The notes under the pieces are model-generated. The model worked only from the letters and a program-made list of their open reading frames with translations, was not told the DNA's origin and ran no database searches. A DNA stretch of 64,000 bases, taken from positions 4,488-68,487 of the forward strand of contig JAJRSW010000053.1 of the NCBI GenBank assembly GCA_024278595.1. The letters are read 5' to 3'. Source of the DNA: Fidelibacterota bacterium. GTDB lineage: Bacteria > Fidelibacterota > UBA8477 > JABMPR01. Position numbers and translations under genes: made by a program. This document shows positions 1-64,000 of this stretch, one piece after another. Numbering within the stretch: the first letter of the stretch is position 1; each line of letters starts with the position of its first letter.

Positions 1-31
1 AAAGAAGCTTCCACTACGATGGCCTTGTGAT

Positions 32-241
32 CTAATCCAGCAAGGTGTGATAAATTCTTTTTGAAGCGCTCGCGGTCATGAATCGTTGACCCAATAAAAT
101 CATCCAGACTTTTACGCTCAATCGCAACCCTGTGCTCGTACCCTTTAAGGGAGTAGTCCCCCACTTCCAGTTTAGTTCGAACTGTATTAATGTTCTTCTC
201 AAACTGGAAGGGGAGCTTCTCTCTTGTATCAATGATGACAA
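32..241 (-). CDS. hypothetical small protein (phage-like region)
   Basis: 69-aa ORF immediately downstream of the DUF669-like gene on the minus strand. No recognisable motif. Operon context only. Confidence 0.25.
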   Translation of the reverse strand: MSSLIQERSSPSSLRRTLIQFELNWKWGTTPLKGTSTGLRLSVKVWMILLGQRFMTASASKRIYHTLLD

Positions 242-246
242 TCATC

Positions 247-753
247 CTAGAACGGAAGGGGGTCTTTTTCGTCAGCTCCGGTGTCTACATCAGATAGTCT
301 ACGGTTGAAATAGATATTCTGATTCCCATCACGGGTTCGAACTGTTACTTCCAACTTAACGTCGAGTAGATATTCCAGGTTTGAGGGGAGATCACTAAGC
401 TTGTTTAGACTAACATTGCACAGCTTCAAATCTTTTTTCAACCAGCTCTGTCCTGTGGGATTATTCAGGATGTGATAATTCCAAAGCAAACGATTAATAT
501 TGCTGGGACCAACAATTTTAAGTGTCCACTTCAGCATGGGATTACCACTCGTCTTAGCTTTTGTGATTTCTGCCTTCTCGACGTTTACCTGGTATTTACC
601 ATCCGGAATCTCATCAAACTCCGGTTCATCTGCCTGGTCAAACTGATTGTCATAAGCTTCAAGGTCAATGCCTTCGTTTTCTTGCATGGTAATGGTTTTA
701 CTCTCTTTTCTTTTGGTGTGGTTGTAATAATGTTCTTCTGATAGACCGACCAA
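247..753 (-). CDS. DUF669-like phage protein (acidic N-terminus). Probable true start at internal Met near 687.
   Basis: Acidic N-terminal segment followed by GKYQVNVEKAEI...SGNPMLKWTLKI, which resembles phage DUF669 proteins that accompany Sak4-type ATPases. Its 5' end overlaps the 3' end of the upstream ATPase ORF in another frame. Confidence 0.4.
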   Translation of the reverse strand: MVGLSEEHYYNHTKRKESKTITMQENEGIDLEAYDNQFDQADEPEFDEIPDGKYQVNVEKAEITKAKTSGNPMLKWTLKIVGPSNINRLLWNYHILNNPTGQSWLKKDLKLCNVSLNKLSDLPSNLEYLLDVKLEVTVRTRDGNQNIYFNRRLSDVDTGADEKDPLPF

Positions 754-1430
754 AATGCCTTATAACTTGCATCAATGGTTTCCGGCATTTTGCCAGTACG
801 ATCACCTGCTTCATAATGTTTGGTGGGTTTTGTTCTGAGAACTCTGCGAGTGGCTGATTTACCGTCGCGATTTGAAGATTCCTCTATATCACCGTATAGT
901 ATAAAATCGCTCATCCCCAGGATAATTTTACGAGCCTTATCAGGCAGCGTTGGAATGATCTTAGTATAGTTACCGGTTCTGGTAGTAATTTCTCGTTCTA
1001 CTGCGTGGCTGATCAGAAACAGACCATAAGGCAGTAACGATAGTTTTGTCAGAACGCGCTGGAATTCACCGTTCACCAGGCTCCACCCCTTGCCATATCT
1101 CAGATCAGATTCATGCTTAATACCATGCTCTCTGCAGATATGCTCACTGCACAAACGATAGGCATTGTCCACCGTATCAATTACAACTGTTTTGAAATTG
1201 TGTTCACCAGCTCCGATTTCTTTCGATGCGTTTAACAAGTCTTCCCAATTATGAATAGGAACTTGGTACACATCAAGGTGGTTGAGTCCTGCCTCGGTTG
1301 CAAAAAAGATTGCATCTGGACTTCCCGAGGCGATTGTACTTTTCCCGAACTTGGCATGGGCATAAAGAAGTATGGTTTGCCGTTCAAGCCCGAGCACTGG
1401 AGGTGATTTTTGTTTTGGTAGTATTGTCAT
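585..1430 (-). CDS. phage AAA-family recombination ATPase (Sak4/AAA_24-like)
   Basis: Walker A-like LLYAHAKFGKST near the N-terminus and a RecA-like core (VVIDTVDNAY). Sits next to a Cas4-like nuclease as in phage single-strand annealing modules. Confidence 0.55.
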   Translation of the reverse strand: MTILPKQKSPPVLGLERQTILLYAHAKFGKSTIASGSPDAIFFATEAGLNHLDVYQVPIHNWEDLLNASKEIGAGEHNFKTVVIDTVDNAYRLCSEHICREHGIKHESDLRYGKGWSLVNGEFQRVLTKLSLLPYGLFLISHAVEREITTRTGNYTKIIPTLPDKARKIILGMSDFILYGDIEESSNRDGKSATRRVLRTKPTKHYEAGDRTGKMPETIDASYKAFWSVYQKNIITTTPKEKRVKPLPCKKTKALTLKLMTISLTRQMNRSLMRFRMVNTR

Positions 1431-1454
1431 TAACTATTCTCCTTATATGATTGA

Positions 1455-2461
1455 TTAAAAAATTCTGGATTCACTCACTGAGAGCTCACTATGAGGTGGG
1501 CGCTTGGTATAAAGGTTCTCTTTGATGTTGGGATTATCATGCGCTCTACAGAGCGGGAAATACATGCAGGGGGCATAATATCGGAAACAGCTGTCTGTAT
1601 TCTGACTCCAGTGTTTCCGTCGCCTGGAACTCAGGATTTCCTGGGTGATTTCCCAGAGTTCCTGTTCAGTTCGATCCATATCTGCCTTGGACAAATACAA
1701 TGTCTCACGAGCATACATACCTGGAGCTTCATAAACCGATTCCAATCGTTTCTGAAAGGTCTCATCTGATTCCGGTATTTGACGTTTTGCTGAAGTTTTT
1801 CCGGTTTTGCTCTTGCGAATTAAGTCCTGTCGACGAAGTTCAAACTGATCTTCTGTTTCTCCTTGTCGTTGCCTAATTTTGCTCTTCTGGATCACATTGT
1901 AAATCACACCTGCTATGGGGATCTGACGCTCTCTACCCAGCGCTATGGCGTACAGATTGACCTGAAAATCCATGGGTAGTTTTTCGATGTAGTCGCCTGT
2001 AATGAGAGCAGCTGTCTTATGCTCCAAAATGAAATACTCACCACCCAGACGGACTAGGCCATCCACTTTCCCCATTAGTTCAAATGATTGGCTGGGTCTT
2101 CCTGTCCTTGGATTGATAATTGGGACACGAAAGTCCAATTCTGTTTCAATTACTTCGAATTGTTCTTGGTCATAATGCGAGCAATAACCTTTCATCATGG
2201 CTCTGGCTAGATGCCAATCTCTTTTTTGGCGTTCGGCCGAATCTCTTAATGAGTAAGCTTCATCGATGAGACGATTAATTTCAGCACCAGTTGCTTTCTT
2301 CTTATACCACACTTCCAGGCATTCATGAATGATTGACCCCAGAAAGAGTGCATCATCTTGTTCCAGGGGAACCAGGTTTTCTAGATAGCGATTGTGATAT
2401 GCTTTGTGGCAAACTTGAAATTTTCTTGCTGCTGAATAGGTGAGAATTTGTTTATTCATGA
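1455..2461 (-). CDS. PD-(D/E)XK nuclease, Cas4/RecB-like phage exonuclease (start at Met MNKQILTY overlapping the spoVG stop)
   Basis: Motif DGLVRL..YFILEHKT (D...E.K) plus a C-terminal Cys cluster CFRYYAPCMYFPLC typical of Cas4-like Fe-S nucleases. ATGAATAA overlap with the upstream gene stop. Confidence 0.6.
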
Positions 2462-2721
2462 TCTTTCTCCATGCGAAGTGCTTGTATGAGTGCATCCTTG
2501 ATTTCATTATGAAATTCTTTTGAGATCGGCTTGAAATAGGGATACTCATTACCCCCGCCAGTTCGATATCGTGGAAAACTCAAGTAAATTGTTCCATCTG
2601 GTTTACGCCTGATAGCGATGTTGTTTAAATAGAGGTTGTTATCCACGACCAGGGATGCAAAACCAATCAATTGTGGTTCTTCTTTCCCTGCTATACGGAT
2701 ATTGATTTCAGTAATATTCAT
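2452..2721 (-). CDS. spoVG: SpoVG-family nucleic-acid-binding protein
   Basis: 89 aa with IRIAGKEEPQLIGFASLVVDNNLYLNNIAIRRKPDGTIYLSFP...NEYPYFKPISKEFHNEIKDALIQAL, which matches the conserved SpoVG fold signature. ATGA coupling to the upstream ORF. Confidence 0.55.
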   Translation of the reverse strand: MNITEINIRIAGKEEPQLIGFASLVVDNNLYLNNIAIRRKPDGTIYLSFPRYRTGGGNEYPYFKPISKEFHNEIKDALIQALRMEKDHE

Positions 2722-3014
2722 GATTGATTCTCCCGGATTAAGCGGTCCATAATGAACTGAGCTGCTGGATGGTAATTATGACCTGCCTCTTGCAAGTTTT
2801 CTGAACTGGCTTCCTCAATGAGTTCTCGCATATGGTGGAGGAATACTGAATCAATTTCCTTCAGGAGCTTCCACATGCGTCCCTCCTCAAAGTCTTGGGG
2901 GTATTTCCCAGCATAGCTGCCAAGCGCTTGCACAATTTCATAGTACATCTGAGTCATGGGATCCCCCAGTTGTGGAGGACTCGGCTTTTGTGATATTTGT
3001 TTGGTGTCTTTCAT
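2718..3014 (-). CDS. hypothetical protein
   Basis: 98-aa ORF translationally coupled (4-nt overlap) to spoVG. No motif recognised. Confidence 0.4.
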   Translation of the reverse strand: MKDTKQISQKPSPPQLGDPMTQMYYEIVQALGSYAGKYPQDFEEGRMWKLLKEIDSVFLHHMRELIEEASSENLQEAGHNYHPAAQFIMDRLIRENQS

Positions 3015-3044
3015 TCTGTCTCTTAAGGGCAGACAAAACGGACA

Positions 3045-3725
3045 TTAAATTTTATGGTCTTCAATTTTTCTGGTGATGCGCCTCAGCCTTTTTTGGAAAG
3101 CGTCGTAATTCACCCCTCGCTCACGGGCAATTTCTTTTAACGATCTCCCGTCGCGGGCAACGTCCAGCCACAATTCCATTTCCTTGCTCTTCAATACTTT
3201 GGATGCCAGAATCTGTTTAATGATTTTGTCTGTATCTGTGCTCTGAGGGGTTTGGGGAGTATGATGATCCTCGATTTCAACATAATCATGGTCATTTGCC
3301 GTCACCCAGATGTAGAAATCCCTGCGCAGGGATCTGGTAAGGTTGGCATATATTTTTATCGAAGGAGGTTTGGCTGCAGCTTTCACGCATAGTTCAAGAA
3401 GAATCAGATTGCCTTGTGAGAGGAGATCCTCTGGAGCAAGGTTTCTACCCTGACAGGAACTTGCCAGATAGGTTAGGTTTCGCCAGAACATGGCCGTCAA
3501 TACCAAATAGCAGAATTGCTGAAAATCAGGTGTTTTCGATGCTTTTAGTAATTCCGTTATAATTGAGCTTTGGAAGCTTGGTTCTTTTGATTTAGTGAAT
3601 GCCTGTATCAAGGATTCGGGTGATTCAAACGGGTATTGATTGAAGTGATTGTTGGTTATTTTTTCAAATACTTGTGTCCTGCGACAGATCTCTTTGGACA
3701 AAGACCGGTACTGAGCATCAAACAT
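3045..3725 (-). CDS. sigma-70 family (ECF-like) sigma factor / HTH DNA-binding protein
   Basis: C-terminal region-4-like HTH (MELWLDVARDGRSLKEIARERGVNYDAFQKRLRRITRKI) and a region-2-like segment. Phage early/middle gene context. Confidence 0.5.
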   Translation of the reverse strand: MFDAQYRSLSKEICRRTQVFEKITNNHFNQYPFESPESLIQAFTKSKEPSFQSSIITELLKASKTPDFQQFCYLVLTAMFWRNLTYLASSCQGRNLAPEDLLSQGNLILLELCVKAAAKPPSIKIYANLTRSLRRDFYIWVTANDHDYVEIEDHHTPQTPQSTDTDKIIKQILASKVLKSKEMELWLDVARDGRSLKEIARERGVNYDAFQKRLRRITRKIEDHKI

Positions 3726-3829
3726 AGACGCACTCCTTGGGGCTGATCAGAGCCTTTGGGGAGTGCGCCTTTTAGATCACATCATCCGGGACCACATGGT
3801 GGGTCACTGCATGGCTTAGGGTTCTTTTT

Positions 3830-4033
3830 TTATTTTATATCGATCCATATTTTGGATACCTTATTGTATTTGCAGGGGAACGCAACCGCTTTACTTGGTC
3901 CATCCCGCTCCTTCTCCTTTACCCAGCCTAATAATTTGCCTAGTTTACCCCTTGTACATTTGCAGGCCTGTATCGGACAACGCACCGGAATGAAATTTTT
4001 ATGGTCGCTAACTATTGATTTATTCTTATTCAT
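3830..4033 (-). CDS. small Cys-containing hypothetical protein
   Basis: 67-aa ORF with four Cys. Sits directly downstream of a strong minus-strand terminator, so expression is uncertain. Confidence 0.2.
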   Translation of the reverse strand: MNKNKSIVSDHKNFIPVRCPIQACKCTRGKLGKLLGWVKEKERDGPSKAVAFPCKYNKVSKIWIDIK

Positions 4034-4043
4034 CTATCACTCC

Positions 4044-4097
4044 TAAAAACAAAAAGAGGTTGTGATCTGCCAATTATCTTCGGCAAATCACAACCTC
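4044..4097 (-). terminator. rho-independent terminator after the XRE-ImmA transcript
   Basis: 16-bp stem gaggttgtgatctgcc / ggcaaatcacaacctc (one mismatch, 10-nt loop) followed on the minus strand by TTTTTGTTTTT. Confidence 0.6.
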
Positions 4098-4365
4098 CGT
4101 AAAATCTGGGTTCAACCCAGGTGGCCAGTTGTGTTACTGTTTTGCGGGATTAACCCGCAGTGCGAACCTCTACCCTACCAGTCAATAGAGCAGCCAGTTC
4201 TAATATGTATAAATCATTCCTTCTTTGGTTTTCTAAAATCCTTCATCTTTCTGGCATTCACTGGCACTCCATTTTGAACCTTTACTTTGTATTCTGCAAA
4301 CGGATTTTTTTCAAATTCAAAGCCCAGCTCAAGGAGCTTCGTGTTCACAGTTGTCTTGATTGTTT

Positions 4366-5148
4366 TCAAACGTGAGCTACTCCCTTCTGGGCAAATGTAA
4401 GAACAGAATTGTTTTTTTGGTATTCAATCCCGCTGATCAGCTTAAGATTAAGCAAACGGTTGACCATGGCTGCTTTTGATACATTATTAAAATTTCCGGC
4501 ATTGATGATTTCTTCAGCGATGGTATTAGCACGCATGTAAGGGTTATCCCAAAAAGGAGAACTATCGGCTATAGTGCTTACATTAATTCTATTTTCATAC
4601 ACCTGTTTGAAGCTGGCGGTAACCAGCCCTTCAGGCATTAATAGTGCTGCTGCGTATTTATCAGCTTGAAACTCTCCTCGTGGCTTTTTTCCCACATCTC
4701 TGCAAAGTATCCCCGGTATATCATCACTACTAAAAAGGGTCTGTTGGTTTTTTATTGAATTAAGCCAATTCTTGTGTAAGGCATGGTGTCCTATTTCATG
4801 AGCGACAGTGAAATTGTAACGCCCCTCTTGGTTCTCGAGGGCGCCATTAATCTGGATTGTATCCTCCTCGAAAATGATCCCGCCTAGAACTTCAGGCTCT
4901 TTGAATAAGCCATCAGTGGTAATTTCAATTTGATATTTAAGATAATTTTCAGCAATAGTTTCGACTGGGATAGGTGCTGAGATCTCCCAAGATTCGCTGT
5001 GTGCATATTCCCAGATGAGATTCCAGGATTGTTGTTCTATTGCATTGTCGGTTAAAAACGGTACGCTGTTCAAACTTACTGTCACTAATGGTTCTCCTAT
5101 TTGTTTTCGTCTAACATTTTCTGAGCTTCTTTCTTCAGCTCTTCCCAC
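4366..5148 (-). CDS. ImmA/IrrE family zinc metallopeptidase (anti-repressor protease)
   Basis: HEXXH motif in TVAHEIGHHALH. Lies directly downstream of, and overlapping, an XRE HTH gene, the classic ImmR/ImmA arrangement. The annotated start overlaps the XRE 3' end by about 50 nt, so the true start may be a non-ATG codon. Confidence 0.7.
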   Translation of the reverse strand: MGRAEERSSENVRRKQIGEPLVTVSLNSVPFLTDNAIEQQSWNLIWEYAHSESWEISAPIPVETIAENYLKYQIEITTDGLFKEPEVLGGIIFEEDTIQINGALENQEGRYNFTVAHEIGHHALHKNWLNSIKNQQTLFSSDDIPGILCRDVGKKPRGEFQADKYAAALLMPEGLVTASFKQVYENRINVSTIADSSPFWDNPYMRANTIAEEIINAGNFNNVSKAAMVNRLLNLKLISGIEYQKNNSVLTFAQKGVAHV

Positions 5149-5447
5149 TGCTCTTTTTTCAATCCCTTCGCTGTTCGCAAGAAATCATGTACAGCGTATG
5201 AATTCCCTTTAATTACCTTCAGAACTTCAGGATCAACCTGGTCAGCTCGAACCATGAGCCGATCCACATCAATTTCAAGTGCCCTAGCTATTTTGCTGAG
5301 TAATTCAGGTGATGGTGTGGCCTTGTTCTTTTCAATTGATGAAATGTGCACACCCGACACCTCTACTCTGCGCCCTAGCTCTCTCACTCCGATCTTTTTT
5401 TCGGTGCGGAGCCTGAAGATCATCTGGCCGAGGGTTTCTTTTGTCAT
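5097..5447 (-). CDS. XRE-family helix-turn-helix transcriptional repressor
   Basis: HTH_3-like segment IGVRELGRRVEVSGVHISSIEKNKATPSPELLSKIARALEIDVDRL. First gene of the minus-strand regulatory pair, divergent from the integrase operon. Confidence 0.75.
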   Translation of the reverse strand: MTKETLGQMIFRLRTEKKIGVRELGRRVEVSGVHISSIEKNKATPSPELLSKIARALEIDVDRLMVRADQVDPEVLKVIKGNSYAVHDFLRTAKGLKKEQWEELKKEAQKMLDENK

Positions 5448-5618
5448 ATTTTTTTCTTCTTTCGTTTCATTTATCTATCAACTGTAAGCTTACATCTTAC
5501 ATGCTCCAAACTTACTGTAAGATAGTTGTTTACACAAGGGAAAAATAGAAAGTTTTCTTTTTTGTCCGTTCTCCTTGCCCTTACCAGGTATGGAACGCAA
5601 GTTCAGAAAGGAGATAAG

Positions 5619-5804
5619 ATGAATAATATAATACGTTTATTAGCTAATGGAATGCTGCGAAAAATAGAGGATGACCACAAAGCTTCAATTATGCCTACAA
5701 GAGAAGAAACAGAGAATAATCAGTGGATTGCAGGGAAAGAGTCATGCCACATTGGGCAGGAGAAATTCATAAAAAAACAAACCCATAGGAGCATGAAACT
5801 ATGA
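5619..5804 (+). CDS. small hypothetical protein (possible excision/regulatory factor)
   Basis: AGGAGA ribosome-binding site 6 nt upstream of the ATG at 5619. ATGA stop-start coupling to the DUF2924 gene. The upstream in-frame extension to 5526 lacks an RBS. Confidence 0.35.
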   Translation: MNNIIRLLANGMLRKIEDDHKASIMPTREETENNQWIAGKESCHIGQEKFIKKQTHRSMKL

Positions 5805-6253
5805 AAATAGCAACTGCAAAACGCATCGAGAGGCTCTACCAGCTAACACCGGGTGAGCTCATGAAGGAATATGCACGCCTCACCGGTGAAAGCTACTACA
5901 CTCACAATCGCAAAAGCCTGATTCGCAAAATCGCCTGGCTCTATCAGTCAGAAGATAGCAAGCCGCTTTCGCAAATGGCTTTGGATCGGATCGAGGAATT
6001 GAAAAACACCAAAGCCCGGATTTACCCTCATCCAGATTTCCAGATTGATATCCCTGATAAGATAATGCCCAAAAAAGTAGAATTGGCCACCGGTACCATC
6101 CTGAGAAAATCATACAAAGGTAAAAAATACGAGGTCACCGTATTGGATCGAGGATTTCTGTGGAAGAATAATATTTACAAATCCATCTCTGCTGTGGCCA
6201 AGGCAATCACTGGCACCCACTGGAATGGCAAGCTTTTCTTCGGGTTAAAATGA
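5801..6253 (+). CDS. DUF2924 family protein (serine-recombinase-associated)
   Basis: LMKEYARLTGESYYTHNRKSLIRKIAWLYQ..LSQMALDRIEEL resembles DUF2924 proteins, which are characteristically encoded immediately upstream of large serine recombinases. ATGA coupling on both sides. Confidence 0.5.
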   Translation: MKIATAKRIERLYQLTPGELMKEYARLTGESYYTHNRKSLIRKIAWLYQSEDSKPLSQMALDRIEELKNTKARIYPHPDFQIDIPDKIMPKKVELATGTILRKSYKGKKYEVTVLDRGFLWKNNIYKSISAVAKAITGTHWNGKLFFGLK

Positions 6254-7815
6254 TGATGGATATTTCACATGTTGCCGGGATCAAACAAATTAGATGCGCT
6301 ATCTATACTAGGAAATCCACAGAAGAGGGTCTTGAACAAGAATACAATACTTTAGACGCCCAGTGGGATGCGTGTGAGAGTTACATCCAAAGCCAGAAGT
6401 CACGTGGTTGGATAACTCTACCTGTCCATTATGATGACGGTGGCTTTACCGGGGCTAATACTGAGCGCCCAGCTTTCAACCGATTACTCGAGGATATTAA
6501 AGCCGGAAAAATTGATACTATTGTGGTCTATAAAGTAGATCGGTTGAGTCGATCTCTGGCTGACTTTGCCAATGTCATGGATTTATTCGATAGGCATAAT
6601 GTCGCATTTGTGAGCGTCACTCAATATTTTGATACATCTTCTTCCCTTGGTCGAATGACACTCAATATCCTCATCACCTTCGCCCAGTTCGAGAGAGAAA
6701 TGATCTCTGAGCGCATTCGGGATAAGATAGATCGCAGCCGAAAAAAGGGTAAGTACATGGGTGGCCAGCCCGTGTTAGGATATGACGTTATCGAGAAAAA
6801 ATTAATCCCCAATGATCACGAAAGGTTTCAGATCAAGAAAATCTATGATCTATATCTGAACAACCGCTCAATCCGTGAAATAGCAGAGATGGTGCAAGAA
6901 TGGGGGTGGACCACGAAACGCTGGCAAACCAAACGAGGACATATGACGGGCGGCAAACCTCTATCCCCACAGGTACTCTACACCATTCTAAAAAATCCAA
7001 CATATGCTGGTAAAGTACGACACAACAAAAACATCTACGACGGTGAACATGAAGCCATCATCAAGCAACAAGTATTTGATGATGTACAAGCTCTATTGAA
7101 AAAGAATCGGAATAACTTGACCAATACAAGCAGGAAGAAATTTGACTCTATCCTGAATGGGATCCTGGTCTGTTCTCACTGTGGCTCTCGCATGATCAAA
7201 ACATATACATCCAAGCCCAACAAAAGATACAGCTACTATGTATGCCTTAAGGTCTCAAAATTTGGACGTAAACACTGCAGCAACCCGTCCGTGCCCGCGA
7301 ATAAACTGGATGAATTTGTAATAAAGCATATCCAGAAAATCACAAAGGACCCAACACTGCTCTCAGCTTTTCTGGATGAATTTCAGAACCAGAAAGAGAA
7401 TAGACTGAATGAAATTACGCATGAGATAAAAGCACTCACTGTCAAGCTTGCCAGTCATCGCTTGGAACGAGATCGTATCGGCCTTGATCCAAGTCTAGGT
7501 AGATATGATTCTATTGAAAATATCGAGAGTAATATCTCTCGAGCCAGTCTAAGAATTGAGCAACTCGGGTCCCAGAAGACAGCAATCGAGTCCACCGTTA
7601 TGAATGCCGGTGAAATCACCCAGATTCTCAGTCAATTTTATGGAGTATGGGATAAGTTATCTGTAAAAGAACAACACGAGATCATGGACCATGTTTTCGA
7701 ACAAATCTTTTGGGATGGAAAAAAGAAATCCATGGATTTCGAATACAGTCCACTGGGCTTGAGACTCCTATATGATAGAAAGGTCATTCAGAATGAGAAT
7801 CTCGACAAAAATTGA
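6250..7815 (+). CDS. large serine recombinase (phage/element integrase)
   Basis: Resolvase N-terminal catalytic domain (IYTRKSTEE...VYKVDRLSRS), a recombinase domain, a zinc-ribbon (CSHCGS...YYVC...C) and a C-terminal coiled coil. 521 aa. Confidence 0.85.
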   Translation: MMMDISHVAGIKQIRCAIYTRKSTEEGLEQEYNTLDAQWDACESYIQSQKSRGWITLPVHYDDGGFTGANTERPAFNRLLEDIKAGKIDTIVVYKVDRLSRSLADFANVMDLFDRHNVAFVSVTQYFDTSSSLGRMTLNILITFAQFEREMISERIRDKIDRSRKKGKYMGGQPVLGYDVIEKKLIPNDHERFQIKKIYDLYLNNRSIREIAEMVQEWGWTTKRWQTKRGHMTGGKPLSPQVLYTILKNPTYAGKVRHNKNIYDGEHEAIIKQQVFDDVQALLKKNRNNLTNTSRKKFDSILNGILVCSHCGSRMIKTYTSKPNKRYSYYVCLKVSKFGRKHCSNPSVPANKLDEFVIKHIQKITKDPTLLSAFLDEFQNQKENRLNEITHEIKALTVKLASHRLERDRIGLDPSLGRYDSIENIESNISRASLRIEQLGSQKTAIESTVMNAGEITQILSQFYGVWDKLSVKEQHEIMDHVFEQIFWDGKKKSMDFEYSPLGLRLLYDRKVIQNENLDKN

Positions 7816-8164
7816 TTTTGAATTTAGTACCCAAAAAAAACAAAAATTACCCGGTAGGGTTCCTGTAATCTCACGAATGATGGCTTTGGCTCATTTCTAT
7901 GATCACTTACTTCGAAGCGGAACCGTCGATTCAGTATCAGCCATTGGTCGTCTTGAAGGCGTTACTCAACAACGCATAAGCCAGATCATGAGCCTGCTAT
8001 TATTAGCGCCAAAGATTCAGGAGGCTCTCCTGATATTGCCACTTCAACAACGCGGTAACAAGAGTTTGCCGACGGAGAGAATGATTCAAATTGCGAAAGA
8101 AATGGATTTTGATGTACAATTAAATTTATATAACGGGGGCTTCTCCTCTAGTACAAAGATCTGA
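7772..8164 (+). CDS. ParB/KorB-like HTH domain protein (short)
   Basis: GVTQQRISQIMSLLLLAPKIQEALL resembles the ParB/Spo0J HTH recognition helix region. Start uncertain, since the ORF overlaps the recombinase 3' end. Confidence 0.3.
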   Translation: MIERSFRMRISTKIDFEFSTQKKQKLPGRVPVISRMMALAHFYDHLLRSGTVDSVSAIGRLEGVTQQRISQIMSLLLLAPKIQEALLILPLQQRGNKSLPTERMIQIAKEMDFDVQLNLYNGGFSSSTKI

Positions 8165-8166
8165 AT

Positions 8167-8418
8167 TCAGTCTGGATCAATGCTTTTAGAGCGGTATATT
8201 TTTTTCGATCTACGTGGACTGGGTTCAAACTGCCCGCCCTTGGGTTCAATAGTCCTGATTATAGTTTGATGGATAGCCTTACGAAAGGGCAACCAATATT
8301 CATGAACCATACGTACGACCTGATGGATCAATTCATCCCACTCCCCATGGGGAACACTGGATGCCTGGTCCTTTCTCCAGCAACCTTCTTTTGTACCAAA
8401 CAATATTATAGGTTCCAA
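8167..8418 (-). CDS. hypothetical protein
   Basis: 83-aa ORF convergent with the recombinase operon. No motif recognised. Confidence 0.25.
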   Translation of the reverse strand: MEPIILFGTKEGCWRKDQASSVPHGEWDELIHQVVRMVHEYWLPFRKAIHQTIIRTIEPKGGQFEPSPRRSKKIYRSKSIDPD

Positions 8419-8684
8419 AGGATCCGGGTTAATATCTGCCTCTTTTAATGGTTGCCACTCTTTTTTAACACTTGGATGCGAATTCCAATCTAATAATTAC
8501 ATCTGCCCTTTTCATTTCATACTTGAGTTCAGAATATTAAAAAACATAATAGGGTCAATGATTCCAAAAGTTTCGGAAAAGTGAAGCAGCCAGCATCATA
8601 TATATATTTCCGCTTTTCGATCGTCTCGAAAGACTACTGGACAGCTAAAGGAAGGTTGCATAAGTAATGAGAAGTAGAGACAAA

Positions 8685-9050
8685 TTACCGTTCCTCATAA
8701 ACCCAACGTTCAAGCCTGATTTCTTCTGCTCGGATTGTTTCTGGATGATCTGGAGCTGAGTAATCTAAAACAGCCCATGCAACCCCATCATTATACTGGA
8801 TTGAGTGTATTCTTAATAAACCACACTCAGTTCCCGTATCTGGATCGCAGAAAGGGTACTGACCAGTAATATATCGAAAGGTCGAACCATTAGCTTGTAA
8901 GCACCCCTCGGAAGTCCATTCAGAATCATATGCTGCAATCCAATTGAGATTGATGTACTCTATTTTATTTATCACGACCTCCATCGGCTCCACTGGAATT
9001 TCACAAGACCAAATTACGACAACGGCTAACAATACAATATTTTTCTTCAA
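8685..9050 (-). CDS. small secreted lipoprotein
   Basis: N-terminal signal peptide with lipobox (LLAVVVIWSC). Several Cys in the mature part. Confidence 0.5.
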   Translation of the reverse strand: MKKNIVLLAVVVIWSCEIPVEPMEVVINKIEYINLNWIAAYDSEWTSEGCLQANGSTFRYITGQYPFCDPDTGTECGLLRIHSIQYNDGVAWAVLDYSAPDHPETIRAEEIRLERWVYEER

Positions 9051-9149
9051 TGTGTATCTCCCTTCTTTTTATAGATGTGTTGAGTTGGAATATAGACCCG
9101 TTTTGCAAAGCATTCGATAGACGATACTACCCAATATGATTGATACAAC

Positions 9150-10565
9150 TTAGTCTTTTACACAACGTACAGAGTGGCCACTTTTCTTGAAAGCGAACCC
9201 GCGAGAAATACGTGACTCACTATAAATCAGTGTATGATTCCAACCATAGCCACTACTGCTCTCAGTCGCTGTCCAAAAGTACCCACTGATTGTAATGTTA
9301 CCGTAATCACCAGTAGTACCATCATAGCGATAACCTCCAGGTAACGCAGTAAAGCCACTACTATTATTTCCATTACCTCCATTATACCACCCACTGGTTG
9401 ATTTTAATTTATCACCTTCATCTGTACCGCGCCAACTGCTACCCTGATCTGCCTGCTCTTGGCTCATCCCCAGAGCCATCTCAAGCTCTTTCCACTCGTC
9501 ATCTGTGGGTACATGCCAACCTTCTGGGGCAATATTCCGACTGTCATTTAATGCATACCAGTTATACAAAGCACCATAGGTGTCTACCTCATTTTCTGCA
9601 TTATTACTATAAATACAGTAGGCTTCGGTTGTCAGGTTAGCCCAAGCAGCATTATCCGTTACATGTGTGACTTCAGTACCATCTCGATAACGGGTTACTT
9701 TTAGGTTCTCTGCCATCCATGTTTGAGTTCCTATAATAACAGTGCTGTAAACATTACCATCAATATCTGTTACTATTACTGGTGATTGAAAATCGCCAGT
9801 AACAGTTTGTGTGCCTGTCGGTCCGATCGTGATTTCAACTGCTGCTGTACCTAGTGGAACTTCATTTGGTCCAACCCATACCAAGTTAATAGTATAGTTA
9901 TTATCGGCTCCAGCTATGACGGTAACTGTTGTGTCTCCAGTATATAGCAAGTATTCCGCTCCCCACATATCTCCATAGGCATCTAACTTAATATTATGCT
10001 CTACGCCCGTACTCAGATAGTCATAGCTCAGACTTAACGTGGAACCTACTCCACTCTGTGCTTCGAAAGAAGAGTCAGCTACCAGGGCCGCATCCACCAA
10101 TAATTCACAGCGACTCACTGAATCAGCTATCCCAACAAAATTTGCCACCAACATAGAATACTTCGATGTTAATGAAAGGCTTACATCCACAGTGTTTGTT
10201 GGTACAACTGTGAAGGTGGTGGAGTCTGAATGAATGACAATATCATTTACATCCCGAGATTCTGCTTTTACGCTCCAGGAGCCTTCTACTAAGTCTGTAT
10301 AGCTGTTACTTACAATAGTCTGAGAATTGCCACTAACGGCTACTGTATCCCTGACGGTGGCTACACCATTGTTTAGTTCAATGTAGAGGTTCTCCAGGTC
10401 AATAGTGGCGGCCTTACTCAAACTACCAACATTGCTTAAATGGATAGATAGATTTACTTCACCTAAAGTCGTTATGGCTAGCGGTTCAGTAGAGTTATTA
10501 CAGCCTTGAACCAGCATTAAAATGGCACCCATAGCAAGTATTGAAGCTCTTGTGTTTTGCATCAC
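9150..10565 (-). CDS. surface lipoprotein with C-terminal Fibrobacter succinogenes major paralogous domain (Fib_succ_major)
   Basis: Lipoprotein signal (AILMLVQGCNN). The C-terminal ~190 aa carry the hallmark motifs of the domain: TQTWMAENLKV, ALYNWYA, EGWHVPTDDEW, GFTALPGG, FWTATE, and the terminal SGHSVRCVKD. Confidence 0.65.
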   Translation of the reverse strand: MMQNTRASILAMGAILMLVQGCNNSTEPLAITTLGEVNLSIHLSNVGSLSKAATIDLENLYIELNNGVATVRDTVAVSGNSQTIVSNSYTDLVEGSWSVKAESRDVNDIVIHSDSTTFTVVPTNTVDVSLSLTSKYSMLVANFVGIADSVSRCELLVDAALVADSSFEAQSGVGSTLSLSYDYLSTGVEHNIKLDAYGDMWGAEYLLYTGDTTVTVIAGADNNYTINLVWVGPNEVPLGTAAVEITIGPTGTQTVTGDFQSPVIVTDIDGNVYSTVIIGTQTWMAENLKVTRYRDGTEVTHVTDNAAWANLTTEAYCIYSNNAENEVDTYGALYNWYALNDSRNIAPEGWHVPTDDEWKELEMALGMSQEQADQGSSWRGTDEGDKLKSTSGWYNGGNGNNSSGFTALPGGYRYDGTTGDYGNITISGYFWTATESSSGYGWNHTLIYSESRISRGFAFKKSGHSVRCVKD

Positions 10566-11254
10566 TTCCCCTTTAGGATAAAATATTGATTAAGCAGCTC
10601 TGAGAATCAGTGGGAATAGATACTATTTGAAGTTCTGTAAAGAAGTGCGGCTAAGATAATGCAATGACTGTCTACTGGCAAGCATTTCTACCATTCACAT
10701 TGAGAACAAGGATTTATTAGGGACTTGATAAACCCGCTCCAAGTGGTATCACATTGGAGTGCGGGGGCATTAAACGCAGTACCCTGTAAGTCGTCAAAGT
10801 AATTCGCACAAGTTCGCTTAAAAAATAAGAGACACTTTCCGGGCATCCAACATATTAAGCAAACATCTCTTGGCTTTTGCTTAGCAATGACCTGGTTATA
10901 TTTGCTATATACCGTCACTTCTAACCAGCCCTTACTTATTATTTATATGCGACTTATACTCATAGGCTTCGACTCTCCGAGATAGACTCAAACCGTTCTA
11001 TTTCCAAAAATAGAAAAACCTTCTATCTTTTACAATGATTCTTGTAAAACTCTAGCGGACAGAGACTTCCAGTTACAAGCAGAAATATTCTCAGAACCAG
11101 AGAAAAAGAGAAAATTGGGCTATTTATTGGGATAAACGGGAATAATGTATGCGGTGTTTACGGCGTTTCAAACTGTTGGTGCACCAGGATATCTTTAAAA
11201 TGTACGGCTGCATCATTTTGTTATTACGATAGTTACAGGCCTGCTCCTATAAAT

Positions 11255-11297
11255 AGAATAGCCCCCAGGAACCGAAGTTCCCAAGGGCTTGGGGGGG
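11255..11297 (-). terminator. terminator hairpin downstream of tRNA-Val
   Basis: Minus-strand GGAAC-UUCG-GUUCC hairpin (UUCG tetraloop, extended by flanking G/C pairs) followed by a U-rich tract. Confidence 0.4.
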
Positions 11298-11372
11298 TGG
11301 GCGCTGAGGGAGTCGAACCCCCGACCCCCTGCTTGTAAGGCAGGTGTTCTAAACCAACTGAACTAAGCGCCC
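11298..11372 (-). tRNA. tRNA-Val (anticodon TAC)
   Basis: Manual cloverleaf on the minus strand: acceptor GGGCGCT/AGCGCCC, D-arm GTTC..GAAC, anticodon stem CCTGC/GCAGG with loop CTTACAA (anticodon TAC), T-arm GGGGG-TTCGACT-CCCTC, discriminator A. CCA is not encoded. Confidence 0.85.
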
Positions 11373-11965
11373 CGCTTTTCAAGAGCCTATCCAATCGAAT
11401 AGACGGAGCGAATATACATGGTCCAATAGGCCTTGCAAATTATTTCTTGAGCTGTTTTTACTCTCGATTTTCTTCCCATTTAACTCCTGACTCCCTGACC
11501 CCCTTGAACTGGGTCTGACAGTACCTTTTCAGGGAAATAAATCTTTCATGAAAGTCTAAATCCAGGGTTGCAGATGAAAAATAATGCCGGAAATCAAGTC
11601 TCTCAGATCACTCTAAGATTTCCAGTCACTATTCCAAATCGATGTACACTTGCCTCTAAATCATGATCCCCGAGCGGGAGCCTGATTGTCTGCCTGTTGA
11701 TCACGTATTTGGTCAAGCTGATCTTCGAGAAAATTCAATGGTACAGTGCTTTTGGTACTATCGAGTATTGTTAATTCCCTGGATTCCTCCATCCTTTTAC
11801 CTGTGCCATCCGACTGCCACGGCATAGCTGGAAAGGATGCGAAGTGGTTAAAAAAATTAATTCTGGCCAGATGTGAATCTCAACTACTTGGATTCACCCC
11901 AAACGCATCATTTTATTATTGCTATCTGATCCAAGTGACAGGTTATTTTGCTGGGAATGAATCGA

Positions 11966-13156
11966 TTAATCAACAGCGTCCTGCTTTAGAATTGATGCGG
12001 TTAAAGGTCGGTAGTATTGCCAAAAGAATGATCTGGTATCCAAAACATTCCTGCTATTATACAAAAAAGATTGGAACCAGTGGATCCACTTGAAATAAGC
12101 ACTGACTGGTGTTATCTCATTCCGGGAAAAATCTCCTGCAAAATAGTAAAAGCGATAGTCCGGACCCTCATGAGCCAAAACAGCCGGAAAAACAGGTGAA
12201 AGATCCTGAGCCGCCAGTACGGAATCACCGGCTTCGGTGACCGGCAAATGGAAAGTTGAAACCACAGTATTCTCACGAGTAGGTGAAAAAACCATATCAA
12301 ACCAGGATATATAATTGACTTCAGCAGGAACATGAAACTTTTCCTGGTAAAAAGGACGAGTCTGAATGACCGGAACCTTGCGTTCTAACAAAGATCCACT
12401 CTCCAAAATGATGATATCATCATTAGAACTCACCAACACCAGCCCTGATTGGATATAGGGCCAGGATTTTCCGGTCTGCTTCCGATGAAGATCAAATATC
12501 CAAGCTGGTACTCCGGCTCCCTTGGTGGAATCCAACGAATCAAAATAACGACCGCTCCATCCTGTCCATAGCAGACCGAATTCCTTCAGGAAACGCCTGC
12601 GAGCATTTGGAGGGGTTGATTCACCTAAAATATTAAATTCCGCAATAATCAGTTTTTCTCTGACTTTCATAGCTTCAAGCAAATCCAGATCCCGTTCATA
12701 AAGCCCACCATATAATAAGCGATTGGGCGTCTGCGGTTGAGCAAAGAAATCGTTGTAATAAACACCGTACGTATCAGCAAAATAAACAGCATCTATAGTT
12801 TCAGCTAAACTGTCCACAGCACTTTTTGAATAATTACTGATATCTTTTATTAAATAATTATCAGCCGCCAGGGGATAAAAACCGTAGTAATCACAGCCCC
12901 TGGAATATTTATTCCCATCTGATTTGGTGATCTTTTCATTGTTCAAGACCCAGAATAAGGATAGTTGGTTTTGTGAATCACTATCAGGCACTGACTTATT
13001 CAGCACAAAGATATCCATTGGGAAATCCGGTGTCGCAAACCAACTCAGCACCATTATTACTGGCGTCACTATTAAGCTAAAGACCAGGTAACGAAGCAGT
13101 CTTACCTCAAACGGCTGTTTGATATATTTAATGAGTTTTCTGGTTTTCACCCGCAT
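11966..13156 (-). CDS. membrane-anchored periplasmic protein of unknown function (last gene of the EPS operon)
   Basis: Single N-terminal TM/signal anchor (LVFSLIVTPVIMVLSWF) and a large Trp/Tyr-rich soluble domain with no motif I recognise. It follows the TPR-porin gene after a 9-bp gap. Confidence 0.55.
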   Translation of the reverse strand: MRVKTRKLIKYIKQPFEVRLLRYLVFSLIVTPVIMVLSWFATPDFPMDIFVLNKSVPDSDSQNQLSLFWVLNNEKITKSDGNKYSRGCDYYGFYPLAADNYLIKDISNYSKSAVDSLAETIDAVYFADTYGVYYNDFFAQPQTPNRLLYGGLYERDLDLLEAMKVREKLIIAEFNILGESTPPNARRRFLKEFGLLWTGWSGRYFDSLDSTKGAGVPAWIFDLHRKQTGKSWPYIQSGLVLVSSNDDIIILESGSLLERKVPVIQTRPFYQEKFHVPAEVNYISWFDMVFSPTRENTVVSTFHLPVTEAGDSVLAAQDLSPVFPAVLAHEGPDYRFYYFAGDFSRNEITPVSAYFKWIHWFQSFLYNSRNVLDTRSFFWQYYRPLTASILKQDAVD

Positions 13157-13165
13157 ATTCGATCC

Positions 13166-14683
13166 TTAGAATCGGCGGGAATAGGAAATGTAGAACCCCG
13201 TATCACCTCGGTATGCCGCTTTACGCACTTCCACATTGGCAAAGCTGAGAACACTTTTGATCAGGTTCAAGTCATCCAGTTTCCACTGATAGGTCATGTT
13301 CAAATGGCGAGAGCTAAGATAACTGACTTCCACGGCTCCCAGACTAATATCAGGCGACTCTCCCTGCCCGAAACTAAGCTCCAGGTATGTCTCTGCATCC
13401 CTGATATATCGTCGGCACTGGAAATTCCAGGCTCTGGAAAATGATACCTCCTGGGGTGTCAGGAAGCTACGGATGCTAAACCAGTAGCTCCGCCAATACT
13501 TACTTGCGGATCCAGTAAAAATATTCAGGTCAAGAGCCTCTAAATGCACAGACCGATAACCTGCAGATACTTCAAATGCCTGGGGCAGAACTTGAAACAC
13601 CTCGGCTCCAGTTCTGTAGCTTGGGAAAAGTTGGGTCCCGGAATAGCCCAAAGCAAGATAGGCATAGGTACCTTTTCTGATTGTCGGGTATGATTCCAAC
13701 TCAAACTGCATCCCTGACTGCCCGAAACGGCGGGCAAAATTGAACCGGGCAATGACAGGTCCAAAGCTCAATCTTTGTTCAAGCTCGATTCTTAATTGAT
13801 GCCAGGGCTCAAGCGTGGTCCGGCCCACCAACACCTGCCATGGTGTCCTGGTACCAGCCAACCTGTTATAGCTGTATCCTATGCTTACCTTTCTAGCACG
13901 CCCCTGTCGAGATAGGTCGGCCAGTATTGCAGTCGCTTTAGCATGACCAGGATCCTGCTTTAGCACTTGTTGAAACGCTAATTGAGACGCTTTAAACTGC
14001 TCCAGCTTAAGTAAACATACTCCTCGTTTATAAATAAATTCCGTATTTAGCGGATTTAGTTGAAGACCTTGTTCCAGTAGCTCAAGCGCTGCTACATAGT
14101 TTCCACTCCAGATATAGACATCAGCCAATGCGCTGCGGGCATCTTCGAAATAGATCTGTTCATCCAATACGCGATGGAGTTGCACAGCAGCACTATCATA
14201 TTGCCCTTCCCAGGCATATAAACGACCCAGGAAGATACGGGTTTCATAATGATCAGTTGTCAGGTCAAGACCCCGCTGGCAAATGCGGATGGCCAGTTGA
14301 TTATTCTTTTCAACAAAGGCCACTTCTCGAGCATATTGGTAAAGAGAATCTGAATTGTTATTCAGTCGATAATCTCTAAAAATACTACTCTCAGCCAAGC
14401 TAACCTTCTGGGCCGTACTGTCCCCTTCGCCCATTTCTGCAAAACAGGGTATTACAATAAATATGACAGCTAATAACCGAATGAATTTTATAGTGCCGTG
14501 CTTCGAGAACACTTCAACGAGCCCAGTGTGGCACCTCAGCCCGTGGAACATCCCGCCACCGATGGGGACCTGCTTGAGGATGGCCGCCCTGCGGTAGTCA
14601 CTGAGCACGGCTGAAGTGCTCTTGAAGGGTTTGAAAGCAAAATTATACACCAATGACCTCATATCAATCATCAACTTCCTCAT
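13166..14683 (-). CDS. TPR-repeat plus C-terminal beta-barrel outer-membrane protein (PgaA/BcsC/PelB-like exopolysaccharide export porin). True start probably an internal Met near 14554.
   Basis: Internal signal peptide (KFIRLLAVIFIVIPCFA), multiple TPR-like repeats (YYQYAREVAF.., LYAWEGQYDSA.., AKATAILADL..), then an amphipathic beta-strand-rich C-terminal half ending in an aromatic residue. ATGA overlap with the GT2 stop. Confidence 0.55.
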   Translation of the reverse strand: MRKLMIDMRSLVYNFAFKPFKSTSAVLSDYRRAAILKQVPIGGGMFHGLRCHTGLVEVFSKHGTIKFIRLLAVIFIVIPCFAEMGEGDSTAQKVSLAESSIFRDYRLNNNSDSLYQYAREVAFVEKNNQLAIRICQRGLDLTTDHYETRIFLGRLYAWEGQYDSAAVQLHRVLDEQIYFEDARSALADVYIWSGNYVAALELLEQGLQLNPLNTEFIYKRGVCLLKLEQFKASQLAFQQVLKQDPGHAKATAILADLSRQGRARKVSIGYSYNRLAGTRTPWQVLVGRTTLEPWHQLRIELEQRLSFGPVIARFNFARRFGQSGMQFELESYPTIRKGTYAYLALGYSGTQLFPSYRTGAEVFQVLPQAFEVSAGYRSVHLEALDLNIFTGSASKYWRSYWFSIRSFLTPQEVSFSRAWNFQCRRYIRDAETYLELSFGQGESPDISLGAVEVSYLSSRHLNMTYQWKLDDLNLIKSVLSFANVEVRKAAYRGDTGFYISYSRRF

Positions 14684-16113
14684 TTTCCACCCTTCGGTGA
14701 AGTAACAAATCCTTTACGTTCCATTTTACCCCAGCCTTCTACTTTGCGCAGTGCAGAAATAAATCCGTGGATACGCCAATATATTGTTAATTGTCTGTAA
14801 CCAAAATTTTCAATGATCGCCAGCATGAAAAGTTTCAGTAGATCAGTAAACCGCGGGTAGCGTCTAAAGGTCATTTCCTCCAGGGCCACCGAGAATATGG
14901 ACAGAGCAACACCGAACATAAATGCGGCCATAAAAAAGGCTATTATGTAAGAAGTTGAAACCGTACCCCAGATGACAGAGATAAGAAATACAAAATATCC
15001 GGGAAGCTCAATCGCTGGCCCAAGCATCTCCAATAAATAAAAATAAGGGAATGCTACCAGGCCAATTCGACCATAGCGGGGATTCATAAACATCACTCGA
15101 TGACGTGTGAGTACTTCAAACAGTCCTCGTTGCCATCGGTCCCGTTGGCGGCCTAATATTTTTATCGATTCCGGACATTCTGTCCAGGCTACAGGATCAG
15201 GAACAAAGGAAATATTATATGGAATTTTATTCTCCAGGAAATGACGGTGAAGCTTCACTACCAATTCCATATCCTCTCCCACTGTATCAGTGGCATAGCC
15301 GCCTACATCAACAACTGCGGAACGCTTGAATACACCAAAGGCTCCTGAGATAATCAGCGTTGATTTCAAGGCACTCCAGCCCATCCGACCTGAGAGGAAG
15401 GCTCTGAGATATTCAAGTACCTGATATTTAGCCAGCAAATTCCGCGGCAAACGAATCTCCTCCACAGAACCCGACCTAATGGTACAATCATTCACAATAC
15501 GAATAATGCCACCCGCTGCCAGGGTGCTGGCATCCTCAAGAAAAGGTCTTACAATTCTGATCAAGGCATCCCGCTCAAGCAGGGTATCGGCATCCATGGC
15601 ACAAAATAGAGGTGTACTGCAAAAGTTTACTCCACCATTGAGAGCATCTGCTTTTCCACCATTTTCCTTATCCAATAACCACAGATTGGGTTGATATTTA
15701 GACCTGTATACCCCGCGCACTTTGGCTGACTTCAGTTTTGATAAGGCTGACCGTTGGGCCGGTTCCATATCAAAAGCCTCAATGAGAACTTCAAGTGTGC
15801 TATCTTTTGAGCCATCATTGATAATGATAACTTCATATTCCGGATAATTAAGCGCCAGGAGCGCTTTCGTCGATTCAATACAGGTCGCTTCTTCATTGTA
15901 GGCTGGAGCCAGCAAGGTCACAGGAGGCACACCTGCCTTGGCAATCAGTGCATTGAGATCAACCGCCTTCATGCGGCGGGCATAGGTTCTAAGTGCAAAA
16001 AAAGCAAATATGGTCGTGGTTAGATAAAAGAAGTTAAGTGCCAGAAAATAGAATAACACAAGATAGTTAAAACTTTCTAGGATGATCTGGATTATGCGAA
16101 TTAGAACTGTCAT
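14680..16113 (-). CDS. processive family-2 glycosyltransferase (PgaC/IcaA/NodC/BcsA-like polysaccharide synthase)
   Basis: N-terminal TM helices, a GT-A core with DGS (NDGSKDST), DAD (AMDADT) and Q/RxxRW (QRDRWQRG) motifs, and C-terminal TM helices. No PilZ domain. Confidence 0.8.
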   Translation of the reverse strand: MTVLIRIIQIILESFNYLVLFYFLALNFFYLTTTIFAFFALRTYARRMKAVDLNALIAKAGVPPVTLLAPAYNEEATCIESTKALLALNYPEYEVIIINDGSKDSTLEVLIEAFDMEPAQRSALSKLKSAKVRGVYRSKYQPNLWLLDKENGGKADALNGGVNFCSTPLFCAMDADTLLERDALIRIVRPFLEDASTLAAGGIIRIVNDCTIRSGSVEEIRLPRNLLAKYQVLEYLRAFLSGRMGWSALKSTLIISGAFGVFKRSAVVDVGGYATDTVGEDMELVVKLHRHFLENKIPYNISFVPDPVAWTECPESIKILGRQRDRWQRGLFEVLTRHRVMFMNPRYGRIGLVAFPYFYLLEMLGPAIELPGYFVFLISVIWGTVSTSYIIAFFMAAFMFGVALSIFSVALEEMTFRRYPRFTDLLKLFMLAIIENFGYRQLTIYWRIHGFISALRKVEGWGKMERKGFVTSPKGGK

Positions 16114-16115
16114 TA

Positions 16116-17210
16116 TTATTTCTCAGCCAAGACCTGACGAATAATAGCAGCTCGGGAATGCTCAGATTGGAGAGCCGCTTCAAGCAGATCCCTTCTTTGA
16201 AGCTGGTTCAAGGTTCTCGCCGCATGGAGAGCGACCCACGTTGATTTATCATCCAGAGCTTGGGTGATGATAGCACCATCATCCTGGTTCCCAATTTGCC
16301 CCAGAGCATGAAGTGCGTGGATCCGGACAATAAAATGTGGGGACTTTAAATGGTCTATTATTATTGCCCGGTGGCGCGGAATCCCAACTTGCCCCAGTAA
16401 GCGGAGCAAAGCGGCCTGGAGTTCAGAATCGATTCCATTTCCCAGCAATTCAGCAGCCACATTTCCTGATTCAAGATCACCAATGCTACGGAGAGCCTCG
16501 GTACAAGCAATGCGCACCCGATTGCTTTCTTCAGAGCTGGATAATGTCTTTCGCAAATCCGGCGCGGCTCCACTGCCCATTTCTGTTAACATGGATGATA
16601 AAAAATTCATACTCCACTGATCAAACATACTGAGCACCGGCAAAATCACCTTACAGTGCTGGGGATATTCAGGTCTGGCGAGTGCCCGGGCTGCACTCAT
16701 GGTTACAATGGGTGATGGATCCTTTAGGGCTGATTTAATAGCCTCGATGTATTGTGGGAATCCAAAGGTCCCCAGGATATTTACATTCCGGGCTCTTAAT
16801 TCCGGATAACCACCTTTTAACCCCTTGGCGAATCGTGCCAGATATGGCTGGGCCAAAGCTTTGACCAGCTTGAGTTCGTGGCCCTGTAGGCGTTCAGCAA
16901 ACCGATGTAAATATCTTACGAAAAAAAGTTGGTTGTGTCGACTAACTTTGATGGCCGGAGGTTTGTCATCTTCATCCGACATAACTATGGTGATCAAGAT
17001 TTTCTCCCAGGTAGATTCCAACTTTTTTAATCGGGATGCTCGCAAATTATTTTTTATGCGCAAGATCATAACACCGGTTGATAGAATAATGGTCAGGGCC
17101 AGGATGATAAAAATGGCCATAATGATAATTTGCATGGCCAGTGCTTCACTGGGTATTTCCAGATAGTAGAGTTGTGCTTTCTCCCATAACAGATTTATCT
17201 GATTCAGCAT
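16116..17210 (-). CDS. HEAT-repeat (PBS-lyase type) inner-membrane protein
   Basis: N-terminal TM helix (IIIMAIFIILALTIILSTGVMIL) followed by at least five HEAT/PBS-lyase-like repeats (..SPIVTMSAARALARP.., NRVRIACTEALRSIGD, PHFIVRIHALHALGQIG, KSTWVALHAARTLNQL). Start placed at Met MLNQ to avoid overlapping the REC gene. 2-bp gap to the GT2 gene. Confidence 0.6.
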   Translation of the reverse strand: MLNQINLLWEKAQLYYLEIPSEALAMQIIIMAIFIILALTIILSTGVMILRIKNNLRASRLKKLESTWEKILITIVMSDEDDKPPAIKVSRHNQLFFVRYLHRFAERLQGHELKLVKALAQPYLARFAKGLKGGYPELRARNVNILGTFGFPQYIEAIKSALKDPSPIVTMSAARALARPEYPQHCKVILPVLSMFDQWSMNFLSSMLTEMGSGAAPDLRKTLSSSEESNRVRIACTEALRSIGDLESGNVAAELLGNGIDSELQAALLRLLGQVGIPRHRAIIIDHLKSPHFIVRIHALHALGQIGNQDDGAIITQALDDKSTWVALHAARTLNQLQRRDLLEAALQSEHSRAAIIRQVLAEK

Positions 17211-17235
17211 CAGTCGAAATTGCTGGAGAATTGCA

Positions 17236-17604
17236 TCAAGACTCAAGACAAGTCTCCAGAGTCCTGAAAAAATGAGCCGGGTCAAACGGTTTATGCAGAA
17301 CTGCCAGTGCCCCAGCTTTCTTAAACTGCTGTTCAAGATCAGGGTCTTTGCGTGCCGTAAGAATCACTACCTGGGTGGCTTGTAGTAAAGATTCATCCTG
17401 CAACTGCTGTAACAAATCCAGCCCTTTTGCATCAGGCAGGAGATAGTCAAGCAGCAATACGTTGATATCTCCCCGTGTGAGACTTGCCCACCCTGCTGAT
17501 GCAGTTTCTGCTTCTAGCACGGTGTAGCGTCCAGACCTCTCTAGAATCATTTTAACGATGAATCTAATATCCTCATCATCATCAATGATTAACAGCTTTT
17601 TCAT
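17236..17604 (-). CDS. single-domain response regulator (CheY-like receiver)
   Basis: MKKLLIIDDDEDIRFIVKMILE...LLLDYLLPDAKG..ILTARKD. REC domain only, 122 aa. 4-nt overlap with the upstream GGDEF gene. Confidence 0.8.
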   Translation of the reverse strand: MKKLLIIDDDEDIRFIVKMILERSGRYTVLEAETASAGWASLTRGDINVLLLDYLLPDAKGLDLLQQLQDESLLQATQVVILTARKDPDLEQQFKKAGALAVLHKPFDPAHFFRTLETCLES

Positions 17605-19133
17605 TTTAAAAGACGATGTACGCGAGCCAGGAGTTCAGTCGGGCTGAAAGGTTTTAGCATATAATCATTTGCACCCAGCTGCAGCCCCCTGGCAATATCA
17701 TTTTCCCGGCCCATTGAAGTCAGCATGATAATTGGTGTATTCTGGTTGAGAGACTGCTTTCTTATTCGCTGCAATAATTCAAACCCATCCATTCCAGGCA
17801 TTTTGACATCCGTGATCACTAAATCGTATGGATTATTGCTGGCAGATTCAAAGGCCTCATCTCCATGGAGATAGTGACTGGTCTTAAACCCGGCTCGTTC
17901 TAGACGATGAATGATAAATTCTGCTGTAAGATCATCATCTTCTGCAAGCAGAATTGATCTCTGACGGGGGATTACTTTTTCATGTTCAGTCAATACCTGG
18001 TTGCGTCCGGATTCCTTGGCTTTATACATAAGCTGATCAGCTACTGAGAAAGCTGCTTTAAGGGGCAGGTTGTGGTCCACATCAACTACTCCGGCGGAGA
18101 AGGTAATTCTCAACTTTTCTTTGCTGCTGTGCAATATGTAAGCATTATTGTTGAGGTGGTCCAGAACTTTATCAATGGTCTTTTTGGCACTGGCAGCATC
18201 AGAATCTGGAAACAGAATGGTGAATTCCTCTCCACCCCAACGAGCAACAATATCAGAATCCCGTAATAGCTGTTTCATTACCTCAGTGATATGTTTCAAA
18301 ACCTCGTCACCTGCCAGGTGGCCATAGCGATCATTGATGGATTTAAAATGGTCGAGGTCAAGCAATCCAAGACTTAATTTTGAATCGCCTTGCTGAGCTA
18401 AATTTTGCGAGTTCTGGTAATGCTCATTAAACCCTGCCCGATTCATTAGACCGGTAAGACTATCTAGCTGAGCCTCCCGGTGAACTTTTCTGGCGCTATT
18501 AATTGTTGCTGCAACATGAGTTGATAAGAGCCCGGGATCCACGGGTTTTTCAAAATAATTGTCAGCACCTAAAGCATAACACTCTGCTTTAACTTGTGGA
18601 CTGCTTTTGGCTGAAAGAACGACAACAGGAATAGAATTGGTTGTGTAGCTCTCTTTTAACTCCACCAGGAAATTACGCCCGTCCGTATCAGGCAGGATCA
18701 AATCAAGGATAATGAGCGAGACATCCTCCTGTTTAAGTAATTCTCGTGCTGCTGTAGCCGTTTCAGCCAAGAGCACATGATACCCTTGTTTTTCAAGAAT
18801 GGTGCTTAAAATAAATCGGATCTCTTCACTATCGTCAACTACCATAATTACTTCGCAGCTCCCCCGGCCTGCTTCAGAGAGCGAACGTAGATAGTTGATC
18901 AGATCTGCCAGCCTGGATTTGAGTTGATCATGGGAAGCCTCTTCCACTGCTTCAGCCAGCTCCGAAATTTTCGGAAACCCATAGGTTCTCCCTGATCCCC
19001 GCAAGGTGTGAGCAATCCGTTGAGCTGATATGCCAGCTTCCGCATTTTCCCGATTCAGGGCTGTTTGAGCGGCGCTAAGGGCTTCTATGCGTGAGCCAAG
19101 TTTTCGAATATATTCATTCTGATAATCTTCCAT
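17601..19133 (-). CDS. diguanylate cyclase with HPt-REC-GGDEF-REC architecture
   Basis: N-terminal HPt-like motif (RIAHTLRGSGRTYGF, similar to the CheA P1 / HPt HxxKG motif), a REC domain (VIMVVDDSEEIRF..), a GGDEF domain (LTGLMNRAGF..RWGGEEFTILFPD) and a second C-terminal REC (ILLAEDDDLTAEF..DVKMPGMDG). Confidence 0.85.
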   Translation of the reverse strand: MEDYQNEYIRKLGSRIEALSAAQTALNRENAEAGISAQRIAHTLRGSGRTYGFPKISELAEAVEEASHDQLKSRLADLINYLRSLSEAGRGSCEVIMVVDDSEEIRFILSTILEKQGYHVLLAETATAARELLKQEDVSLIILDLILPDTDGRNFLVELKESYTTNSIPVVVLSAKSSPQVKAECYALGADNYFEKPVDPGLLSTHVAATINSARKVHREAQLDSLTGLMNRAGFNEHYQNSQNLAQQGDSKLSLGLLDLDHFKSINDRYGHLAGDEVLKHITEVMKQLLRDSDIVARWGGEEFTILFPDSDAASAKKTIDKVLDHLNNNAYILHSSKEKLRITFSAGVVDVDHNLPLKAAFSVADQLMYKAKESGRNQVLTEHEKVIPRQRSILLAEDDDLTAEFIIHRLERAGFKTSHYLHGDEAFESASNNPYDLVITDVKMPGMDGFELLQRIRKQSLNQNTPIIMLTSMGRENDIARGLQLGANDYMLKPFSPTELLARVHRLLK

Positions 19134-19139
19134 TGAACA

Positions 19140-22100
19140 TCACCCCTGAAAGATCTCATTTATCTGATGCCTGATCTCTATCTCCAGGTTATCAGATTTG
19201 AGTATAATGGGTATCGCTTCGGCTTTAAAAAACAACTCTTCAGTCGGTGACAGTTCTTTTCCGGTTACAACAAGAACTGGAATAGCATCGTAACGTCTAT
19301 TTCGTCTTAATATACCTAGAAACTCCTGTCCATTCATTCCCGGCATCATTAAATCTAATAGGATAAGATCAGGCATGGAAGTTTGAATGATCTCCAAAGC
19401 TTCAGAACCACTTTCGGCAGATCGAATTTCTACTCCGAGACCTCCCACATAACTGGATAGAGTCAACCGCATGTCGGGATCATCTTCCACTATTAGAATA
19501 CGTCTTCCTTCAATTGCAAGATTACGCTTGATAGCCCACAATAATTGCTGACGATGGATCGGCTTGGGAATAAAATCCACAACACCTGAAAGCCGTCCAC
19601 GATATTCACGGGCGATGATACTGACAACAACAACTGGAATGCGCTTATACTCTTTTTTTGCTTTCAGAGCCCTTAAGAACTTTTCGCCATTAATCAACGG
19701 CATCTGCAGATCGAGGGTGATCAGATCGGGACGATGCCTTCGTATGGCCTTGAAGGCTTCTTTTGCACTATCTGCAATATCAAGTTTACAACCAGTCTCG
19801 GATAAATAGTGCTTAAGTAAGGTTTGGGAATCATCATCATCATCGACAATCAAAATTCGACGACCTCGCAGGTCATCAAAAGGCAGGGTTGTCCTGCGAG
19901 TTCTACTGCGTGTTGCTCCTGCATTCCGGACTTTATTGTTCTCGACTTGTGTACTTATATCCTGTTCAGAAACTTTAATGATAAACGTGGAGCCGCGTCC
20001 GACTTCACTTTCAACTTCCAGGATACAGCCCATGATTTGACACATCCGACGACTAATGGATAGCCCTAGGCCCGTTCCCCCATACTTCCGTTGGGTCCCA
20101 GATTCTACTTGCGTAAATTCGTCAAATATCTTCTCAAGACGATCCTGCGGGATGCCGATACCGGTGTCGGCTACCCTGATCTCAGAAACATGATTGTTTT
20201 CCTGGTTGGCAATAACAGTAATAGTTATTGCCCCTTCATCAGTAAATTTAATCGCATTGCTGATCAAATTTAGCAGGATCTGTCTTATTTTTCCCGGATC
20301 GGTGACAAGGGGCAGCAGATTGTCTGGAATTTTAGCGATCAACTCAACTGGTTTGCCCTGCAATTGGCTCTCAACCATCTGAATGAGATCAAGTATTTGT
20401 TCACCAATATCCAGCTCAACAAGTTCCAGATCCATACGGCCAGATTCGATCTTGGACAAATCCAGGATATCGTTGATCAATCGTAGTAAATGGGTGCCAT
20501 TATCTTGAATTCGCTCTAGATATAGAATGTCTTGTTTATTCAAACGCTGGGCAGAGTTTTTTAACAGAATATTTGAGAAGCCAATAACGGAGTTAAGTGG
20601 CGTGCGAAGTTCATGACTCATATTTGCCAGAAAATCACTTTTGGTCTGATTGGATTCCTCAGCCACAGATTTTGCTAATTTCAACGCTTCCTCGGCTTGC
20701 TTGCGACTGGTAATGTCAAGGATAATGCCTAAAAACCCTGTGATCGAGCCGCTGGTATCCTGGAGTGCCGTAACTGCTGAATTCACCGTTAGATGACTGC
20801 CGTCTTTGCGTACGTAAGTCCATTCATGTTCAACCTGGCCACCTAATCGGGCTAAGACAACAAAGGTTTCAAATCCGTCAATCTCCCGCTCTAACTGAGT
20901 TGACAATTCACGAGCCCATTTTTCTACTTCTGCCTGTAGATGAAAAATAGAGGTAGATTTTCCCACGACTTCTTCTGATGTGTACCCCAGCATATTTTCA
21001 GCACCAGGGTTAAAAATAGTAATACCCCCTGCTAGATCTGTGGCAATGATGGCTACCTGAGTCGCCGAATTAAATACATTTTTTAAGCGCAGATGAGCAT
21101 TGGCCAGGTTTTCTTCGGCATGTTTCCGAGCGGTGATATCCATGACCGTTCCGGAAAAGTAATGATGCGTACCCGCACTCACTTCACTTACACCCAGTTC
21201 AATATATATTTCTTCTCCGGTCTTGGTGAGAGCTGAGACCTCCCTGCTGGTGCCAATGAACTCTGTTAACTCGGTGTGTAAATAGTGTTGTAGCGAGTTG
21301 TCATCCTCAGCGTGGGTCGAGTCATACATGAGATGACGGACATTTTTTCCAATTACCTCATCAGCATTATAACCAAAGATGTTCTCTGCGGCTGCGTTAA
21401 AGGATTGGATCATCCCCTCGTTATCAATGAGAATAACACCCACCATTGATGAGTTGATAATTGATTTATAACGTTCTTCGCTTTGTGATAATTCCTGACT
21501 CGCTTGCTCACGTTCCAAAACCCGACTCACCCACTGGCCCATCAACCGAACAAGATCCTCATCTCCTCCAGTGAAACGTTCTGCCCGAGGACTCGTCTTG
21601 GAAAAACTCAGTGTACCATAAATTTCACCTTGTATATGGATGGGAACGCCAATATAAGACTCAAGCTGGAAAGTCTCCCAACATGGGTGGCTAGCGTAGG
21701 GTGATTGGGACATCTCATTTATAGTCACCACTGCATTTTCCTCCAATGTCATGCTGCAGTAGGTGTCAGCTAATTTAAATACCTGGTTTTGAGCCAAAGT
21801 TGATGCTTCGGGGTAAAAGTACAACACTTTGAATTCATCATCTTTAATGTGACTGATTATGCCCAGGTCCATTTCCAGGGTCGCGGCGCCGGCTGCCAGT
21901 GTTTCTTCTAATTGTTCATTAACCGTTAGGTGGCTGGTGGCCGCTAGTTCGTATAAAATTCGAATTCGCTTTTGCTGAAGCTTAAGGTCATTGTTCAGGT
22001 TTGTAAGATTCTCTTCATAATGGATACGCTCAGAAATATCTCGACTCATCGCCAAAATCCGACCTTCGCCATCATTTCCGCCAGGATTAAAAAAGCGGGT

Positions 22101-22703
22101 GGCAGATTCTAACCAGATGTAGTGTCCATCTTTATGTCTGAATTTGTACGTGGATCTTACTGTTTCTTGGTGTTTGAGAATTTTTCGGTGTTCGAGTTGC
22201 ACTATCCCAAGTTGATCCGGGTCAATAAAATCATATATGGACCGACCCTCCAGCTCTTCCGGCTCATAGCCTACGATTTGTTTGGATCTCTGGGTCGCAA
22301 ACAGGAATCGCCCCTCCAGATCATGTTCTGCCAGCATATCGGTTGCTTCCTCAGTCAGAATTCTATAACGATGTTCACTGGTTTTCAGCCTGAGCAAATA
22401 GCGTTCTCGTGACCCGGCTATGGCCGGTGCCCACAAAAATAATCCAATGAGCAACAGCAAGGGGCCGCCAATTTGCCCCATGAGTTGTTTCAGTATATTT
22501 TGGAAAAAATTATTCGAAAGAAACGGATAAACGCCATTAGCAAGATCTAGGACACTACCCATCCACATGAGCCCCAAAGCAAATACAACGAAATACCAGC
22601 CTCTTTGGACCCGGAATTGATTTCTCTCACCCAAAATGGTAACAAAAATGAAAAGAACTCCAAAAATTAGAGCAAGCAGTATTTCAGCAATCAGGCTTAA
22701 CAA
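19140..22703 (-). CDS. multi-PAS/GAF hybrid sensor histidine kinase with two C-terminal receiver domains
   Basis: N-terminal TM helices, several PAS and GAF segments, a HisKA H-box (ANMSHELRTPLNSVIGFSNIL), HATPase_c (NLISNAIKFT, GTGLGLSISRRM) and two REC domains (RILIVDDDDDSQ.., RILIVEDDPDMR..). 1187 aa. Confidence 0.9.
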   Translation of the reverse strand: MLSLIAEILLALIFGVLFIFVTILGERNQFRVQRGWYFVVFALGLMWMGSVLDLANGVYPFLSNNFFQNILKQLMGQIGGPLLLLIGLFLWAPAIAGSRERYLLRLKTSEHRYRILTEEATDMLAEHDLEGRFLFATQRSKQIVGYEPEELEGRSIYDFIDPDQLGIVQLEHRKILKHQETVRSTYKFRHKDGHYIWLESATRFFNPGGNDGEGRILAMSRDISERIHYEENLTNLNNDLKLQQKRIRILYELAATSHLTVNEQLEETLAAGAATLEMDLGIISHIKDDEFKVLYFYPEASTLAQNQVFKLADTYCSMTLEENAVVTINEMSQSPYASHPCWETFQLESYIGVPIHIQGEIYGTLSFSKTSPRAERFTGGDEDLVRLMGQWVSRVLEREQASQELSQSEERYKSIINSSMVGVILIDNEGMIQSFNAAAENIFGYNADEVIGKNVRHLMYDSTHAEDDNSLQHYLHTELTEFIGTSREVSALTKTGEEIYIELGVSEVSAGTHHYFSGTVMDITARKHAEENLANAHLRLKNVFNSATQVAIIATDLAGGITIFNPGAENMLGYTSEEVVGKSTSIFHLQAEVEKWARELSTQLEREIDGFETFVVLARLGGQVEHEWTYVRKDGSHLTVNSAVTALQDTSGSITGFLGIILDITSRKQAEEALKLAKSVAEESNQTKSDFLANMSHELRTPLNSVIGFSNILLKNSAQRLNKQDILYLERIQDNGTHLLRLINDILDLSKIESGRMDLELVELDIGEQILDLIQMVESQLQGKPVELIAKIPDNLLPLVTDPGKIRQILLNLISNAIKFTDEGAITITVIANQENNHVSEIRVADTGIGIPQDRLEKIFDEFTQVESGTQRKYGGTGLGLSISRRMCQIMGCILEVESEVGRGSTFIIKVSEQDISTQVENNKVRNAGATRSRTRRTTLPFDDLRGRRILIVDDDDDSQTLLKHYLSETGCKLDIADSAKEAFKAIRRHRPDLITLDLQMPLINGEKFLRALKAKKEYKRIPVVVVSIIAREYRGRLSGVVDFIPKPIHRQQLLWAIKRNLAIEGRRILIVEDDPDMRLTLSSYVGGLGVEIRSAESGSEALEIIQTSMPDLILLDLMMPGMNGQEFLGILRRNRRYDAIPVLVVTGKELSPTEELFFKAEAIPIILKSDNLEIEIRHQINEIFQG

Positions 22704-23069
22704 AATTCACCTGCTTTCTACCGTTATTTCATATAATGACAATTCCACCTCCATGTGGCTATAATTCCTGTATATTTTCCACTGTTACGATACTTCGCTG
22801 AACTCAGTGCGAGCAGTTGCTGAGCCCACCGAAGCAGGCTTTATATTTTAAGTTTGGCGACCTTGCAAAAGCATTTGGAAAAACACAGAATATACCCTAT
22901 AACCATTAAAAACCGCTACTTATGATATATACCTAAGACCTTAAATAGCAATATTGTGCGCCATTTCTACAAGCGGTTTCCGAGCTTGATAAATAATACG
23001 GAGTATGATATTAATGAACTTATATGCATTTGAGATGGATAGTTGTATTTGGTGGCGTCAGCGTCCATT

Positions 23070-23459
23070 TCATCCTTCCCCAGATACTGATTGCCGGGGC
23101 GTCATGTAGGACTTTACTAAATCTTTGAAATGATCCATGTCGAGTATCGGTTTACTGTAATAGTCATCAAAACCTTTCCCAAGATATTTTTCTTTATCGC
23201 CCATCATTGCGTGCGCTGTTAAAGCAATGACAGGGAGATTCTTTAGCTGTACTATCTTACGAATTTCCTGGAGTACCGTCACCCCATCCATACCTGGCAA
23301 AGCGATATCCAGAAGAATAAGTTCAGCTTGGCAGTCTGGCAGACCAGCCAATGCATCAGGACCATTTTCGAAGGTTATAATCTCATATTCGGAACCTAAA
23401 ATTGCCTCGATCAGAAGCAGATTATCAGGATTGTCTTCAACCACTGCTATTTTCTTCAT
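23070..23459 (-). CDS. CheY-like single-domain response regulator
   Basis: MKKIAVVEDNPDNLLLIEAIL..ILLDIALPGMDG..ALTAHAMMGDKEKYLGKGFDDYYSKP. 4-nt overlap with the upstream HPt gene. Confidence 0.8.
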   Translation of the reverse strand: MKKIAVVEDNPDNLLLIEAILGSEYEIITFENGPDALAGLPDCQAELILLDIALPGMDGVTVLQEIRKIVQLKNLPVIALTAHAMMGDKEKYLGKGFDDYYSKPILDMDHFKDLVKSYMTPRQSVSGEG

Positions 23460-23842
23460 ATTTTCTCCAACTCCTCTTTCAGGTAGGCGGTAAAAGTTTC
23501 CTCAGCGACCAATAATTCGGAAGCCACCCTTGAAATCACTTCCATATTTTTTTCCATGGCGGCCTGTTCCAGTTTAACCGAGAGGTTCGAAACCCCCATT
23601 CCACCTAGATTTCCAGTACTGGCAATAAGTGAGTGGGCGGTATTTTCGATGACTGCATAATCTGTGCGTTCAATAGCATGGGAAATCGCTTGTATTTTAG
23701 CAGGTGTTCTTTCCAAATACATCTGGATGAGCCCAATTATAAGTTTGTTTCCGCCTAATTCTTTCAGGCGTTTTAATACGGCAGGCGCTATTTCGTGCTG
23801 GCTCATTCCAGACCCTTTATTCCCACTGTCAAATGAAATCAT
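23456..23842 (-). CDS. HPt (histidine phosphotransfer) domain protein
   Basis: 128 aa with the conserved HPt helix motif TAHSLIASTGNLGGMG. Paired with the CheY-like gene. Confidence 0.6.
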   Translation of the reverse strand: MISFDSGNKGSGMSQHEIAPAVLKRLKELGGNKLIIGLIQMYLERTPAKIQAISHAIERTDYAVIENTAHSLIASTGNLGGMGVSNLSVKLEQAAMEKNMEVISRVASELLVAEETFTAYLKEELEKI

Positions 23843-24060
23843 TCCGGATCAACTCCTAAATATTATACCGGCACATATTATTCGTAATATTTTATTTTCT
23901 GTTACCCGCACCGAAAGGTCTATGTCCCTCGATGGAAACCGTGCCAAGCGATGTGCCCGGGATGACGAATAGTGGGCTCATATGGCTAACCCGTACTCGT
24001 TTCATAGTATTGCTGAAAAACTTTCCAGCTATGGATTGCTCGCAAGCATGCTTGAATTTG

Positions 24061-25287
24061 CTAATCATCATCTTCTTCTTCCACCACCCTCAGTATCTTT
24101 AAACCTCCCAAACCTCCCGCAACATAAAGGTAATTTCCTTTGACTTTGACGTGATTAACTGACTGAAGATCATCAAACCGGAAGCTGCCAATCATCTGGA
24201 TGTCATCAACTTCACAATTCCTGGAATTAAATTTATCTCTTGACCAGGCTACATAAACGCCTGCCTCCCCGTTGGACATGTATAAAGTTTTGCCACTGGT
24301 TGTGGCTGCATTGGCAACGGTTACACTTTCGTCAAGATCAGGTATCACCGGAGGAGGAATTTCTTCGATGACTTCCCCATTTTCCAGGCAAATAATCTGG
24401 ACACCTCCATTACCCAAAGCCACAACTGCTTTACGTCGATAAACTTCGATGGTCGATTTAGAAAAAGGGATATTAGCGCCTGAAAGTGAAAATTCCTCAA
24501 GCAATTCACCACTTTCATAATTAAATGTCAGAAGCCTGGCTGGTGTTCCGGCGATTATTGCGATCTCTTCGTCATCAGTACCAACACCTCTGGCGTCTTC
24601 CACCGGATATGAGAATTCAATTTCATGGTCTGATAACCTGATTACCGTTACCTGTCCTCCTTCAGCCCCGGATGTCACAAACAGATGGTGCGAGGATACC
24701 GCAACGTCCGTAGCAGCCCAACTGGGGATGTCAAAGGTCTCTGTCTCGTCAGTTAAAACCCCCGACCTTATGCGCACCCTCTCAACCACAGCTGGCGAAT
24801 CGAATTCAGCTCGATCTGTGGCCATGGTGAGATAGAGATAGTTGTTCTTGTAGGCCAGTCCGTTTACATCTGAATCTGTAAAATACATGGATGAGATCAG
24901 TTCTGGATCTTCTTCATCCCTTACATTAAAAACATCTACCGCCCCCAGGAAAGGTTCACCGATCATATTGTATGCCACATAGGCCTTATTATCTTTCACA
25001 TAAACATCGGTAGCCTGGAGGACCTCTCCACTGACTGTCGGTGATTCAACTTCAGCAATCAACACCAGATTAATCGGATTTTGACTTGCTTTGATCAAAC
25101 CAGTGTCCTGGATACTGGTATCCAATTCAACAACTTCATTCATATAGGTAATTCGGCTTGACAATATTTGGAGATCGTTCTCAAGTGCAATACGAGTATT
25201 TTCAGGAGGCTCGGTGCATTGATTTAGGAGGCCGGCTAGCAGAAAACTGCCCAAGACTGCAATTGTGTTTGATCTTTTTTTGTTCAT
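24061..25287 (-). CDS. LVIVD-repeat beta-propeller lipoprotein
   Basis: Lipoprotein signal (LLAGLLNQCTEP). Repeated NYLY(V/L) ...GGL.IL/V units (NNYLYLTMATD.., GNYLYVAGGLGGLKILRV) typical of LVIVD surface-protein repeats. Confidence 0.45.
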   Translation of the reverse strand: MNKKRSNTIAVLGSFLLAGLLNQCTEPPENTRIALENDLQILSSRITYMNEVVELDTSIQDTGLIKASQNPINLVLIAEVESPTVSGEVLQATDVYVKDNKAYVAYNMIGEPFLGAVDVFNVRDEEDPELISSMYFTDSDVNGLAYKNNYLYLTMATDRAEFDSPAVVERVRIRSGVLTDETETFDIPSWAATDVAVSSHHLFVTSGAEGGQVTVIRLSDHEIEFSYPVEDARGVGTDDEEIAIIAGTPARLLTFNYESGELLEEFSLSGANIPFSKSTIEVYRRKAVVALGNGGVQIICLENGEVIEEIPPPVIPDLDESVTVANAATTSGKTLYMSNGEAGVYVAWSRDKFNSRNCEVDDIQMIGSFRFDDLQSVNHVKVKGNYLYVAGGLGGLKILRVVEEEDDD

Positions 25288-25502
25288 TATGTAAACCCTA
25301 TGGTTAATGATAGTAAAAATATTTTCGTGAAACCGCTGACCAACTTTAGCTAGAATAGTTGGCTCGGTGTGTTCTATCTCTAATACATTGTAGAAGTTAA
25401 ATTGGTATTTGATTTTTAAAAGGAGGGAATAATATTAGTGTACTTTCCCAGCAGCGGATAAAAATGTTATGTCATGCATGTTTTCTATTGGAAAATTATT
25501 CG

Positions 25503-26423
25503 TCAGCTCCCATCATCTCCCCGCTGAGACACATTATAAATAGCTGTGAGCATGATAATTGCCCCCATGATCTGGCTCCAGGTCAAGGCATGATCAAAAA
25601 AGATCCAATCAATGGTCACCGCTGAAATAGGCCAAAACATTTCCAGGATCGTGGCCTGACTGGCCTTCACCTGCTTCAGTCCATAATAATAAATGGAGAG
25701 CGCTACCGTACCGGAGGACAAGACAATCGCCACCAGATAAAATAATTGTTCCGAGTTCAACCCGGGTAAGCTCCCAAAGCCGACAAAGAACAGTAGATAT
25801 AAACCACTCATGATGGCCGTAAGACCCAGCCTTAAAGGGGTGATGATCCGTGAGTCCAACTCACGTAAGCTGTATTTCCCCATAACCGTTGAAGAACCCC
25901 AGGCAAACGCTGCCCCAACCGCCAGCAGACCAGCCCAGACATTCTTACCCCCATCTTGCCACTGAGGCAGGATCTGCGGGAAAGCCACAAAATAGCTGCC
26001 CACCAAGGCCATGAAAGCCCATAAATAGAACCGACCACCAAACCGCTCTTTGAGTACAATCCGGGCTAGCAATATGGCGAAAATCGGCTGCAGCTTCTGT
26101 AACAACACGACTACCGAAAAATTGATATAGTTGATATAACTCAAAGCCCGGGTATAAGCCAAAGTCCCTAACAGCCCCCCAAAAAAAGCGATCCAAAAGA
26201 TCGATATCCAGGTTTTACGGTCCAGCTGTTTGATCCGGGGCCAAAATTTGATCAACCAGGGTAAAGTGATCATCAGACCCAGGGCATGCTCGGCAAAAAC
26301 AATAAACATGCTGGGGAGACTGAAAAGAGATTGACGGAGAAGTGCATCAAGGGACCATAAAAAAGCCGCCACTACAATGGCAGCCGGACCGGCATATTTC
26401 CAGGCCGAAAAGCGTTTTAACAT
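25503..26423 (-). CDS. EamA/DMT-family drug/metabolite transporter
   Basis: About 10 predicted TM helices arranged as two EamA-like halves. 306 aa. Confidence 0.7.
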   Translation of the reverse strand: MLKRFSAWKYAGPAAIVVAAFLWSLDALLRQSLFSLPSMFIVFAEHALGLMITLPWLIKFWPRIKQLDRKTWISIFWIAFFGGLLGTLAYTRALSYINYINFSVVVLLQKLQPIFAILLARIVLKERFGGRFYLWAFMALVGSYFVAFPQILPQWQDGGKNVWAGLLAVGAAFAWGSSTVMGKYSLRELDSRIITPLRLGLTAIMSGLYLLFFVGFGSLPGLNSEQLFYLVAIVLSSGTVALSIYYYGLKQVKASQATILEMFWPISAVTIDWIFFDHALTWSQIMGAIIMLTAIYNVSQRGDDGS

Positions 26424-26513
26424 TAGCGTGAGTGTTCCCCTTTCACAGGGCGAATATAGTCTGGTTATGCCTGTGATGGCTTAAAACCTGCACAGGCATA
26501 AATAATTATTGGA

Positions 26514-29243
26514 TCATTTCAGGTAGGTGATCTTGTGCCAGCTACCGCTGGCTTCACCGTTGGTAAAGAGCCTGGCAAAATAAATTCCGGCCGCCTGCTG
26601 ATTGGCGGGACGCCAGCGATATACACCTGATCTAGCCAACTGAATTGTCTCCACTGAGGCTCCCCGAATATCTGTGATCAACAATTCACCCAGAGCTCCA
26701 TTTTGCAGCTCGATGTCAAAATTGATCTCCGGATTAAAAGGATTGGGGAAAGTATGGGCAATCCCTGCTGATCCAGGCAGATGCGGCAACCTGTCAGCCA
26801 CCCCGGTAGCTGTCTGATCCAGCCAGATGAGCATCCGGGCCATTAATTCTCCCCGGACACTATCGCCATCCCCTGAAAAACCAGTTAAACCCTCCAGCCC
26901 AAAACCCAACAGAATGCTTGAATAGGTCTGATTCTTAACCGAAGAGCCACAAGAGATATCACCGGCAAAGGGATAGACAAATAAGGAGGAACCAGCTTCC
27001 TGGATCATAAATCCATCTGGGGAGGTTTGATTGCTGGCAGCGTTTGCACTGATAATGGAATAGTGATCAGCTATGCCCATCAATTCATGCTCAACATCTC
27101 CATAGACATAGGCACTGACCACATCATCGGAGGTCATTTCCACGGCGAAATATTCACTTAAAAAATCCGCAACAGCGGTGCCGCCACTACTCACGTCCTG
27201 CCCACTCATGAGTACCCTGCCACCACTTTCCAGATAATTGCTTATCAAGCTAATCCGATCCGCATCCAGAGCAGCCTCATGATCCCCCGTATACCATATA
27301 ACTTTGGAACTGTTTTGCAGCCATTCCAGGCTGGGCAAGCCGCTTTCGGCAATATCCCAAACAGCATGGACCACTTCGGCGAGACTCAATGCATCCGTAT
27401 AGTATGCTTGATAGTCAGCCGCCCCATCTATGATCCCATCATCATCAATTACGATGACATCCGGTGTGCCCAGCATCATCCTCAGGTCGTGATGATCAGG
27501 TTCCAGGATCTCATCCGAAGTGAAGCTGACCTCAAAAATAGCGATCTGAGGAGTAAGTGTATCGAGAACATCAAATTCAAAGGGCAAGTTGGAAATCTCA
27601 GATTGCATAAAATTGATGGGATCGAAATCGACCAGGTCTTCCCGGATATTAATGGGAGCCCCGTTGGCGGATAAACTGGCCATTAAATTATTGGCCGTTC
27701 CACCACTGTTCTTGACAATTAACCAGATCTCCACATTTTCACCTGGTGCGAGGATATTGTCACCATCCTCATCACTGACGATCAAATCAATAATACTGAT
27801 GTGCGGGTTGACCTCATGCACCTCGATATCCGCCAGCATGGTAGAATCTGAGTCTGAAATGTTCAATATGGCAACTTCAGTATTAACACCTGCCCAACCC
27901 ACCGACGCTGGAATGGTTTCAAAATCAAAATTGCGGTTATCAGTTGTACCCGGCCAGGCATCCCCTGGAGTAGATCCATTGAAATGACCGTCAGCCGGTT
28001 TGACATCTACCATACGGTGATTTTCATCGCTATTGGTGTACTGAGAATTGTCGATATGCCAAATCATCAAACCAGTCCCGGGTAAATGTTGTTCCGTCCC
28101 GATCCGCTGGCGATTCTCCACCAGAAAATACTCCTGACCCACATCCTGACCATGACTGTAATAGCCCCAGTAGGGATCCAGTTCTCCCTGAGTCCAAAGT
28201 TTCACGGCGAAAGCATTTTCCTCGGCATTGGGGAATTCCAGCAGATCCACATTCTCGGCTGGAAATACCGGGACAATCCAGCCCAGCATCTCTTTACACC
28301 AGGCCGACATATGCACGGGGCTGGAAGGGGTACTCCAGGAACCACTGGCCATGAGGCACCAACTACCCACACCCCCAGAGGAGTAATCCGTATCGTAAAG
28401 ATCCGGTAAACCCAGAGCATGGCCAAATTCATGAGAAAAAACACCGATCTCGATCATCCCGCCGGTGGTACTGACTGCCGGCTGCATGATATAGTCATTG
28501 ACCCGGATGGCAGTGCCATTTGCGCCCATATCGTCGGTGATATAGGCTGAACCCCACCAGCCGGAATAGACCCAGCGATGCGACCAGATGTAAGGACCAC
28601 CACCTTCACCACCACGACCGGAGTGGGCAAAAAAGGCCGCATCAACATAACCATCATCATCCCCTGAATTAGCGACACCATCGGGACCATCATTGTCATA
28701 CTGGGTGAAGTCGATCTCCGGATCAGCCAGATCCAGCGCATCACGGATAAATTCACCGGCACCACCGGGAGGTCCGTTAAAGCCATTGTCATACTGCTCT
28801 GATTGAGCGCCCTCATAAAAATCACTATTGTTACTCAGCTCGTACCAGCCATAAACTGTCCCGGATAGATAGAACTGATTGTAGGACATCTCTGCATAGT
28901 GCTCAGCCATGGTTGGTGTTGGCCAGGGACCATCAAACAATTCCTGCTGCAGCAGACCGCTTACCGTATCAAGATCATCATAATCTGAATAAGAGCCCAT
29001 GATTACCGGGAAGCTCATGTAAACATCCTCGCGCAGGTCCCGTGTACCATTTTCTGCGTTTTGGATGTTAGCCGTCTTAATGCGCTGCATCTTGGCGACC
29101 AGACCCCCCTGGGAATAATCCAGAGCCATTATGGCAGTTTGATCCCGGACTTTCTGGGAGGCGATCACGCCAGGTTTAGCGGGTGAGGAGGCCAGACCCA
29201 TAGACAGGGCAAATATATTGATGATGATGATTTTATTAAGCAT
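26514..29243 (-). CDS. secreted M6-family (immune inhibitor A-like) zinc metalloprotease with T9SS C-terminal sorting domain
   Basis: Signal peptide. M6 signature HEFGHALGLPDLYD. C-terminal ~80 aa resembling a Por/T9SS secretion CTD (..GIYFARLFTNGEASGSWHKITYLK). Confidence 0.75.
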   Translation of the reverse strand: MLNKIIIINIFALSMGLASSPAKPGVIASQKVRDQTAIMALDYSQGGLVAKMQRIKTANIQNAENGTRDLREDVYMSFPVIMGSYSDYDDLDTVSGLLQQELFDGPWPTPTMAEHYAEMSYNQFYLSGTVYGWYELSNNSDFYEGAQSEQYDNGFNGPPGGAGEFIRDALDLADPEIDFTQYDNDGPDGVANSGDDDGYVDAAFFAHSGRGGEGGGPYIWSHRWVYSGWWGSAYITDDMGANGTAIRVNDYIMQPAVSTTGGMIEIGVFSHEFGHALGLPDLYDTDYSSGGVGSWCLMASGSWSTPSSPVHMSAWCKEMLGWIVPVFPAENVDLLEFPNAEENAFAVKLWTQGELDPYWGYYSHGQDVGQEYFLVENRQRIGTEQHLPGTGLMIWHIDNSQYTNSDENHRMVDVKPADGHFNGSTPGDAWPGTTDNRNFDFETIPASVGWAGVNTEVAILNISDSDSTMLADIEVHEVNPHISIIDLIVSDEDGDNILAPGENVEIWLIVKNSGGTANNLMASLSANGAPINIREDLVDFDPINFMQSEISNLPFEFDVLDTLTPQIAIFEVSFTSDEILEPDHHDLRMMLGTPDVIVIDDDGIIDGAADYQAYYTDALSLAEVVHAVWDIAESGLPSLEWLQNSSKVIWYTGDHEAALDADRISLISNYLESGGRVLMSGQDVSSGGTAVADFLSEYFAVEMTSDDVVSAYVYGDVEHELMGIADHYSIISANAASNQTSPDGFMIQEAGSSLFVYPFAGDISCGSSVKNQTYSSILLGFGLEGLTGFSGDGDSVRGELMARMLIWLDQTATGVADRLPHLPGSAGIAHTFPNPFNPEINFDIELQNGALGELLITDIRGASVETIQLARSGVYRWRPANQQAAGIYFARLFTNGEASGSWHKITYLK

Positions 29244-29492
29244 AACAACCTTTATAGATGTAAATATATTTATTACAATTTTTAATATGCTTGGGAATTC
29301 AGTCTGGACAATGATTTATACCACAATAAGTGTGGAATTTTCCTAACGAAATTTCAGGTATAAAGTATTAATTATCCCAGATCAGCCACACTGCTCAGTC
29401 TTCCTGAACAACGTGAAGGATCTCCAATTAAAGGTAATTAACTGATCGAACCTGGAGGTTCTTCGTTACACTCAGAAAGACTATCGTAATAA

Positions 29493-30161
29493 TTACGGGG
29501 TCCTGACAGCTCGTACAAAATCAGGAAAACTATGGAATAGATGATCCGGCTGCTCTTTTTCTACTAATTGAGCATCTGTAAAGCCATAGGTAACGCCTAC
29601 AGATATGGCTCCGGCACCTTTGGCGGCGATGATATCCACGGGGTTATCACCCACCATGCAAACAGTTCCAGACCCAGCAAATCCCAGCTCATGAACACCA
29701 AAACGGATCACTTCAGGATCCGGCTTGGATACTGGCAAGGTATCGCGACCCCAACTGAATTTAAAATATCGGATCAGATCAAGCTCGGACAAGACTGCCT
29801 TGACAAACTCCTCCGGTTTATTGGAGATCACCCCCAGGGGACGGTTTTCATTTTTTAAATACTCTATCACCCCCGGATAGGGCTGGGCTGCATCAATAAT
29901 ATGATCACGATAAAAATCACGGAAGCGTTCCCAGATCTCAGTCACTAACTGATCATCCACCCGGATATCCGGGTGCTGAATCTGCAGACATTTTTCAACC
30001 AGAAAATGAGCCCCGAAACCAACATGAGAAAGGATCGTTTCATGGCTTAATTGTTGGTACCCCAGGGATTCGAACGCTCGGTTTAGGTTGGCAGTTATAT
30101 CACGACTGGTATCAACCAGGGTTCCGTCAAGATCAAATAATATTCCAGCTGGATTAAGCAT
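29493..30161 (-). CDS. HAD-superfamily hydrolase (phosphoglycolate phosphatase-like)
   Basis: Motif I DLDGTLVDT at the N-terminus, motif II S/T (VISNK) and motif IV (MVGDNPVDI). Confidence 0.7.
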   Translation of the reverse strand: MLNPAGILFDLDGTLVDTSRDITANLNRAFESLGYQQLSHETILSHVGFGAHFLVEKCLQIQHPDIRVDDQLVTEIWERFRDFYRDHIIDAAQPYPGVIEYLKNENRPLGVISNKPEEFVKAVLSELDLIRYFKFSWGRDTLPVSKPDPEVIRFGVHELGFAGSGTVCMVGDNPVDIIAAKGAGAISVGVTYGFTDAQLVEKEQPDHLFHSFPDFVRAVRTP

Positions 30162-30346
30162 ATTTCCTCATTTATCAGGGCCTCGTGGCCTACCTTTTTT
30201 TAACCGCAAAGAACGCGGAGGGCGCGAAGATAATTAATAAATGTTGACTTGTTATACCAATTACAGTCCTGCTAGCGTTTAAACAAGCTTTGCATTCCTG
30301 CGGTCTTTGCAAGTAAGAAAATAGTCAGCAATTTTTCAGCTTTGGT

Positions 30347-30378
30347 AGAAACAAAAGCGGCCGGTTCAAGACCAGCCT
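30347..30378 (-). terminator. rho-independent terminator after etfA
   Basis: Minus-strand GGCUGG-UCUUGAA-CCGGCC hairpin followed by GCUUUUGUUUC. Confidence 0.5.
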
Positions 30379-30406
30379 CTTTATCTGTTGGACAAGGATA
30401 GTACGA

Positions 30407-31375
30407 TTATGTCAGTAGCTCCTTCACTGCCGCGTTGAAGGCGGGAACAACCTCAAATAGATCTGCCACAATACCATAGTTAGCCACCTTGAAGATCGGG
30501 GCTTCCGGGTCGGTATTGATTGCGACAATGCATTTTGAAGAGTTCATGCCTGCCAAATGCTGGATCGCCCCGGAAATTCCACAGGCAATATACAGGTTTG
30601 GAGAAACCGTTTTGCCGGTCTGCCCTACCTGATCAGCATGGGGTCTCCATCCCGCATCAACCGAGGCACGGGACGCACCAACAGCAGCGCCCAGAGTATC
30701 GGCCAACTCTTCGATGATCTTGTATTGGTCTGCGCCACCCATGGCCCGACCACCGGAAACAATGATACTGGCTTCAGTAAGTTCGGGTCGCGTTGAGGCT
30801 TTCATACTGGTATCGATCACGGTCACACCGCCTTCGCTTCCTGCAACAGTCAGACTTTCAACGGCTCCAGCGCCTGATCTCTCAACTGCAGCGAATACAT
30901 TGGGTCGCAAAGTCACGATGACCGGCAACTTTTTCGCAGCAATTTCCAAAAAGGCTTTGCCGGCATACACTGGACGATTGACCACCAGATGGTCGCCCTC
31001 CCAGGCTGTCTTAATAACATCACTGAGCAAGCTGGCCTGCGCCTTGGCTGCCAGCAGAGCACCCAGTTCCCGGCCCATGGCAGACGAACTGAGCAGAACG
31101 ACGGCTGCAGAACTCATACTCAGGGCCTCCTTGAGTAGATCAGCATAGGCTCCCGGTGCGTACACACTCAAGGCACCATCATCAGCGGTGAGCACCTTAT
31201 CGGCACCGTAACTGGAAACAGCGGCTGATAGACCGGCTATACCGGAGCCAATCAAACAGACAGACAGTTCACCTCCTGCGGTATCCGCCAGGCGACGACC
31301 TTCTGAAATTGCCTCCAGGGCATATGATTTTAATTGACCCTCACGCTGTTCAGCAAAAACTAATATGTTACTCAT
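30407..31375 (-). CDS. etfA: electron transfer flavoprotein alpha subunit
   Basis: FAD-binding C-terminal signature [37 protein letters not shown]. 322 aa. Confidence 0.9.
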
Positions 31376-31384
31376 GATGACCTC

Positions 31385-32140
31385 CTAAAGGACCTGAGCT
31401 TCATCACGAAGCAGTTTGACCAGTTCTGCGGCAGCTTCCGGGCCTTCACCCACGATTCGCCCATCTGGTTTTTTGGGGGGATAGCTCATCTCCAGAATCT
31501 CGATCCCTTCCCCAGCCAGTGAAATCTCTTTGATCTCAAGCGGTTTGCGCTTGGCTTGCATGATACCCTTTAGTGCTGGGTAACGTGGCTCATTCAAGCC
31601 CTTTTCAGCCGTGATCACACATGGCGTTTGGGCGGTGATGGTCTCTTTACCACCTTCAATATCTCGAATGACAGTGGCAGTTCCATCAAGCAGCTCCAGG
31701 GATTTGGCTGTCGGCAGGACTGGCATCCCAAGGATCTCACCCAGTATAGTGGCCACCTGATGTCCATAGCCATCAATGGCCATCTTGCCTGCCAAGACCA
31801 GATCCGGCTCCAGTACCTTGATCTCTTCCGCCAAAGCTTTCGCCACGGAGAAGCCATCGGCTAATGCTGCGTTCTCAACTTTGAGCAAAACGCCACTATC
31901 GGCACCCATGGCCATGGCCGTCCGCATCACGGGCTGAGCTTCCTCGCCGCCTAATGTCAATACGATTATCTCACCCGCCCCGGCTGCTTCTTTGAGTTTC
32001 AAGGCTTCTTCTACGGCATACTCGTCATAGGGATTCATTACATACTTAACATCACCAGGATCGATGGATAGACCATCCCCTCCAATAACCACCTTTGTTT
32101 CAGTGTCAGGTACTTGCTTGACACACACGACAATCTTCAT
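31385..32140 (-). CDS. etfB: electron transfer flavoprotein beta subunit
   Basis: MKIVVCVKQVPDTETKV... EtfB N-terminal signature. Start set at the conserved MKIVVC Met. Confidence 0.9.
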   Translation of the reverse strand: MKIVVCVKQVPDTETKVVIGGDGLSIDPGDVKYVMNPYDEYAVEEALKLKEAAGAGEIIVLTLGGEEAQPVMRTAMAMGADSGVLLKVENAALADGFSVAKALAEEIKVLEPDLVLAGKMAIDGYGHQVATILGEILGMPVLPTAKSLELLDGTATVIRDIEGGKETITAQTPCVITAEKGLNEPRYPALKGIMQAKRKPLEIKEISLAGEGIEILEMSYPPKKPDGRIVGEGPEAAAELVKLLRDEAQVL

Positions 32141-32412
32141 TATGGGCTCCTTCTTCATTGATCAACTTCAGTTGGGCAAATTTCAGTCCACATTGCCCGG
32201 ATCGAGCGATGGTGAAGATATTTTTCCAGGCTCAATAAACAAAATATTTCAACATACCGACTGGTCGGTTTGTAATATATTTCCTGCAAATTGAAATTCA
32301 ATAGCTGCTTTTACTTTCAAGGCGTTTATCTCAATTAGTTCATTTATCAGACAAAGAAAATAGCCATCCTCGCTAGAATTATTAGTTTAAGTCCAATTCA
32401 AAAGGACCCACT

Positions 32413-35034
32413 ATGCTACTCAACAAAACCTTACCCGCTATTGTCACCCTGCTCCTCCTAACGAATTGTGATCAGAATTCTGATGGCTTTCGGGTCACAG
32501 CGAATCGAGTAGATGAGGCTCAGTTCAGTGCTGAAGCGCTAAGCCCAAGCACCTTGAGATCCAATTATCCCATGCTAGCTAATTCTTCCCTGCCCCAACC
32601 CATCATCTTCAAGCTCAGTTTGAATGGCCAGGACAATGAGGCTGGATTCGGTGTAGACCATCAGATCATTGTGCCCCGGGGTGTCAGTGAGTTTTATGCT
32701 CCATTGCTCAAATTTGGAGTTCATGCCCCGGTCTTCAGCAGTGAGACTCCACCACTCGAAGCAGCTGCAAATGTGCATTTCCGGGTGGATCTGCGACCCA
32801 TACTGGAAGCGTTGGCAGATCCGGGCTTTTATGTTAGCCCCACCAATGACACCATTTATGCTGATGCCTTTCAGGGACTTTATCTGCTTGGCGGTACGGC
32901 TCCTTTACGCTGGATCTGGGACGATCCACAGGCTCTGGCCAATACGCGCTTTGAGGATACTGATCAGGATTCCATCTATGAACTCAGCATCCGATTTGAG
33001 CCACCGCAGACCGAAGTGGGATATCGCTTCTGGCAACTGACTGAAGACTTGTCCGGTTTACCCCACTTTTCCAGCCCGCAAGCCCCACTACTGGAAGCGC
33101 TCACCAACCTGGCCCTGGAAGAGACCATCTTGAATATCCGGCAGGATAACGCTTTCTCGGCTGGCAAGGAATGGCCGGGTGTCTGGACACGGGACATCGC
33201 TTATGCAGCCCAACTCTCGCTGGCTTACCTCTTTCCAGAAAATGTCAAATCCAGTTTAAGGGCAAAACTGAGCCCTGAGGGCCGCATTATACAGGATACT
33301 GGAACCGGGGGCTCCTGGCCCGTTTCCAGTGATCGCCATCTATGGACCCTGGCGGCCTGGGAGGTTTTTCTGGCTACGGGTGACCAGTCCTGGCTGGCTG
33401 AAATCAGAGACCCGGTGATCAGGGCCTTAAAAGAAGATCTTTTGTGGAATCGTGATCCCATATCAGGGATGCTCCTTGGTGAAACCAGTTTTGAAGATTG
33501 GCGGGAACAAACCTACCCGAATTGGATGTCCCCCGCCGATATACATGCTTCGCAGGCCCTGTCTACCAATATCATCTTTAAACGCGCCCTGGAAATCGGA
33601 TTGGTCCTGGCCACCACCGACCGCGATATTCCCCGTTCCTGGCCAGCATTGATCACACGGCTTGATCAGAATATTCTCAACCATTTCTGGAGTGAATCAC
33701 TTAACGCTCCAGCTAGTTACATAATTTCAGGCCCGGCCTGGCTACCGGCCGCCCACCGTGACCTGTTGGGGGAATCCCTGGGCATCTTGCTGTGCCGTTC
33801 CTTTAAGCCAATTGCAGCCCAATTGGTGTCTTCCTACCCTCGCAGCCGGTATGGAAGCCCTGTGATATCTCATCAACTACCGCACTCCCCCCCGTATCAC
33901 AACCAGGCAATCTGGCCTTTTGTGGAGACCTATGCCCTGCTGGCTGCCAGGCAGGTTGGTAATCAGGCAGCTTACCGGCATAGTTTCCAGGGTCTCATCA
34001 GAGCAGCCGCCCTCTTTCTCACTCATCGCGAGAATTACCACTACTCGACTGGCCGGCCGGATCAAACAGAGATCAACTCTGATCGTCAGTTATGGAGTGA
34101 TGCCGCCTGGCTGGGCGCGATATACAAAGGCTTGTTCGGTTTATCCATCAATTACAATTTTGATCAGGGAAATTTTGAGCTGCTCCTGGACCCAAACAAT
34201 CCCTTCTCATGGGATCAATTTTCAATTACAGATCTATACTTGCATGATACCCCCATAAATATCACCCTGGAAGGTCTGGGGTCCCGAACATCATCCATAA
34301 GGGTAAATGGCACTGAACATGCGCTAGGTAAACCGATTCGGTTGAGGGGTGAAGCGCTGGATATAGTGCTCCAGTTAGCAGATCCAGAGGCTGGCGATTC
34401 AGCAACAGTTCAACTTGTTGAGCAGCTACTTCCAGATATACCAAGCACCTCGTGGTCAGGGGATACACTTAGCTGGACCAGCAGTTCCGGAACGAGTGTT
34501 TTAGAAGTAAATGGCCGGGTACTGGATACCCTGACCAGCTCTCCCAGTTTGCTGCCAGATAGCCTGGTGGGTTTCTATTCTCTGCGGGCTCTGGATTCAA
34601 CAATGACCCTTGGCCTGCCCAGTCGACCGCATTATAGAGGGCCTTCCGCCGCATTGGTTTTGACTAGCCAGGAGCCCTATTTCATTGAACTGGGGCAGGC
34701 AAGCACTTTTATAGAAATGAGCTTCTCGATCCCCTCGACTGGCAATTATCTCTTACGATTTATCTACAGCAATGGATCTGGCCCCATCAATACGGGGAGT
34801 ACCTGCGGGTTGGCTAAACTTAAGATCAATGACTGGTGGCTGGAACAGATGGTCAGTTTCCCCCATACAACCAGTTGGGGCAATTGGCAGCTGACTTCCT
34901 GGTATAAGGCACAATTTCAAGCGGGCCAAAATACCCTGATGTTGGATCAGGAAAGTTTACCCGTCAGCAATATGGACGGTAAGGTGAACCTGTTTCGGGT
35001 TCAGCGAATTGAGATCGTCCCAATCCCTGAATGA
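32413..35034 (+). CDS. secreted lipoprotein, six-hairpin (alpha/alpha)6 glycosidase-like (GH15/GH63-like) with possible C-terminal carbohydrate-binding module
   Basis: Lipoprotein signal (LLLLTNCDQ). A WTRD-containing segment (EWPGVWTRDIAYAAQLSL), reminiscent of the GH15 glucoamylase/glucodextranase catalytic barrel motif. C-terminal ~150 aa beta-sandwich-like. Confidence 0.4.
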   Translation: MLLNKTLPAIVTLLLLTNCDQNSDGFRVTANRVDEAQFSAEALSPSTLRSNYPMLANSSLPQPIIFKLSLNGQDNEAGFGVDHQIIVPRGVSEFYAPLLKFGVHAPVFSSETPPLEAAANVHFRVDLRPILEALADPGFYVSPTNDTIYADAFQGLYLLGGTAPLRWIWDDPQALANTRFEDTDQDSIYELSIRFEPPQTEVGYRFWQLTEDLSGLPHFSSPQAPLLEALTNLALEETILNIRQDNAFSAGKEWPGVWTRDIAYAAQLSLAYLFPENVKSSLRAKLSPEGRIIQDTGTGGSWPVSSDRHLWTLAAWEVFLATGDQSWLAEIRDPVIRALKEDLLWNRDPISGMLLGETSFEDWREQTYPNWMSPADIHASQALSTNIIFKRALEIGLVLATTDRDIPRSWPALITRLDQNILNHFWSESLNAPASYIISGPAWLPAAHRDLLGESLGILLCRSFKPIAAQLVSSYPRSRYGSPVISHQLPHSPPYHNQAIWPFVETYALLAARQVGNQAAYRHSFQGLIRAAALFLTHRENYHYSTGRPDQTEINSDRQLWSDAAWLGAIYKGLFGLSINYNFDQGNFELLLDPNNPFSWDQFSITDLYLHDTPINITLEGLGSRTSSIRVNGTEHALGKPIRLRGEALDIVLQLADPEAGDSATVQLVEQLLPDIPSTSWSGDTLSWTSSSGTSVLEVNGRVLDTLTSSPSLLPDSLVGFYSLRALDSTMTLGLPSRPHYRGPSAALVLTSQEPYFIELGQASTFIEMSFSIPSTGNYLLRFIYSNGSGPINTGSTCGLAKLKINDWWLEQMVSFPHTTSWGNWQLTSWYKAQFQAGQNTLMLDQESLPVSNMDGKVNLFRVQRIEIVPIPE

Positions 35035-35038
35035 CCGA

Positions 35039-35761
35039 TCATTCGGCCTCTTCTGCAGGTAGCAGATAGAGTGGAAAGATAGTTTCACCATAGGGTCCCA
35101 CGCCCTTGGCGAGAAACTGCTGGTATTTTTCCTCGGTATAGGGAGCGCCCGGTACTGGTGCAGCAATGGTATCACCAAAATAGTTTCTACTATAGGCTTT
35201 CACTGAACGTGGATCCCGGACTATCCTGACCCCGCGAACGCCGGCAATACTGGCCGCAACCATATCATTATCAGCATCGCCATAGAATATATGTAGCCCC
35301 AATTCTGAGATCACTTCATGCTTGGTGGTGTACTTCTTACCGGTTTTGGGGTCTTTCCTTTTTGTGGCAAAAAATAAATTTTGGTCTTTCTCAATAGGGA
35401 AGCCCAATTCTCTGGTTAAATATCGCCCAACCGCTTCACCATTGATACCTGGCCGGGCGGTAATAAAATAGACCTCATGTCCCTGGGATCTCAAAAACTC
35501 GATCAAGTCCGCAACTGGTTTGATGATCACAGAATGAAGACTGTCGTGTGTGTTTATCCAGCCAAAATCAATCTGGTCAGGATCATCACTCATCTGGGGG
35601 GCTATCAAAAAATTATCGCGGGAGAAAACGACCGTGTCATCGATATCGAAACCTACTTTTAATTGCCCAAGTATTCTTTCCGGTGTCGCAGGGGTCTTTA
35701 CCGGGTGACAGGCAGTTATAAAAAGGATCAGACTAAAGCTGAATAGCTGGATGGTTCGCAT
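35039..35761 (-). CDS. class B acid phosphatase / HAD subfamily IIIB lipoprotein (AphA/e(P4)-like)
   Basis: Signal peptide with Cys. DIDDTV motif I. ARPG.., GDADND motifs of HAD IIIB phosphatases. Confidence 0.6.
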   Translation of the reverse strand: MRTIQLFSFSLILFITACHPVKTPATPERILGQLKVGFDIDDTVVFSRDNFLIAPQMSDDPDQIDFGWINTHDSLHSVIIKPVADLIEFLRSQGHEVYFITARPGINGEAVGRYLTRELGFPIEKDQNLFFATKRKDPKTGKKYTTKHEVISELGLHIFYGDADNDMVAASIAGVRGVRIVRDPRSVKAYSRNYFGDTIAAPVPGAPYTEEKYQQFLAKGVGPYGETIFPLYLLPAEEAE

Positions 35762-35955
35762 TGTTACAAATTCCTTATTTCAATTTTCAATATTTATTCA
35801 ATTTGCCAGTTTGGCTTATTGCCAGCGGAAAGAACCGGCCAACCCAAACCACACCTCAGCGTATTTTTCTCCCAGGCAGTCCCCGCAAAACAAGAAGTCA
35901 AATCAGGCGGATAAAAATAGTAGCAAATTCAATAACAGGTACTCATTTTTAAAGC

Positions 35956-36492
35956 ATGATCACACTACCCATATCTACCACTGAAAAAAAACTGACCTAC
36001 CTTATCTCTGGTCGCTTCTCCCATGAACGGCTGGATGGCTTCATGATCATGGTATCCAACCCTTATCAATGGCTGTTGCCGACCTTGTTCTTTGCCATGA
36101 TCCTGATCTATGTGGATTGGAGATCTGGACTACAAGTGCTCCTGATGAGTGGCCTAAGTGCTGGTATCGCTGATAGTATCAATACGCGCTATATAAAAAT
36201 ACATACTGACCGGGTCAGACCGGGTAAACAATACCAGGACATCAGATCCCTGGGAGTAATGAACAAGGGGGATAAATCTTTCCCTTCCAACCACGCCTCC
36301 AACACCATGGCCTTTGCGTTGAGTTTTGGTTTGATTCTTCCCTGGACTATGTGGATCATGCTACCGCTTTCACTTTTAGTTGGATATTCCAGAGTTTATT
36401 GTGGCGCACACTTCCCCCTCGATGTATTAGCAGGCTGGCTGCATGGCGCCGGCTGGGTGCTTCTGATCAGTTTGCTCCTGGGGCTGTTATAA
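35956..36492 (+). CDS. PAP2-family phosphatase (phosphatidic acid phosphatase type 2 / undecaprenyl-diphosphatase-like)
   Basis: Three PAP2 motifs: KIHTDRVRPG, SFPSNHAS, SRVYCGAHFPLDVLAG. Multiple TM helices. Confidence 0.8.
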   Translation: MITLPISTTEKKLTYLISGRFSHERLDGFMIMVSNPYQWLLPTLFFAMILIYVDWRSGLQVLLMSGLSAGIADSINTRYIKIHTDRVRPGKQYQDIRSLGVMNKGDKSFPSNHASNTMAFALSFGLILPWTMWIMLPLSLLVGYSRVYCGAHFPLDVLAGWLHGAGWVLLISLLLGLL

Positions 36493-36572
36493 CACTGCCA
36501 CATCATCTCGAATAAAGGTGTAGTGTACAATACTAATATCAGTTGCATACTGTCTATGTTATAATACCACTT

Positions 36573-36607
36573 AAAAAGGGTGAACTCATGTTCACCCTTT
36601 TCTTTTT
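36573..36607. terminator. bidirectional rho-independent terminator between convergent genes
   Basis: AAAAAGGGTGAAC-TCAT-GTTCACCCTTTTTCTTTTT: a perfect 9-10 bp stem flanked by A-run and T-run. Serves the PAP2 gene (+) and the 137-aa gene (-). Confidence 0.65.
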
Positions 36608-36638
36608 ACAAATCCGTTTGGAAGATTTAGTAAATAAC

Positions 36639-37052
36639 TTAAAGCGTTTTCTTCAAGGTGTTGTATTCTTTTTCAAGACCAGCGATCTCTGCCCGAATGG
36701 CCTGCAGGCGCTTTAGCACAGAATCTGGATCTGCTGCTGCCTGGCTGGCAGCGGGAGCAGTTTTAACAATTCGTTTTACTGCTGCTCGTTTAGTTTTTGC
36801 TTTTGATCTGGTCTTCCTTTTTTGGGGGCCTCTGCTTGTCTTGCCCCAGTTACTTAAGGTAACAACCGAAACTCCATATTTCTCGCTGGCAGCTTTCATA
36901 CCCCCACGTTTGTTTTCGGCATTAAATGCAGCAATAAACTCGACCATCTCAGCTTTTTCGTCTGCAGTATAACGTCTTCCCTGTTTGCCTTTAGCTGCGC
37001 TTCCGGCCATTTGTTCACCTCCTGTATGTATGATGTAATTAAACTCCGGCAA
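36639..37052 (-). CDS. Lys/Arg-rich HTH DNA-binding protein (IS3 OrfA-like HTH, orphan)
   Basis: N-terminal HTH-like segment (RRYTADEKAEMVEF...GVSVVTLSNW), a basic K/R-rich linker and a C-terminal coiled coil. No adjacent transposase catalytic gene. Confidence 0.35.
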   Translation of the reverse strand: MPEFNYIIHTGGEQMAGSAAKGKQGRRYTADEKAEMVEFIAAFNAENKRGGMKAASEKYGVSVVTLSNWGKTSRGPQKRKTRSKAKTKRAAVKRIVKTAPAASQAAADPDSVLKRLQAIRAEIAGLEKEYNTLKKTL

Positions 37053-37237
37053 AACTAGAGTTTTAACTCAGCATTACCAAGAACTTTATTAAGTTTAATT
37101 ATTTTAACAACCCGTATGAAAGAAATAATCATTTTTAGCTTTTACTTACTATTGCTTTTGCTGTTTTCAGGGGAACTTCCTGTTATAGATCTATTGGGAG
37201 CTGACTTAAATTATTTAATTTCGAAGACCAACTAAAT

Positions 37238-38044
37238 TTATTTTCGGTAAGCTACTTTATGTTTTATGCTGTCCCAGACTTCATCCATTTCTTCCAGTGT
37301 CGCAGCTTCGATATCTCTGGCTTCAGATTCGAAAACTGCTTCCAATGCTCTAAATCTTGAGTCAAACTTATCGATGGCAATTCTCATTGCGGTCTCGCTG
37401 TCGATCTTCATCAAACGGGCCACATTTACCAGAGCGAATAACACATCACCAAACTCCTCACGCGTGCGTTTTGCATCTCCTTGCTGCCACTCATCGACTA
37501 GCTCATCAATCTCTTCATGAAATTTAGCAAGTGCTGGTAAAACATCATTCCAGTCAAAACCAACGTTGGATGCTTTTTCCTGGATCCGTTGCGCTCTGAT
37601 CAACCCGGGTAAGTTTTTCGGAACGCCATCTATCCAACTTTTTCGCCCTTCACTTTTCTTAACCTTCTCCCAATTTACTAGTGCATCTGCAGCCCGGTTG
37701 GCTTCACTTTTATTTTTACCAAATACATGGGGATGTCGACGGATCAATTTTTCATTGATGGAAGCCAGACTATCCTGGAGTTTGAATTGCCCCTGCTCTT
37801 CAGCCATTTGAGTCTGCATGACCACGTGCAGCATCAAGTCACCAAGTTCAGTTTGTAACTCCTCTGGTGATCCTGCTTCAATAGCCTCAACTACTTCGTA
37901 AGCTTCTTCGATCAAATAGGAAGTTAAACTCTCAGGCGTTTGTTCCCGATCCCAGGGACATCCATCCGGCGCCCTCAAACAGGTGACGATCTCCTGTAAT
38001 CTAGCAAGCTCTTCGGCAACCGTTAACTTGGATCTCTCAGTCAT
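37238..38044 (-). CDS. mazG: nucleoside triphosphate pyrophosphohydrolase MazG (tandem MazG domains)
   Basis: ESLTSYLIEEAYEVVEAIEAG..ELGDLMLHV in the first domain, and a second EEIDELVDE..EFGDVLFALV domain. Confidence 0.85.
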   Translation of the reverse strand: MTERSKLTVAEELARLQEIVTCLRAPDGCPWDREQTPESLTSYLIEEAYEVVEAIEAGSPEELQTELGDLMLHVVMQTQMAEEQGQFKLQDSLASINEKLIRRHPHVFGKNKSEANRAADALVNWEKVKKSEGRKSWIDGVPKNLPGLIRAQRIQEKASNVGFDWNDVLPALAKFHEEIDELVDEWQQGDAKRTREEFGDVLFALVNVARLMKIDSETAMRIAIDKFDSRFRALEAVFESEARDIEAATLEEMDEVWDSIKHKVAYRK

Positions 38045-39343
38045 CTATTCCACTCTACTTTTACTTACTTTAACCTTTTCAATGCGATTTTTCTCGACGG
38101 AAATCACTTCAAACCTGAAGCTCTTATATTCGATAGCCTCACCTTGATCAGGGATGGTACCCAGGCTAAAATATATCAGACCACCAACCGAGTCGTAATC
38201 CCGGTCTTCTGAAAACTCGATTCCCAGGATCTCAGCAACATCATCCAGGGGTGTGGCTGCTTCGATCAGGTAGACATCAGGTGCAAGTTCAACTATCTCA
38301 GTATCTGCAGTAGAATCATCGATCTCATCTTTCAGATCGCCTAGTACTTCCTCAATGATATCTTCAACCGCTACCATCCCCGAAAATCCACCGTACTCAT
38401 CGACTACGATCCCCAGTTTTTGTTTCTGGTTCTGCATCTCCCGAAGCAGCGCATCAATAGGCTGGTGTTCTGGTACAAACATGGCGGGTCGAGCCAGACG
38501 CTCCAGATTTATCCGATGGGAACCACTGTGGAGATAGGGTAAAATATCCTTAATAAAAACAATTCCCTTGATCTGGTCAATCTGGTCACGATAAAGTGGA
38601 TATTTTGAGAAACCGGATTCTTTAATGATGGTCAACACATCGCTGCGACTCATTTCTGTATGAAACATCACTACATCAGGCCGCGGGATCATGATCTCCT
38701 TGGATTGAGTGTCACCAAATTCGATCACGGAATGGATCATCTCTTTCTCATCTTCTCCAATGACCCCCTGATCCTGACCGAGTTCTACCAAGGCCTTGAT
38801 CTCTTCGTCTGAAGTAAAATTCTCCTCAGGTTGAACGCCAAATAAATTAACCATTTTCTCAATTAACGTATAAACAACCTGGGCAAAGGGTGAAAATAAC
38901 TTAAAGATAAAGGATAAACTGCCGACAATCCGCGAAGCAAAACCGAGGGAATGACGCATGGCAAGCACCTTGGGTGTGATCTCACCGAGGATCACCAGGA
39001 CGATCGTAAGTACAACGGTCTCGATGGCTAAGGCAAAGATCTGATTAAATCCATGCTCTCGGGCAATTCCCACCGTGATGAGAGCGGCCATGGAGGCCAG
39101 AGCAACATTTACAATGGTATTTCCGGTTAGGATGGTGATCAAAAGGCGTTTAGGGCTTGTTAATAGTCTGACAATAAGACGTGAAGATGGGGCAATATCA
39201 TGTTTTAATTTTTCCACATCATTCCGTTTTAAATTAAACAAAGCCGTTTCTGAGCCTGAAAAATAAGCTGAGCTTAACAAAAGTAGAATAAAGAGCGCTG
39301 ACTGCCAAAGCAGGGGAGATTCAATTATTGCGGTATAGTCCAT
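38045..39343 (-). CDS. HlyC/CorC (CNNM) family transporter: DUF21 TM domain, CBS pair and CorC_HlyC domain
   Basis: Four N-terminal TM helices, a CBS pair (KEIMIPRPDVVMF.., IVFIKDILP), and a C-terminal CorC_HlyC transporter-associated domain (GIVVDEYGGFSGMVAVEDIIEEVLGD). Confidence 0.85.
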   Translation of the reverse strand: MDYTAIIESPLLWQSALFILLLLSSAYFSGSETALFNLKRNDVEKLKHDIAPSSRLIVRLLTSPKRLLITILTGNTIVNVALASMAALITVGIAREHGFNQIFALAIETVVLTIVLVILGEITPKVLAMRHSLGFASRIVGSLSFIFKLFSPFAQVVYTLIEKMVNLFGVQPEENFTSDEEIKALVELGQDQGVIGEDEKEMIHSVIEFGDTQSKEIMIPRPDVVMFHTEMSRSDVLTIIKESGFSKYPLYRDQIDQIKGIVFIKDILPYLHSGSHRINLERLARPAMFVPEHQPIDALLREMQNQKQKLGIVVDEYGGFSGMVAVEDIIEEVLGDLKDEIDDSTADTEIVELAPDVYLIEAATPLDDVAEILGIEFSEDRDYDSVGGLIYFSLGTIPDQGEAIEYKSFRFEVISVEKNRIEKVKVSKSRVE

Positions 39344-39350
39344 TACGATC

Positions 39351-39764
39351 CTAGATCTCTAACTTCAGTAAATATCGGTCTTCTAAAAGGGTCATCTGGG
39401 CTTTTTGGCCGGAAGTTTTATCTTCATAACCACATAAGTGTAAGCAGCCATGAATTAACACTCGCTGCAGTTCATTCCGAGCATCAGATCCATAGCGAAG
39501 GGCATTTAGTTTGATCTGCTGCAGAGATAAATATATCTCACCTTCCAACTGTTCATCCGGTTCATTCAAGTTAAACACGATAACATCAGTATCCACATCC
39601 AGATCAAAATACTCCTTTTTAAGTTTTCGTAGGCTCTTCCGCCCCAGGAATATAACATTTATATAGTCAGATGTTTTGTCTTCTCCCCCAATAACCAGCT
39701 CAACGCTTTTCTTCATCAAGTCGATATCTACTTCGGGATCCGGGTCAATTATCTCAATCTGCAT
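39351..39764 (-). CDS. ybeY: rRNA maturation endoribonuclease YbeY
   Basis: Zinc-binding motif HGCLHLCGYEDK. 137 aa. In the conserved ybeY / 7TM-HD neighbourhood. Confidence 0.9.
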   Translation of the reverse strand: MQIEIIDPDPEVDIDLMKKSVELVIGGEDKTSDYINVIFLGRKSLRKLKKEYFDLDVDTDVIVFNLNEPDEQLEGEIYLSLQQIKLNALRYGSDARNELQRVLIHGCLHLCGYEDKTSGQKAQMTLLEDRYLLKLEI

Positions 39765-39800
39765 ATCAGTTAAAATAGCTAAGTTTTAATGAGGGATCGC

Positions 39801-42104
39801 CTAGTCTTCATCATCCATGATGTGCAGTTTTTTACGTTGCCCTGGATATTCGATCCGTTCATGCATACTGCCAGTGAGCACAGGCATCATAGCACCTTTA
39901 ATTGTCTCAAGGTCCCGAAATGTTAGGGGACAATTGATCAATTCTCCACCTTTGATGCGACTCTCAATGATCGTATCCATAAGTGTTTCAAGGCGTTGCG
40001 GATTGGGATTTTTGATCGAGCGGGAAGCCGCTTCAATTGCTTCCGCCAACATCAGGATACCCGTTTCCTTGGTATTGGGTCTGGGGCCAGGGTAACGAAA
40101 ATCTGCTTCATTGATCTCTGAGCCGGTTTCCTTGGCACGTTCCAGAGCCTGTTGATAAAAATACTCTACTCGTGTCCGTCCGTGATGCATGGGAACAAAG
40201 TCGGCGACAATTGAGGGTAATCGGTATTCATTGGCCAGTTTAATACCATCCTTGACATGGGCAACGATCACCGTAGCACTTAACCGGGGTGAAAGTTTCT
40301 CATGCTTGTTGGTTCCTCGTAATTGGTTCTCAATAAAATATTCCGGTTTTTCAGCCTTACCAATATCATGGTAATACGCACCCACTCGGGCCAGTAATGA
40401 GTTGGCTCCCACGGCTTCAGCAGCCGCCACAGCAAGATTACCCACATCAATACTATGTTTAAAGGTTCCCGGTGCTTTCATGGCCAGATTGCTTAATAGC
40501 TTATTATTAAAATCCAGCAGTTCAAGTAGCGTTAGATTGGTTGTTATCTTAAACGATCGTTCAATCAAAACCAGGAAACCGTAGGTCAGGAGCGGTGAAA
40601 GAAAACCGTTAGCTGCTGCAAAGATCATGTGCTCCATTACGGATTCCCAGCTACTGAACTGGATCATCTCAAAGACAGCAATAACTGCAACATACCCTGA
40701 AGTAACAGCCAGTATACTCCAGAGTATTTGTGAACGGGACCTTAATCTGCGAACCGTATAAATGGCCAATGAAGAAACAAACAGATTGGCCACAATAAAG
40801 GGGATGTTATTACTTAGAATGATACCCGTAAGCATGGTTAAAGACACCATAATGATAAACGCTATTCGGCCATCAAAAACCACCGTGAAAATCATGGCAG
40901 CGATGCTCATGGGAACAAAGAACTCTGACCATTGCAATTTATAAACTATGGTGTGAGCCATGGCCAATGTGAGAATAAAAATAATACCCACCAGTGCGAT
41001 CAGTTTTATGTCATTGAAGATCTGACTTCGGTAGGTTTGCAGGTAGGCAAAAAAGAAAAATAACAGGAAGGCTGAAAGCAGTATCTTCCCCATAATGGTC
41101 ATTAAACGATTAGCGGCAGATTCTCCATAGCCCCTGCGAATGTATTCTTTTTCAAGTGAATCGAGTTTTTGTTTTATTTGCTCAGTAACGCGGGTGTTAG
41201 CATCGACGATCCGCTCATTTTTAAAAACTTTTCCAACGCTGATGGGAACCAGGTTCCGTGCTTCCGCTTTGCGATTCTCAGTAAGCTCTGTGGAATAATT
41301 CAGGTTTGGTACCATGACAGCGCGAGCCATATCTTCAGTCAGTTGGAGCATGTGAGGATCACTATTCAGGTAGATACCGACCAGCACTTTCTGAACACTT
41401 TCCCAGGCTTCATTCATATCACGAAAGTCCTGAGGATTCCGACTGGACTCCTTGCCACGCATGATCATGCTAATCCGGATGTGTCCCTCACCAGGTGGCA
41501 GATCCCCAATTATCCCCAGCATATACTGGGGCAGGAGCGCCTGTTTTACCGAATTTGTCAATTGGCGGGTCGAGGGTCCCTTCTCCAGAAAGAAGCTCCA
41601 ACTGGGAGTTCCCAGGTCTTTTAAGCCCTTATCCTGCAGATCATGCTTGATATTGAGGACGTGAAGGGAGTCTTCCTGCAGCAGATAAAGCAGGGAATCG
41701 GCAACCACACTATCCTGAATCGTTTGCCAGTAACCCCGTTTGACGCTCAGCTCTTTTTCTGCCTGGTACCAGAGGGCCAGTTGGTTCCGAATCTGATCCA
41801 GACGCGTATTTACCTGATCACGACTGGTATTATCCCAGATAAAGACTGGCAGGATCGCATCTTCGCGGATGAGCCGATCTTTTTCCAAGGCACTCTCAGT
41901 TTTTAAAATATCAAAATCAAATGGGGCAATTATAGTCTCTGTGGTGATCTGATCTACGGCATAGTCGAACTGAAACATCTTGCCCTTCGGGAAAAATAGA
42001 GCTGTGCCAACCAGCAGTAATAGGATTAATGAGACCTGGCTGATTCTGAGCCAGAGGTGGTATTGTTTCTCATCACTAACGACCTTTTTCGATTGTGGTA
42101 GCAT
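39801..42104 (-). CDS. 7TM receptor with intracellular HD phosphohydrolase domain (PgpH/YqfF-like)
   Basis: Extracellular N-terminal domain, seven TM helices, and a C-terminal HD domain (GAYYHDIGK, HHG). Classic position upstream of ybeY. Confidence 0.8.
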   Translation of the reverse strand: MLPQSKKVVSDEKQYHLWLRISQVSLILLLLVGTALFFPKGKMFQFDYAVDQITTETIIAPFDFDILKTESALEKDRLIREDAILPVFIWDNTSRDQVNTRLDQIRNQLALWYQAEKELSVKRGYWQTIQDSVVADSLLYLLQEDSLHVLNIKHDLQDKGLKDLGTPSWSFFLEKGPSTRQLTNSVKQALLPQYMLGIIGDLPPGEGHIRISMIMRGKESSRNPQDFRDMNEAWESVQKVLVGIYLNSDPHMLQLTEDMARAVMVPNLNYSTELTENRKAEARNLVPISVGKVFKNERIVDANTRVTEQIKQKLDSLEKEYIRRGYGESAANRLMTIMGKILLSAFLLFFFFAYLQTYRSQIFNDIKLIALVGIIFILTLAMAHTIVYKLQWSEFFVPMSIAAMIFTVVFDGRIAFIIMVSLTMLTGIILSNNIPFIVANLFVSSLAIYTVRRLRSRSQILWSILAVTSGYVAVIAVFEMIQFSSWESVMEHMIFAAANGFLSPLLTYGFLVLIERSFKITTNLTLLELLDFNNKLLSNLAMKAPGTFKHSIDVGNLAVAAAEAVGANSLLARVGAYYHDIGKAEKPEYFIENQLRGTNKHEKLSPRLSATVIVAHVKDGIKLANEYRLPSIVADFVPMHHGRTRVEYFYQQALERAKETGSEINEADFRYPGPRPNTKETGILMLAEAIEAASRSIKNPNPQRLETLMDTIIESRIKGGELINCPLTFRDLETIKGAMMPVLTGSMHERIEYPGQRKKLHIMDDED

Positions 42105-42111
42105 GCAGTGA

Positions 42112-43260
42112 TTATAATCCTTTCAAGAGCTGCTTCAAAATAACAAGTTTCTGTACTTCTGAGGTACCCTCGCCAATGGTTAATACTTTGGCATCTCGAA
42201 AAAAGCGCTCGACTTTAAATTCTTTTATGTATCCATAACCACCATGTACCTGAACGGCAAAGTTGGTGGCCTGAACAGCGATCTCTGATGCTTTTAATTT
42301 GGCCATGGCTGCGGCTTTAACCACATCTTCTCCCTGATCTTTAAGATAACTGGCGTGATAGACCAGGTGTTTGGCAGCTTCGATCTCGGTGGCGATCTCA
42401 GAGAGTTGCAATCCAATCCCCTGAAACCGGTGAATCTTTTTCCCAAAGGCCTCGCGTTCATCCGAGTATTTCAGAGCAGCCTGCAGGGCACCTTCTGCCA
42501 GACCCAGGGATAAGGCAGCCACGCTGATCCGGCCGCCAACCAAAGCAGCCATCATTTGTTTGAAACCCACATCCAGTTTTCCCAACAGTGCATCACCGGG
42601 AACCCGCATATTCTCAAAGGTTAAAGCCCGGGTATCAGAAGCTCGCCAACCCATTTTATTTTCAGGTGGGCCGATGATGAATCCTGGTGTTTTGGGATCA
42701 ACCATAAAAACTGATATTCCTCCGGGGCGTTTTGCGGTACGGTCGGTTACTGCCGTAAGATTACAAACACCAGCATAGCCGGCATTGGTGATAAAATTCT
42801 TAGAACCATTGATGATCCAGTCTGCTCCATCCCGGACAGCTGTGGTCCTGGTGCCGCCGGCATCAGAACCTGCCTCTGCCTCAGTTAGACCAAAACAAGC
42901 CAGATATTTACCGGCGATGAGGTTTTCCAGGTGCTTCGCTTTCTGAGCCTCATCTCCAAAAAGAAAAATCGGATAGGTACCAAGAGAGATATGGGCGGCC
43001 ACGGTAATGGCAACCGAGGAGTCAACCTTGGCCAACTCTTCAATAACCAGAGTATAGGCCATCGTATCCATCCCCGCACCTCCATATTCCTCAGGAAATG
43101 GAATACCCAGGAGTCCTAATTCAGCTAATTTGGGAATCAGTTCAGTGGGGAAGCGTTCCTCTTTATCAAGAGCCTCAACGATAGGCGCCACTTCATTTGC
43201 GGCAAAATCGCGCACCATATCCTGGATCATGTAGTGCTCTTCCTGAAAATACTGCTTCAT
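42112..43260 (-). CDS. acyl-CoA dehydrogenase (short-chain/butyryl-CoA dehydrogenase-like)
   Basis: ACAD N-, middle and C-terminal signatures (CFGLTEAEAGSDAGG.., catalytic region near the C-terminus). 382 aa. Confidence 0.9.
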   Translation of the reverse strand: MKQYFQEEHYMIQDMVRDFAANEVAPIVEALDKEERFPTELIPKLAELGLLGIPFPEEYGGAGMDTMAYTLVIEELAKVDSSVAITVAAHISLGTYPIFLFGDEAQKAKHLENLIAGKYLACFGLTEAEAGSDAGGTRTTAVRDGADWIINGSKNFITNAGYAGVCNLTAVTDRTAKRPGGISVFMVDPKTPGFIIGPPENKMGWRASDTRALTFENMRVPGDALLGKLDVGFKQMMAALVGGRISVAALSLGLAEGALQAALKYSDEREAFGKKIHRFQGIGLQLSEIATEIEAAKHLVYHASYLKDQGEDVVKAAAMAKLKASEIAVQATNFAVQVHGGYGYIKEFKVERFFRDAKVLTIGEGTSEVQKLVILKQLLKGL

Positions 43261-43296
43261 CTCAATGTCCCTCTCATCTTAATCTACACCAAAGAA

Positions 43297-44295
43297 CTAC
43301 CATTTGATCACTGAGGCACCCCAGGTGAAACCGGCACCAAACGAGGCAACAACAAGGTAATCACCCCGATGGAGCTTCCCCTCAGCCATGGCTTCATAGA
43401 GCGCAATGGGAATGGATGCTGAGGTTGTATTACCATATTTATGGATATTGGAATAGACCACTTCATGCAATTTGAGATCCAAACGCTTGGCAACTGCCTC
43501 AGTGATACGCAGGTTAGCTTGATGAGGTACCACCAACTTGATCTGATCTTTCTCAACCCCGGCTTTTTCCAAAGCCTCTTTGATGACCTGGGGGAACTTG
43601 GTGATAGCATGTTTGAATACGCTGCGTCCATTCATTTTTACCCGACCATGCCCCTGGTCAAGCAGTGCATGGGTAAGCAGGGGGTTATCCAGGGTGGAAG
43701 GCGTACGCATCATAAGATCCTCTGCATAGCGCCCATCTGAATGAGTGACAACCGAGAGTAGTCCCCGATCTGTATCCGTTGCCTTTAGCACAGTTGCTGC
43801 AGCTCCATCGCCAAATAGAACAGCCGTGTCCCGGCCCTCTGTGGAAAAATCCAGGGCAACTGATTGAACTTCTGAGGTGATAAGCAGAATATTGTCGTGG
43901 GCCCCTGATTCTATAAAAGCTTTAGCAATGGATAATCCATAAAGAAATCCTGAACAAGCCATCCGAATGTCCACTGCCGGAGTACCCGGAATTCCCAGGC
44001 GCCTGGTCATCATGGGACCGCCACCTGGCACAAAATAGTCACTGGCCATGGTAGAGAAGATGATATGATCTATATCCTCAGCGACCATACCTGCCTTCTC
44101 AAGCACCTCTTCAGTGGCTTTCAAAGCCAGGTCAGTGGTACACTCTCCATCCACATGGTGACGTTCCTGGATACCTGAACGTTCCCTGATCCATTGGTCT
44201 GAGGTGTCCATTATTTTTTCCAGATCCTGGTTCGTGACAATTTTGGGTGGCACATACATCCCAATGGCATCGATATAGGCTTTTCTCATCTTCAT
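43297..44295 (-). CDS. fabH: 3-oxoacyl-[acyl-carrier-protein] synthase III
   Basis: Active-site Cys motif MACSGFLYGLSIA, HQANLRI, and C-terminal SFGAGFTWG. 332 aa. Confidence 0.9.
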   Translation of the reverse strand: MKMRKAYIDAIGMYVPPKIVTNQDLEKIMDTSDQWIRERSGIQERHHVDGECTTDLALKATEEVLEKAGMVAEDIDHIIFSTMASDYFVPGGGPMMTRRLGIPGTPAVDIRMACSGFLYGLSIAKAFIESGAHDNILLITSEVQSVALDFSTEGRDTAVLFGDGAAATVLKATDTDRGLLSVVTHSDGRYAEDLMMRTPSTLDNPLLTHALLDQGHGRVKMNGRSVFKHAITKFPQVIKEALEKAGVEKDQIKLVVPHQANLRITEAVAKRLDLKLHEVVYSNIHKYGNTTSASIPIALYEAMAEGKLHRGDYLVVASFGAGFTWGASVIKW

Positions 44296-44300
44296 TCCCT

Positions 44301-46007
44301 CTAATTCATCAATCGGATATCTTTTAGTTCCAGTTGAATAGTCTTACGTCCCTGCCACTCATTCTCAGCAAGTACGTAGGCCATTTCTAAAGGTTTATTT
44401 GCGTACAGGAGTTCAAGATCTTCTGCCATACCAAACCCGATGGCATCCAGAACGGTGCGTCCCTGGCGAACTTTTAATTTCAGGTGATTTTTGCCCACGA
44501 TCTTAGGACGTGGATAGCCGATCACCTCCAGGTTCTGGCTGGCAAACAACGGTCGCATATTGCCCGGTCCATAAGGAGCCAGGCGTCGCAGGGTTTCCAT
44601 TAGCTGTGAATTGACATCGGTAAATTCGATCACCGATTCGATCTTCAAACGCGGACTCATCATCTCCTCTGTGATCATTTCCATGGCCACTGCCTGAAAG
44701 CGCTGTTCGAAAGCCTCAAGATTGACGGGATCAATGGTCATGCCTGCTGCCATGGTATGGCCGCCGAAGGTCACTAACAGATCTGCACATTTTGAAAAAG
44801 CCGCGTGCAGGTCAAATCCGGTAATACTCCGGGCCGATGCTTTCCCCACGCCATGGTTCACGGCAATTACAACAGTGGGAACATGGTATCGTTCTTTTAA
44901 TTTCGAAGCCACAATACCGATCACGCCATGATGCCAGCCTTCTTTGTGTAATACGAGAGACCGTTTTTCGCGCGGATCGGATTGGGAGTTGGACTTGCGA
45001 ACGGCTTCATCAAATATCTTCGCTTCCACCATTTTTCGCGCTTCATTTTCAGAATTCAGAACAGCTGACAACTCGCGGGCTTTTGATGAAGTATCCGCCG
45101 TCATAAGATGGACAGCCCGCATGGCTTCACCCAGGCGACCAACAGCATTGATCCGTGGTCCCAGACCAAATAATACGTCAGATACCGTAACCTCATCGTG
45201 GGTGATCCCTGCGACCTTCTTCAGGGCTTTGATCCCCGGTCGTTTCCCCTGACTGATCAACTTGAGCCCTTCGCTGAGGATGATGCGGTTCTCTCCGGTG
45301 ACCATTACAATATCAGCAGCTGTGCCAATGGCAGCCAGATCTAGATTCTGATAGGCCTGTTCTGCTGCCAGGCCGCGACTTTTACTGATGGCCTGGGTCA
45401 GTTTAAAGGCGACCCCGACACCACATAGATGCTTGTTGGGGTATTCACAACCGGCCAGTTTGGGATTCAAAATAGCCACTGCGTCCGGTAGTTGATCATC
45501 AGGTATGTGATGATCGGTGATTATCATTTTGATCCCTTTTCCATGGGCATATTCAGTCTGCTCAACTGCTGTGATACCACAATCACAGGTGATGATCAAT
45601 TGGGCACCAATCTCAGCTGCATAATCGATCCCCTGGTGTGACACGCCATAGCCTTCATTGATCCGGTCCGGGATATAATATTCTGATTTCGCTCCAATTG
45701 ACTGGAGAAAAAGATGCAATAGCGCAGCTGCTGTTGTGCCATCTACATCATAATCCCCAAAAATCAGGATGGGTTGGTGCTCATCCAGACACCTGGAGAC
45801 CTCGGCTACTGCCGTTTCCATATTAAGCATTAGAAAGGGATCCAGCAAATGAGAGATGGACGGGTTAAAAAACTCCCGGGCCGCATCCATCGATCGTAGC
45901 TCCCGGCGCCAAAGAATGCCTGATACGACAGGAGAAACACCTAGAGCAGCAGCCAGAGTATCAATTTCTGCTTGGGGACTATCTTGAATGATCCATATTT
46001 TTTCCAT
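44301..46007 (-). CDS. recJ: single-stranded-DNA-specific exonuclease RecJ
   Basis: DHH motifs (IFGDYDVDGTTAAALL, ITDHH), a DHHA1 domain (GGHTMAAG) and a C-terminal OB-fold region. 568 aa. Confidence 0.9.
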   Translation of the reverse strand: MEKIWIIQDSPQAEIDTLAAALGVSPVVSGILWRRELRSMDAAREFFNPSISHLLDPFLMLNMETAVAEVSRCLDEHQPILIFGDYDVDGTTAAALLHLFLQSIGAKSEYYIPDRINEGYGVSHQGIDYAAEIGAQLIITCDCGITAVEQTEYAHGKGIKMIITDHHIPDDQLPDAVAILNPKLAGCEYPNKHLCGVGVAFKLTQAISKSRGLAAEQAYQNLDLAAIGTAADIVMVTGENRIILSEGLKLISQGKRPGIKALKKVAGITHDEVTVSDVLFGLGPRINAVGRLGEAMRAVHLMTADTSSKARELSAVLNSENEARKMVEAKIFDEAVRKSNSQSDPREKRSLVLHKEGWHHGVIGIVASKLKERYHVPTVVIAVNHGVGKASARSITGFDLHAAFSKCADLLVTFGGHTMAAGMTIDPVNLEAFEQRFQAVAMEMITEEMMSPRLKIESVIEFTDVNSQLMETLRRLAPYGPGNMRPLFASQNLEVIGYPRPKIVGKNHLKLKVRQGRTVLDAIGFGMAEDLELLYANKPLEMAYVLAENEWQGRKTIQLELKDIRLMN

Positions 46008-46549
46008 AATTAATCAGTCCATAGTATAAACTTCTTCTCGGTTTTATTCACAGGAAAAACAAATTCATTTTTCTTTTTACAACAAAACATTACCGTTATT
46101 TGCGAAACAGGCCTGATATCAGAGCTAACCCGCTTATTTCATGAGGGTGAGCAAAAGCAAACATAAGATGTCATTTACAGTATAATGCAAAGTTTTTCTT
46201 AAAATACACTTTGTACACAGGTGTTTCTTACTGAGGAGTTTTGAATTTTACCAAGGCGGAAAGATGAACCTCCCTTCGACAGGCTCTGGGACCACCCGCA
46301 GACGGCCCCGTAGGACCGTTGAGGACAGATTTAGCTTTCCGACGCAGGTAGAATTTAAAAAAACCAGTAAGATTGCATTCCTTCATGAAATATGCGGGCC
46401 AAGCCCCTGCTGGTCAGAATCTCTAGAGTGCACCACTCACTGAAAATTCTGGTTGGTAAGTTGGTTTCTGTAAGCTTCCGGGGAAGATTATTGATCGGGT
46501 GCTTTTTTCACCAGTTCCCTTGTAAAAAAAACACGTCTGATTCGTAATA

Positions 46550-46945
46550 AATAGGTGGATCTGTAAGCCGGATTCTGTCTTATCCTCTATGAGCATGAGG
46601 CAGCCATTGATCTGGATCCCGGTTTGCACCGTGATACAAGCTTCCCACCCGAAGAGTATCATCCAGGATGATCTGGCGGACCACCAATCTCTTCTGCTTG
46701 GAATTGCTCCGGTTGGGGTTTTCCCACATGGTCAATTACTTGACCACGGCGTGAGCTCTTACCTCACGATTTCACCCTTACTCATCAACGTCCAGTTGTA
46801 TTAGGCGTAGATGAGCGGTATCTTTTCTGTGGCACTTTCCATCCCCACCAGTTGGTGGGGTCCCATGCTGCGAACATGGGCAACCCGTCCTGCGGAGTCC
46901 GGACTTTCCTCCCGGCAAAAGCCAGGCGACTGCCCGATCCACCCA
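46550..46945 (-). ncRNA. rnpB: RNase P RNA, bacterial type A
   Basis: Minus-strand transcript with a P1 stem GGUGGAUC/GAUCCACC and P4 strands GGGAGGAAAGUCCGGACUCC and ACAGAAUCCGGCUUACAG. A short P3 hairpin CCUGGCUUUUGCCGGG. The P10-P12 region GGGUGAAAUCGUGAGGUAAGAGCUCACG and the P15-like AAACCCCAACCGGAGCAA match the E. coli M1 RNA consensus. Confidence 0.88.
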
Positions 46946-47239
46946 TATTTTAAAAAACGATTAGAAAGTAATGTAATTGTAGCGGTCTAAAAGAAAAATG
47001 ACCTCCAAAAGCAGATCATTTTTTAATTAAATATTCTCTAACCTGAATAATTCATAGCCACTAAGTCACGAAGGTCCAAAGTTTTAATAAATATATGCTT
47101 AGCAAAAATTATCATTCACAGATGCAAATAATTCTGTTTAAAATGACCTTGCTCATAACTTTAATAATCTTCGTAACTTAGTGTTTTCGTGGCAATAATT
47201 CATGAATAATGCAGGCTAAAAAGATGGGTGAGAAACTAG

Positions 47240-47953
47240 CTAATCACCATCCTTGGGAATATGAACCAGAATACGGCCACAGTTCTCACATTCAATAAGT
47301 GAATCCATTTGCTGAATTTCATAGACGACCTGGGGCGAAAGTTGTTTATGACAGCCCACACAAGCCGAACGTTCAATCGCAACAACAGCCCGGCGACGAG
47401 CTTTCAGGATCCGATCATATTTGCGTAGATAACGTTGACCGATATTTTTTGTCAGTTCTTCGCGTTGAAGTTCCAATTCTTTCTGTCGGACATCTGTAAG
47501 ATCAGATTTTTCTTTCAATTCGTCACGATTGGCTTCCAACTGGGCCAAAAAATCGGTGCTTTGTTGTTCGGAAGAGGCCATCGTACCTTCAAGTTCTTCG
47601 ATCTCAGTTTCCAGAACCAGTTGTCTTGCTTCCATCTCGACCATCCCGGACTTGACGGTTTCAATCTCATTGGTCAGTGCATCATATTCACGATTGGTCG
47701 TAACAAGATAGAGTTGATCCTGGTACTTTTTAACTTTCTCAGCTGCATCCATGAGGGTACCATTGATGCCAAGCAGCTCTTTCTGATTTTTATCCAGGGT
47801 TAACTGAGTATTTCTTAGGTCAGATTTGATGGATTCAGCCTGAGATTCCAGTTTCTCAACTTGTTCAGGAAGACTCCCTTTTTTCTCATCAATTTCAAAA
47901 AGCTGACGATCAATTTCCTGGAGATCAATCAGAGACTTCAATACATTTTTCAT
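47240..47953 (-). CDS. COG1579/DUF164 zinc-ribbon coiled-coil protein
   Basis: Long coiled coil followed by a C4 zinc ribbon CVGCHKQLSPQ...CENCGRIL. This family is frequently encoded immediately upstream of rnpB. Confidence 0.75.
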   Translation of the reverse strand: MKNVLKSLIDLQEIDRQLFEIDEKKGSLPEQVEKLESQAESIKSDLRNTQLTLDKNQKELLGINGTLMDAAEKVKKYQDQLYLVTTNREYDALTNEIETVKSGMVEMEARQLVLETEIEELEGTMASSEQQSTDFLAQLEANRDELKEKSDLTDVRQKELELQREELTKNIGQRYLRKYDRILKARRRAVVAIERSACVGCHKQLSPQVVYEIQQMDSLIECENCGRILVHIPKDGD

Positions 47954-48250
47954 TCACACCTATCTCTCTGGATATATCATACGAAAAGTGCACCATTTGG
48001 TGCACCAATTATTTTAATTCGAAGTGGCTCAGGAATTTGCTGTTTCAAGTGGAACGTTTGCTTTATTTCTCGCCTAATCACGTCACGCAATATACATAGC
48101 AACCTACCTGCCACAAGTGGCTATAATATGTTTTTACTGTTTTTTTACAAACGTCAGAACAGTGGTTCCCAACCTATACTGCAAGCTCTACTCCCGCGCC
48201 AACAGGAAGCCTGTCAGCACCAATCTCATGTAATAATAGTAGGGTTTTGC

Positions 48251-49576
48251 TTAGCTGATCAGGATTCTCTCAGCAAGCCAGGCCTGAAGGTCTGCTACAG
48301 GCACTCTTATCTGCTCCATGGAATCGCGATGGCGCACAGTCACAGCCTGATCCTCCAAGGTATCGAAATCAATGGTCACGCAATAGGGCGTACCAGCTTC
48401 ATCCATGCGACGATAACGACGTCCAATGGCTCCTTTTTCATCATAAAATACATTAAAATGGCGTTTTAATTGTTCCTTTAGATCCGTAGCATATTCCTTG
48501 AGACCCCCTTTCTTTACCAGGGGCAGGATTGCTACCTTGATGGGCGCAACCCGGGGATGAAAATGCATAACGGTGCGAACCGAGCCATCTTCCAGCGTTT
48601 CTTCTTCATAAGCTTCGCAGAGGATCGCCAGAGTTGTTCGGTCACAACCGGCTGAGGTCTCAATAATGAATGGTGTATACTTCTCATTTGTATGTGGGTC
48701 TCGATACCCCATACTTTTCCCGGAAAACTTTTCATGCTGGCGCAAGTCAAAATCAGAACGATTGTGGATACCTTCCAACTCATTCCAGCCAATGGGAAAT
48801 TTGTATTCAATATCAAAAGCGGCTCGGGCATAATGGGCCAGTTCATCGGGTCCATGTTCTTCGAATCGTAAGTTTTCCCGGCTGATCCCAATGGTGTCAT
48901 AGAAGGCCATTCGACGTTCTTTCCAGGTTTCGAACCACGCATCAGATTCATCTGGTTTGACAAAGAACTGCATCTCCATCTGCTCGAACTCACGGGTCCG
49001 AAAAATAAAGTTGCCGGGGGTGATCTCGTTTCTGAAAGCCTTGCCGATCTGCGCTATTCCAAAAGGAATCTGTTGGCGGGAAGTATCGACCACATTGGGG
49101 AAATTAACAAAAATTCCCTGGGCTGTTTCTGGTCTGAGATAAATGTCAGATGCCGTACCCTCAACAGCGCCCATTTGGGTTTTGAACATGAGATTGAATT
49201 GACGGGAATCAGTCAGCTCTCCACCACATTCCGGACATGCATGTGATCGCAGGGTTTCCTCAGAAAGTGTATCTTCCCGGAACCGGGTCTTACAAGCCTT
49301 GCAATCTACCAGCGGATCGGTAAAGCCCCCGACGTGACCACTGGCCTCCCAGACCTTCGGATGCATGAGAATGGCTGCATCCAGTCCCACAATATTATCA
49401 TGCTCACGGGTCATGGCATGCCACCACATCTGTTTGACATTGAGTTTTAGCTCAACGCCCAGTGGACCATAATCGTAGCAGGCATTGATACCGCCATATA
49501 TCTCACTTGACTGAAAGATAAAACCCCGGCGTTTTGCCAGAGAGACCAGTTTGTCAAAGCTTTCTAATCGTGCCAT
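48251..49576 (-). CDS. glyQS: glycine--tRNA ligase, alpha2 homodimeric type
   Basis: N-terminus [29 protein letters not shown] and class II aaRS motifs. An insertion with a Cys cluster. 441 aa. Confidence 0.9.
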
Positions 49577-49598
49577 TTCATTCTCTCAATTCTGGTAT

Positions 49599-51263
49599 TT
49601 ATTCAGATTCAATATCACTGACATTGATCTCGTGCTTACATTTTGGACACAAGGCGTAGTCGCCCTTCTTCTTGGTGGATTTTGCCACCATATAAGGGTT
49701 TTCACACGCTGGACATTTGTGGGCGATTGGTGGGTCCCAGCTAACAAAATCACAATCCGGATATTTGGTACAGCCATAAAAAGTCCGCCCCCGTTTTGAG
49801 CGTCGTGGAGATATCTCTCCCTTGCAATCCGGCTTTGGGCAGGGCATTAAGATGGTAAAGGGTTTGGTGAATTTGCACTTTGGATACGCTGAACACGCAT
49901 AAAACTTTCCGTAGCGACCATCTCTCAGGATCAGCGGTGATTCACACTTCTCACATTTTCCATAATCCTTGGCTTCCTCCCCATCACCTTCTGTTCCAGA
50001 CTTAGGACCATCCAGGGGTCGGGCATTACGACAGCTTGGAAAACCGGAGCAAGCCAGAAATTGTCCATTCTTACTCCATTTGACTACCATTGGTTTTCCA
50101 CATTTTTCACACAGCTCCCCACTATCCTGTTGCAAGGACTGCTTTATTTCGCTATACGATTTGGAAGAAGCTTCCAGCCATTTTTCCAACAGCGCCCAGA
50201 ATTCCTGCATGATATCGAGATAAGTGAGCTGGCCTTCTTCTACCTTATCCAGACGACTTTCCATCTCACGGGTAAATGTTTTATTTACCAGCTCGGAAAA
50301 GTTGTCAACCAGTAACTTGTTGGTCACCTTACCCAGTTCTGTGGGGAACAGTTTACGCTTCTCAGAGCGTACATAATTTCTGGCCTGAACCACCGAGATA
50401 ATATTTGCATAGGTAGACGGACGACCAATACCTTCCTTATCAAGCACCTTGACCAGACTGCTTTCGGTATAGGGTGCCGGGGGTTTGGTGAAATGCTGAT
50501 CCGCATCCACCTGGAGCAATCCTAAAATGTCACCTGCTTTCAGATCTGCCGGGAGATGACTCTCTTTCTCTTCCTCTTTTTCAAAATAAACTTTACGATA
50601 GCCATCGAAGACCAGATCTGAACCAGCGGCTCTTAATCCAAATCGCTTCCCGGCCTGGATCTCGATGGAGGATTGGTCAAATACGGCCACAGCCATTTGG
50701 GAAGCAGTGAAGCGTCTCCAAATCAGATCATATAGTTTTGCCTGGGGGCTGGTCAGGGATGCTTTGACCAGATCAGGATGGAGCGCCGGATTGGCCGGTC
50801 TGATGGCTTCATGGGCATCCTGGGTCTTAGCCGCCTTACTTTTTCCAAACGGGCGCCCTTTGGCAGGCAGATACTTCGAACCGAGGGTCTCCTTTACATG
50901 AGTCCTGATGGTCTCAATTGCCGAGCTGGCGACCCGGGTTGAATCGGTTCGCATGTAGGTAATTAACCCGGTGGTCTCACCATCCTGCAAGGTTACGCCT
51001 TCGTAGAGTTGTTGCGCCAGGGTCATGGTCCGCTTAGTGGTAAATCCTAATTTTTGAAAAGCAGCCTGCTGCAAGGTACTGGTGGTAAATGGGGCGTGAG
51101 GATTACGACGGACTCGTTTCTTCTCAACTGAGCTGATAGTGAAAGTTTCCTCCTTCAGCTCATGGCGCAGGTCCATAGCGATGGTCTCATTAGGTATGTA
51201 AGCCTTTTTTCCATCAACTTTTTGAAGTTCGGCCTCAAAGCCATGCTTCTTTTCAGTTTCCAC
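49599..51263 (-). CDS. topA: DNA topoisomerase I, C-terminal ~555 codons (same frame as the N-terminal fragment, separated by an in-frame TAA)
   Basis: Topo IA domains II-IV and three C4 zinc ribbons (CEKCGKPM..C..C, CEKCESPL.., CPKPDC..). Its N-terminal extension reads IDRFEPQEYWTIKTEV upstream of the annotated start and continues the TopA alignment. Confidence 0.85.
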   Translation of the reverse strand: METEKKHGFEAELQKVDGKKAYIPNETIAMDLRHELKEETFTISSVEKKRVRRNPHAPFTTSTLQQAAFQKLGFTTKRTMTLAQQLYEGVTLQDGETTGLITYMRTDSTRVASSAIETIRTHVKETLGSKYLPAKGRPFGKSKAAKTQDAHEAIRPANPALHPDLVKASLTSPQAKLYDLIWRRFTASQMAVAVFDQSSIEIQAGKRFGLRAAGSDLVFDGYRKVYFEKEEEKESHLPADLKAGDILGLLQVDADQHFTKPPAPYTESSLVKVLDKEGIGRPSTYANIISVVQARNYVRSEKRKLFPTELGKVTNKLLVDNFSELVNKTFTREMESRLDKVEEGQLTYLDIMQEFWALLEKWLEASSKSYSEIKQSLQQDSGELCEKCGKPMVVKWSKNGQFLACSGFPSCRNARPLDGPKSGTEGDGEEAKDYGKCEKCESPLILRDGRYGKFYACSAYPKCKFTKPFTILMPCPKPDCKGEISPRRSKRGRTFYGCTKYPDCDFVSWDPPIAHKCPACENPYMVAKSTKKKGDYALCPKCKHEINVSDIESE

Positions 51264-51308
51264 CTCAGTTTTGATGGTCCAGTATTCCTGAGGCTCAAAT
51301 CTGTCGAT

Positions 51309-51875
51309 TTATTCCTGACGTTCGCAGATCAAACGCAGGGCCACAGACTGGACCCGTCCAGCGCTTAAGCCTGAGTATAAAACTCTCCACAGGAAAGGAC
51401 TCACTTTGAAACCTACCAGGCGGTCAATGATGCGCCGGGCCTGTTGAGCATTTACCAGATTCATGTCCAGGTCGGTGGCATTACGCATGCCTTCCAGAAC
51501 GCCTTCTTTGGTGATCTCATAAAACATGACCCGATGGATCGGTTTGTTTAAATTTTTCAAAATGCGGGTCACATGCCAGCCAATGGCCTCACCTTCGCGG
51601 TCAGGGTCAGTTGCCACAAATACCTGACTTGCTTTTCGGGCAGCTTCCTTCAGGGCATCAACATTTTTCTTTTTACCCGGTATGATCACATATAGGGGTT
51701 TAAAATCAGCTTTAAGATCTACACCCAATTGGGTTCGGGGTAGATCCCGGATATGACCAACGGTAGATAGGACCTGATATTCATCCCCCAAATATTTACG
51801 GATAGTACTGGCTTTGGAGGGTGATTCGACGATGACTAGATTTTGTGACATGGGCTTCCTTTGGGCTTCAATCAT
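51309..51875 (-). CDS. topA: DNA topoisomerase I, N-terminal Toprim fragment (terminated by in-frame TAA at 51306-51308)
   Basis: MSQNLVIVESPSKASTIRKYLG..VGHIRDLP Toprim domain. It ends ..GRVQSVALRLICERQE-stop exactly where intact TopA continues (E. coli VVEREREIKAF). Confidence 0.85.
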   Translation of the reverse strand: MIEAQRKPMSQNLVIVESPSKASTIRKYLGDEYQVLSTVGHIRDLPRTQLGVDLKADFKPLYVIIPGKKKNVDALKEAARKASQVFVATDPDREGEAIGWHVTRILKNLNKPIHRVMFYEITKEGVLEGMRNATDLDMNLVNAQQARRIIDRLVGFKVSPFLWRVLYSGLSAGRVQSVALRLICERQE

Positions 51876-52362
51876 TTTAACTCACAGATAATATTCCGCG
51901 ACTCAAGTAAAAGCAATACCTGGTATACCTGCTTTTTAGCATGCATTATTTGCTACAGACCCAGACTTTTGGGCATCCCTGGAGCTGATGTTGCCGTTCC
52001 ACCACAAATCCCCGGAGATCGTTTGATGAGCACTTCCTTACCCATCTTGAAGCACACCCCTGTATTAGTTTTTTGACTTTACCAGGTGCTCCTCCCCGAG
52101 TATTTATGTCATATTCAGCTCTAAAGTAGCTGTCAAATCCAAAATATTTTTCTGGTTTGCAAATCCCGACCGAAACCATCCCGCCTCAGAAACCCTGAGT
52201 ATTTGGCCTTGGGATGACCTGAAAATGGAAAAGATGCAGCAGTTAGGTGCCAGTTAGAAGTGTAATTGGTATTTCACATTTTCTTAGCACAAACCAGCCC
52301 GCTCCCCCGGGAACTGTTTTTACGGTTTAGTCTGAATCTTGATCGTCACTCACCACGCTAAT

Positions 52363-53382
52363 TTACGAGTCAGAATAACCCTGGGGATTGTTTGACTGCC
52401 AACGCCAGGCATCCTCACACATCTCTGCAATGCCTCGGGTGGCTTTCCACCCGAATACTTCAGCGGCTTTTTGGGTAGCAGCGTAACATTGAGCGATGTC
52501 ACCATCGCGGCGACCCACAATCTGATAAGTGACTTTTTTACCGGATGCCAGCTCAAAGGCTTTAACCAGTTCCAGGACACTATATCCTGAACCGGTACCT
52601 AGATTCACTGTCACCAAACCAGGACTGGTTGATAAATGTTCCAGAGCTCTGATATGACCCAGTGCCAGATCCACCACGTGGATATAATCCCGAACGCCGG
52701 TTCCATCCGGAGTCTGATAATCATCACCAAATATTGAAAGCTGTTTGAGTTTGCCAACCGCTACTTGAGAGATATAGGGCATGAGATTATTGGGGATCCC
52801 ATTGGGGTCTTCACCAATCCGGCCGCTCTTATGAGCACCCACCGGGTTGAAATACCGTAAAATCGCAATGTCCCAACCGGCATCAGAAACATACAGATCG
52901 CGGAGCATCTCTTCGATGATCAGTTTGGAGCGTCCATAGGGATTGGTGGCAGATATGGGGAAATCTTCAGTGATGGGCACTGAAGCCGGATCACCATAGA
53001 CAGTCGCAGAGGAAGAGAATACCAGCCGTTTTACCTCATTACTCTGCATCACTTCCAGGAGGTTAAGTGTTCCGGTCAAGTTATTCTGATAATAATTAAG
53101 CGGCATGGTCATTGATTCCCCTACCGCTTTAAGACCGGCAAAATGGACCACCGCATCAATTTCATGTAGCTCAAATACTCGATCCAACTCTGGCTTGTTC
53201 AATAGATCAAGCTCATGGAAGCTCACCGATTTTCCAGTAAGCTCTTCAACACGTTTTAATGACTCACGGCTACTGTTGGAGAGGTTGTCTACCACCACTA
53301 CCTGATTACCATTCTCCAATAATTCCAGCGAAGTGTGACTTCCGATATAACCAGCACCACCGGTAACTAGGATATTTGACAT
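52363..53382 (-). CDS. galE: UDP-glucose 4-epimerase
   Basis: [17 protein letters not shown] Rossmann motif. Catalytic YxxxK region. About 340 aa. Start set at the conserved MSNILVTGG rather than the upstream in-frame Met. Confidence 0.9.
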
Positions 53383-53665
53383 AAATCTTCTTTCTTGATT
53401 AAGCCTTGATGGATGATATAAAAGCCAAAGTTCGTCCGCCCGAGCGGAGTCCAAGGCTCTACAAAGCTTAGTTGGTTCAATTCAAAGCTGGTATTCACAC
53501 ATGTATTCTCATATTCAGTCGCATATCAACAATCCACCTCTCGACTGCGCTTCAGTCTTCGCTCTCCGAGCTATGCCCGACAGGCGGGGTGACGAGAAAT
53601 GTGCCCGGTTTCCAGATTCCAAACCGTTATCACTTATTTTTGAAAGCTCCGGACGCACAAATGTT

Positions 53666-54865
53666 TCAACGATAGGCTGGGATGCCCGTAATACTTTCAC
53701 CGACAACCAGCGTGTGCATTTCATGAGTACCCTCATAAGTTAAAACTGATTCCAGATTCGCGGCATGCCGCATGGCAACATATTCATCAGTTATGCCGCT
53801 GGCACCCAGTATGGTCCTGGCCGATCGGGCGATCTCAATGGCCATCCGAACATTATTCATCTTGGAAAGACTGACTTGGTTGTGATTCAAGGTCTCACGG
53901 TCTTTTAGACGGCCTAATTGCAAGGTCATTAATTGGGCTTTGGTGATCTCATTCAGCATTTCAGCCAGTTTTTGCTGGGTTAATTGAAAGGCTGCGATGG
54001 GTTTATCAAACTGAATTCTGGTTTTTGCATATTCAACGGCTTCTTCATAACAGTCCATGGCGGCTCCCATAACCCCCCAATTAATACCATATCGAGCCTG
54101 GGTAAGACAGCTTAATGGGGCTCGTAGTCCCTTGGCATTCGGGAGTCGGTTCTCCTGAGGTATCCGGCAGTTATTAAGTATGATCTCACCTGTGATGGAG
54201 GCTCGGAGTGAAAGTTTCCCCTTGATCTCAGGGGTTTCAAAACCGGCTGTGTTACGCTCGACCAGAAAGCCCTGGACCTCACTTGATTCAACCTTGGCCC
54301 AGATCACAGCCAGGTCAGCGACTGGCGAATTGGTGATCCACATTTTAGTACCGTTCAATATGTAACTGTCACCATCCCGGATGGCTCGGGTAAGCATGCC
54401 GCCCGGATTTGACCCAAAGTCCGGTTCAGTCAGACCAAAACAGCCAATTTTGTCACCTGAGGCAAGCAATGGCAGCCATTGGTCCCGCTGCTCTTTTGAG
54501 CCATATTTCCAGATCGGCCACATAACCAGGGCCCCCTGGACCGATGCAAAACTACGCAAGCCCGAGTCCCCCCGCTCCAACTCCTGCAGCATAAGACCAT
54601 AGGCTACATTATTCAGACCGGCTACCCCATATTCTTCGGGAAGATTAGAGCCAAAGAAGCCCATTTCACCCATTTCGGTTCTGAGATCCATGGGAAAGGT
54701 TCCCTGACGAAAATATTCAGCAATCCCGGGGCGAAATTTATTTTTCACCCATGCATGGGTCATATTCTGAACAGCTATCTCTTCATCACTCAGCAGACTT
54801 GAGAGATCAAAAAAATCAGGTCCAATAATTTTAGCAGGCATGGTGCGCTCCCTTTTCGGCTCCAA
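53666..54865 (-). CDS. gcdH: glutaryl-CoA dehydrogenase
   Basis: Near-colinear similarity to GCDH: GCFGLTEPDFGSNPGGMLTRA, NGTKMWITNSPVADLAVIWAK, YEGTHEMHTLVVGESITGIPAY. Confidence 0.85.
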   Translation of the reverse strand: MEPKRERTMPAKIIGPDFFDLSSLLSDEEIAVQNMTHAWVKNKFRPGIAEYFRQGTFPMDLRTEMGEMGFFGSNLPEEYGVAGLNNVAYGLMLQELERGDSGLRSFASVQGALVMWPIWKYGSKEQRDQWLPLLASGDKIGCFGLTEPDFGSNPGGMLTRAIRDGDSYILNGTKMWITNSPVADLAVIWAKVESSEVQGFLVERNTAGFETPEIKGKLSLRASITGEIILNNCRIPQENRLPNAKGLRAPLSCLTQARYGINWGVMGAAMDCYEEAVEYAKTRIQFDKPIAAFQLTQQKLAEMLNEITKAQLMTLQLGRLKDRETLNHNQVSLSKMNNVRMAIEIARSARTILGASGITDEYVAMRHAANLESVLTYEGTHEMHTLVVGESITGIPAYR

Positions 54866-55000
54866 AGGTAAACGCTGGCTATATCAGCGAAACAAAAATG
54901 ATTAGGTGAAACCAGTTTAGTCACTGCCCCGCAGTTCTGGAAACTGGTTGAGATTGATTTTAATCATTTCGCATTTGCAAAAATGGCATAATATCACCCC

Positions 55001-55726
55001 ATGCAAAACGAGCCAATTTTTAAATTCACAGATGTCTCTTATGTGGTTGGTGGAAGTAAAATCCTCCAGGGAATAAATTTTGTGGTCCACAAGGGTGAGT
55101 TTTTGGCTGTGCTGGGGGCCTCTGGTGCCGGAAAAAGCACCCTGCTTAGAATGTTCAATGCCTTACAGAGCCCCAATAGTGGGCAGATCAATTTTCGAGG
55201 ACAGGCTATTGATACGGATATTCCCTGTCTGCGCAAAAATGTCGGCATCCTGTTCCAGAATTCGGTGGTCTTCAGTGGTAAGGTTAAAGACAATCTGTTG
55301 GCAGCCGGTCGCTGGGATCAAAATATCGCACAGACCCTGGATCATGAGCTCATCTCCGCTCTGGAGCAGGTTGAACTGGGAAACATTGAGCTAAGCCATA
55401 ACGCGCAGGATCTTTCAGGAGGTGAGCAACAGCGCTTGGCTCTTGCTCGCACGCTACTGAATCATCCCCAGGTGCTGCTTTTGGATGAGCCAACCTCCAA
55501 TCTTGATCCAAAACTCGCGCGCTCAATTATGGATCTGGTAAACAAATTGCGCGAAACTTTGCATTTAACAGTGATCGCTGTATCGCATGACCATCTGCTC
55601 ATGCGCCGGTATGCCCAACGTGTGATGGTATTATCTCAGGGACAGAAGATCGGTGAGGGAACCTTTAAAGCGTTGGATCAGAAACAGGTCTTTGAGGAAG
55701 CTGGTTTAATGGAAGATTCGGACTAG
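55001..55726 (+). CDS. ABC transporter ATP-binding protein (FetA/YbbL-like)
   Basis: Walker A GASGAGKSTLL, signature LSGGEQQRLALAR, Walker B LLLDEPTSNLD. 241 aa. Coupled to a UPF0014-type permease. Confidence 0.8.
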   Translation: MQNEPIFKFTDVSYVVGGSKILQGINFVVHKGEFLAVLGASGAGKSTLLRMFNALQSPNSGQINFRGQAIDTDIPCLRKNVGILFQNSVVFSGKVKDNLLAAGRWDQNIAQTLDHELISALEQVELGNIELSHNAQDLSGGEQQRLALARTLLNHPQVLLLDEPTSNLDPKLARSIMDLVNKLRETLHLTVIAVSHDHLLMRRYAQRVMVLSQGQKIGEGTFKALDQKQVFEEAGLMEDSD

Positions 55727-55727
55727 C

Positions 55728-56528
55728 ATGAATTCTGATTTCTATATCCTGACCTGGAACGATCTCATCGTTTCCCTGGTATTCATTGCCTTCTCGCTAT
55801 TCCTGATTAAAAAGTGGAAATTGGGACTGGAACAAACCCTGATCATCGGCACGTTCCGTTCCTTTTTACAATTGACGCTTATGGGCTATGTGCTAACCTG
55901 GTTTTTCGACCAGCAGCATTGGGCTTTCATGCTGGGGCTACTCTTTATCATGATCCTCATCGCCAGTTATGAAGGGACCAGGCGCCAAAAGAACGAAATA
56001 CCTCATTTTTTCTCAGCCATGTTCATCGCCTTATTTGGCTCAGCGATCCTTATTCTGGGGACCATCCTGCTCTTTATTCTGGAAGTCGAACCCTGGTATT
56101 CACCTTATGCAGCAATACCGATCGGTGGAATGATCATCGGCAATGGCTTGAATTCAACCTCACTCACGGCAAACCGGTTTATCGGCGAGTTGAAGCATCG
56201 TGAGCGGGAGATCGAGACGCTCTTAGCCCTGGGAGCGACACCCAAATTAGCAGCCTACGATGCCATGAAGGCTTCCATCCAGGCAGCGCTCATACCCAAT
56301 ATTAATGGGATGATGACGGTGGGTCTGGTCCAGCTTCCCGGAGTTATGACGGGGCAGATCCTGGCCGGTATCGATCCGGTGATCGCCGTCCGTTATCAGA
56401 TCATGATCATGTATATGTGGTTTACCACAGCAACGCTGGCCAACATGATCATGCTGGCCATTGTATACCGTCAATTCTTTACGAATAAAATGCAGCTCAG
56501 ACGTGAGCTGCTCAGGGACAATTCTTAG
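55728..56528 (+). CDS. ABC exporter permease, UPF0014/FetB (YbbM)-like
   Basis: About 7 TM helices. Starts 2 nt after the ATPase gene. Size and TM pattern of FetB-family iron-export permeases. Confidence 0.55.
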   Translation: MNSDFYILTWNDLIVSLVFIAFSLFLIKKWKLGLEQTLIIGTFRSFLQLTLMGYVLTWFFDQQHWAFMLGLLFIMILIASYEGTRRQKNEIPHFFSAMFIALFGSAILILGTILLFILEVEPWYSPYAAIPIGGMIIGNGLNSTSLTANRFIGELKHREREIETLLALGATPKLAAYDAMKASIQAALIPNINGMMTVGLVQLPGVMTGQILAGIDPVIAVRYQIMIMYMWFTTATLANMIMLAIVYRQFFTNKMQLRRELLRDNS

Positions 56529-56755
56529 ACTAACCCTTCAGCTCCCAGAAATTTATCAGTTTCAGCTACGTGTTTTTTAAAGTCTTCCCAGAGTGCAGGA
56601 GCTACAGTAATGCCCTTCTGAGTTGGACGCCATTCATCCTCATCTGCCAGATAATGAATGCGAAAATCCACATAGGTCCGGCCTTTGAACTCCTTCACCT
56701 GAATAATTATTTTTTCTGTTTCGCTTCGTTCTACTTCACCAATGATCTTTTCCAT
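56525..56755 (-). CDS. PC4/YdbC-like ssDNA-binding protein (transcriptional coactivator p15 fold)
   Basis: IQVKEFKGRTYVDFRIHYLADEDEWRPTQKGITVAPALWEDFKKHV matches the PC4 beta-beta-beta-beta-alpha core (..kg..yvdiR.y..dg...ptkKGisl....w..l). Confidence 0.5.
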   Translation of the reverse strand: MEKIIGEVERSETEKIIIQVKEFKGRTYVDFRIHYLADEDEWRPTQKGITVAPALWEDFKKHVAETDKFLGAEGLV

Positions 56756-56898
56756 TTTATCTTTCCTTTTCTATTTGTCTTTCTGAGGGGACCGAAGAAT
56801 CTTTACCCCTGTTTTCTGAAAATAATTTTAGCCTGTTCTGGCGATCCTTCGTTTCACTCAGGAAGACTAACTGAGTAATTATTGTATAAAAATTTCAC

Positions 56899-57264
56899 TT
56901 ACTTCACCCACTTATCATCAAACTCATCAGCCTGGAACCCAAAAGAACCGGTTTCACCTTTTATAATAAAAGGTCGTTTGATCAGGTTGGGGTCCTGGAG
57001 CATCAATTCAATTGCTCTGGCTTTATCCGGGATATTTTGGCCCAATTTTAACTCCCGGTAAATGGCGCTGCGTGAATTCAGATATGGCTTAATATTATCA
57101 GCATCCATAAATTTCTCAAGCTGATCCCGGCTGGGCGGCCTGTTGATGATGTCGACTATTTCAAAATCAACTTTATGCTCATTCAAGTAAATCTGCGCTT
57201 TTTTGCAGGTTCCGCAGGTCTTTTTATCAAAAAATACTGGCTGCATCTTTTTATCCTTTATCAA
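56899..57264 (-). CDS. ArsC/Spx-family thioredoxin-fold protein (YffB-like)
   Basis: N-terminal CGTC(K) motif in MQPVFFDKKTCGTCKKAQIYLNEH and an ArsC-family fold signature. 121 aa. Confidence 0.7.
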   Translation of the reverse strand: MIKDKKMQPVFFDKKTCGTCKKAQIYLNEHKVDFEIVDIINRPPSRDQLEKFMDADNIKPYLNSRSAIYRELKLGQNIPDKARAIELMLQDPNLIKRPFIIKGETGSFGFQADEFDDKWVK

Positions 57265-57406
57265 ACAAATTTAACGACAGATCTTCGCAAATGCTCAGAA
57301 GAAGTACCCCGATTCTGAGATTGCCGCGTCCCATGGGCTCGCGAGACGATCATATAAATTTTTCTTTCAAACTACAACCTTAAATAATTTCAGCCAGGTC
57401 CGATTC

Positions 57407-57682
57407 CTAATACCGAATTTCGAATCCATGGTAATCCCCACTGTATTTCTGAGCATGTTCTTCCAGGCCGTCCACACTTGACCAGCGATTCCCTGTTTTT
57501 AGCAGTTTGATGAATTCGATCAACAAACCATGATCACCTTCAGCCAATCCGACAACCGACCCATCCGGGTTATTTTTGACCCAGCCGGAGAGCCCTAACT
57601 GCCGGCCGGCGCTTTGGACAAAAGCTCTGAATCCAACACCTTGGACGCGTCCGGTAACTCGAAATACGATAGCGGTATCCAT
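57407..57682 (-). CDS. acyP: acylphosphatase
   Basis: VTGRVQGVGFRAFV and GWVKNNPDGSV signatures. 91 aa. Confidence 0.85.
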   Translation of the reverse strand: MDTAIVFRVTGRVQGVGFRAFVQSAGRQLGLSGWVKNNPDGSVVGLAEGDHGLLIEFIKLLKTGNRWSSVDGLEEHAQKYSGDYHGFEIRY

Positions 57683-57684
57683 AA

Positions 57685-58353
57685 CTACTGCTTTTTATTA
57701 ATGGCTGCTTCCGGCAGAACTGAAGGACAGAATTCAGCCAGCACACAGACATGACACTGGGGTCTTCTGGCAATGCACACAGCCCGGCCATGATCGATGA
57801 TCAGGTGAGTGAACATGACCCAGTGGTCCTGGTCAATGATCTTCTGCAGTTCATACTCGATCTTCACCGCATCCTTCTGTTGGGTGAATCGCAGCAGATT
57901 GGCGATACGGATAACATGGGTATCAACCACTAATCCGGGAATGTGGAATCCTGTGCCAAGGACCACATTGGCCGTTTTACGACCAACTCCAGGCAGTTTG
58001 ACCAGCGCGTCCAGATCAGCCGGCACCTCACCACCATGTTCCTCCAGCAGGGTCCGGGCACAGGCGCTCATGTTCTTAGATTTGCTGTTAAAAAAACCCG
58101 TGGAGCGCACCAGATCAGCCAGATGTTCAATCGAGGCACCAGCCATAGCGGTTGCCGTTGGATAAAACTTAAACAACTGGGGAGTCACCTTGTTCACCCG
58201 GTCATCGGTACACTGGGCCGAGAGCATGGTTGATATAAGTAATTGGAAGGGTGAACGATGTTCCAAACTGCACTTTGAGTCCGGGTAACTTTCATATAAA
58301 CGATTCAGGGTCCGGCGCAGGCGTTCCTGTTTATTTTCCAGGGACTCTCTCAT
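57685..58353 (-). CDS. nth: endonuclease III (DNA glycosylase/AP lyase)
   Basis: HhH-GPD motif LPGVGRKTANVVL and a C-terminal 4Fe-4S cluster loop CIARRPQCHVCVLAEFC. Confidence 0.9.
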   Translation of the reverse strand: MRESLENKQERLRRTLNRLYESYPDSKCSLEHRSPFQLLISTMLSAQCTDDRVNKVTPQLFKFYPTATAMAGASIEHLADLVRSTGFFNSKSKNMSACARTLLEEHGGEVPADLDALVKLPGVGRKTANVVLGTGFHIPGLVVDTHVIRIANLLRFTQQKDAVKIEYELQKIIDQDHWVMFTHLIIDHGRAVCIARRPQCHVCVLAEFCPSVLPEAAINKKQ

Positions 58354-60038
58354 TTTATTTTTCGCGCCTCAAAGTAGCCAGCCAGTTCGGCTGTATTCAT
58401 TGTGTTGATGGCATCCTCAGGTGCTAAACCACCTTTCCGAGCTATGGTAATCCCGTAGGATATGCTCTCCAAGCCTTTCAGGCTATGGGCATCCGGATTT
58501 ATGGATACTTTTACGCCCAGCTTTTGGGTCAAGCTCAAATAGCGCCAATCCAGATCCAGCCGTTTGGGCGTGCTATTGATCTCGATGACCTTGTCATATT
58601 CAGCGGCCGCCTCGATCACAGCCGGCAGATCCGGGTTATAGCCCTCTCTGGCCAGCAGCATTCGGCCAGTGGGATGTCCCAGAATTGTTGTGTAGGGACT
58701 TTGGAGAGCTCTGATAAGTCGATCGGTTTGCTCCACCGGACTCAAATGAAAATGACTGTGGATGGAGGCAATGACAAAATCGAAGCCGGATAATAGTTCC
58801 TCAGTATAATCTAAACGGCCATCTGCCAGGATATCTGCTTCGATACCCTTGAATATCCTGAAGTCCTGGTACAGTTCATTCAGTTCATCAATTCGATCCC
58901 ACTGGGCTCTGACACGGTCCGGCTTAAGCCCATTGGCATAATAAGCTGCTTGAGAATGGTCGCTGATACCCAGGTATTTATAACCCAGATTTCTGGTACC
59001 TTCTACCATCTCCTGCAGGCTATTTATCCCATCACTCCAGGTAGAATGGGCATGCAATACGCCCCTGATATCTGACTTCCGGATCAGTGTCCGATCCGCA
59101 GGAAAAGTATTAAAGCCATCTCTCAACTCAGGCTCGATCCATTGAAGACCCAGATGATCACATAGATCGGTCTCGCTAGCGAAAGATGTAACCTGACCCG
59201 TAAAGCTGATCTGTCCCGGTTCCAGACCTTTTTCGGATAGAACAGATCCAATTTGCTCCAGATAGGCCTGGCCCCCGGTGAGCAGGAGTTGGCGAGCTTG
59301 AAACGTCTCTGGCGTGGCGAGCCAAAGCTGGATCGGCATACCAGAGGGATCCATGATGACCACGGGCTCAGCCCCCAGGGGTTTAACAGCCAGTCTGGTT
59401 TTCAAGTCTTCAGTTAGGATATCCAGCTCGGCCTCAACTACAAAATCTACCCTCCGGATCAGTTCATTACCCCGGCGCAGTTGGCCAGTGAGTTCGACCT
59501 GTTGCACAGCGGGCAGTTCTAATAATGTCTCCAGCCAGGCCTTGGCCACACCGCTGGCAAGATTAAGCTTAAAATCTTTAAGATGTTTGGTTTTGAAAGC
59601 GATGGACTTGAGGAGTTGCTGTTCCAGTTTAGGACCAAAACCCTGCCATCCGGCGACCGCATTTGATAGACAGGCCTTTTCAAGAGAAGCCATGTCTGTG
59701 ATTTGATGCTCCTGCCAGAGGATCTGAACTTTTTTCAGACCCAGACCTTTTAGATCAAGCAGATCTGGTAGACCAGGGGGCAGACGTGATTCCAGCTCTT
59801 TTTCATAGCCACTGCCCCCGGATTTGGCATAGTTTAGAATAAGTTTAGCCAGAGTAGCCCCGATACCCTGGACCTGCTTGAGGCGATCTTCATCAATGAG
59901 AACTCCCATCTCTTCAGGATGGGCCGCAATGCTACGGCTGGCTTTTTCGAAGGCTCTGATCTTGTTGGGGTTTTCATTCAAGAGGGTCAACATGGCGGCC
60001 AGACGTTTGATCCGGGCACTGATCTGGGAATTTTTCAT
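58350..60038 (-). CDS. polX: family X DNA polymerase with C-terminal PHP 3'-5' exonuclease domain (PolX)
   Basis: N-terminal Pol beta-like HhH/palm region and a C-terminal PHP domain with HAHSTWSDG, ISDH, HP.. metal-binding motifs. 562 aa. Confidence 0.85.
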   Translation of the reverse strand: MKNSQISARIKRLAAMLTLLNENPNKIRAFEKASRSIAAHPEEMGVLIDEDRLKQVQGIGATLAKLILNYAKSGGSGYEKELESRLPPGLPDLLDLKGLGLKKVQILWQEHQITDMASLEKACLSNAVAGWQGFGPKLEQQLLKSIAFKTKHLKDFKLNLASGVAKAWLETLLELPAVQQVELTGQLRRGNELIRRVDFVVEAELDILTEDLKTRLAVKPLGAEPVVIMDPSGMPIQLWLATPETFQARQLLLTGGQAYLEQIGSVLSEKGLEPGQISFTGQVTSFASETDLCDHLGLQWIEPELRDGFNTFPADRTLIRKSDIRGVLHAHSTWSDGINSLQEMVEGTRNLGYKYLGISDHSQAAYYANGLKPDRVRAQWDRIDELNELYQDFRIFKGIEADILADGRLDYTEELLSGFDFVIASIHSHFHLSPVEQTDRLIRALQSPYTTILGHPTGRMLLAREGYNPDLPAVIEAAAEYDKVIEINSTPKRLDLDWRYLSLTQKLGVKVSINPDAHSLKGLESISYGITIARKGGLAPEDAINTMNTAELAGYFEARKIK

Positions 60039-60164
60039 TGCTCAAAATAGCTGGGGAGGGTGTGAGTTCAATGAGTTTATGAGCTTGCCTCCCGAAGCTT
60101 CAGCGGGCTACCCTGAAGGTGCAATGGATATTTGAATACTGGTGCTACCATTTCATATTGAGCC

Positions 60165-61169
60165 ATGAACGTACTCCGACTTAAACAAAAAAGAATCCTG
60201 ATTGATCTCATGCGGAAGTTTTTCATCAATCAGGGGTTCTTTGAATTGGAAACACCGCTGCTAGTACCCTCTCCAGGGATGGAAGTCCATCTCCATGGCT
60301 TCAAAACGACCTATCTTGATCAACACGGTAAGTCTCAGCAATGCTACTTGCCTACCTCACCGGAATTTGCGCTCAAAAAGGCCTTGGGTGCCGGGTTCGA
60401 AAAAGTGTTCGAAATTGCCCGGGTATTTCGCAATCAGGGTGAATTAGGACCTCGGCATCACCCTGAATTCAACATGTTGGAATGGTATCGGCCAGGTAAC
60501 TATGAGGATATCATGGATGATGTGGCAGTCTTGCTGCTCTACCTAAGCCGACATTTCGTGGATATCAATACACCTGCAGGATTTTCCTGGGATCAAGGTG
60601 TCCTGCGCAGCTCAGTCCAGGAGTGTTTCGCCAGGTATACTGGTCTTGACCTGGTAAAGGGACTGGAGGATCTGACCTATTGGCTCGCATCTGCCAGACA
60701 GGTTTTAAATGAGCTGATTCCTGATAATGAATCTTTTGACGATATTTTTTTCAGGGTCTGGATAGCGTTCATCGAACCAAAGCTGGGAATTGATCAACCT
60801 GAGATTGTGTACGATTATCCGGCTTCCATGGCTGCCCTGTCAAATATCAAAGGTTCTGACCCCCGATGGGCTGAGCGGTTTGAACTGTATATTCAGGGGG
60901 TTGAGATCGGAAATGCTTTTAGTGAATTAACTGATTCCCAGGAACAGATCAGACGTTATAAATCTGCCAATCAGGAGCGTGAGATACTTGGGTATCCGCC
61001 TCACCCGCTGGATGAGGATCTGATCAGTGCTGTTGGGAAGATGAAGCCAACGGGAGGTGTCGCCATTGGTGTGGAGCGTTTGTTAATGGTGCTCACCGGG
61101 GAGTCAGATATTCGAAAGTTCTTTCTGCAACCGTTTTATGGGTCAGAAGGGGCCACAAACCGCACATAA
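60165..61169 (+). CDS. epmA: elongation factor P--(R)-beta-lysine ligase (truncated class II LysRS paralog)
   Basis: Class II motifs FELETPLLV (motif 1), ARVFRNQG..HHPEFNMLEWY (motif 2), GVAIGVERLLMVL (motif 3). 334 aa without an anticodon-binding domain. Confidence 0.85.
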   Translation: MNVLRLKQKRILIDLMRKFFINQGFFELETPLLVPSPGMEVHLHGFKTTYLDQHGKSQQCYLPTSPEFALKKALGAGFEKVFEIARVFRNQGELGPRHHPEFNMLEWYRPGNYEDIMDDVAVLLLYLSRHFVDINTPAGFSWDQGVLRSSVQECFARYTGLDLVKGLEDLTYWLASARQVLNELIPDNESFDDIFFRVWIAFIEPKLGIDQPEIVYDYPASMAALSNIKGSDPRWAERFELYIQGVEIGNAFSELTDSQEQIRRYKSANQEREILGYPPHPLDEDLISAVGKMKPTGGVAIGVERLLMVLTGESDIRKFFLQPFYGSEGATNRT

Positions 61170-62398
61170 AATTCAATCGGTGATTTGGCTCCGAAGGCGC
61201 CCAGAACCACATTCCCACTTTGATCCCGCCAATTGGAAAGCTCACGATCCCGCAGCGATAAACCGGAGTACACATAGTTACCATAATTATAGCTGTAGGA
61301 CTCCAGGATTATGCGATAGATTCCAAGCGGGATTCCTACAAAATTGGCCGGATATACTGGTAACCCGGTATCATCAATATCGATAGCGACAGCCAGATTT
61401 GAGTAGAAACCCTGCGTAGAATCTGTTCCCAGGACCTCATCCATGATCACCCCGCAAAAATTAGTTTCAATGGGAGTATTCCAGGTCAGCGATGCATAGT
61501 TTTCAGTGGAAACGATGATGGTATCTGCCTGGGTTGATGTTCCCGGCCATAATAAATTCAAAGGCGGGGCCAGGACGGTGGTGGACGCTGAGATTATCCT
61601 GCCATCAGTAGTTTCTAACTCAATCGTGTATTCTGTCCCGACACCCAGCTCAACCTGGGAATATTCAGATTTGGGGATGTAGCCGCCATAATAATACCGG
61701 ACAAAAGTTGCGTCCTTTATCTCTGAGGGAGGTCCGTGGGAACCAAAACCCTCATCCCAGTAGCCTGCTTGCCAGGACCAGACAAATTCTGCGACAAATG
61801 CCTGACTTTCAGTTTCCCGCAGGATCACTGAAACCAGGGTGGAGTCGTGGATCAGGGGTAGAATCTCAATATAGTCATCGACATGGGGTTCACCTGGGTC
61901 AGCTATGCCATTCCCGCGACCTTCATACCCACCGTTGGGGCCGTGTTGTTTGATACCAATATCATCATTCAAGGGTTCATCCTCGTCCCATTCACCATTT
62001 TCATTGAGATCGGAGTAGGTCACCCAGTCCCCGTTATCATCAATCCCATTGAACAGCGAAGTATCAGTCACAAGAATGGTGTTATCCACCCGGATAACAG
62101 ATTGCGAGAAATCTGTTGAATTAAGCATCCCTTCAATCCGTAGCTCCTGCTCATAATTCTTAAAGGCATCCGCGAAGTCTGCAATACTGAGTTCTTCCGT
62201 ACAGGATTGAACAAGGAAGATGGAAACAGGGATCAGGAAGATGGATTGATAGCGTCTTTGTAAAACCAATGGATGTTTCGAAGTGGATGAAACAATTTCC
62301 AGGTCGAGATCACTGCGTACCCTGCTTATGCTTCCGAAAGCGTGTGTAAAATTCACCAAATAGGCGGACAAATATTTTTTTAAGTTCATGGGCATCAC
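61136..62398 (-). CDS. hypothetical exported protein/lipoprotein downstream of a TonB-dependent receptor gene
   Basis: Internal hydrophobic signal-like segment (SIFLIPVSIFLVQSC) followed by a soluble domain rich in beta-strand-forming residues. N-terminal extension uncertain. 33-nt convergent overlap with epmA. Confidence 0.4.
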   Translation of the reverse strand: MMPMNLKKYLSAYLVNFTHAFGSISRVRSDLDLEIVSSTSKHPLVLQRRYQSIFLIPVSIFLVQSCTEELSIADFADAFKNYEQELRIEGMLNSTDFSQSVIRVDNTILVTDTSLFNGIDDNGDWVTYSDLNENGEWDEDEPLNDDIGIKQHGPNGGYEGRGNGIADPGEPHVDDYIEILPLIHDSTLVSVILRETESQAFVAEFVWSWQAGYWDEGFGSHGPPSEIKDATFVRYYYGGYIPKSEYSQVELGVGTEYTIELETTDGRIISASTTVLAPPLNLLWPGTSTQADTIIVSTENYASLTWNTPIETNFCGVIMDEVLGTDSTQGFYSNLAVAIDIDDTGLPVYPANFVGIPLGIYRIILESYSYNYGNYVYSGLSLRDRELSNWRDQSGNVVLGAFGAKSPIEFYVRFVAPSDP

Positions 62399-64000
62399 CT
62401 ATAGTTTGAATTCTACGCCGAACGTGGGAAAGAAGGGGAACATGCCAATCCCTTCCACGGTTCCTTCTGCAAGGTCCCAATTGTAGAAAAATGTATTGAA
62501 ATGATTCGTAACATTGATCACCTGGATCTTGAATAGTCCATCAATACCAAAGGGGGTTATCTGGCGGGAATAGCTCACATCCATCCGAAAATACTTGGGA
62601 TAACGGGCTGAGTTACGAAAGCCCTTTAACTCATCCATATTGCGATAAGGATTTGCCAGGTCGTAGTAAGAACCATTCTGGGAATATACATAACCAACTG
62701 TGGGCGTATACAGGTTGGAACTGCTGCTGGTCATGGTTAACCCAAAGGCGTTCTTTTTATTCAAGGTATAATTCAGGACCAGATTAAATGAATGGGGTTG
62801 ATCATATTTTGAGCTGTATACTTCACCATCACTTGCAACGATATCTCCGTCACCATTGAAATCAAATTCCTGTTCACTCTTCATATAGGAATATCCCAAC
62901 CAGCCGGTCAGTTTACCACTATTCTTTTTCAGAAGCACCTCGGTCCCATAGATCTCAGCTGTACCTTCCGTATAATCATCATCCTGATCAATAAAATCCT
63001 GGTTGGGGTTGATCACCAGGGTATTGCTGTAGGGTTTATAATAGCCTTCCAGACTGGCAAACCATCCTTCACCCAGCCATTGTTCGAAGCCTAAGATGTA
63101 GTGTTCCACCGATTTTGCTTTATAATTTTCCGGAATGGGGTTCCAGAAATCAACAATACTGAGAATGGCATCTTCGTCCTGGGCGGTAAAAAGGAATTGA
63201 TTGTATTTCCCCCAGGCACCCTTTAGGGCCAGGTTAGTGGATAAAAGATATTTAAAGCCTAAACGGGGCTCGAAATAGGTGTTTTCATGAGCTGAATATT
63301 TTGAGACCCGCAGGCCGGCCTGGAGCATGATTACCGGGTTGGGCTGCCAGCGCTCCTGTACGATCCCGCTATAGATCATATTGGCCTGATCTTGATCCAA
63401 CAGTTTTTGGTCACCCTGAGAAAGCTCAAAATCAACGCCCAGATCCTTAATTTCGAATCCGGTGGTCAAGGTATGCTCTGAGGAGATAAACCAGTCCAGA
63501 TTCTCCTTTAAGGTCCAATCATCGATCTTGTTAAAGATGACAAAACTGGTGGTTGATGTTTGACCCGCTGTGTCAGTAGCAGTCAGTTCCATATCCACAT
63601 CAAATTTGTAGACCGTATTTGCAAAGGACAGGTTGGAAACAAACCTGGAGTTGGGAATCCAACGCCAGTTGGCACTATTGGTGGTGTTGCCCCAATCCCA
63701 ATTGAAGGTGACTTCATTACTCGATCGACCTACTTCAAAAAAGATCCGATCCTTGCCGGCGTAATGCGAGAATGTCAAGCGGTTGGTGGGGTTTAGATTC
63801 TGGATGATCTTACCCTGTATATCATAGAAATAGTACTGCCATTCCATGGGCTCATCGACATACCAGTAATACACGCGAGCAACTTGATCAAAATAGGTCC
63901 GCCGACCCGACAACATCCAGGAGCCCTTGAGCAAAGGACCTTCAGCTAACAATTTCGAACTCAGTAAATTCACCTCACCCCTGACTTGACTGACATCAAA
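62399..64000 (-). CDS. TonB-dependent receptor-like outer-membrane beta-barrel (C-terminal part; ORF continues beyond window end)
   Basis: Alternating aromatic/hydrophilic beta-strand pattern and a C-terminal ...FGVEFKL ending in an aromatic/aliphatic residue, as in TonB-dependent receptors. The reading frame is open to position 64000. Confidence 0.5.
   Translation of the reverse strand, partial: FDVSQVRGEVNLLSSKLLAEGPLLKGSWMLSGRRTYFDQVARVYYWYVDEPMEWQYYFYDIQGKIIQNLNPTNRLTFSHYAGKDRIFFEVGRSSNEVTFNWDWGNTTNSANWRWIPNSRFVSNLSFANTVYKFDVDMELTATDTAGQTSTTSFVIFNKIDDWTLKENLDWFISSEHTLTTGFEIKDLGVDFELSQGDQKLLDQDQANMIYSGIVQERWQPNPVIMLQAGLRVSKYSAHENTYFEPRLGFKYLLSTNLALKGAWGKYNQFLFTAQDEDAILSIVDFWNPIPENYKAKSVEHYILGFEQWLGEGWFASLEGYYKPYSNTLVINPNQDFIDQDDDYTEGTAEIYGTEVLLKKNSGKLTGWLGYSYMKSEQEFDFNGDGDIVASDGEVYSSKYDQPHSFNLVLNYTLNKKNAFGLTMTSSSSNLYTPTVGYVYSQNGSYYDLANPYRNMDELKGFRNSARYPKYFRMDVSYSRQITPFGIDGLFKIQVINVTNHFNTFFYNWDLAEGTVEGIGMFPFFPTFGVEFKL

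Follow-up and report, generated by a model that had tools for sequence, protein, structure and literature searches.

Probable integrase-proximal end of a temperate tailed-phage-like element at a tRNA-Val gene in a Candidatus Marinimicrobia chromosome

Introduction

A 64,000-nucleotide stretch of a Candidatus Marinimicrobia chromosome (the window) opens with phage-like genes that include a large serine recombinase (LSR), raising the questions of what kind of element they belong to, where it ends, and which enzyme inserts it. We regard it as probable that the window from position 1 to ~11296 holds the integrase-proximal end of a temperate tailed-phage-like element, lodged in the chromosome at the 3′ end of a tRNA-Val(TAC) gene. 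The element runs without a break into 52 kb of chromosomal DNA and is therefore integrated; this chromosomal part includes RNase P RNA and a block of genes in synteny with other Marinimicrobia contigs. Five syntenic relatives were found in other contigs (L002, L003, L176/L177 and L182; LSR identity 63-78%), and nucleotide homology to them runs from window base 4 to ~8113. This homology at the very edge, together with a truncated ERCC4 gene at 1-245, supports the original prediction that the window starts inside the element.

Early recombination and replication module

The leftmost genes would form a minus-strand early recombination/replication module, composed of an ERCC4 nuclease, a DUF669 protein, a Sak4-like ATPase, a Cas4-like exonuclease, SpoVG, and a sigma-region-4-like regulator:

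1..245, minus strand: ERCC4-type nuclease, N-terminal part, running off the left window edge; aligns with ERCC4 proteins of L003 (3589-4035) and L002 (11185-11607)
247..753, minus strand: DUF669 protein, SSB-like in PHROGs (PF05037, E 3e-15; phrog_7778/378 "single strand DNA binding protein")
585..1430, minus strand: Sak4-like AAA_24 ATPase (PF13479, E 1.7e-46; phrog_124, E 6.5e-50)
1455..2549, minus strand: PD-(D/E)XK (Cas4-like) exonuclease (PF12705, E 1.5e-17; phrog_1218 exonuclease, E 3e-48)
2452..2721, minus strand: SpoVG-family protein (PF04026, E 1.1e-10, 41.9 bits; Pfam cutoff 29.6)
2718..3014, minus strand: conserved 98-aa protein, kept in L002, L003, L176, and L182
3045..3725, minus strand: 226-aa protein with a sigma-70 region-4-like C-terminal HTH (sub-threshold matches only)
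3830..4033, minus strand: conserved 67-aa ORF (identity 66% in L003, 41% in L002)

All genes named in the original prediction, here and in the operons described below, are present at the coordinates given for them. The ERCC4 fragment had been overlooked; the ERCC4 proteins of L003 and L002 are both PF02732. The DUF669 protein (86% identical to its L003 counterpart) probably starts at the ATG at 687, and the Cas4-like exonuclease (74% identical to the L003 protein) probably at 2459. As in the Sak4/SSB-like/Cas4-like modules of temperate phages, an AAA_24 Sak4-like ATPase lies beside a DUF669 SSB-like protein and a PD-(D/E)XK exonuclease; unlike those modules, that of the window also embeds SpoVG and the ERCC4 nuclease, and its Sak4-like gene has lost the stop codon used by its relatives. 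The resulting 35-aa extension overlaps DUF669, such that the ATPase has 281 aa in the window versus 246 aa in L002, L003, and L176.

The 67-aa ORF is the first gene of this early (lytic-direction) transcription unit. A family search with the 98-aa protein returned no match. The gene at 3045-3725, previously called a sigma factor, is present, but that label is weak: its C-terminal matches all fall below threshold, at 22.6 bits for TIGR02937 (cutoff 42.9) and at E 6e-4 to 6e-3 for the sigma families of PHROG, and a 5-sequence profile of the family found nothing in the PDB. We therefore refer to it as a candidate sigma-like regulator.

Putative lysogeny operon

Next to the early module, a minus-strand lysogeny operon would comprise an XRE repressor, an ImmA-type M78 protease, and a 51-aa ORF, with a strong terminator at its end:

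4055..4098, minus strand: intrinsic-terminator-like hairpin (19-bp stem, then a T-run), closing the XRE-ImmA-p51 operon
4214..4369, minus strand: conserved 51-aa ORF downstream of ImmA (75% identity in L003, 55% in L002)
4366..5148, minus strand: ImmA/IrrE-type M78 metalloprotease (PF06114, E 6e-6, above the Pfam cutoff; phrog_87 metallo-protease)
5097..5447, minus strand: XRE-family (cI/ImmR-like) repressor (HTH_3, E 2.3e-9; PHROG repressor families)

The repressor is 91% identical in L003. The protease contains an HEIGH motif and has relatives of 232-240 aa; its true start is probably near 5064. In the lysogen, XRE would hold the divergent recombinase promoter and the early promoter silent, and ImmA would lift this repression upon induction. 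The arrangement resembles the ImmR/ImmA switches of ICEBs1 and Bacillus phages, in which an XRE HTH protein and an M78/IrrE-type protease with an HExxH motif are adjacent and co-directional, the pair being divergent from the recombination operon. The integrase of ICEBs1 is co-transcribed with immR-immA, whereas the integrase cassette of the window lies on the divergent strand.

Recombinase cassette and its relatives

Facing these genes is a divergent operon, for which translational coupling is proposed, consisting of a small ORF, DUF2924, the LSR, and a ParB-type HTH protein:

5526..5804, plus strand: small ORF at the head of the recombinase operon (position conserved)
5801..6253, plus strand: DUF2924 protein (PF11149, E 2.3e-33)
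6250..7815, plus strand: LSR, integrase (PF00239, 2.6e-38; PF07508, 4e-13; PF13408, 3e-15; phrog_95, E 3e-123)
7772..8164, plus strand: ParB-type HTH protein, 130 aa, the cassette "small subunit" (phrog_14161, E 5e-13)

The overlaps between these genes (ATGA at 5801-5804 and at 6250-6253, and 44 nt between LSR and HTH) fit the translational coupling originally proposed. The LSR has Resolvase, Recombinase, and Zn_ribbon_recom domains; its catalytic part matches that of TP901-1 (3bvp; E 3e-25), where AIYTRKS falls opposite AIYTRVS, and a further match covers the recombinase/zinc-ribbon region of A118 (4kis; E 3e-11). The "ParB-like" label of the HTH protein is backed by a single match, that of its family profile (56-sequence alignment) to the HTH region of H. 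pylori ParB (4umk; E 6e-4). The C-terminal part of DUF2924 has a weak RAMA-like match (E 7.6e-4) that is below cutoff. The small ORF probably starts at 5619, giving 61 aa. Its sequence is kept only in close relatives (58% in L003; 35% over 46 aa in L176); a small ORF also occurs at the equivalent position in relatives upstream of tRNA genes and in Acidithiobacillus phage AcaML1 (Gp5), where position alone is conserved, the comparison with Gp5 giving no significant similarity.

DUF2924 lies upstream of the LSR in 145 of 162 loci (an LSR match being present in 148 of the 162), and the HTH gene is present in 118 loci of the cassette family. The cassette occurs in ~80 IMG/VR viral contigs, and the nearest deposited phages that carry it are AcaML1 and Wolbachia phage WO. 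The module of AcaML1 (JX507079) has the same order as the window, from Gp5 to Gp1: small ORF, DUF2924 (Gp4), LSR (Gp3), and HTH proteins (Gp2, Gp1). The window DUF2924 is 31% identical to Gp4 and 28% to WO gp30; the LSR is 42% identical to Gp3 ("large subunit") over 369 aa and 41% to the WO LSR; and the HTH protein is 35-43% identical over the HTH region to Gp2 ("site specific recombinase small subunit") and Gp1.

AcaML1 is an inducible phage. Its module, like that of the window, is at the extreme end of the prophage, reads outward, and targets a gene for a small stable RNA at its 3′ end; the attB of AcaML1 lies in ssrA, with 10-bp direct repeats (PMC3826726). The AcaML1 record starts with the complement of CCACCA, as read at the end of L167, the reverse complement of that record. 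AcaML1 differs in having two HTH paralogues and ~310 nt from the last gene to the end, versus one HTH gene and ~3.1 kb of cargo before the tRNA in the window; the presumed window target is a tRNA-Val rather than a tmRNA gene, and the host phylum and the remaining genome are unrelated. WO likewise has DUF2924 (gp30) directly upstream of the LSR (gp31) at the prophage end. Some relatives, WO among them, carry the HTH as a C-terminal part of the recombinase; in WO, gp31 residues 435-482 are homologous to the HTH protein that is separate in the window. The reported att sites of WO lie in protein-coding sequence or between genes rather than in tRNA genes.

The canonical integrases TP901-1, A118, Bxb1, phiC31, and SPbeta SprA share with the window LSR the three-domain architecture and the catalytic-serine motif. 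They have no known co-operonic DNA-binding partners and integrate mostly into protein-coding genes, and their directionality factors are separate, separately regulated genes. The window LSR differs from them in its apparent translational coupling to two conserved proteins predicted to bind DNA, and in belonging to a family that often abuts tRNA genes.

Probable right boundary at tRNA-Val

The original prediction drew the element to 8450 and left its right boundary open, naming the spacer that follows and the region up to tRNA-Val as options. Beyond the cassette, the proposed layout would continue with ~3.1 kb of variable cargo, in which a decayed UPF0149 gene is followed by an unassigned small protein, a surface protein with a FISUMP domain, and the remnant of an IS end; a conserved terminal block of non-coding DNA and the tRNA would complete it:

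8167..8457, minus strand: UPF0149/SEC-C (YecA-like) gene remnant, C-terminal half (31-32% identity to residues 130-226 of the intact L003 gene)
8685..9050, minus strand: 121-aa protein with a hydrophobic N-terminus
9150..10565, minus strand: FISUMP-domain (Fib_succ_major) surface protein (PF09603, E 1.7e-50)
10784..10873: 90-nt repeat (95.6% identity to L173 13100-13189; 85.5% to L169 80-160)
10973..11125: conserved non-coding block, core 11073-11120, near the presumed element end (75% to L003 18778-18924; 87% to L176 16179-16231)
11296..11372, minus strand: tRNA-Val(TAC), presumed integration target (ARAGORN and Rfam)

The tRNA-Val 3′ end faces the element, with a hairpin next to it at 11260-11289. 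The window, L003, and L176 have an identical order of cassette, cargo (3.1, 7.2, and 4.5 kb, respectively), block, and minus-strand tRNA-Val(TAC), the distance from the block to the tRNA 3′ end being 166-171 nt in each. We conclude that the element most likely runs ~3 kb past the reported end, to tRNA-Val at ~11296; the shared order and block favor the tRNA-Val option over an end at 8450.

An end directly after the HTH gene (~8165-8700, the option named first in the original prediction), with 8165-11295 as host DNA or older unrelated debris that happens to adjoin tRNA-Val, is an unlikely alternative in our estimation, albeit one with several observations on its side. Nucleotide and protein homology to L002, L003, and L176 ceases at the HTH stop codon, and the att end in AcaML1 and in the tRNA-Arg/Asn relatives is ~230-310 nt from the last cassette gene. 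The 3.1 kb between cassette and tRNA in the window, compared with ~250 nt in the clearest relatives, counts against a boundary at tRNA-Val. FISUMP paralogues occur in plain chromosomal settings too, and a pseudogene and the remnant of an IS end lie within the segment. An intact UPF0149+SEC-C gene comes right after the HTH gene in L003, whereas the window remnant lacks the N-terminal 129 aa and has Ser, Arg, and Lys in place of the SEC-C cysteines, and is a probable cargo pseudogene. One copy of the 90-nt repeat (L173 13100-13189) adjoins the end of an rve transposase gene, and the repeat is probably an insertion-sequence end remnant. Because of these two remnants, the cargo could be debris from other elements.

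Against an end after the HTH gene, the three elements lie upstream of a tRNA-Val in the same orientation with the block at a fixed distance and unrelated DNA between, and the flanks beyond the tRNA differ, L003 and L176 having Lon where the window has a 396-aa gene. Only 2 nt separate the HTH stop from that of the UPF0149 remnant, so an att site would fit there only within coding sequence. The composition of 8165-11295 is foreign to the host: GC is 41.2% versus 46.3%, and the tetranucleotide distance to the host is 0.0244 versus 0.0141 ± 0.0019 for equally sized pieces of host DNA (~5 sd), although the segment is no nearer to the element (0.0233). The spacer at 8420-8684, described as AT-rich, has 36% GC versus 42% for the element. 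The equivalent position in L176 is occupied by a diversity-generating retroelement (DGR), in which 22 of 24 TR-to-VR changes are at adenines; the C-terminal 200 aa of the FISUMP protein are 44% identical to the DGR target protein at that place. A family search with the 121-aa protein returned no match, and its N-terminus, assessed by eye, suggests a secreted protein or lipoprotein.

For the boundary at tRNA-Val, a copy of the tRNA 3′ end was sought beside the HTH gene and none was found, which fits the cargo segment and proves nothing. No empty site turned up that would place the crossover. Among 50 non-redundant family loci with both flanks available, a tRNA with its 3′ end facing the cassette lies within 0.9 kb in eight and within 8 kb in 19; the available flanks of the other 31 contain no tRNA. 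Other family members lie 233-301 nt from the 3′ ends of tRNA-Arg or tRNA-Asn genes. In the tRNA-Arg group, a conserved ~270-nt spacer lies between the HTH stop and the tRNA-Arg gene, which represents four different isoacceptors across the group, and the DNA beyond these tRNAs is unrelated.

Phage affinity and the integrating enzyme

The claim of an integrated, phage-like element is upheld by the relatives in other contigs, the two kinds of host flank past the tRNA (a sign of mobility), the viral contigs, AcaML1, WO, and a terminase gene in L002. L002 encodes a terminase large subunit (Terminase_6N; 35 bits, cutoff 22) from 19759, 8.6 kb beyond DUF669, as well as a RecD-like helicase and a primase. 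The structural genes and left end of the window's own copy are not visible within the window, and such genes presumably belong to it.

This lack of visible structural genes would also suit a prophage remnant (grounded or domesticated) that is old and passed on vertically, or else an integrative island of non-phage nature, fixed at this place in a Marinimicrobia clade, rather than a phage that is mobile today. The same goes for the minor decay of the window's copy (the lost Sak4 stop, the UPF0149 and IS remnants) and the Lon flank that L003 and L176 share at ~71% identity, much as their elements do; those two may have been inherited vertically. We nevertheless hold this to be very unlikely, since all 14 element ORFs seen whole are intact and are conserved in five lineages at 35-91% protein identity, one LSR sequence (P0244) is unchanged on 17 contigs, and L002 has the terminase. 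The host flank of the window differs from that of L003 and L176, and distant host relatives (~57% protein identity) have a dNK gene, not the element, after the 396-aa gene. The element is an ordinary kind of temperate-phage-like element.

tRNA genes are classic targets of tyrosine integrases, and L002 encodes a Phage_integrase-family tyrosine recombinase (PF00589, E 6e-38) between its primase and terminase genes; a second integrase could thus sit in the unseen part of the window's element. That such an enzyme accounts for integration at tRNA-Val, with the serine cassette serving in inversion, resolution, or excision control, is nonetheless highly improbable. In many independent lineages the LSR cassette lies at a fixed short distance from a tRNA 3′ end, and no gene fits between; no tyrosine integrase is annotated in AcaML1, whose integration site is ssrA; and PHROGs groups the LSR with integrases.

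The serine integrase family of the window appears to target tRNA genes. We propose that the LSR would recombine attP with attB at, or close to, the 3′-terminal nucleotides of the tRNA gene, with DUF2924 and the ParB-type HTH protein as putative DNA-binding partners. Judged by sequence comparison, the cassette of DUF2924, LSR, and ParB-type HTH "small subunit" is widespread and conserved.

Gene Content and Phage-Like Nature of the Element

The feature is the integrase end of a temperate-phage-like element in a Marinimicrobia host, an element type already known, and the original prediction had interpreted it correctly. The predicted gene list is borne out by the ORF listing and by Pfam, PHROGs, and NCBIfam scans, and a truncated nuclease gene at the left edge, missed earlier, is added here (window positions):

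1–245 (−), ERCC4-type nuclease, truncated
247–687/753 (−), DUF669 protein (Pfam/PHROGs/NCBIfam scans)
585–1430 (−), Sak4-like AAA_24 ATPase (family scans)
1455–2459 (−), PD-(D/E)XK Cas4-like exonuclease (family scans)
2452–2721 (−), SpoVG (family scans)
minus strand, conserved 98-aa ORF (ORF listing)
3045–3725 (−), 226-aa protein, sigma region-4-like C-terminus (sub-threshold matches only)
minus strand, two small conserved ORFs
4366–5148 (−), M78/ImmA-type protease with a HEIGH motif (PF06114, E 6e-6)
5097–5447 (−), XRE repressor (HTH_3, E 2.3e-9)
5526/5619–5804 (+), small ORF
5801–6253 (+), DUF2924 protein
6250–7815 (+), large serine recombinase (LSR), 521 aa
7772–8164 (+), HTH protein, 130 aa

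The gene at 3045–3725 is present as predicted; the sigma-factor identity that it had been given is tentative by the profile searches, in which the matches are sub-threshold, C-terminal (residues 82–223 at most), and mainly to the region-4-like end. The 226-aa product has no Pfam Sigma70_r2 or Sigma70_r4 match, and its family profile has no match in the PDB. At 585–690 (−), the stop codon that ends the Sak4-like gene in L002, L003, and L176 (L numbers denote database loci with homologues of element or host genes) is missing, with AAACCATGA there versus AAACCATTACCATG here; readthrough adds 35 codons that overlap the DUF669 gene in a different frame.

The XRE HTH repressor adjoins an M78 peptidase with the HExxH motif, as in ImmR/ImmA-type pairs, and their operon is divergent from the integrase operon. 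A terminator with a 19-bp stem (4055–4098, −) closes the XRE-ImmA-p51 operon; thus, the early genes form their own transcription unit. On the plus strand, start/stop overlaps between successive genes fit the translational coupling that had been predicted. As in a prophage, the lysogeny switch and the integrase lie together at an end of the insertion, whose composition departs from that of the host (GC 42.4% vs. 46.3%).

The LSR has an N-terminal resolvase-type catalytic domain (PF00239, E 2.6e-38), in which the nucleophilic-serine motif AIYTRKS aligns to AIYTRVS of the TP901-1 integrase (3bvp, E 3e-25), followed by a Recombinase domain (PF07508, E 4e-13) and a zinc ribbon (PF13408, E 3e-15); residues 175–364 align with the A118 integrase (4kis). 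Judged by this domain order, the product of 6250–7815 is a phage-type LSR.

Five syntenic relatives were recovered: L002 (266-kb MAG contig; LSR 64% identical to that of the window), L003 (155-kb contig of assembly GCA_900089805.1; 78%), L176/L177 (Marinimicrobia MAG GCA_016784325.1; 64%), and L182 (63%), together with the fragments L001 and L004–L006. Nucleotide homology to the relatives spans window positions 4 to ~8113, and to the left of the window edge they carry on with ERCC4, RecD-like helicase, and primase-like genes, after which L002 encodes a terminase large subunit (Terminase_6N). No terminase, portal, capsid, or tail genes were found within the 64-kb window. In L003 and L176, the element and the Lon flank are both present and have diverged to a similar degree, and the element may have been inherited vertically in this pair.

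Two further observations concern the relatives. A second recombinase, a tyrosine recombinase (PF00589, E 6e-38) with a separate N-terminal SAM-like fragment, is encoded in L002 at 18367–19609 (−), with the primase region on one side and the terminase large-subunit gene on the other; a second integrase is possible in the part of the window element beyond the left edge. The RecD-like helicase of L003 (396–3596, −) has 1066 aa versus 722 aa in L002, L176, and L182, and the extra segment has a LAGLIDADG_3 match, which suggests an intein or homing-endonuclease insertion.

Host Flank

A bacterial RNase P RNA of class A (46548–46945, −; 245 bits) identifies the remainder of the window as chromosomal. 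Genes for a PAS histidine kinase, response regulators, a glycosyltransferase, a TPR/YaiO protein, and a 396-aa protein make up a host block; Marinimicrobia contigs L164–L166 are syntenic with it, and L163, a contig of Candidatus Marinimicrobia MAG GCA_021648165.1, matches it at 99.8% identity. Synteny with L165 and L166 ends at the 396-aa gene (window 11966), after which these contigs carry dNK, TetR, and ABC-transporter genes, with MacB among the neighbors. No empty site was found through the host flank genes in L163–L166, where L163 ends at window 11635 and L164 after its 394-aa gene, and the contexts of FISUMP orthologues were uninformative. L163 and L164 are independent Marinimicrobia MAG contigs that both end just short of the tRNA-Val gene (window ~11635 and ~11940), with breaks less than 330 nt from the end of the 396-aa gene; this suggests that the tRNA-Val locus is strain-variable or hard to assemble.

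Right Boundary of the Element

The original prediction allowed the element to end either near 8450 or as far right as tRNA-Val, and the evidence favors the latter. Similarity to the relatives stops at the stop codon of the HTH gene. The tRNA-Val(TAC) gene (11296–11372, −) has its 3′ end towards the element (sequence around CTTGG/TGGGCG, CGCCCACC); it is correctly oriented but 3.1 kb from the cassette of DUF2924, LSR, and HTH genes, with other DNA between, and the same pattern is found in L003 and L176. In both of these relatives, the cassette is followed by unrelated cargo (7.2 and 4.5 kb, respectively), a conserved non-coding terminal block, and a minus-strand tRNA-Val(TAC). The terminal block, at 10973–11125 in the window, is 75–87% identical in L003/L176 and lies 166–171 nt from the tRNA, past which the host gene is Lon in L003 and L176 versus the 396-aa gene in the window. 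This shared layout is the decisive comparison, and we regard the 3′ end of tRNA-Val as the likely right end of the element, the crossover position being one that sequence comparison would place there. Segment 8165–11295 would then be cargo. This placement is further supported by the diversity-generating retroelement (DGR) that L176 carries as cargo, described below, and by composition: the GC content of the segment is 41.2%, close to that of the element (42.4%) and well below that of the host (46.3%), and its tetranucleotide profile lies ~5 sd outside that of same-size host chunks.

Under a tandem insertion, a copy of the tRNA-Val 3′ end would be expected beside the HTH gene; none was found there, and relaxed ARAGORN searches for tRNA fragments returned noise only. 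The proposed search for direct repeats gave no att candidate: direct and inverted repeats in window 1–13000 were at chance level only, the terminator hairpin excepted. A candidate att arm at 8221–8249, resembling L002 3250–3222 (GGGTT..CCCGCC), was dropped; the segment is genuine coding sequence from the 3′ part of the decayed UPF0149 gene, the motif is absent in L003, and a mere 17 of 29 positions match.

Within the 3′ end of the HTH gene, 29–30 nt (8084–8113) are 97% identical to L002 and L176, compared with ~65% for the surrounding gene. A conserved DNA site at this position is unsupported, since L003 and L004 do not conserve the stretch and differ from it at synonymous sites. A promoter-like match (TTGCGA, 18-nt spacer, TACAAT; 8091–8120), which is directed into the cargo, overlaps the stretch. 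Separately, the terminal block of L003 (~18780–18810, cf. window 10975–11000) has a tRNA T-arm-like minus-strand sequence, GGTTCGAATCCG, of which the window version is degenerate; this may be what is left of an earlier att site that derived from a tRNA.

Probable Cargo Segment

The segment between the HTH gene and tRNA-Val contains the following features:

8167–8457 (−), decayed C-terminal half of a UPF0149/SEC-C (YecA-like) gene
between the UPF0149 remnant and the FISUMP gene, 121-aa ORF
9150–10565 (−), FISUMP-domain protein
10784–10873, 90-nt IS-end-like repeat

The UPF0149 remnant lacks the N-terminal 129 aa and has Ser, Arg, and Lys in place of the SEC-C cysteines; its stop lies 2 nt from the HTH stop, inside the palindrome CTGAATTCAG. 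At the corresponding position in L003, the UPF0149 gene is intact and in the opposite orientation. The 90-nt repeat matches L173 (GCA_900089805.1, the assembly of L003) at 95.6% identity, where an rve-family transposase gene ends, and L169 at 85.5% identity; it probably represents a lone IS end or a MITE.

The interval from the recombinase cassette to tRNA-Val in L176 holds a complete DGR (12020–15951; also in L177 and L178) that comprises a 586-aa Big_7/BACON/FISUMP target, bAvd, a template repeat (14468–14671), and an RVT_1 reverse transcriptase; the variable repeat is at 13580–13782, and 22 of the 24 template-to-variable changes are at adenines. The C-terminal 200 aa of the window FISUMP protein share 44% identity with the domain of the L176 target that contains the variable region. 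A reverse transcriptase, an Avd homologue, and a second copy of the FISUMP 3′ end were found nowhere across the 64-kb window, and its FISUMP gene is thus not counted as part of a DGR. The protein could once have been the target of a DGR that is now lost, or a DGR located elsewhere could act on it.

Recombinase Cassette and Its Relatives

Among 162 loci examined (two fetched by the Sak4 protein and 160 by the LSR), the LSR is present in 148, the DUF2924 gene in 145, and the HTH gene in 118; loci with all three have them in the order DUF2924, LSR, HTH on a single strand. In the window, the DUF2924 gene is directly upstream of the LSR gene, with an ATGA overlap at 6250–6253. Among deposited phages, the closest are Acidithiobacillus phage AcaML1 and Wolbachia phage WO. 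AcaML1 Gp4 is a DUF2924 protein homologous to that of the window; Gp3 is annotated as “site specific recombinase large subunit”; and the window HTH protein has two homologues there, Gp2 (“small subunit”) and Gp1. In WO, gp30 is likewise a homologous DUF2924 protein, and the gp31 LSR carries an HTH-like region fused at its C-terminus. LSR-HTH fusions also occur in L154–L157, and the fused forms are an argument for a physical partnership between the HTH protein and the recombinase.

The “ParB-like” label of the HTH protein finds support at the level of the family profile only: a 56-sequence alignment matches the HTH region of Helicobacter pylori ParB (4umk, E 6e-4). This profile search against PDB sequences was used instead of a single-sequence AlphaFold model, which was unusable (pLDDT 38). 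By sequence, the DUF2924 and HTH proteins have no relatives among solved structures, and the literature searched contained no functional study of the DUF2924 or ParB-type HTH partners of the cassette. The DUF2924 protein, the HTH protein, and the small ORF product could be subunits, directionality factors, or regulators.

Association of the Cassette With tRNA Genes

ARAGORN was run over all cassette loci, and two arrangements are apparent: a minus-strand tRNA-Arg or tRNA-Asn gene 233–301 nt past the HTH stop, or a plus-strand tRNA-Asn, -Gln, or -Glu gene 540–700 nt before DUF2924. In both, the tRNA 3′ end is always towards the cassette. Such a tRNA lies within 0.9 kb in 8 and within 8 kb in only 19 of 50 non-redundant loci with both flanks available; by a rough estimate from typical tRNA gene density, well under one locus would be expected by chance within 0.9 kb. 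Members of the tRNA-Arg group share a conserved ~270-nt spacer that links the cassette to any of four isoacceptor genes; the outer flanks of these genes are unrelated, and element DNA therefore reaches the tRNA.

The spacer (L018 3744–4043, L020 8660–8926, L022, L032, L059, L087, L082, and L046) contains repeated motifs that include GAGAGC. As a structured RNA it was rejected: on either strand the RNAalifold energy is weak, with no net covariation, and there is no Rfam match. It could provide a set of arm-like binding sites for the accessory proteins.

For AcaML1, attB has been reported in ssrA, with 10-bp repeats (PMC3826726). The AcaML1 genome record starts with the complement of CCACCA, and no tyrosine integrase is annotated in it. 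One broader reading, which we put forward as tentative and on balance unlikely, is that the small ORF product, DUF2924, the LSR, and the ParB-type HTH protein together form a multi-subunit serine integrase, whose two dedicated DNA-binding partners would bind the conserved arm-like terminal block by the core site and direct integration to tRNA/tmRNA 3′ ends; in Marinimicrobia phages, the gap between cassette and att would be a swappable cargo bay, able to hold a FISUMP-aimed DGR. Both tRNA/tmRNA 3′-end targets and an arm-like architecture have so far been held to be a hallmark of tyrosine integrases.

Implications

For annotation, the extent is corrected: in all likelihood the element reaches tRNA-Val (~11296) and includes the cargo, in which the FISUMP surface protein might, if displayed by the host, be a trait of lysogenic conversion. 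Marinimicrobia (SAR406) are uncultured, and an integrated temperate-phage-like element provides a handle on their viruses. Worth carrying forward are this extent and the conserved cassette of several genes around the serine recombinase, which is unexpectedly associated with tRNA 3′ ends. The cassette is common to hundreds of environmental elements, AcaML1, and Wolbachia phage WO; should its partners turn out to be subunits needed to guide a serine integrase to tRNA genes, the targeting repertoire of serine integrases would be wider, which would be of interest to integrase engineers.

Follow-up and report, generated by a model that had tools for sequence, protein, structure and literature searches.

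The synthase-dependent systems for cellulose, PNAG, alginate, Pel and Nfr polysaccharides provide the textbook link between cyclic di-GMP (c-di-GMP) and the biofilm matrix, and nearly everything known about them comes from the Proteobacteria. The described systems closest to the locus reported here are PgaABCD/IcaADBC, BcsA-BcsB-BcsC and, in E. coli, NfrB-NfrA-YbcH and the yaiO-yaiP-yaiS cluster. C-di-GMP activates PgaC-PgaD although the pair has no canonical receptor domain (PMC7112194), and the Nfr system has a dedicated cyclase that acts locally (10.1101/2021.10.01.462733). A further point of comparison is CBM87, the N-terminal domain of the Aspergillus polysaccharide deacetylase Agd3; the stretch covering residues 141-364 has no catalytic triad and binds GalNAc oligosaccharides (PMC7229062).

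Within the 64,000-nucleotide stretch of DNA analysed here (the window), positions 11966-23842 hold a Marinimicrobia operon of nine closely packed genes, all on the minus strand. The locus is a real, widespread and apparently undescribed variant of synthase-dependent polysaccharide secretion, whose product and regulatory mechanism we infer below. Its genes, from the upstream end, are:

23456..23842, minus strand: stand-alone Hpt phosphotransfer protein, 128 aa (Pfam Hpt E 1.5e-6)
23070..23459, minus strand: single-domain receiver, 129 aa (Pfam Response_reg E 1.5e-21)
19140..22703, minus strand: membrane hybrid histidine kinase, PAS-GAF-PAS-PAS-HisKA-HATPase-REC-REC (Pfam)
17601..19133, minus strand: Hpt-REC-GGDEF-REC diguanylate cyclase (Pfam and NCBIfam; motifs from the translation)
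17236..17604, minus strand: single-domain receiver, encoded immediately before HEAT (Pfam Response_reg E 1.6e-22)
16116..17246, minus strand: predicted one-pass inner-membrane HEAT protein with a cytoplasmic solenoid of about nine HEAT repeats; start uncertain
14680..16113, minus strand: PgaC-like processive membrane-embedded GT2, the putative synthase (Pfam GT2 families; TIGR03937; BcsA motif alignment)
13166..14683, minus strand: predicted outer-membrane protein with periplasmic TPRs and a C-terminal YaiO-family beta-barrel (PF19413, TIGR04390, TPR families)
11966..13156, minus strand: X396, N-terminally anchored periplasmic protein of 396 aa with a modelled GATase1-like (CBM87-like) fold

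The Hpt and receiver genes of the upstream pair overlap by 4 nt, and 366 nt lie between this pair and the kinase gene. Downstream, 6 nt separate the kinase and cyclase genes, the cyclase and receiver genes share 4 nt, the HEAT and GT2 genes are 2 nt apart, the GT2 and porin genes share 4 nt, and 9 nt lie between the porin gene and X396. The preliminary description, drawn from the sequence alone, had reported this tight minus-strand packing and an HPt-CheY pair upstream of it; all of these genes are present at the coordinates it gave, and every one of its domain assignments was borne out by Pfam and NCBIfam profile searches. The absences it listed also hold, with no match to PilZ, MshEN, polysaccharide deacetylase or BcsB in any of the nine products in the same searches.

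The GT2 carries every expected motif class (D, DxD, (T/G)ED and QxxRW) as NDGS, DAD, GED and QRDRW, which align with the catalytic motifs of BcsA (4hg6), and its translation has hydrophobic N- and C-terminal segments; together these features point to an inner-membrane processive synthase. The barrel domain of the porin is recognised by PF19413 (E 9e-47) and TIGR04390 (119 bits, cutoff 32), and its C-terminal residue is Phe. A signal-peptide-like stretch at residues 65-82 of the open reading frame suggests that the true start is probably internal, downstream of ATG 14683. At the level of protein families, the product is predicted to be a periplasmic TPR scaffold joined to an outer-membrane beta-barrel, and the earlier assignment of the locus to the synthase-dependent type, which was based on a processive membrane GT2 with a TPR/barrel outer-membrane protein, thus stands.

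Could this be a divergent PNAG (Pga/Ica) system, in which the GT2 makes poly-beta-1,6-GlcNAc, the TPR-barrel protein corresponds to PgaA, and the c-di-GMP-dependent activator is the HEAT protein in place of PgaD? PgaC is the closest characterised relative of the synthase, sharing all of the processive GT2 motifs and 28% identity over 320 residues with the E. coli protein (E 7e-30), and TIGR03937 PgaC_IcaA is the top NCBIfam match (E 1e-42). Pga/Ica loci also resemble this one in their TPR-plus-barrel exporter in diderms, in the small or auxiliary membrane partner encoded beside the synthase, and in a c-di-GMP link in some lineages; activation of PgaC-PgaD needs no canonical receptor domain, and a cyclase gene is linked here. 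We nevertheless consider a PNAG system unlikely. The TIGR03937 score of 146 bits falls far under the cutoff of 422, on which ground the GT2 was rejected as a PgaC equivalog, and the GT2 orthologues form a group of their own, with 44% identity between the Marinimicrobia and Brevibacillus proteins compared with the 28% to PgaC. The locus has no PgaB/IcaB-type deacetylase/hydrolase and no PgaD/IcaD, and its porin belongs to the YaiO family rather than the PgaA family, scoring 17 bits against the PgaA equivalog (cutoff 367) and matching PgaA by hhalign in the TPRs alone. With no deacetylase or GH153 domain in any product, the locus was rejected as a Pga system; the partners here are instead a HEAT-repeat protein and a GATase1-like periplasmic protein, and the conserved regulator is a receiver domain.

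Like Bcs, the locus pairs a GT2 bearing BcsA-type catalytic motifs with a TPR-plus-barrel exporter, and the Bacteroidota loci add an alkaline-phosphatase-superfamily transferase whose role may be comparable to that of BcsG. Unlike Bcs, it has no PilZ domain and no BcsB family match, its barrel is of another family, and it includes an extra cytoplasmic HEAT subunit; assignment as a cellulose synthase was rejected on the CelA equivalog domain score (54 bits, cutoff 699) and the lack of a PilZ or BcsB Pfam match. The Nfr system likewise combines a GT2, an outer-membrane protein and a periplasmic auxiliary (10.1101/2021.10.01.462733), but the MshEN c-di-GMP domain is absent here, and BLASTP detects no similarity between the GT2 and NfrB, the porin and NfrA, or X396 and YbcH (E 0.07, 0.18 and 0.27 for the three pairs); an Nfr assignment was rejected on the same grounds. 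In the E. coli yaiO-yaiP-yaiS cluster, itself uncharacterised, a YaiO-family barrel gene lies near a gene for a membrane GT2, YaiP, to which the window GT2 is weakly similar (E 1e-9). YaiO there has no TPR region and aligns only weakly with the porin profile (hhalign E 0.13), and the cluster has no HEAT or X396 genes.

X396, which the preliminary description could place in no known family, indeed has zero Pfam or NCBIfam matches. A confident structure model (pLDDT 93) predicts a GATase1-like alpha/beta/alpha fold without the Cys-His-Glu triad, and its fold matches are the GATase1-like and ThuA-like structures that also define CBM87 of Agd3, its closest likeness (both have 3RHT and 4JQS as nearest PDB neighbours). 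The family has no invariant Cys or His, with many invariant Trp and Tyr residues as well as K54, D128 and E173. X396 and CBM87 thus have in common the fold, a lost triad, conserved aromatics and a place in an exopolysaccharide pathway. X396 differs in standing alone with a membrane anchor and in its extra beta-rich C-terminal half with no attached deacetylase; its glycan binding is a prediction, and at roughly 10% sequence identity to Agd3 membership of a CAZy family cannot be claimed. The modelled fold is that of a glycan-binding module rather than of an obvious enzyme, and X396 is probably a glycan-binding subunit. By analogy it resembles BcsB, a membrane-anchored periplasmic subunit beside the synthase with carbohydrate-binding and flavodoxin-like character.

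The HEAT protein matches Pfam HEAT_2 (E 2e-25). Its listed start, TTG 17336, would give a 101-nt overlap with the receiver gene; the in-frame TTG 17246 is preferred because the resulting 376 aa fit the length of homologues (about 378 aa), although the start remains uncertain and ATG 17210 is an alternative. The Brevibacillus HEAT protein matches the window HEAT profile (hhalign E 2e-6). Few conserved positions are common to the Bacteroidota and Marinimicrobia HEAT proteins, and a conserved docking surface is accordingly less likely.

Hundreds of genomes from Bacteroidota, Marinimicrobia and Gram-positive bacteria carry the gene set. X396 relatives are encoded in the genomes of at least 542 species and in at least 460 metagenome stretches; they form 776 clusters among the 1.84 billion representative proteins of one library, and the carriers comprise soil and marine Bacteroidota, the abundant ocean clade Marinimicrobia, and Bacillota. 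Conservation of gene order had been set beforehand as a check, and the order proved to be conserved; among 68 related loci with full 10-kb flanks, the GT2 and the HEAT protein are each encoded in 64, the YaiO porin in 65 and the single receiver in 60. The invariant unit is HEAT, GT2 and X396, which are fused in one Heliophilum protein of 1377 aa and encoded by adjacent genes in Brevibacillus and Brassicibacter; a GT2-X396 fusion (P0247) was also found. The preliminary description read the HEAT protein and X396 as non-canonical stand-ins for the missing partners: non-canonical they are, and literature searches found no published description of the HEAT-GT2-porin-X396 set or of such a system. 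The reading needs refining in that both proteins belong to the core, as the Heliophilum protein that joins them to the synthase illustrates.

The TPR-YaiO porin is an addition of the FCB bacteria. Instead of a secreted exopolysaccharide, the GT2-HEAT-X396 unit might make a glycan that stays in the envelope, either in the periplasm, like osmoregulated glucans, or linked to the wall, with the YaiO protein serving some other role. The triad occurs without the porin in monoderm Bacillota, and no YaiO gene lies between GT2 and X396 in three Marinimicrobia-type loci (L007-L009), so the operon can do without a porin gene. Some X396 and some GT2 proteins carry a fused SPOR domain, which binds peptidoglycan and places the part concerned in the periplasm. 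Of the 68 FCB loci, 57 have a linked OpgB/LtaS-like phosphoglycerol-transferase homologue, which is usual in Bacteroidota and is fused to GT2 in Chitinophagaceae; with this linkage, a periplasmic or envelope-bound glycan would fit the Bacteroidota too. Yet polymer release in monoderms requires no porin, and phosphoethanolamine or phosphoglycerol decoration is known on secreted polymers as well, pEtN-cellulose among them. In 66 of 79 genome loci the gene immediately before X396 is TPR-YaiO, and TPR-plus-barrel architecture is the hallmark of synthase-dependent export. We therefore rate an envelope-retained product as distinctly unlikely and favour secretion.

The kinase has three PAS domains, GAF, HisKA, HATPase_c and two receivers, with no Hpt domain found by Pfam; its position upstream of the cyclase gene is kept in Marinimicrobia-type loci, four of which also have the Hpt-REC pair upstream of it. 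The cyclase reads Hpt (residues 17-84), REC, GGDEF (221-379; Pfam E 8e-43), REC. Its GGEEF active site is intact, with an RxxD I-site five residues upstream (the translation contains RDSDIVARWGGEEF), so that by sequence the enzyme is active-looking, and phosphate from the kinase is probably relayed through the Hpt at its N-terminus. The receiver next to the HEAT gene has D53, T83 and the Lys of KPF. Across 51 HEAT-adjacent receivers (this one and 50 in the equivalent position) the phospho-acceptor Asp is kept in all 51, D9 in 94%, and T/S83 and the KPF Lys in at least 90%; with acidic pocket, Asp, Thr/Ser and Lys all conserved, it fits a phospho-accepting receiver.

In most loci, across three phyla, a receiver adjoins HEAT, either by itself or as the C-terminal part of a GGDEF protein: Bacteroidota have the single REC, two Bacillota genomes have GGDEF-REC, and Marinimicrobia have both. 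The C-terminal REC of the cyclase is the closest relative in the window of the Bacteroidota single RECs and the Brevibacillus GGDEF-REC. A linked GGDEF gene was seen only in Marinimicrobia-type loci (10 of 10) and the two Bacillota genomes; the Bacteroidota, which make up most of the 161 loci fetched, have none and carry an HK-REC-Hpt hybrid kinase with a single REC. Pfam and NCBIfam found no PilZ, MshEN or degenerate GGDEF domain in GT2, HEAT, REC, porin or X396, and no component has a recognisable c-di-GMP-binding domain even though an active-looking cyclase is linked; one of them may have a non-canonical site. The proposal that the locus is c-di-GMP-controlled is not fully supported: a cyclase is linked in the Marinimicrobia-type and two Bacillota loci, the Bacteroidota loci are GGDEF-free, and no receptor is recognisable. 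Since the broadly conserved regulatory element is the receiver adjoining the HEAT gene, phosphotransfer is the better-supported common input; a phosphorelay appears to switch the locus, joined in some lineages by a c-di-GMP cyclase. That kinase, cyclase and REC are mere neighbours regulating something else, with the synthase constitutive or controlled elsewhere, we judge very improbable: the 366-nt gap before the kinase and the presence of a large kinase within 10 kb in only 28 of the 68 full-flank loci would allow it, but the genes from kinase to X396 overlap or lie 2-9 nt apart (the uncertain HEAT start aside), and the receiver directly precedes HEAT in most loci of three phyla.

We consider it likely, though well short of certain, that the genes together specify a synthase-dependent machine for polysaccharide synthesis and export of a type not described before, working as follows. 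Judging from motifs and homology, the PgaC-like GT2 would polymerise a sugar-nucleotide in the inner membrane and thread the chain across. Obligate adjacency and gene fusions suggest that it forms a complex with two subunits of its own, namely the one-pass HEAT protein, whose cytoplasmic solenoid would serve as a protein-binding scaffold, and, on the periplasmic side, the anchored, CBM87-resembling X396, which probably receives or guides the nascent chain in a role comparable to that of BcsB. In diderm FCB bacteria the chain would leave through the TPR-YaiO barrel protein, as family membership and gene order indicate. Because no linked regulator has a DNA-binding domain, synthase activity is presumably set post-translationally. 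Phosphate would pass from the PAS/GAF hybrid kinase to its own receivers, then to the Hpt of the cyclase protein or the separate Hpt protein, and on to receiver domains that include the single REC encoded beside HEAT. In the model we favour, the receiver, once phosphorylated, would dock on the solenoid of the HEAT protein to gate the synthase, and in Marinimicrobia the same relay would also turn on local c-di-GMP synthesis. An N-acetylhexosamine polymer is the best guess for the product, given the likeness to PgaC and to CBM87. The polymer, its export and the REC-HEAT and HEAT-GT2 contacts we infer from gene order, fusions and folds.

A more specific and tentative proposal, which we hold possible but not probable, is that HEAT represents a new kind of signal-receiving synthase subunit: it would gate a PgaC-like GT2 by binding the phosphorylated receiver and, in lineages with GGDEF-REC, would also bind or position local c-di-GMP, the single REC of Bacteroidota being a remnant of an ancestral GGDEF-REC. 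If true, the locus would be the first example of a synthase-dependent system that is gated by a receiver and for which c-di-GMP is optional, and the proposal would explain how the machine is controlled in Bacteroidota, whose loci here have no GGDEF gene.

The locus defines a further synthase-dependent family with its own subunit set, and its polymer is a candidate component of the matrix, capsule or slime in Bacteroidota carriers such as Mucilaginibacter, Pedobacter and Zunongwangia. It also brings two new protein families, the HEAT partner and X396, with roles directly testable in culturable carriers. The same machine is coupled in some lineages to a phosphorelay only, in others to GGDEF-REC and in others again to both, a natural comparison that bears on the evolution of second-messenger control over polysaccharide synthases.

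The window derives from a Candidatus Marinimicrobia bacterium (FCB group), and the last gene of the locus encodes a 396-aa protein, hereafter X396, that is 99% identical to a protein of a Marinimicrobia MAG. Open reading frames and their translations give nine genes, in window positions:

Genes of the locus, from the 5′ end
23456-23842, minus strand, phosphotransfer (Hpt) protein
23070-23459, minus strand, receiver (REC) protein
19140-22703, minus strand, hybrid kinase
17601-19133, minus strand, Hpt-REC-GGDEF-REC cyclase
17236-17604, minus strand, single REC protein
16116 to about 17246, minus strand, HEAT protein (ORF; start corrected)
14680-16113, minus strand, GT2 synthase
13166-14683, minus strand, TPR-barrel protein
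11966-13156, minus strand, X396

From the kinase onward, genes overlap by 4 nt or are separated by 2-9 nt. With its listed TTG start, the HEAT frame would share 101 nt with the REC gene; read from the in-frame TTG at 17246, the product is 376 aa long, in line with its homologues (about 378 aa). The translated cyclase carries GGEEF and an RxxD I-site. Pfam and NCBIfam bear out each domain named in the preliminary description and agree with it that no product matches PilZ, MshEN, polysaccharide deacetylase or BcsB.

A tRNA-Val gene (anticodon TAC) lies directly downstream of X396, followed by the strongest terminator-like hairpin of the region, the only strong hairpin-plus-T terminator there. 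Past the hairpin come a DUF2924 gene and one for a large serine recombinase; this region (window 11260-11372 and 5801-7815) could be an element integrated at tRNA-Val. Also downstream of the tRNA is a 471-aa protein with a Fibrobacter succinogenes major paralogous domain (9150-10565, minus strand; PF09603, E 2e-50), and just upstream of the Hpt gene is a 408-aa frame with no Pfam match (24061-25287, minus strand). Riboswitch control is rejected on an Rfam scan, whose sole matches were tRNA-Val and a class A bacterial RNase P RNA (46548-46945, minus strand; 245 bits). Scanning for sigma-70 promoters and terminators was uninformative in this phylum, apart from the one strong hairpin after tRNA-Val.

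The NDGS, DAD, GED and QRDRW motifs of the GT2 align with the catalytic motifs of BcsA, and among characterised proteins PgaC is the closest to it (28% identity across 320 residues, E 7e-30); the GT2 is therefore a processive, membrane-embedded synthase. The same motifs and likeness to PgaC reject an enzyme of the dolichol-phosphate or LPS-core type. Nor is the protein a PgaC orthologue: the PgaC/IcaA equivalog model requires 422 bits and gives it 146.

The barrel of the TPR protein belongs to the YaiO family (PF19413, E 9e-47; TIGR04390, 119 bits vs a cutoff of 32), an assignment that rests on the Pfam and NCBIfam models because comparison of the porin profile with the single E. coli YaiO sequence gave just E 0.13. 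In E. coli K-12 (380069-384616), yaiO adjoins the acyltransferase pseudogene yaiX, which IS2 interrupts, as well as yaiP, for a membrane GT2 with weak similarity to that of the window (E 1e-9), and yaiS, for a putative deacetylase. The neighbourhood looks like a small, decayed polysaccharide locus built around the YaiO barrel.

The X396 family is large. In 1.84 billion representative proteins, scanned in full, 776 clusters match at E ≤ 1e-3 and 652 still do so at E ≤ 1e-10, and searching a single genome for each GTDB species recovered relatives in at least 542 species, mostly Bacteroidota (Pedobacter, Mucilaginibacter, Chitinophagaceae, Flavobacteriaceae and Cytophagales), with others in Marinimicrobia and Calditrichaceae. 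At least 460 further stretches came from metagenomes, where a scan seeded with a single protein returned no matches. We fetched 161 loci and scored them with HMMs built from the window proteins, counting those with full 10-kb flanks. Among 48 such genome loci, 45 have the GT2, 45 the HEAT protein, 45 YaiO and 41 a single REC; the corresponding counts among 20 metagenome loci are 19, 19, 20 and 19. YaiO lies immediately 5′ of X396 in 66 of 79 genome loci. Conservation of gene order, which the preliminary description had proposed to examine, holds in related FCB genomes, and Gramella and Algoriphagus, with distant X396 homologues, have REC-HEAT-GT2-TPR/YaiO-X396.

Long members of the X396 family are fusions. 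A 1377-aa protein of Heliophilum fasciatum comprises HEAT_2, GT2 and X396, in that order, another (P0247) joins GT2 to X396, and a SPOR peptidoglycan-binding domain stands at the C-terminus of several X396 proteins and one GT2 (P0171, P0192, P0197, P0226; locus L059, 11186-13513). The operon of Brevibacillus choshinensis encodes GGDEF-REC, HEAT, GT2 and an X396 extended by about 700 aa; the Brassicibacter genes run X396-extension, HEAT, GT2. The Brevibacillus GT2 is 44% identical to that of the window over its full length, and hhalign pairs the Brevibacillus HEAT protein with the Marinimicrobia HEAT profile at E 2e-6. From the fusions, the Bacillota operons and these matches, the HEAT protein, GT2 and X396 emerge as a conserved machine, a core reaching beyond the FCB group, to which the TPR-YaiO porin is a diderm addition. 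The three core proteins presumably form a complex, and the polymer would be exported via the YaiO barrel.

Several variants accompany this core. In three Marinimicrobia-type loci (L007, L008, L009), X396 comes straight after the GT2, and no TPR-YaiO gene lies within 10 kb. Most Bacteroidota loci encode a membrane protein of about 680 aa of the sulfatase family, closest to the phosphoglycerol transferase OpgB and to LtaS (e.g., L014:11547-13598, L011:11146-14724). Of all 68 full-flank loci, 57 have it linked, and in Chitinophagaceae it is fused to the GT2 (about 1195 aa); none occurs in the window or in the Marinimicrobia loci. This linkage suggests that phospholipid head-groups are attached to the Bacteroidota polymer. 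Versions of Bacteroidota or Marinimicrobia type also occur on MAG contigs that bear the labels Caulobacter sp., Citrobacter freundii and Lentisphaeria (L033, L066, L007); these contigs are probably mis-binned or mislabelled.

The preliminary description could place X396 in no known family, and searches of Pfam, NCBIfam and PDB sequences, including a profile against the latter, were likewise empty; among the relatives seen, all with names are annotated as hypothetical. Structure prediction, which it had proposed, gave a confident AlphaFold2 model (pLDDT 93, pTM 0.90; 57 homologues as input). The protein starts with a transmembrane helix and its N-terminus is positively charged, which puts its bulk in the periplasm, where an alpha/beta/alpha domain is followed by beta-rich elements and a C-terminal helix. 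The best Foldseek match is Agd3, an exopolysaccharide deacetylase. Residues 141-364 of Agd3, with nearest neighbours 3RHT and 4JQS, have exactly the fold of the model; they lack a Cys-His-Glu triad, have aromatic residues conserved at the sheet's C-terminal edge, bind GalNAc/GalN oligosaccharides and are the founding member of CBM87 (PMC7229062). Like that domain, the X396 family has no invariant Cys or His, and a glutamine amidotransferase is rejected because neither residue is conserved. Its invariants are K54, D128, Y130 and E173, plus many Trp and Tyr; judged from the order of secondary structure, K54, D128/Y130 and E173 would lie at the ends of the parallel strands. We read X396 as a putative periplasmic glycan-binding, possibly glycan-processing, subunit.

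Other architectures occur in the family. One protein of 840 aa (P0216, locus L092) has two X396 modules in tandem, and in a separate cluster (P0283/P0317, 508-520 aa) X396 is preceded by a region that one source calls an HPt domain. The extension of about 700 aa is C-terminal and conserved in Bacillota (P0245 of Brassicibacter, P0262 of Brevibacillus and about 8 more; L089, L091). It has no family, PDB or NCBIfam match, just a faint one to GH113 (E 0.05), and may be a glycoside hydrolase, perhaps of clan GH-A, fused to the predicted glycan-binding subunit.

All Marinimicrobia-type loci (7 from the genome scan, 3 from metagenomes) encode the kinase, Hpt-REC-GGDEF-REC, REC and HEAT proteins. The window kinase has two receivers and no Hpt, and the cyclase starts with one, so phosphate likely passes from kinase to receiver to Hpt to receiver. 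The Bacteroidota loci have no GGDEF; they encode a CHASE3/PAS hybrid kinase ending in REC-Hpt, or a separate Hpt protein, plus a single REC. Unexpectedly, these single RECs match the C-terminal REC of the window cyclase at a mean of 84 bits, vs 29 bits for the window single REC and 50 bits for a CheY control, and the C-terminal REC of the Brevibacillus GGDEF-REC protein likewise prefers that of the cyclase (70 bits, 39% identity). The comparison suggests that the ancestral HEAT partner may have been a GGDEF-REC protein whose GGDEF domain was lost in Bacteroidota. Coupling to c-di-GMP, claimed in the preliminary description, applies to this Marinimicrobia operon and some Bacillota, not to the whole family, and Pfam and NCBIfam named no c-di-GMP receptor among the locus products. 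The common regulatory element across the family is the receiver domain.

Across 51 sequences, the receiver adjacent to HEAT always retains the phospho-acceptor Asp, and the protein between REC and GT2 in Bacteroidota is confirmed as HEAT_2 by Pfam. In the AlphaFold2 model of the HEAT protein (pLDDT 92.6), a long helix (21-77) contains one hydrophobic span and then Arg/Lys-rich sequence, which places the remainder, a solenoid of about nine helix pairs, in the cytoplasm. A search for HEAT surface residues common to different phyla was uninformative. The linked regulators all lack DNA-binding domains, a sign that control is post-translational; the receiver would gate the synthase via the HEAT protein.

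Among described systems, Pga has the closest synthase, but the locus lacks PgaA, PgaB and PgaD, and membership is rejected by GT2 and PgaA scores under the NCBIfam cutoffs and by profile comparison. The GT2 shares catalytic motifs with BcsA, and the locus lacks PilZ and BcsB; by analogy, X396 may parallel the anchored periplasmic glycan-binding partner of Bcs. Nfr, a c-di-GMP-activated GT2 with MshEN plus NfrA and YbcH (10.1101/2021.10.01.462733), shares three-compartment logic but no sequence relationship, and is rejected: pairwise comparison with NfrB, NfrA and YbcH shows no similarity, and the NfrA profile comparison finds one TPR only. A systematic survey of synthase-dependent operons makes no mention of Bacteroidetes or HEAT (PMC7112194), and full-text literature searches found no description linking YaiO, HEAT and GT2 components. 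The locus is real and its conservation strong, and its gene content, sequence motifs, folds and fusions are shown. It is apparently an undescribed variant of synthase-dependent polysaccharide secretion, whose product would be an N-acetylhexosamine-type polymer.

Follow-up and report, generated by a model that had tools for sequence, protein, structure and literature searches.

The target of this study, a 396-residue protein encoded by the last protein-coding gene of its operon, founds a real, conserved and unnamed protein family for which neither Pfam nor NCBIfam holds a model. We give a probability of roughly one half to the reading that it is a non-catalytic module which binds an exopolysaccharide (EPS) chain and hands it off on the outer face of the inner membrane. 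Synthase-dependent exopolysaccharide systems, such as those for cellulose, PNAG, Pel and alginate, are central to biofilm biology. To our knowledge, almost nothing is known of such systems in the FCB group, including the abundant marine Marinimicrobia and Bacteroidota. The window, by which we mean the whole 64,000-nucleotide stretch of DNA analysed here, carries one of them by all the signs of its genes, and the target is considered below through its operon, its relatives, its predicted fold and the company that its gene keeps in other genomes.

The operon and its surroundings

The operon runs in the order TM-HEAT protein, processive GT2, TPR and YaiO outer-membrane barrel, target, with tight packing throughout. 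Its features, those of the target protein and those of the flanking regions are as follows, from upstream to downstream.

19140-22703, minus strand: hybrid PAS/GAF histidine kinase (translation)
17601-19133, minus strand: Hpt-REC-GGDEF-REC protein (Pfam for the GGDEF protein, translation)
17236-17604, minus strand: REC protein (translation)
16116..17336, minus strand: TM-anchored HEAT-repeat protein, constant partner of the synthase (HEAT_2, 2e-25)
14680..16113, minus strand: membrane-embedded processive GT2 (synthase) with a QRDRW motif (GT2 Pfam families)
13166..14683, minus strand: TPR and YaiO-type outer-membrane beta-barrel protein, presumed export porin (PF19413 YaiO, 9e-47; TPR families; TIGR04390)
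11966..13156, minus strand: target gene, 396-residue member of the unnamed family, ATG start, terminal gene of the operon (open reading frame and homologues)
13031..13099, minus strand: signal-anchor TM helix of the target, residues 20-42, N-terminus cytoplasmic (hydropathy, charge bias, AF2 helix 15-41)
12062..13024, minus strand: extracytoplasmic domain of the target, residues ~45-365, with a predicted class-I glutamine-amidotransferase-like alpha/beta/alpha fold
11972..12037, minus strand: conserved C-terminal helix of the target, residues 374-395, motif FFWxYYRP (AF2 helix and conservation)
11296-11372, minus strand: tRNA-Val (anticodon TAC), forming with its terminator the end of the transcription unit
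11260-11289, minus strand: 13-bp G+C-rich hairpin terminator, directly after tRNA-Val

Only 2 nt separate the HEAT and GT2 genes, the GT2 and TPR-YaiO genes overlap by 4 nt, and the target starts 9 nt past the stop of the latter, with an AAGGA just 5' of its ATG. On the 3' side there is a 594-nt spacer, then tRNA-Val, then the hairpin; no terminator-like site was found between the target gene and the tRNA. Because of this spacer, tRNA-Val and terminator downstream, and with abutting genes upstream, the target can be placed at the end of the protein-coding part of the operon, where an earlier note on this DNA, drawn from the sequence alone, had put it as the terminal gene of an EPS operon with a GT2/TPR-porin pair. 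With its processive membrane GT2 bearing a Q(Q/R)xRW motif, its TPR/beta-barrel exporter and its abutting or overlapping genes, the operon fits the synthase-dependent EPS secretion class, polymer production being predicted from the genes. Literature searches found no paper describing this type of operon.

The GT2 matches PgaC_IcaA with 146 bits, below the 422-bit cut-off, and has a weak similarity to BcsA. With its listed TTG start, the HEAT open reading frame shares about 100 nt with the upstream REC gene, and its relatives measure 349-378 residues; translation therefore probably begins at an internal ATG, such as Met 43 or 68, ahead of the TM helix. The histidine kinase, Hpt-REC-GGDEF-REC and REC genes found upstream of the operon occur in the same order in the related loci L001 and L006, while most Bacteroidota loci keep just the REC gene before HEAT-GT2. 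This arrangement may mean that a phosphorelay controls the synthase by way of the HEAT protein.

Two predicted lipoproteins lie further out on the minus strand. The first (24061-25287, 408 residues, with a weak LVIVD-repeat match) shares 36% identity (E 1e-73) with the product of the gene placed directly after a GT2/YaiO-like pair in the high-GC soil locus L146, and relatives occupy the corresponding place in L142, L154 and L158. If it also belongs to this EPS system, as it may, the locus would reach ~25.3 kb. The gene in L146, of 424 residues, had been considered as a distant homologue of the target and was rejected as such, being a relative of this lipoprotein. The second (9150-10565, 471 residues) ends in a Fibrobacter succinogenes major paralogous domain (PF09603, E 2e-50) and lies downstream of the tRNA, with no evident link to the operon.

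Topology of the target protein

The target has a single hydrophobic segment, residues 20-42 (Kyte-Doolittle 2.16). The first 21 residues of the protein contain seven K/R against one D/E, and the 21 residues past the helix one K/R against four D/E. By the positive-inside rule, this charge bias makes the segment an N-in, C-out signal anchor, a topology with which the extracytoplasmic partners of the natural fusions described below agree. The soluble part contains 16.5% W+Y+F, one Cys and five His, so that both halves of the earlier description, an N-terminal signal anchor and an aromatic-rich soluble domain in a 396-residue protein, are borne out. Conservation extends to both ends of the chain: P32 and W39 are conserved in the anchor helix, and F377, W379, Y382 and P384 in the C-terminal helix, after which the fusion partners (TM2 plus HEAT, SPOR, GH-A module) are attached.

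An unnamed family

A search of 5.8 billion proteins returned 131 homologues of the target at E<=1e-3, all of them called "hypothetical" and without any Pfam domain. The best, from a Candidatus Marinimicrobia MAG, is 99% identical; further ones come from FCB-group bacteria, Bacteroidales, Algoriphagus, Gramella and Daejeonella. A profile built from 43 members matched the representatives of 776 clusters (50% identity), with E<=1e-30 for 403. The 131 homologues and the 776 representatives together mean that the open reading frame is not there by chance. A motif-seeded scan of one genome per species gave at least 357 carrier species genomes, a lower bound tied to two motifs, since the scan used the narrower alignment A2, A1 being too diverse. 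The 80 target loci that were retrieved are mostly from Bacteroidota, with others from Ignavibacteria, Calditrichaceae and Neomarinimicrobiota. The family is thus found mostly in the FCB group, though monoderm Firmicutes have the domain as well, as part of larger proteins that include the synthase or a GH-A-like module. Its cultured carriers include Pedobacter, Zunongwangia, Christiangramia and Algoriphagus. Locus L069, on a contig labelled as a Brevundimonas vancanneytii MAG, is laid out like the loci of Sediminibacterium (Chitinophagaceae) and is probably mis-binned.

Pfam and NCBIfam scans of the target protein gave no match. Among the 43 aligned members there was no consistent Pfam match even at E<=10, and the Pfam HMMs for ThuA-like proteins, the GH42 middle domain, GATase1_like, GldG and DUF4350 were likewise unmatched at that threshold. 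The family profile, compared with PDB chains, returned noise only. The earlier note had recognised neither a NodB nor a glycosidase signature, and the negative Pfam and NCBIfam scans, together with the lack of any invariant His, say the same; nor did the Pfam, NCBIfam and PDB sequence searches assign the protein to a known unrelated family.

Predicted fold and conserved residues

The AlphaFold model of the target is confident (pLDDT 92) and has a class-I glutamine-amidotransferase-like (GATase1-like) fold, that is, an alpha/beta/alpha architecture with a central mixed sheet, in which some 200 of the ~330 soluble residues are alignable. The Cys-His-Glu triad is absent from the family: there is no invariant Cys or His in either 43 or 274 sequences. 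H64 is conserved in only 85% and is a Q in the window protein. What the family does conserve is a set of aromatic and charged residues, E173, W200, Y338, W285, W219, D128 and K54, each present in 94-99% of 274 domain instances. E173 stands out (268/269), and G238 and P217 are also among the best-conserved positions.

In the AF2 model, K54, D128 and E173 each come directly after a predicted beta strand. Judging from strand order, E173 would occupy the position of the amidotransferase nucleophile, with a 9-residue loop after it as against the strand-nucleophile-helix elbow. The topology further suggests that the three residues sit at the C-terminal edge of the sheet, where the GATase1-like fold places its functional site, and that the conserved residues are probably clustered in one cleft. 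The structural neighbours of the model are those of CBM87, and the carbohydrate-related ones are CBM87 itself, CBM114, the middle domain of GH42/GH164 and OST48. The predicted fold resembles known sugar-chain-binding modules rather than a known enzyme.

Genomic linkage

The window's own proteins served as queries against 61 non-redundant target loci with at least 5 kb on each side. In 48 of the 61, the gene immediately upstream of the target on the same strand encodes a YaiO-type barrel; 53 have such a gene somewhere in the locus, and 47 have the cognate GT2 (>=300 bits). In most other genomes, then, the gene adjoins homologous GT2 and TPR/YaiO genes; the earlier note would have taken its absence there as refuting its interpretation. 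Both partners are present in 45/61 loci and neither in 6/61 (L003, L015, L028, L040, L044 and L065, which have no YaiO or GT2 gene within 10 kb of the target). The linkage is seen in Bacteroidota, Ignavibacteria, Calditrichota and Marinimicrobia, and under several gene orders: HEAT-GT2-YaiO-target, HEAT-GT2-target, target-HEAT-GT2-YaiO, or YaiO-target divergent from or convergent with REC-HEAT-GT2. Because it survives such rearrangement, a functional bond is favoured over hitch-hiking.

The picture changes when the synthase is taken as the anchor. A scan with an alignment of the GT2 subfamily gave 80 metagenome loci, mostly from high-GC organisms; among the 27 with at least 3 kb on each side, there is a HEAT match in 16 and a target gene in only one. 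Similarly, locus L104 has a 71%-identical GT2 and a close YaiO gene, with no target behind the latter. The target is consequently an optional accessory, not a core subunit, and it is not needed for basic polymerisation or export. An obligatory core subunit of the BcsB kind was rejected on the same ground, most loci of this synthase subfamily having no target gene.

The TM-HEAT and GT2 pair is itself conserved in the metagenome loci L088-L167, in organisms whose GC contents span 0.36 to 0.75, and Firmicutes have it too. The pair seems to form the core of a synthase system that is widespread and undescribed; its lineage-specific extracytoplasmic accessories would be the YaiO barrel, the target family, the GH-A module and the LVIVD-like lipoprotein. 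A further neighbour is a sulfatase/LtaS/BcsG-type membrane protein of ~670 residues (PF00884), encoded in about 56 of 83 target-anchored loci (L004 9390-11393, for example). Its gene is convergent, mostly at no more than ~20 bp from the target's stop codon and often directly after GT2; it is absent from the window. Its presence suggests that the Bacteroidota polymer carries a decoration of the phosphoglycerol or phosphoethanolamine type.

Natural fusions

In several proteins the target domain is joined covalently to its presumed partners. A 1377-residue RefSeq protein of Heliophilum fasciatum consists of HEAT, GT2 and target, and a second, partial protein has GT2 fused to the target. A target-TM-HEAT fusion is found in P0132 and in locus L083, where the GT2 gene comes directly after it. 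Three clusters carry a C-terminal SPOR peptidoglycan-binding domain, and a tandem duplicate of the target domain also exists. In about nine clusters, of 1060-1110 residues, the target domain is followed by a module of ~710 residues; the protein of this kind in Brassicibacter mesophilus is encoded directly upstream of HEAT-GT2. All of these fusions are consistent with an extracytoplasmic target domain beside the synthase.

The ~710-residue module is predicted to adopt a clan GH-A fold, in which the Glu is invariant at both catalytic positions; where the module is present, hydrolase activity is therefore predicted to come from this partner domain. It belongs to a large family of Firmicutes that has no Pfam model, is widely misannotated as "family 2 glycosyl transferase" and whose genes adjoin those of the HEAT-GT2 synthase. 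It may correspond to YdaN of B. subtilis. Examples are listed here.

L168 8001-10139: GH-A-like family (Alkaliphilus oremlandii)
L083 5794-8382: GH-A-like family
L073 7299-9857: GH-A-like family
P0202, residues ~380-1110: GH-A-like family

Heliophilum and Brassicibacter are Firmicutes, so the role of the target domain cannot depend on an outer-membrane porin. The idea that the target partners the porin only was rejected in view of these monoderm fusions to the synthase or to the GH-A-like module, which place its role at the synthase, beyond mere periplasmic export.

Comparison with known systems

CBM87, the N-terminal domain of the deacetylase Agd3, is a polysaccharide-binding module without the triad, and it binds GalNAc/GalN oligomers through D242, W292 and W344 (PMC7229062). 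In B. cereus PelA_DA, a module of like fold, CBM114, stands before the deacetylase domain (PMC13254593). CBM87 and the target have in common the GATase1-like alpha/beta/alpha fold without a triad, but no detectable sequence similarity, and the target is therefore not a CBM87 member in the CAZy sense. By analogy of the modelled fold, CBM87 is the closest functional precedent, and polymer binding by the target is predicted.

In role, the nearest comparison is BcsB of bacterial cellulose synthase. Both are extracytoplasmic partners of a processive GT2, anchored in the membrane by a single helix and in some cases fused to the synthase; both contain a flavodoxin-like alpha/beta domain, and guiding the nascent chain is the role proposed for both. 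The two are nevertheless not homologous (the target has no PF03170 match), the anchor is C-terminal in BcsB and N-terminal in the target, and BcsB is built of two CBD and two flavodoxin-like domains where the target has one alpha/beta domain and no jelly-roll CBDs. BcsB is moreover obligatory, whereas the target is dispensable for most members of its synthase subfamily. CcsB of Clostridia is a predicted BcsB analogue (PMC7710045).

YbcH, in the E. coli nfrB-nfrA-ybcH operon, fills the same slot as the target, at the end after a GT2 and a TPR/beta-barrel protein; it is annotated as an auxiliary component of the nfr exopolysaccharide system and belongs to DUF4434. Homology between the two was rejected, with an hhalign probability of 0.2% and negative Pfam searches. 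The lumenal domain of OST48/Wbp1, the GIFT domains of IFT52/GldG and the GH42/GH164 middle domain have no sequence relationship to the target, and their partners and cellular settings are unlike its own. CE4/NodB deacetylases (PgaB, IcaB, PelA) have a distorted (beta/alpha)7 barrel with Asp/His metal motifs, while the target has an alpha/beta/alpha sandwich, no Pfam match and no invariant His. Altogether, the target appears closest to CBM87/CBM114 by fold and to BcsB, or the predicted CcsB, by role, and it is homologous to none of CBM87/CBM114, BcsB/CcsB and YbcH.

Proposed role and alternatives

How might such a protein serve the synthase? In the mechanism proposed here, the target would be an accessory subunit of an EPS system whose core is made of the TM-HEAT protein and the processive GT2. 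Its one N-terminal helix would hold it in the inner membrane beside the synthase, exposing to the periplasm a GATase1-like domain that has lost the amidotransferase triad. There, a cleft of conserved aromatic and acidic residues would bind the nascent polymer leaving the synthase, as in CBM87 of Agd3, and in diderms, such as the Marinimicrobia bacterium of the window, the chain would then be passed to the TPR arm of the YaiO-type porin. We infer polymer binding, physical contact with both synthase and porin, and lack of catalysis. The earlier note had seen in the protein a candidate polymer-processing or export accessory factor; that cautious interpretation is supported and has been sharpened, the fold pointing to polymer binding or hand-off rather than to catalysis.

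The near-invariance of E173 and D128 suits a catalytic pair at least as well as a binding site. In the main alternative, the target would be a new polymer-modifying or polymer-cleaving enzyme on a GATase1 scaffold, with D128 and E173 as its carboxylate pair: a glycoside hydrolase, a transglycosylase, or a base/acid for some other modification of the nascent chain. E173 would sit at the nucleophile position and D128 on the adjacent strand; the degree of invariance and an operon with no other hydrolase or deacetylase speak for such an activity. However, the family has no conserved Cys, Ser or His nucleophile and no metal-binding set (even H64 is variable, and lost in the window protein), the loop that follows E173 replaces the expected elbow, the carbohydrate-related structural neighbours are non-catalytic by their descriptions, and some lineages supply a hydrolase separately. 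We know of no CAZy catalytic family with a GATase1-like fold. On balance an enzyme is a possible but rather doubtful reading, and a little more doubtful in its most specific form, that of a GATase1-fold enzyme acting on nascent exopolysaccharide in which E173 stands in for the nucleophilic Cys, assisted by D128 and K54. If true, that form would found a new family in CAZy and would be the first case of glycan chemistry on this fold.

The likeness to OST48/Wbp1 and to the GH42 trimerisation domain also admits a protein-protein scaffold that never touches the polymer, but assembles or stabilises the synthase complex, or docks the synthase to the TPR-porin, to peptidoglycan or to a hydrolase. This we consider unlikely, as the many conserved aromatics of exposed type (six Trp) and acidic residues look like a glycan-binding surface; the partners, moreover, vary by lineage while the conserved residues do not, and a common ligand, the polymer, fits this constancy better than a common protein partner. 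The absence of the target from most synthase relatives and from L104 counts against the hand-off module, as do the six loci with a target and neither partner nearby. Those six loci are also what could be said for a target unrelated to the EPS system, a mere neighbour of its genes. Such independence is very improbable, given the linkage across Bacteroidota, Ignavibacteria, Calditrichota and Marinimicrobia and in several gene orders, and given that independent lineages have the domain joined covalently to the synthase and the HEAT protein. A non-catalytic, polymer-binding hand-off module is the reading that we prefer.

Significance

The target family is a recurrent extracytoplasmic component of a widespread and unstudied HEAT-GT2 synthase system. 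It can now be described by its fold, its topology, its partner genes and a set of residues open to testing, and it merits a database model. Among its carriers, the cultured Pedobacter, Zunongwangia, Christiangramia and Algoriphagus are candidates for genetics. If the model is right, the GATase1-like carbohydrate-binding fold, an appendage of deacetylases in Agd3 and PelA_DA, would serve here as a free-standing, membrane-anchored subunit.

Follow-up and report, generated by a model that had tools for sequence, protein, structure and literature searches.

Is the in-frame stop codon in topA part of the gene that this organism uses, or did it enter the sequence in some other way? The window (the whole 64-kb stretch of DNA that was analyzed) contains a topA gene of 750 codons on the minus strand, and the gene is interrupted by a TAA. 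The mechanical list of open reading frames (ORFs) splits it into 51309..51875 (188 amino acids) and 49599..51263 (554 amino acids, GTG start). The stop is a single deterministic feature, and chance statistics do not apply to it. The coordinates of the features are collected in Table 1.

Table 1. Positions in the window of the parts of topA, its stop codon, a neighboring relic, and the matches to the sister MAG
Feature	Position	Strand	Remarks
topA, 5' part (180 codons)	51312..51851	minus	Toprim and first ~55 positions of Topoisom_bac
In-frame TAA, followed by A	51311..51309	minus	Codon 181 of topA (the ATG at 51851 being codon 1)
topA, 3' part (569 codons plus its own TAA, 49601..49599)	49599..51308	minus	Rest of Topoisom_bac, C4 zinc ribbons
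First canonical in-frame start after the stop (GTG)	51263..51265	minus	16 codons downstream
Probable relic, 5' end of ArsP_2-type permease gene	52026..52103	plus	Weak tblastn match and synteny
Match to sister MAG GCA_021648165.1	32249..36361		99.93%
Match to sister MAG GCA_021648165.1	44823..50270		99.89%
Match to sister MAG GCA_021648165.1	52397..57649		99.89%

The two pieces of topA are in the same frame, as an earlier note on this DNA had claimed. From 51875 to 49599, one frame runs through 758 codons and meets only one internal stop (...RLICERQE*IDRFEPQEYWTIK...). The minus strand at the stop reads ...CGT CAG GAA TAA ATC GAC AGA TTT GAG CCT CAG GAA TAC TGG.... An upstream alternative ATG is present at 51875. 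On the alignment, the start of topA is likely the ATG at 51851 and not the one at 51875, because every orthologue begins MSQNLVIVES or MSQYLVIVES. TopA homology resumes at the first codon past the stop, at 51308. The earlier note had given the large fragment as 49599..51263. Its frame holds, and its start does not; the GTG at 51263 is only the first mechanical start codon. The note had also put the stop at 51306 to 51308, which is three bases off, and the true codon lies within the broader interval of 51263 to 51311 that it gave.

The upstream piece contains a Toprim domain (Pfam, 8.8e-24) and positions 2 to 55 of the 411 positions of the Topoisom_bac profile. The downstream piece contains positions 58 to 410 of the same profile (5e-96) and three copies of Zn_ribbon_Top1. 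The stop therefore falls inside a single domain model rather than at a boundary between domains. The Toprim acidic residues (E9 and D82-x-D84) are invariant among the orthologues and are kept in the window TopA. The catalytic-tyrosine motif (...GLITYMRTDS, Y299) is also invariant and is present in the 3' part. With the stop written as X, the joined protein is at most 90% identical, with 100% query cover, to intact orthologues of 749 to 753 amino acids. It matched intact type I DNA topoisomerases from Candidatus Marinimicrobia/Neomarinimicrobiota (SAR406), and phmmer against solved TopA structures gave E-values of 1e-105 to 1e-146. The bacterial TopA proteins of Escherichia coli (PDB 1MW8/4RUL) and Thermotoga maritima (2GAI) have the same order of Toprim, Topoisom_bac, and C4 zinc ribbon. 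The catalytic-tyrosine motif and the Toprim acidic residues are common to bacterial TopA and the window TopA. The window frame differs in that a TAA stands where E. coli TopA has E210; no other recorded orthologue has a TAA there. Both domains of a type IA topoisomerase I, Toprim and Topoisom_bac, were found; an uninterrupted reading frame was not. The gene is a normal single-polypeptide bacterial topoisomerase I of Marinimicrobia/SAR406, one base off its ancestral state.

The stop stands opposite a conserved glutamate. Of 31 aligned orthologues, 29 have E at this position and 2 have A; none has a stop. Residue by residue, the stop falls on E210 of E. coli TopA, in ...VVERERE-IKAF.... The codon was also compared across 15 related Marinimicrobia loci; it is GAA or GAG in 14 of them and GCG in 1, and a stop in none. 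By this comparison, the ancestral codon is GAA (Glu181), and one G-to-T transversion to TAA would suffice, because the related loci carry GAA or GAG at the codon. The earlier note had proposed a Glu or Arg at this place and a single GAA-to-TAA change, and the alignments agree with the Glu and with the single change. The comparison with related genomes that it had suggested gave a sense codon (GAA, GAG, or GCG) at all 15 loci and never a stop.

The nonsense change is private to one assembly. In a collection of 15 billion proteins, the 180- and 554-amino-acid fragments were found on one contig only. This is an NCBI contig of 77,622 bp that also encodes the other proteins of the window, and it is therefore the source contig. 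Apart from these fragments, the clusters of the ten nearest orthologues contained no partial or interrupted members, and all of their proteins were full length (748 to 753 amino acids). Exact look-ups of the 188-, 180-, and 554-amino-acid fragments, of galE, and of nth had no matches in a contig index, one that does not return the source contig itself. A 205-amino-acid query around the stop retrieved only short, distant partial proteins with at most 58% identity. A scan of GTDB for a genome of the same species found none, and the best match had 90% amino acid identity. The exact pattern with NNN at the stop codon had 0 matches in viral contigs. A metagenome scan with the universal motif LITYMRTD had distant TopA genes among the matches listed.

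At columns where 30 orthologues otherwise show no variation, the window TopA has, apart from the stop, 1 private substitution (K to Q). The 30 intact orthologues have 0 to 5 such changes in 29 cases and 28 in the most divergent one. The K-to-Q substitution is shared by the sister MAG, GCA_021648165.1, as only one other site differs in its part of topA. No second lesion and no relaxed constraint were found in the 2.25 kb of topA. An established pseudogene was rejected, as there is a single lesion only and the private changes are within the range of intact orthologues. By these sequence measures, topA is not decaying apart from the stop, so any inactivation would be extremely recent or not real. 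None of more than 30 relatives has a lost or interrupted topA. The 64-kb window contains no second type IA topoisomerase.

Synteny with relatives extends ~17 kb on both sides of topA, and the ~20 neighboring genes have identical or nearly identical lengths. The order up to topA is PolX, Nth, acylphosphatase, PC4, UPF0014, ABC, acyl-CoA dehydrogenase, GalE, and topA. It continues after topA with GlyRS, Zn_ribbon_9, RNase P RNA, RecJ, FabH, acyl-CoA dehydrogenase, 7TM-HD, YbeY, and CorC. In two relatives (loci L001 and L003), an intact ArsP_2 gene (343 to 346 amino acids) lies between galE and topA. About 700 nt of this gene are missing from the window. The probable relic of its 5' end gave a weak tblastn match (MSTSLPILKHT... 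to MNTLLPVLKHA...). The match begins exactly 175 nt from the start of topA, and the spacing is the same in L001 and L003. A chimeric window at the galE/topA junction was rejected. The galE C terminus and the galE-topA adjacency agree with the relatives, and it is the sister contig that departs.

On its matches to the window (Table 1), GCA_021648165.1 is a second MAG of the same population. One of its contigs stops inside topA, at 50270. Another leaves the path of the window at ~52404, in the last galE codons, after which it carries cdd, hemerythrin, and an oxidoreductase gene. The sister therefore does not cover 50271..52403, which includes the stop. Over 14.8 kb, the window and the sister have 13 differences away from the breakpoints (11 transversions and 2 transitions) and no indels. 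Five non-synonymous differences could be polarized with relatives, and the sister was odd in 4 of them. One of the 4 is the sister's own TCA-to-TAA nonsense change, in an ArsC-like gene at window position 57074. The window carries the rarer residue only in an I/L difference in galE (1 of 5). Over 12 conserved proteins, the private-change rate of the window was 4.2 per 1,000 columns versus 0.2 to 24 in relatives. An error-rich window assembly finds no support in this ordinary rate or in the ancestral residue at 4 of the 5 polarizable sites. Of the two assemblies, that of the window looks cleaner. The data from this population do include nonsense codons of the substitution type whose reality is doubtful, and an artifact is plausible. 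No papers naming the accession GCA_021648165.1 were found.

TAA terminates more ORFs in the window than any other stop codon, 19 of 47 (6 with TAAA), including topA itself, so the codon is not reassigned. A six-frame scan of the window looked for pairs of long open segments with a single stop between them, and it gave ten pairs besides topA. By domain content or synteny, five of these are separate neighboring genes: ETF beta/alpha, a sensor kinase and a response-regulator-GGDEF protein, CorC/MazG, a TPR-YaiO protein with an unknown protein downstream, and two unknown genes joined at 62399. Three of the five remaining pairs are inside or opposite larger ORFs. None of the ten pairs, five of which were assessed by domains or synteny, is a known gene that a stop visibly interrupts. 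An alternative genetic code was rejected, as TAA is a regular terminator and no other conserved gene of the window has an in-frame TAA. The only tRNA in the window is a tRNA-Val.

No ATG, GTG, or TTG occurs within 15 codons past the stop, and none overlaps it. Restart at the GTG at 51263 would drop the invariant residues I182, F185, E189, Y190, and W191. The gene does not fit a naturally split topoisomerase. The start would be 16 codons late and past invariant residues, the break is in mid-domain, and the relatives are unsplit. The fold of the 151 nt around the stop beats shuffled sequences (z = -2.9, the lowest in topA). The same segment in 14 relatives gave z-scores of -2.2 to +1.3; therefore, there is no conserved structure to support a stimulator, and RNA structure was rejected in that role. 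A programmed readthrough site was also rejected: none of the 31 aligned orthologues and none of the 15 related loci has a stop there. Both release factors recognize UAA, the least leaky of the stop codons.

Through the change, CAGGAATA now occurs twice as a direct repeat, once at the stop and once 30 nt further downstream. The CAGGAA repeat is already in the relatives, where it is the Q-E...Q-E protein sequence. The repeat is not independent evidence, because its eighth and ninth matching bases follow automatically from the G-to-T change. A gene 60-like bypass and a templated mutation from CAGGAATA were both rejected, as the CAGGAA repeat pre-exists in all relatives. The likeness to T4 gene 60 is in the topoisomerase subunit gene and in a codon and stop with an identical codon tens of nucleotides downstream. 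The stretch skipped in the translational bypass of T4 gene 60 is non-coding. All relatives, in contrast, conserve the stretch that would be skipped here as coding sequence, and its loss through bypass would therefore damage the enzyme.

The stop is probably not part of the organism's working topA. It would be either an error in the consensus or an allele, minority or transient, that the assembler took up. One base differs from the ancestral state, with GAA (Glu181) reading as TAA in one assembly. The stop sits in the middle of Topoisom_bac, and neither a start codon nor a conserved structure nor a change of code is present to enable its decoding. Because it is private, in mid-domain, and has no decoding route, we read it as non-functional noise, and we infer a base that is either wrong or not fixed in the population. 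This reading agrees with Glu in 29 of 31 orthologues and no stops, and with GAA, GAG, or GCG at the 15 related loci. It also agrees with the full-length 90% identity, the low private-change count, and the finding of the fragments on one contig only. The neighbors are of normal length, no other interrupted gene was seen, and TAA is the normal terminator. The sister's own doubtful TCA-to-TAA change in the ArsC-like gene points the same way. In a survey of prokaryotic genes with in-frame stops, sequencing error is one of the four sources named (Belinky et al. 2021, PMC7918605). To guard against error, the survey accepted a stop only if two or more genomes had it in common. The topA stop is in one genome and so falls outside this two-genome rule. 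As in the cases of that survey, it is an in-frame stop in a gene whose flanks are under constraint. Unlike the readthrough cases in PMC7918605, it is a singleton, and it is TAA and not the leaky TGA. The gene is a known one with an ordinary nonsense codon, and no new kind of decoding is involved. An error would make the stop a quality flag for one MAG, in which an annotation pipeline would miscall topA as a pseudogene and underestimate completeness. A real stop would be a deleterious allele caught at one moment in a streamlined marine bacterium. It would bear on the tolerance of type IA topoisomerases to splitting only with the allele both fixed and functional. It matters little as biology, and its main use is as an assembly quality flag.

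Several observations stand against an error. The window assembly looks clean, with an ordinary private-change rate and no indels versus the sister over 14.8 kb. The contig is long (77.6 kb) and clean, which suggests decent coverage, and random consensus substitutions would then be rare. Real gene decay, the ArsP_2 relic, adjoins topA. The stop may be a real and very recent loss-of-function mutation in the dominant genotype, with topA newly a pseudogene and the cell compensated, for example by reduced gyrase activity or by another type IA enzyme elsewhere. E. coli topA null mutants are viable with compensatory gyrase mutations. This tolerance would fit such a loss, as would the apparent accuracy of the window assembly, the real loss of the adjacent permease gene in the lineage, and the structural heterogeneity of the sister MAG on both sides (end at 50270, divergence at 52404). 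It is opposed by the lack of a second lesion or relaxed constraint over 2.25 kb, by an intact topA in all of the more than 30 relatives, and by the absence of a second type IA topoisomerase from the 64-kb window. A nonsense change in a normally indispensable single-copy gene is also not expected as the majority allele. The word "essential," which the earlier note used for topA, is an assumption carried over from other bacteria. We regard such a loss as possible, though rather unlikely. A stop that is decoded by design is scarcely credible. It would need a reassigned code, a suppressor tRNA, or a programmed GAA-to-GAA bypass over 30 nt, for which CAGGAATA would supply a take-off codon, a stop, and a matching landing codon 30 nt on. 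TAA is the commonest genuine terminator of the window and ends topA itself, no other window gene has an in-frame TAA, and the only tRNA there is tRNA-Val. Bypass would delete ten conserved codons, including the invariant I182 and F185, and the CAGGAA repeat pre-exists in relatives. This explanation is close to refuted. Translational readthrough had been named in the earlier note as one cause, and the evidence argues against a designed feature, with no relative carrying the stop and TAA as a normal terminator.

The stop may also be real in a gene that still works, either as a two-piece enzyme (Toprim plus a reinitiated catalytic piece) or through low-level near-cognate readthrough of UAA-A, enough to yield the full-length TopA that is needed. 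We consider this improbable. In its favor, the sequence is fully conserved on both flanks, and the fold of the 151 nt has the lowest z-score in the gene (-2.9). Readthrough has been proposed for in-frame stops in constrained bacterial genes (PMC7918605). According to PMC4117796, the reverse gyrase of Methanopyrus kandleri is active with its type IA topoisomerase domain split over two polypeptides. The likeness is to RgyB/RgyA (Krah et al. 1996, as cited in PMC4117796), where the type IA fold is also carried by two polypeptides. There, two genes with their own starts make an established active heterodimer. The topA break, unlike that of M. kandleri, has no following start, interrupts or removes invariant residues, and is not common to relatives. 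The break is inside one domain model, and no start occurs within 15 codons; use of the GTG at 51263 would cost five invariant residues. No relative conserves the split, the RNA fold is not conserved in the 14 relatives (z, -2.2 to +1.3), and UAA is the least leaky stop. The survey in PMC7918605 moreover demands the same stop in at least two genomes. It is very improbable that a free-living SAR406 lineage carries a majority nonsense allele in its only topoisomerase I gene and survives by a two-piece TopA or by trace readthrough. In the two-piece form, the catalytic piece would be reinitiated at a non-canonical codon, and among bacteria the enzyme would then correspond to the split reverse gyrase of M. 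kandleri.

The sister MAG from the same population (GCA_021648165.1) carries a premature stop of its own. It is a TAA at position 576 of contig L165, the sister contig that matches the galE side (window position 57074), where TCA is changed to TAA at Ser58. The gene affected encodes an ArsC/glutaredoxin-like protein of 115 aa. The window copy is intact, and Ser58 is invariant in 12 relatives. Differences between the window and the sister assembly comprised 11 transversions and 2 transitions, with no indels. This spectrum is unnatural and suggests substitution errors, for the most part in the sister assembly.

The sister MAG also departs from the gene order of the window at two points, 52404 and 32249. 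At 52404, it runs from galE into cdd, hemerythrin, and oxidoreductase genes (L165 5254..7828), whereas the window has topA. At 32249, past the gene for an 873-aa protein, the genes that follow in the sister encode TetR, acyl-CoA dehydrogenase, thiolase, and FadB (4114..11323 of L167, the sister contig on that side); the window has the ETF beta and alpha genes in their place. The two breaks represent either structural variation within the population or chimeric sister contigs. At the galE junction, the gene order of relatives agrees with the window. The break at 32249 lies in a stretch (30000..34000) where the G+C content rises to 0.50-0.515, compared with 0.41-0.45 across much of the window. 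This stretch spans the ETF alpha and beta genes and the 5' start of the gene for the 873-aa protein, for which a Pfam search returned no match.

In relatives, a gene for an ArsP_2-type permease of 343-346 aa sits between galE and topA. Just ~490 nt are left at this place in the window (51876..52362). Positions 52026..52103 on the plus strand contain a weak match to permease residues 1-27, with a stop inside the match. Exactly 175 nt separate the start of this match from that of topA, a spacing that the relatives share. The match looks like a deletion relic of the permease gene.

The most structure-prone mRNA segment of topA surrounds its in-frame stop (51190..51425, minus strand). Three overlapping 151-nt segments gave z-scores of -2.2, -3.1, and -2.3, compared with +1.7 to -1.9 in the rest of topA. 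In 14 relatives, the orthologous segments showed no conservation of this fold signal.

An apparently intergenic stretch that separates recJ from the Zn_ribbon_9 gene is 85-89% conserved at the nucleotide level, compared with ~80% in flanking coding DNA. The RNase P RNA in this stretch accounts for the higher conservation (see table).

A long cluster of signalling and envelope genes lies on one strand. It resembles an exopolysaccharide locus under c-di-GMP control.

At its left end, the window is prophage-like or carries an integrative element. The large serine integrase encoded there has near-identical copies in five other assemblies.

Features of the window with their positions, strands, and supporting matches
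Feature	Position	Strand	Match
Prophage-like or integrative element	247..8164
SSB-like DUF669 protein	within 247..8164
Sak4-like AAA_24 annealing protein	within 247..8164
PD-(D/E)XK exonuclease	within 247..8164
M78 metalloprotease/regulator	within 247..8164
DUF2924 protein	within 247..8164
Large serine integrase	6250..7815		PHROG integrase, 3e-123
tRNA-Val	11296..11372
Signalling and envelope gene cluster	11966..23842	-
Hpt	within 11966..23842	-
Response regulator	within 11966..23842	-
PAS/GAF hybrid histidine kinase, 1187 aa	within 11966..23842	-
Response-regulator-GGDEF protein	within 11966..23842	-
Further receiver protein	within 11966..23842	-
HEAT-repeat protein	within 11966..23842	-
Family-2 glycosyltransferase	within 11966..23842	-
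TPR-YaiO outer-membrane barrel protein	within 11966..23842	-
Unknown protein, 396 aa	within 11966..23842	-
Bacterial RNase P RNA class A	46548..46945	-	245 bits
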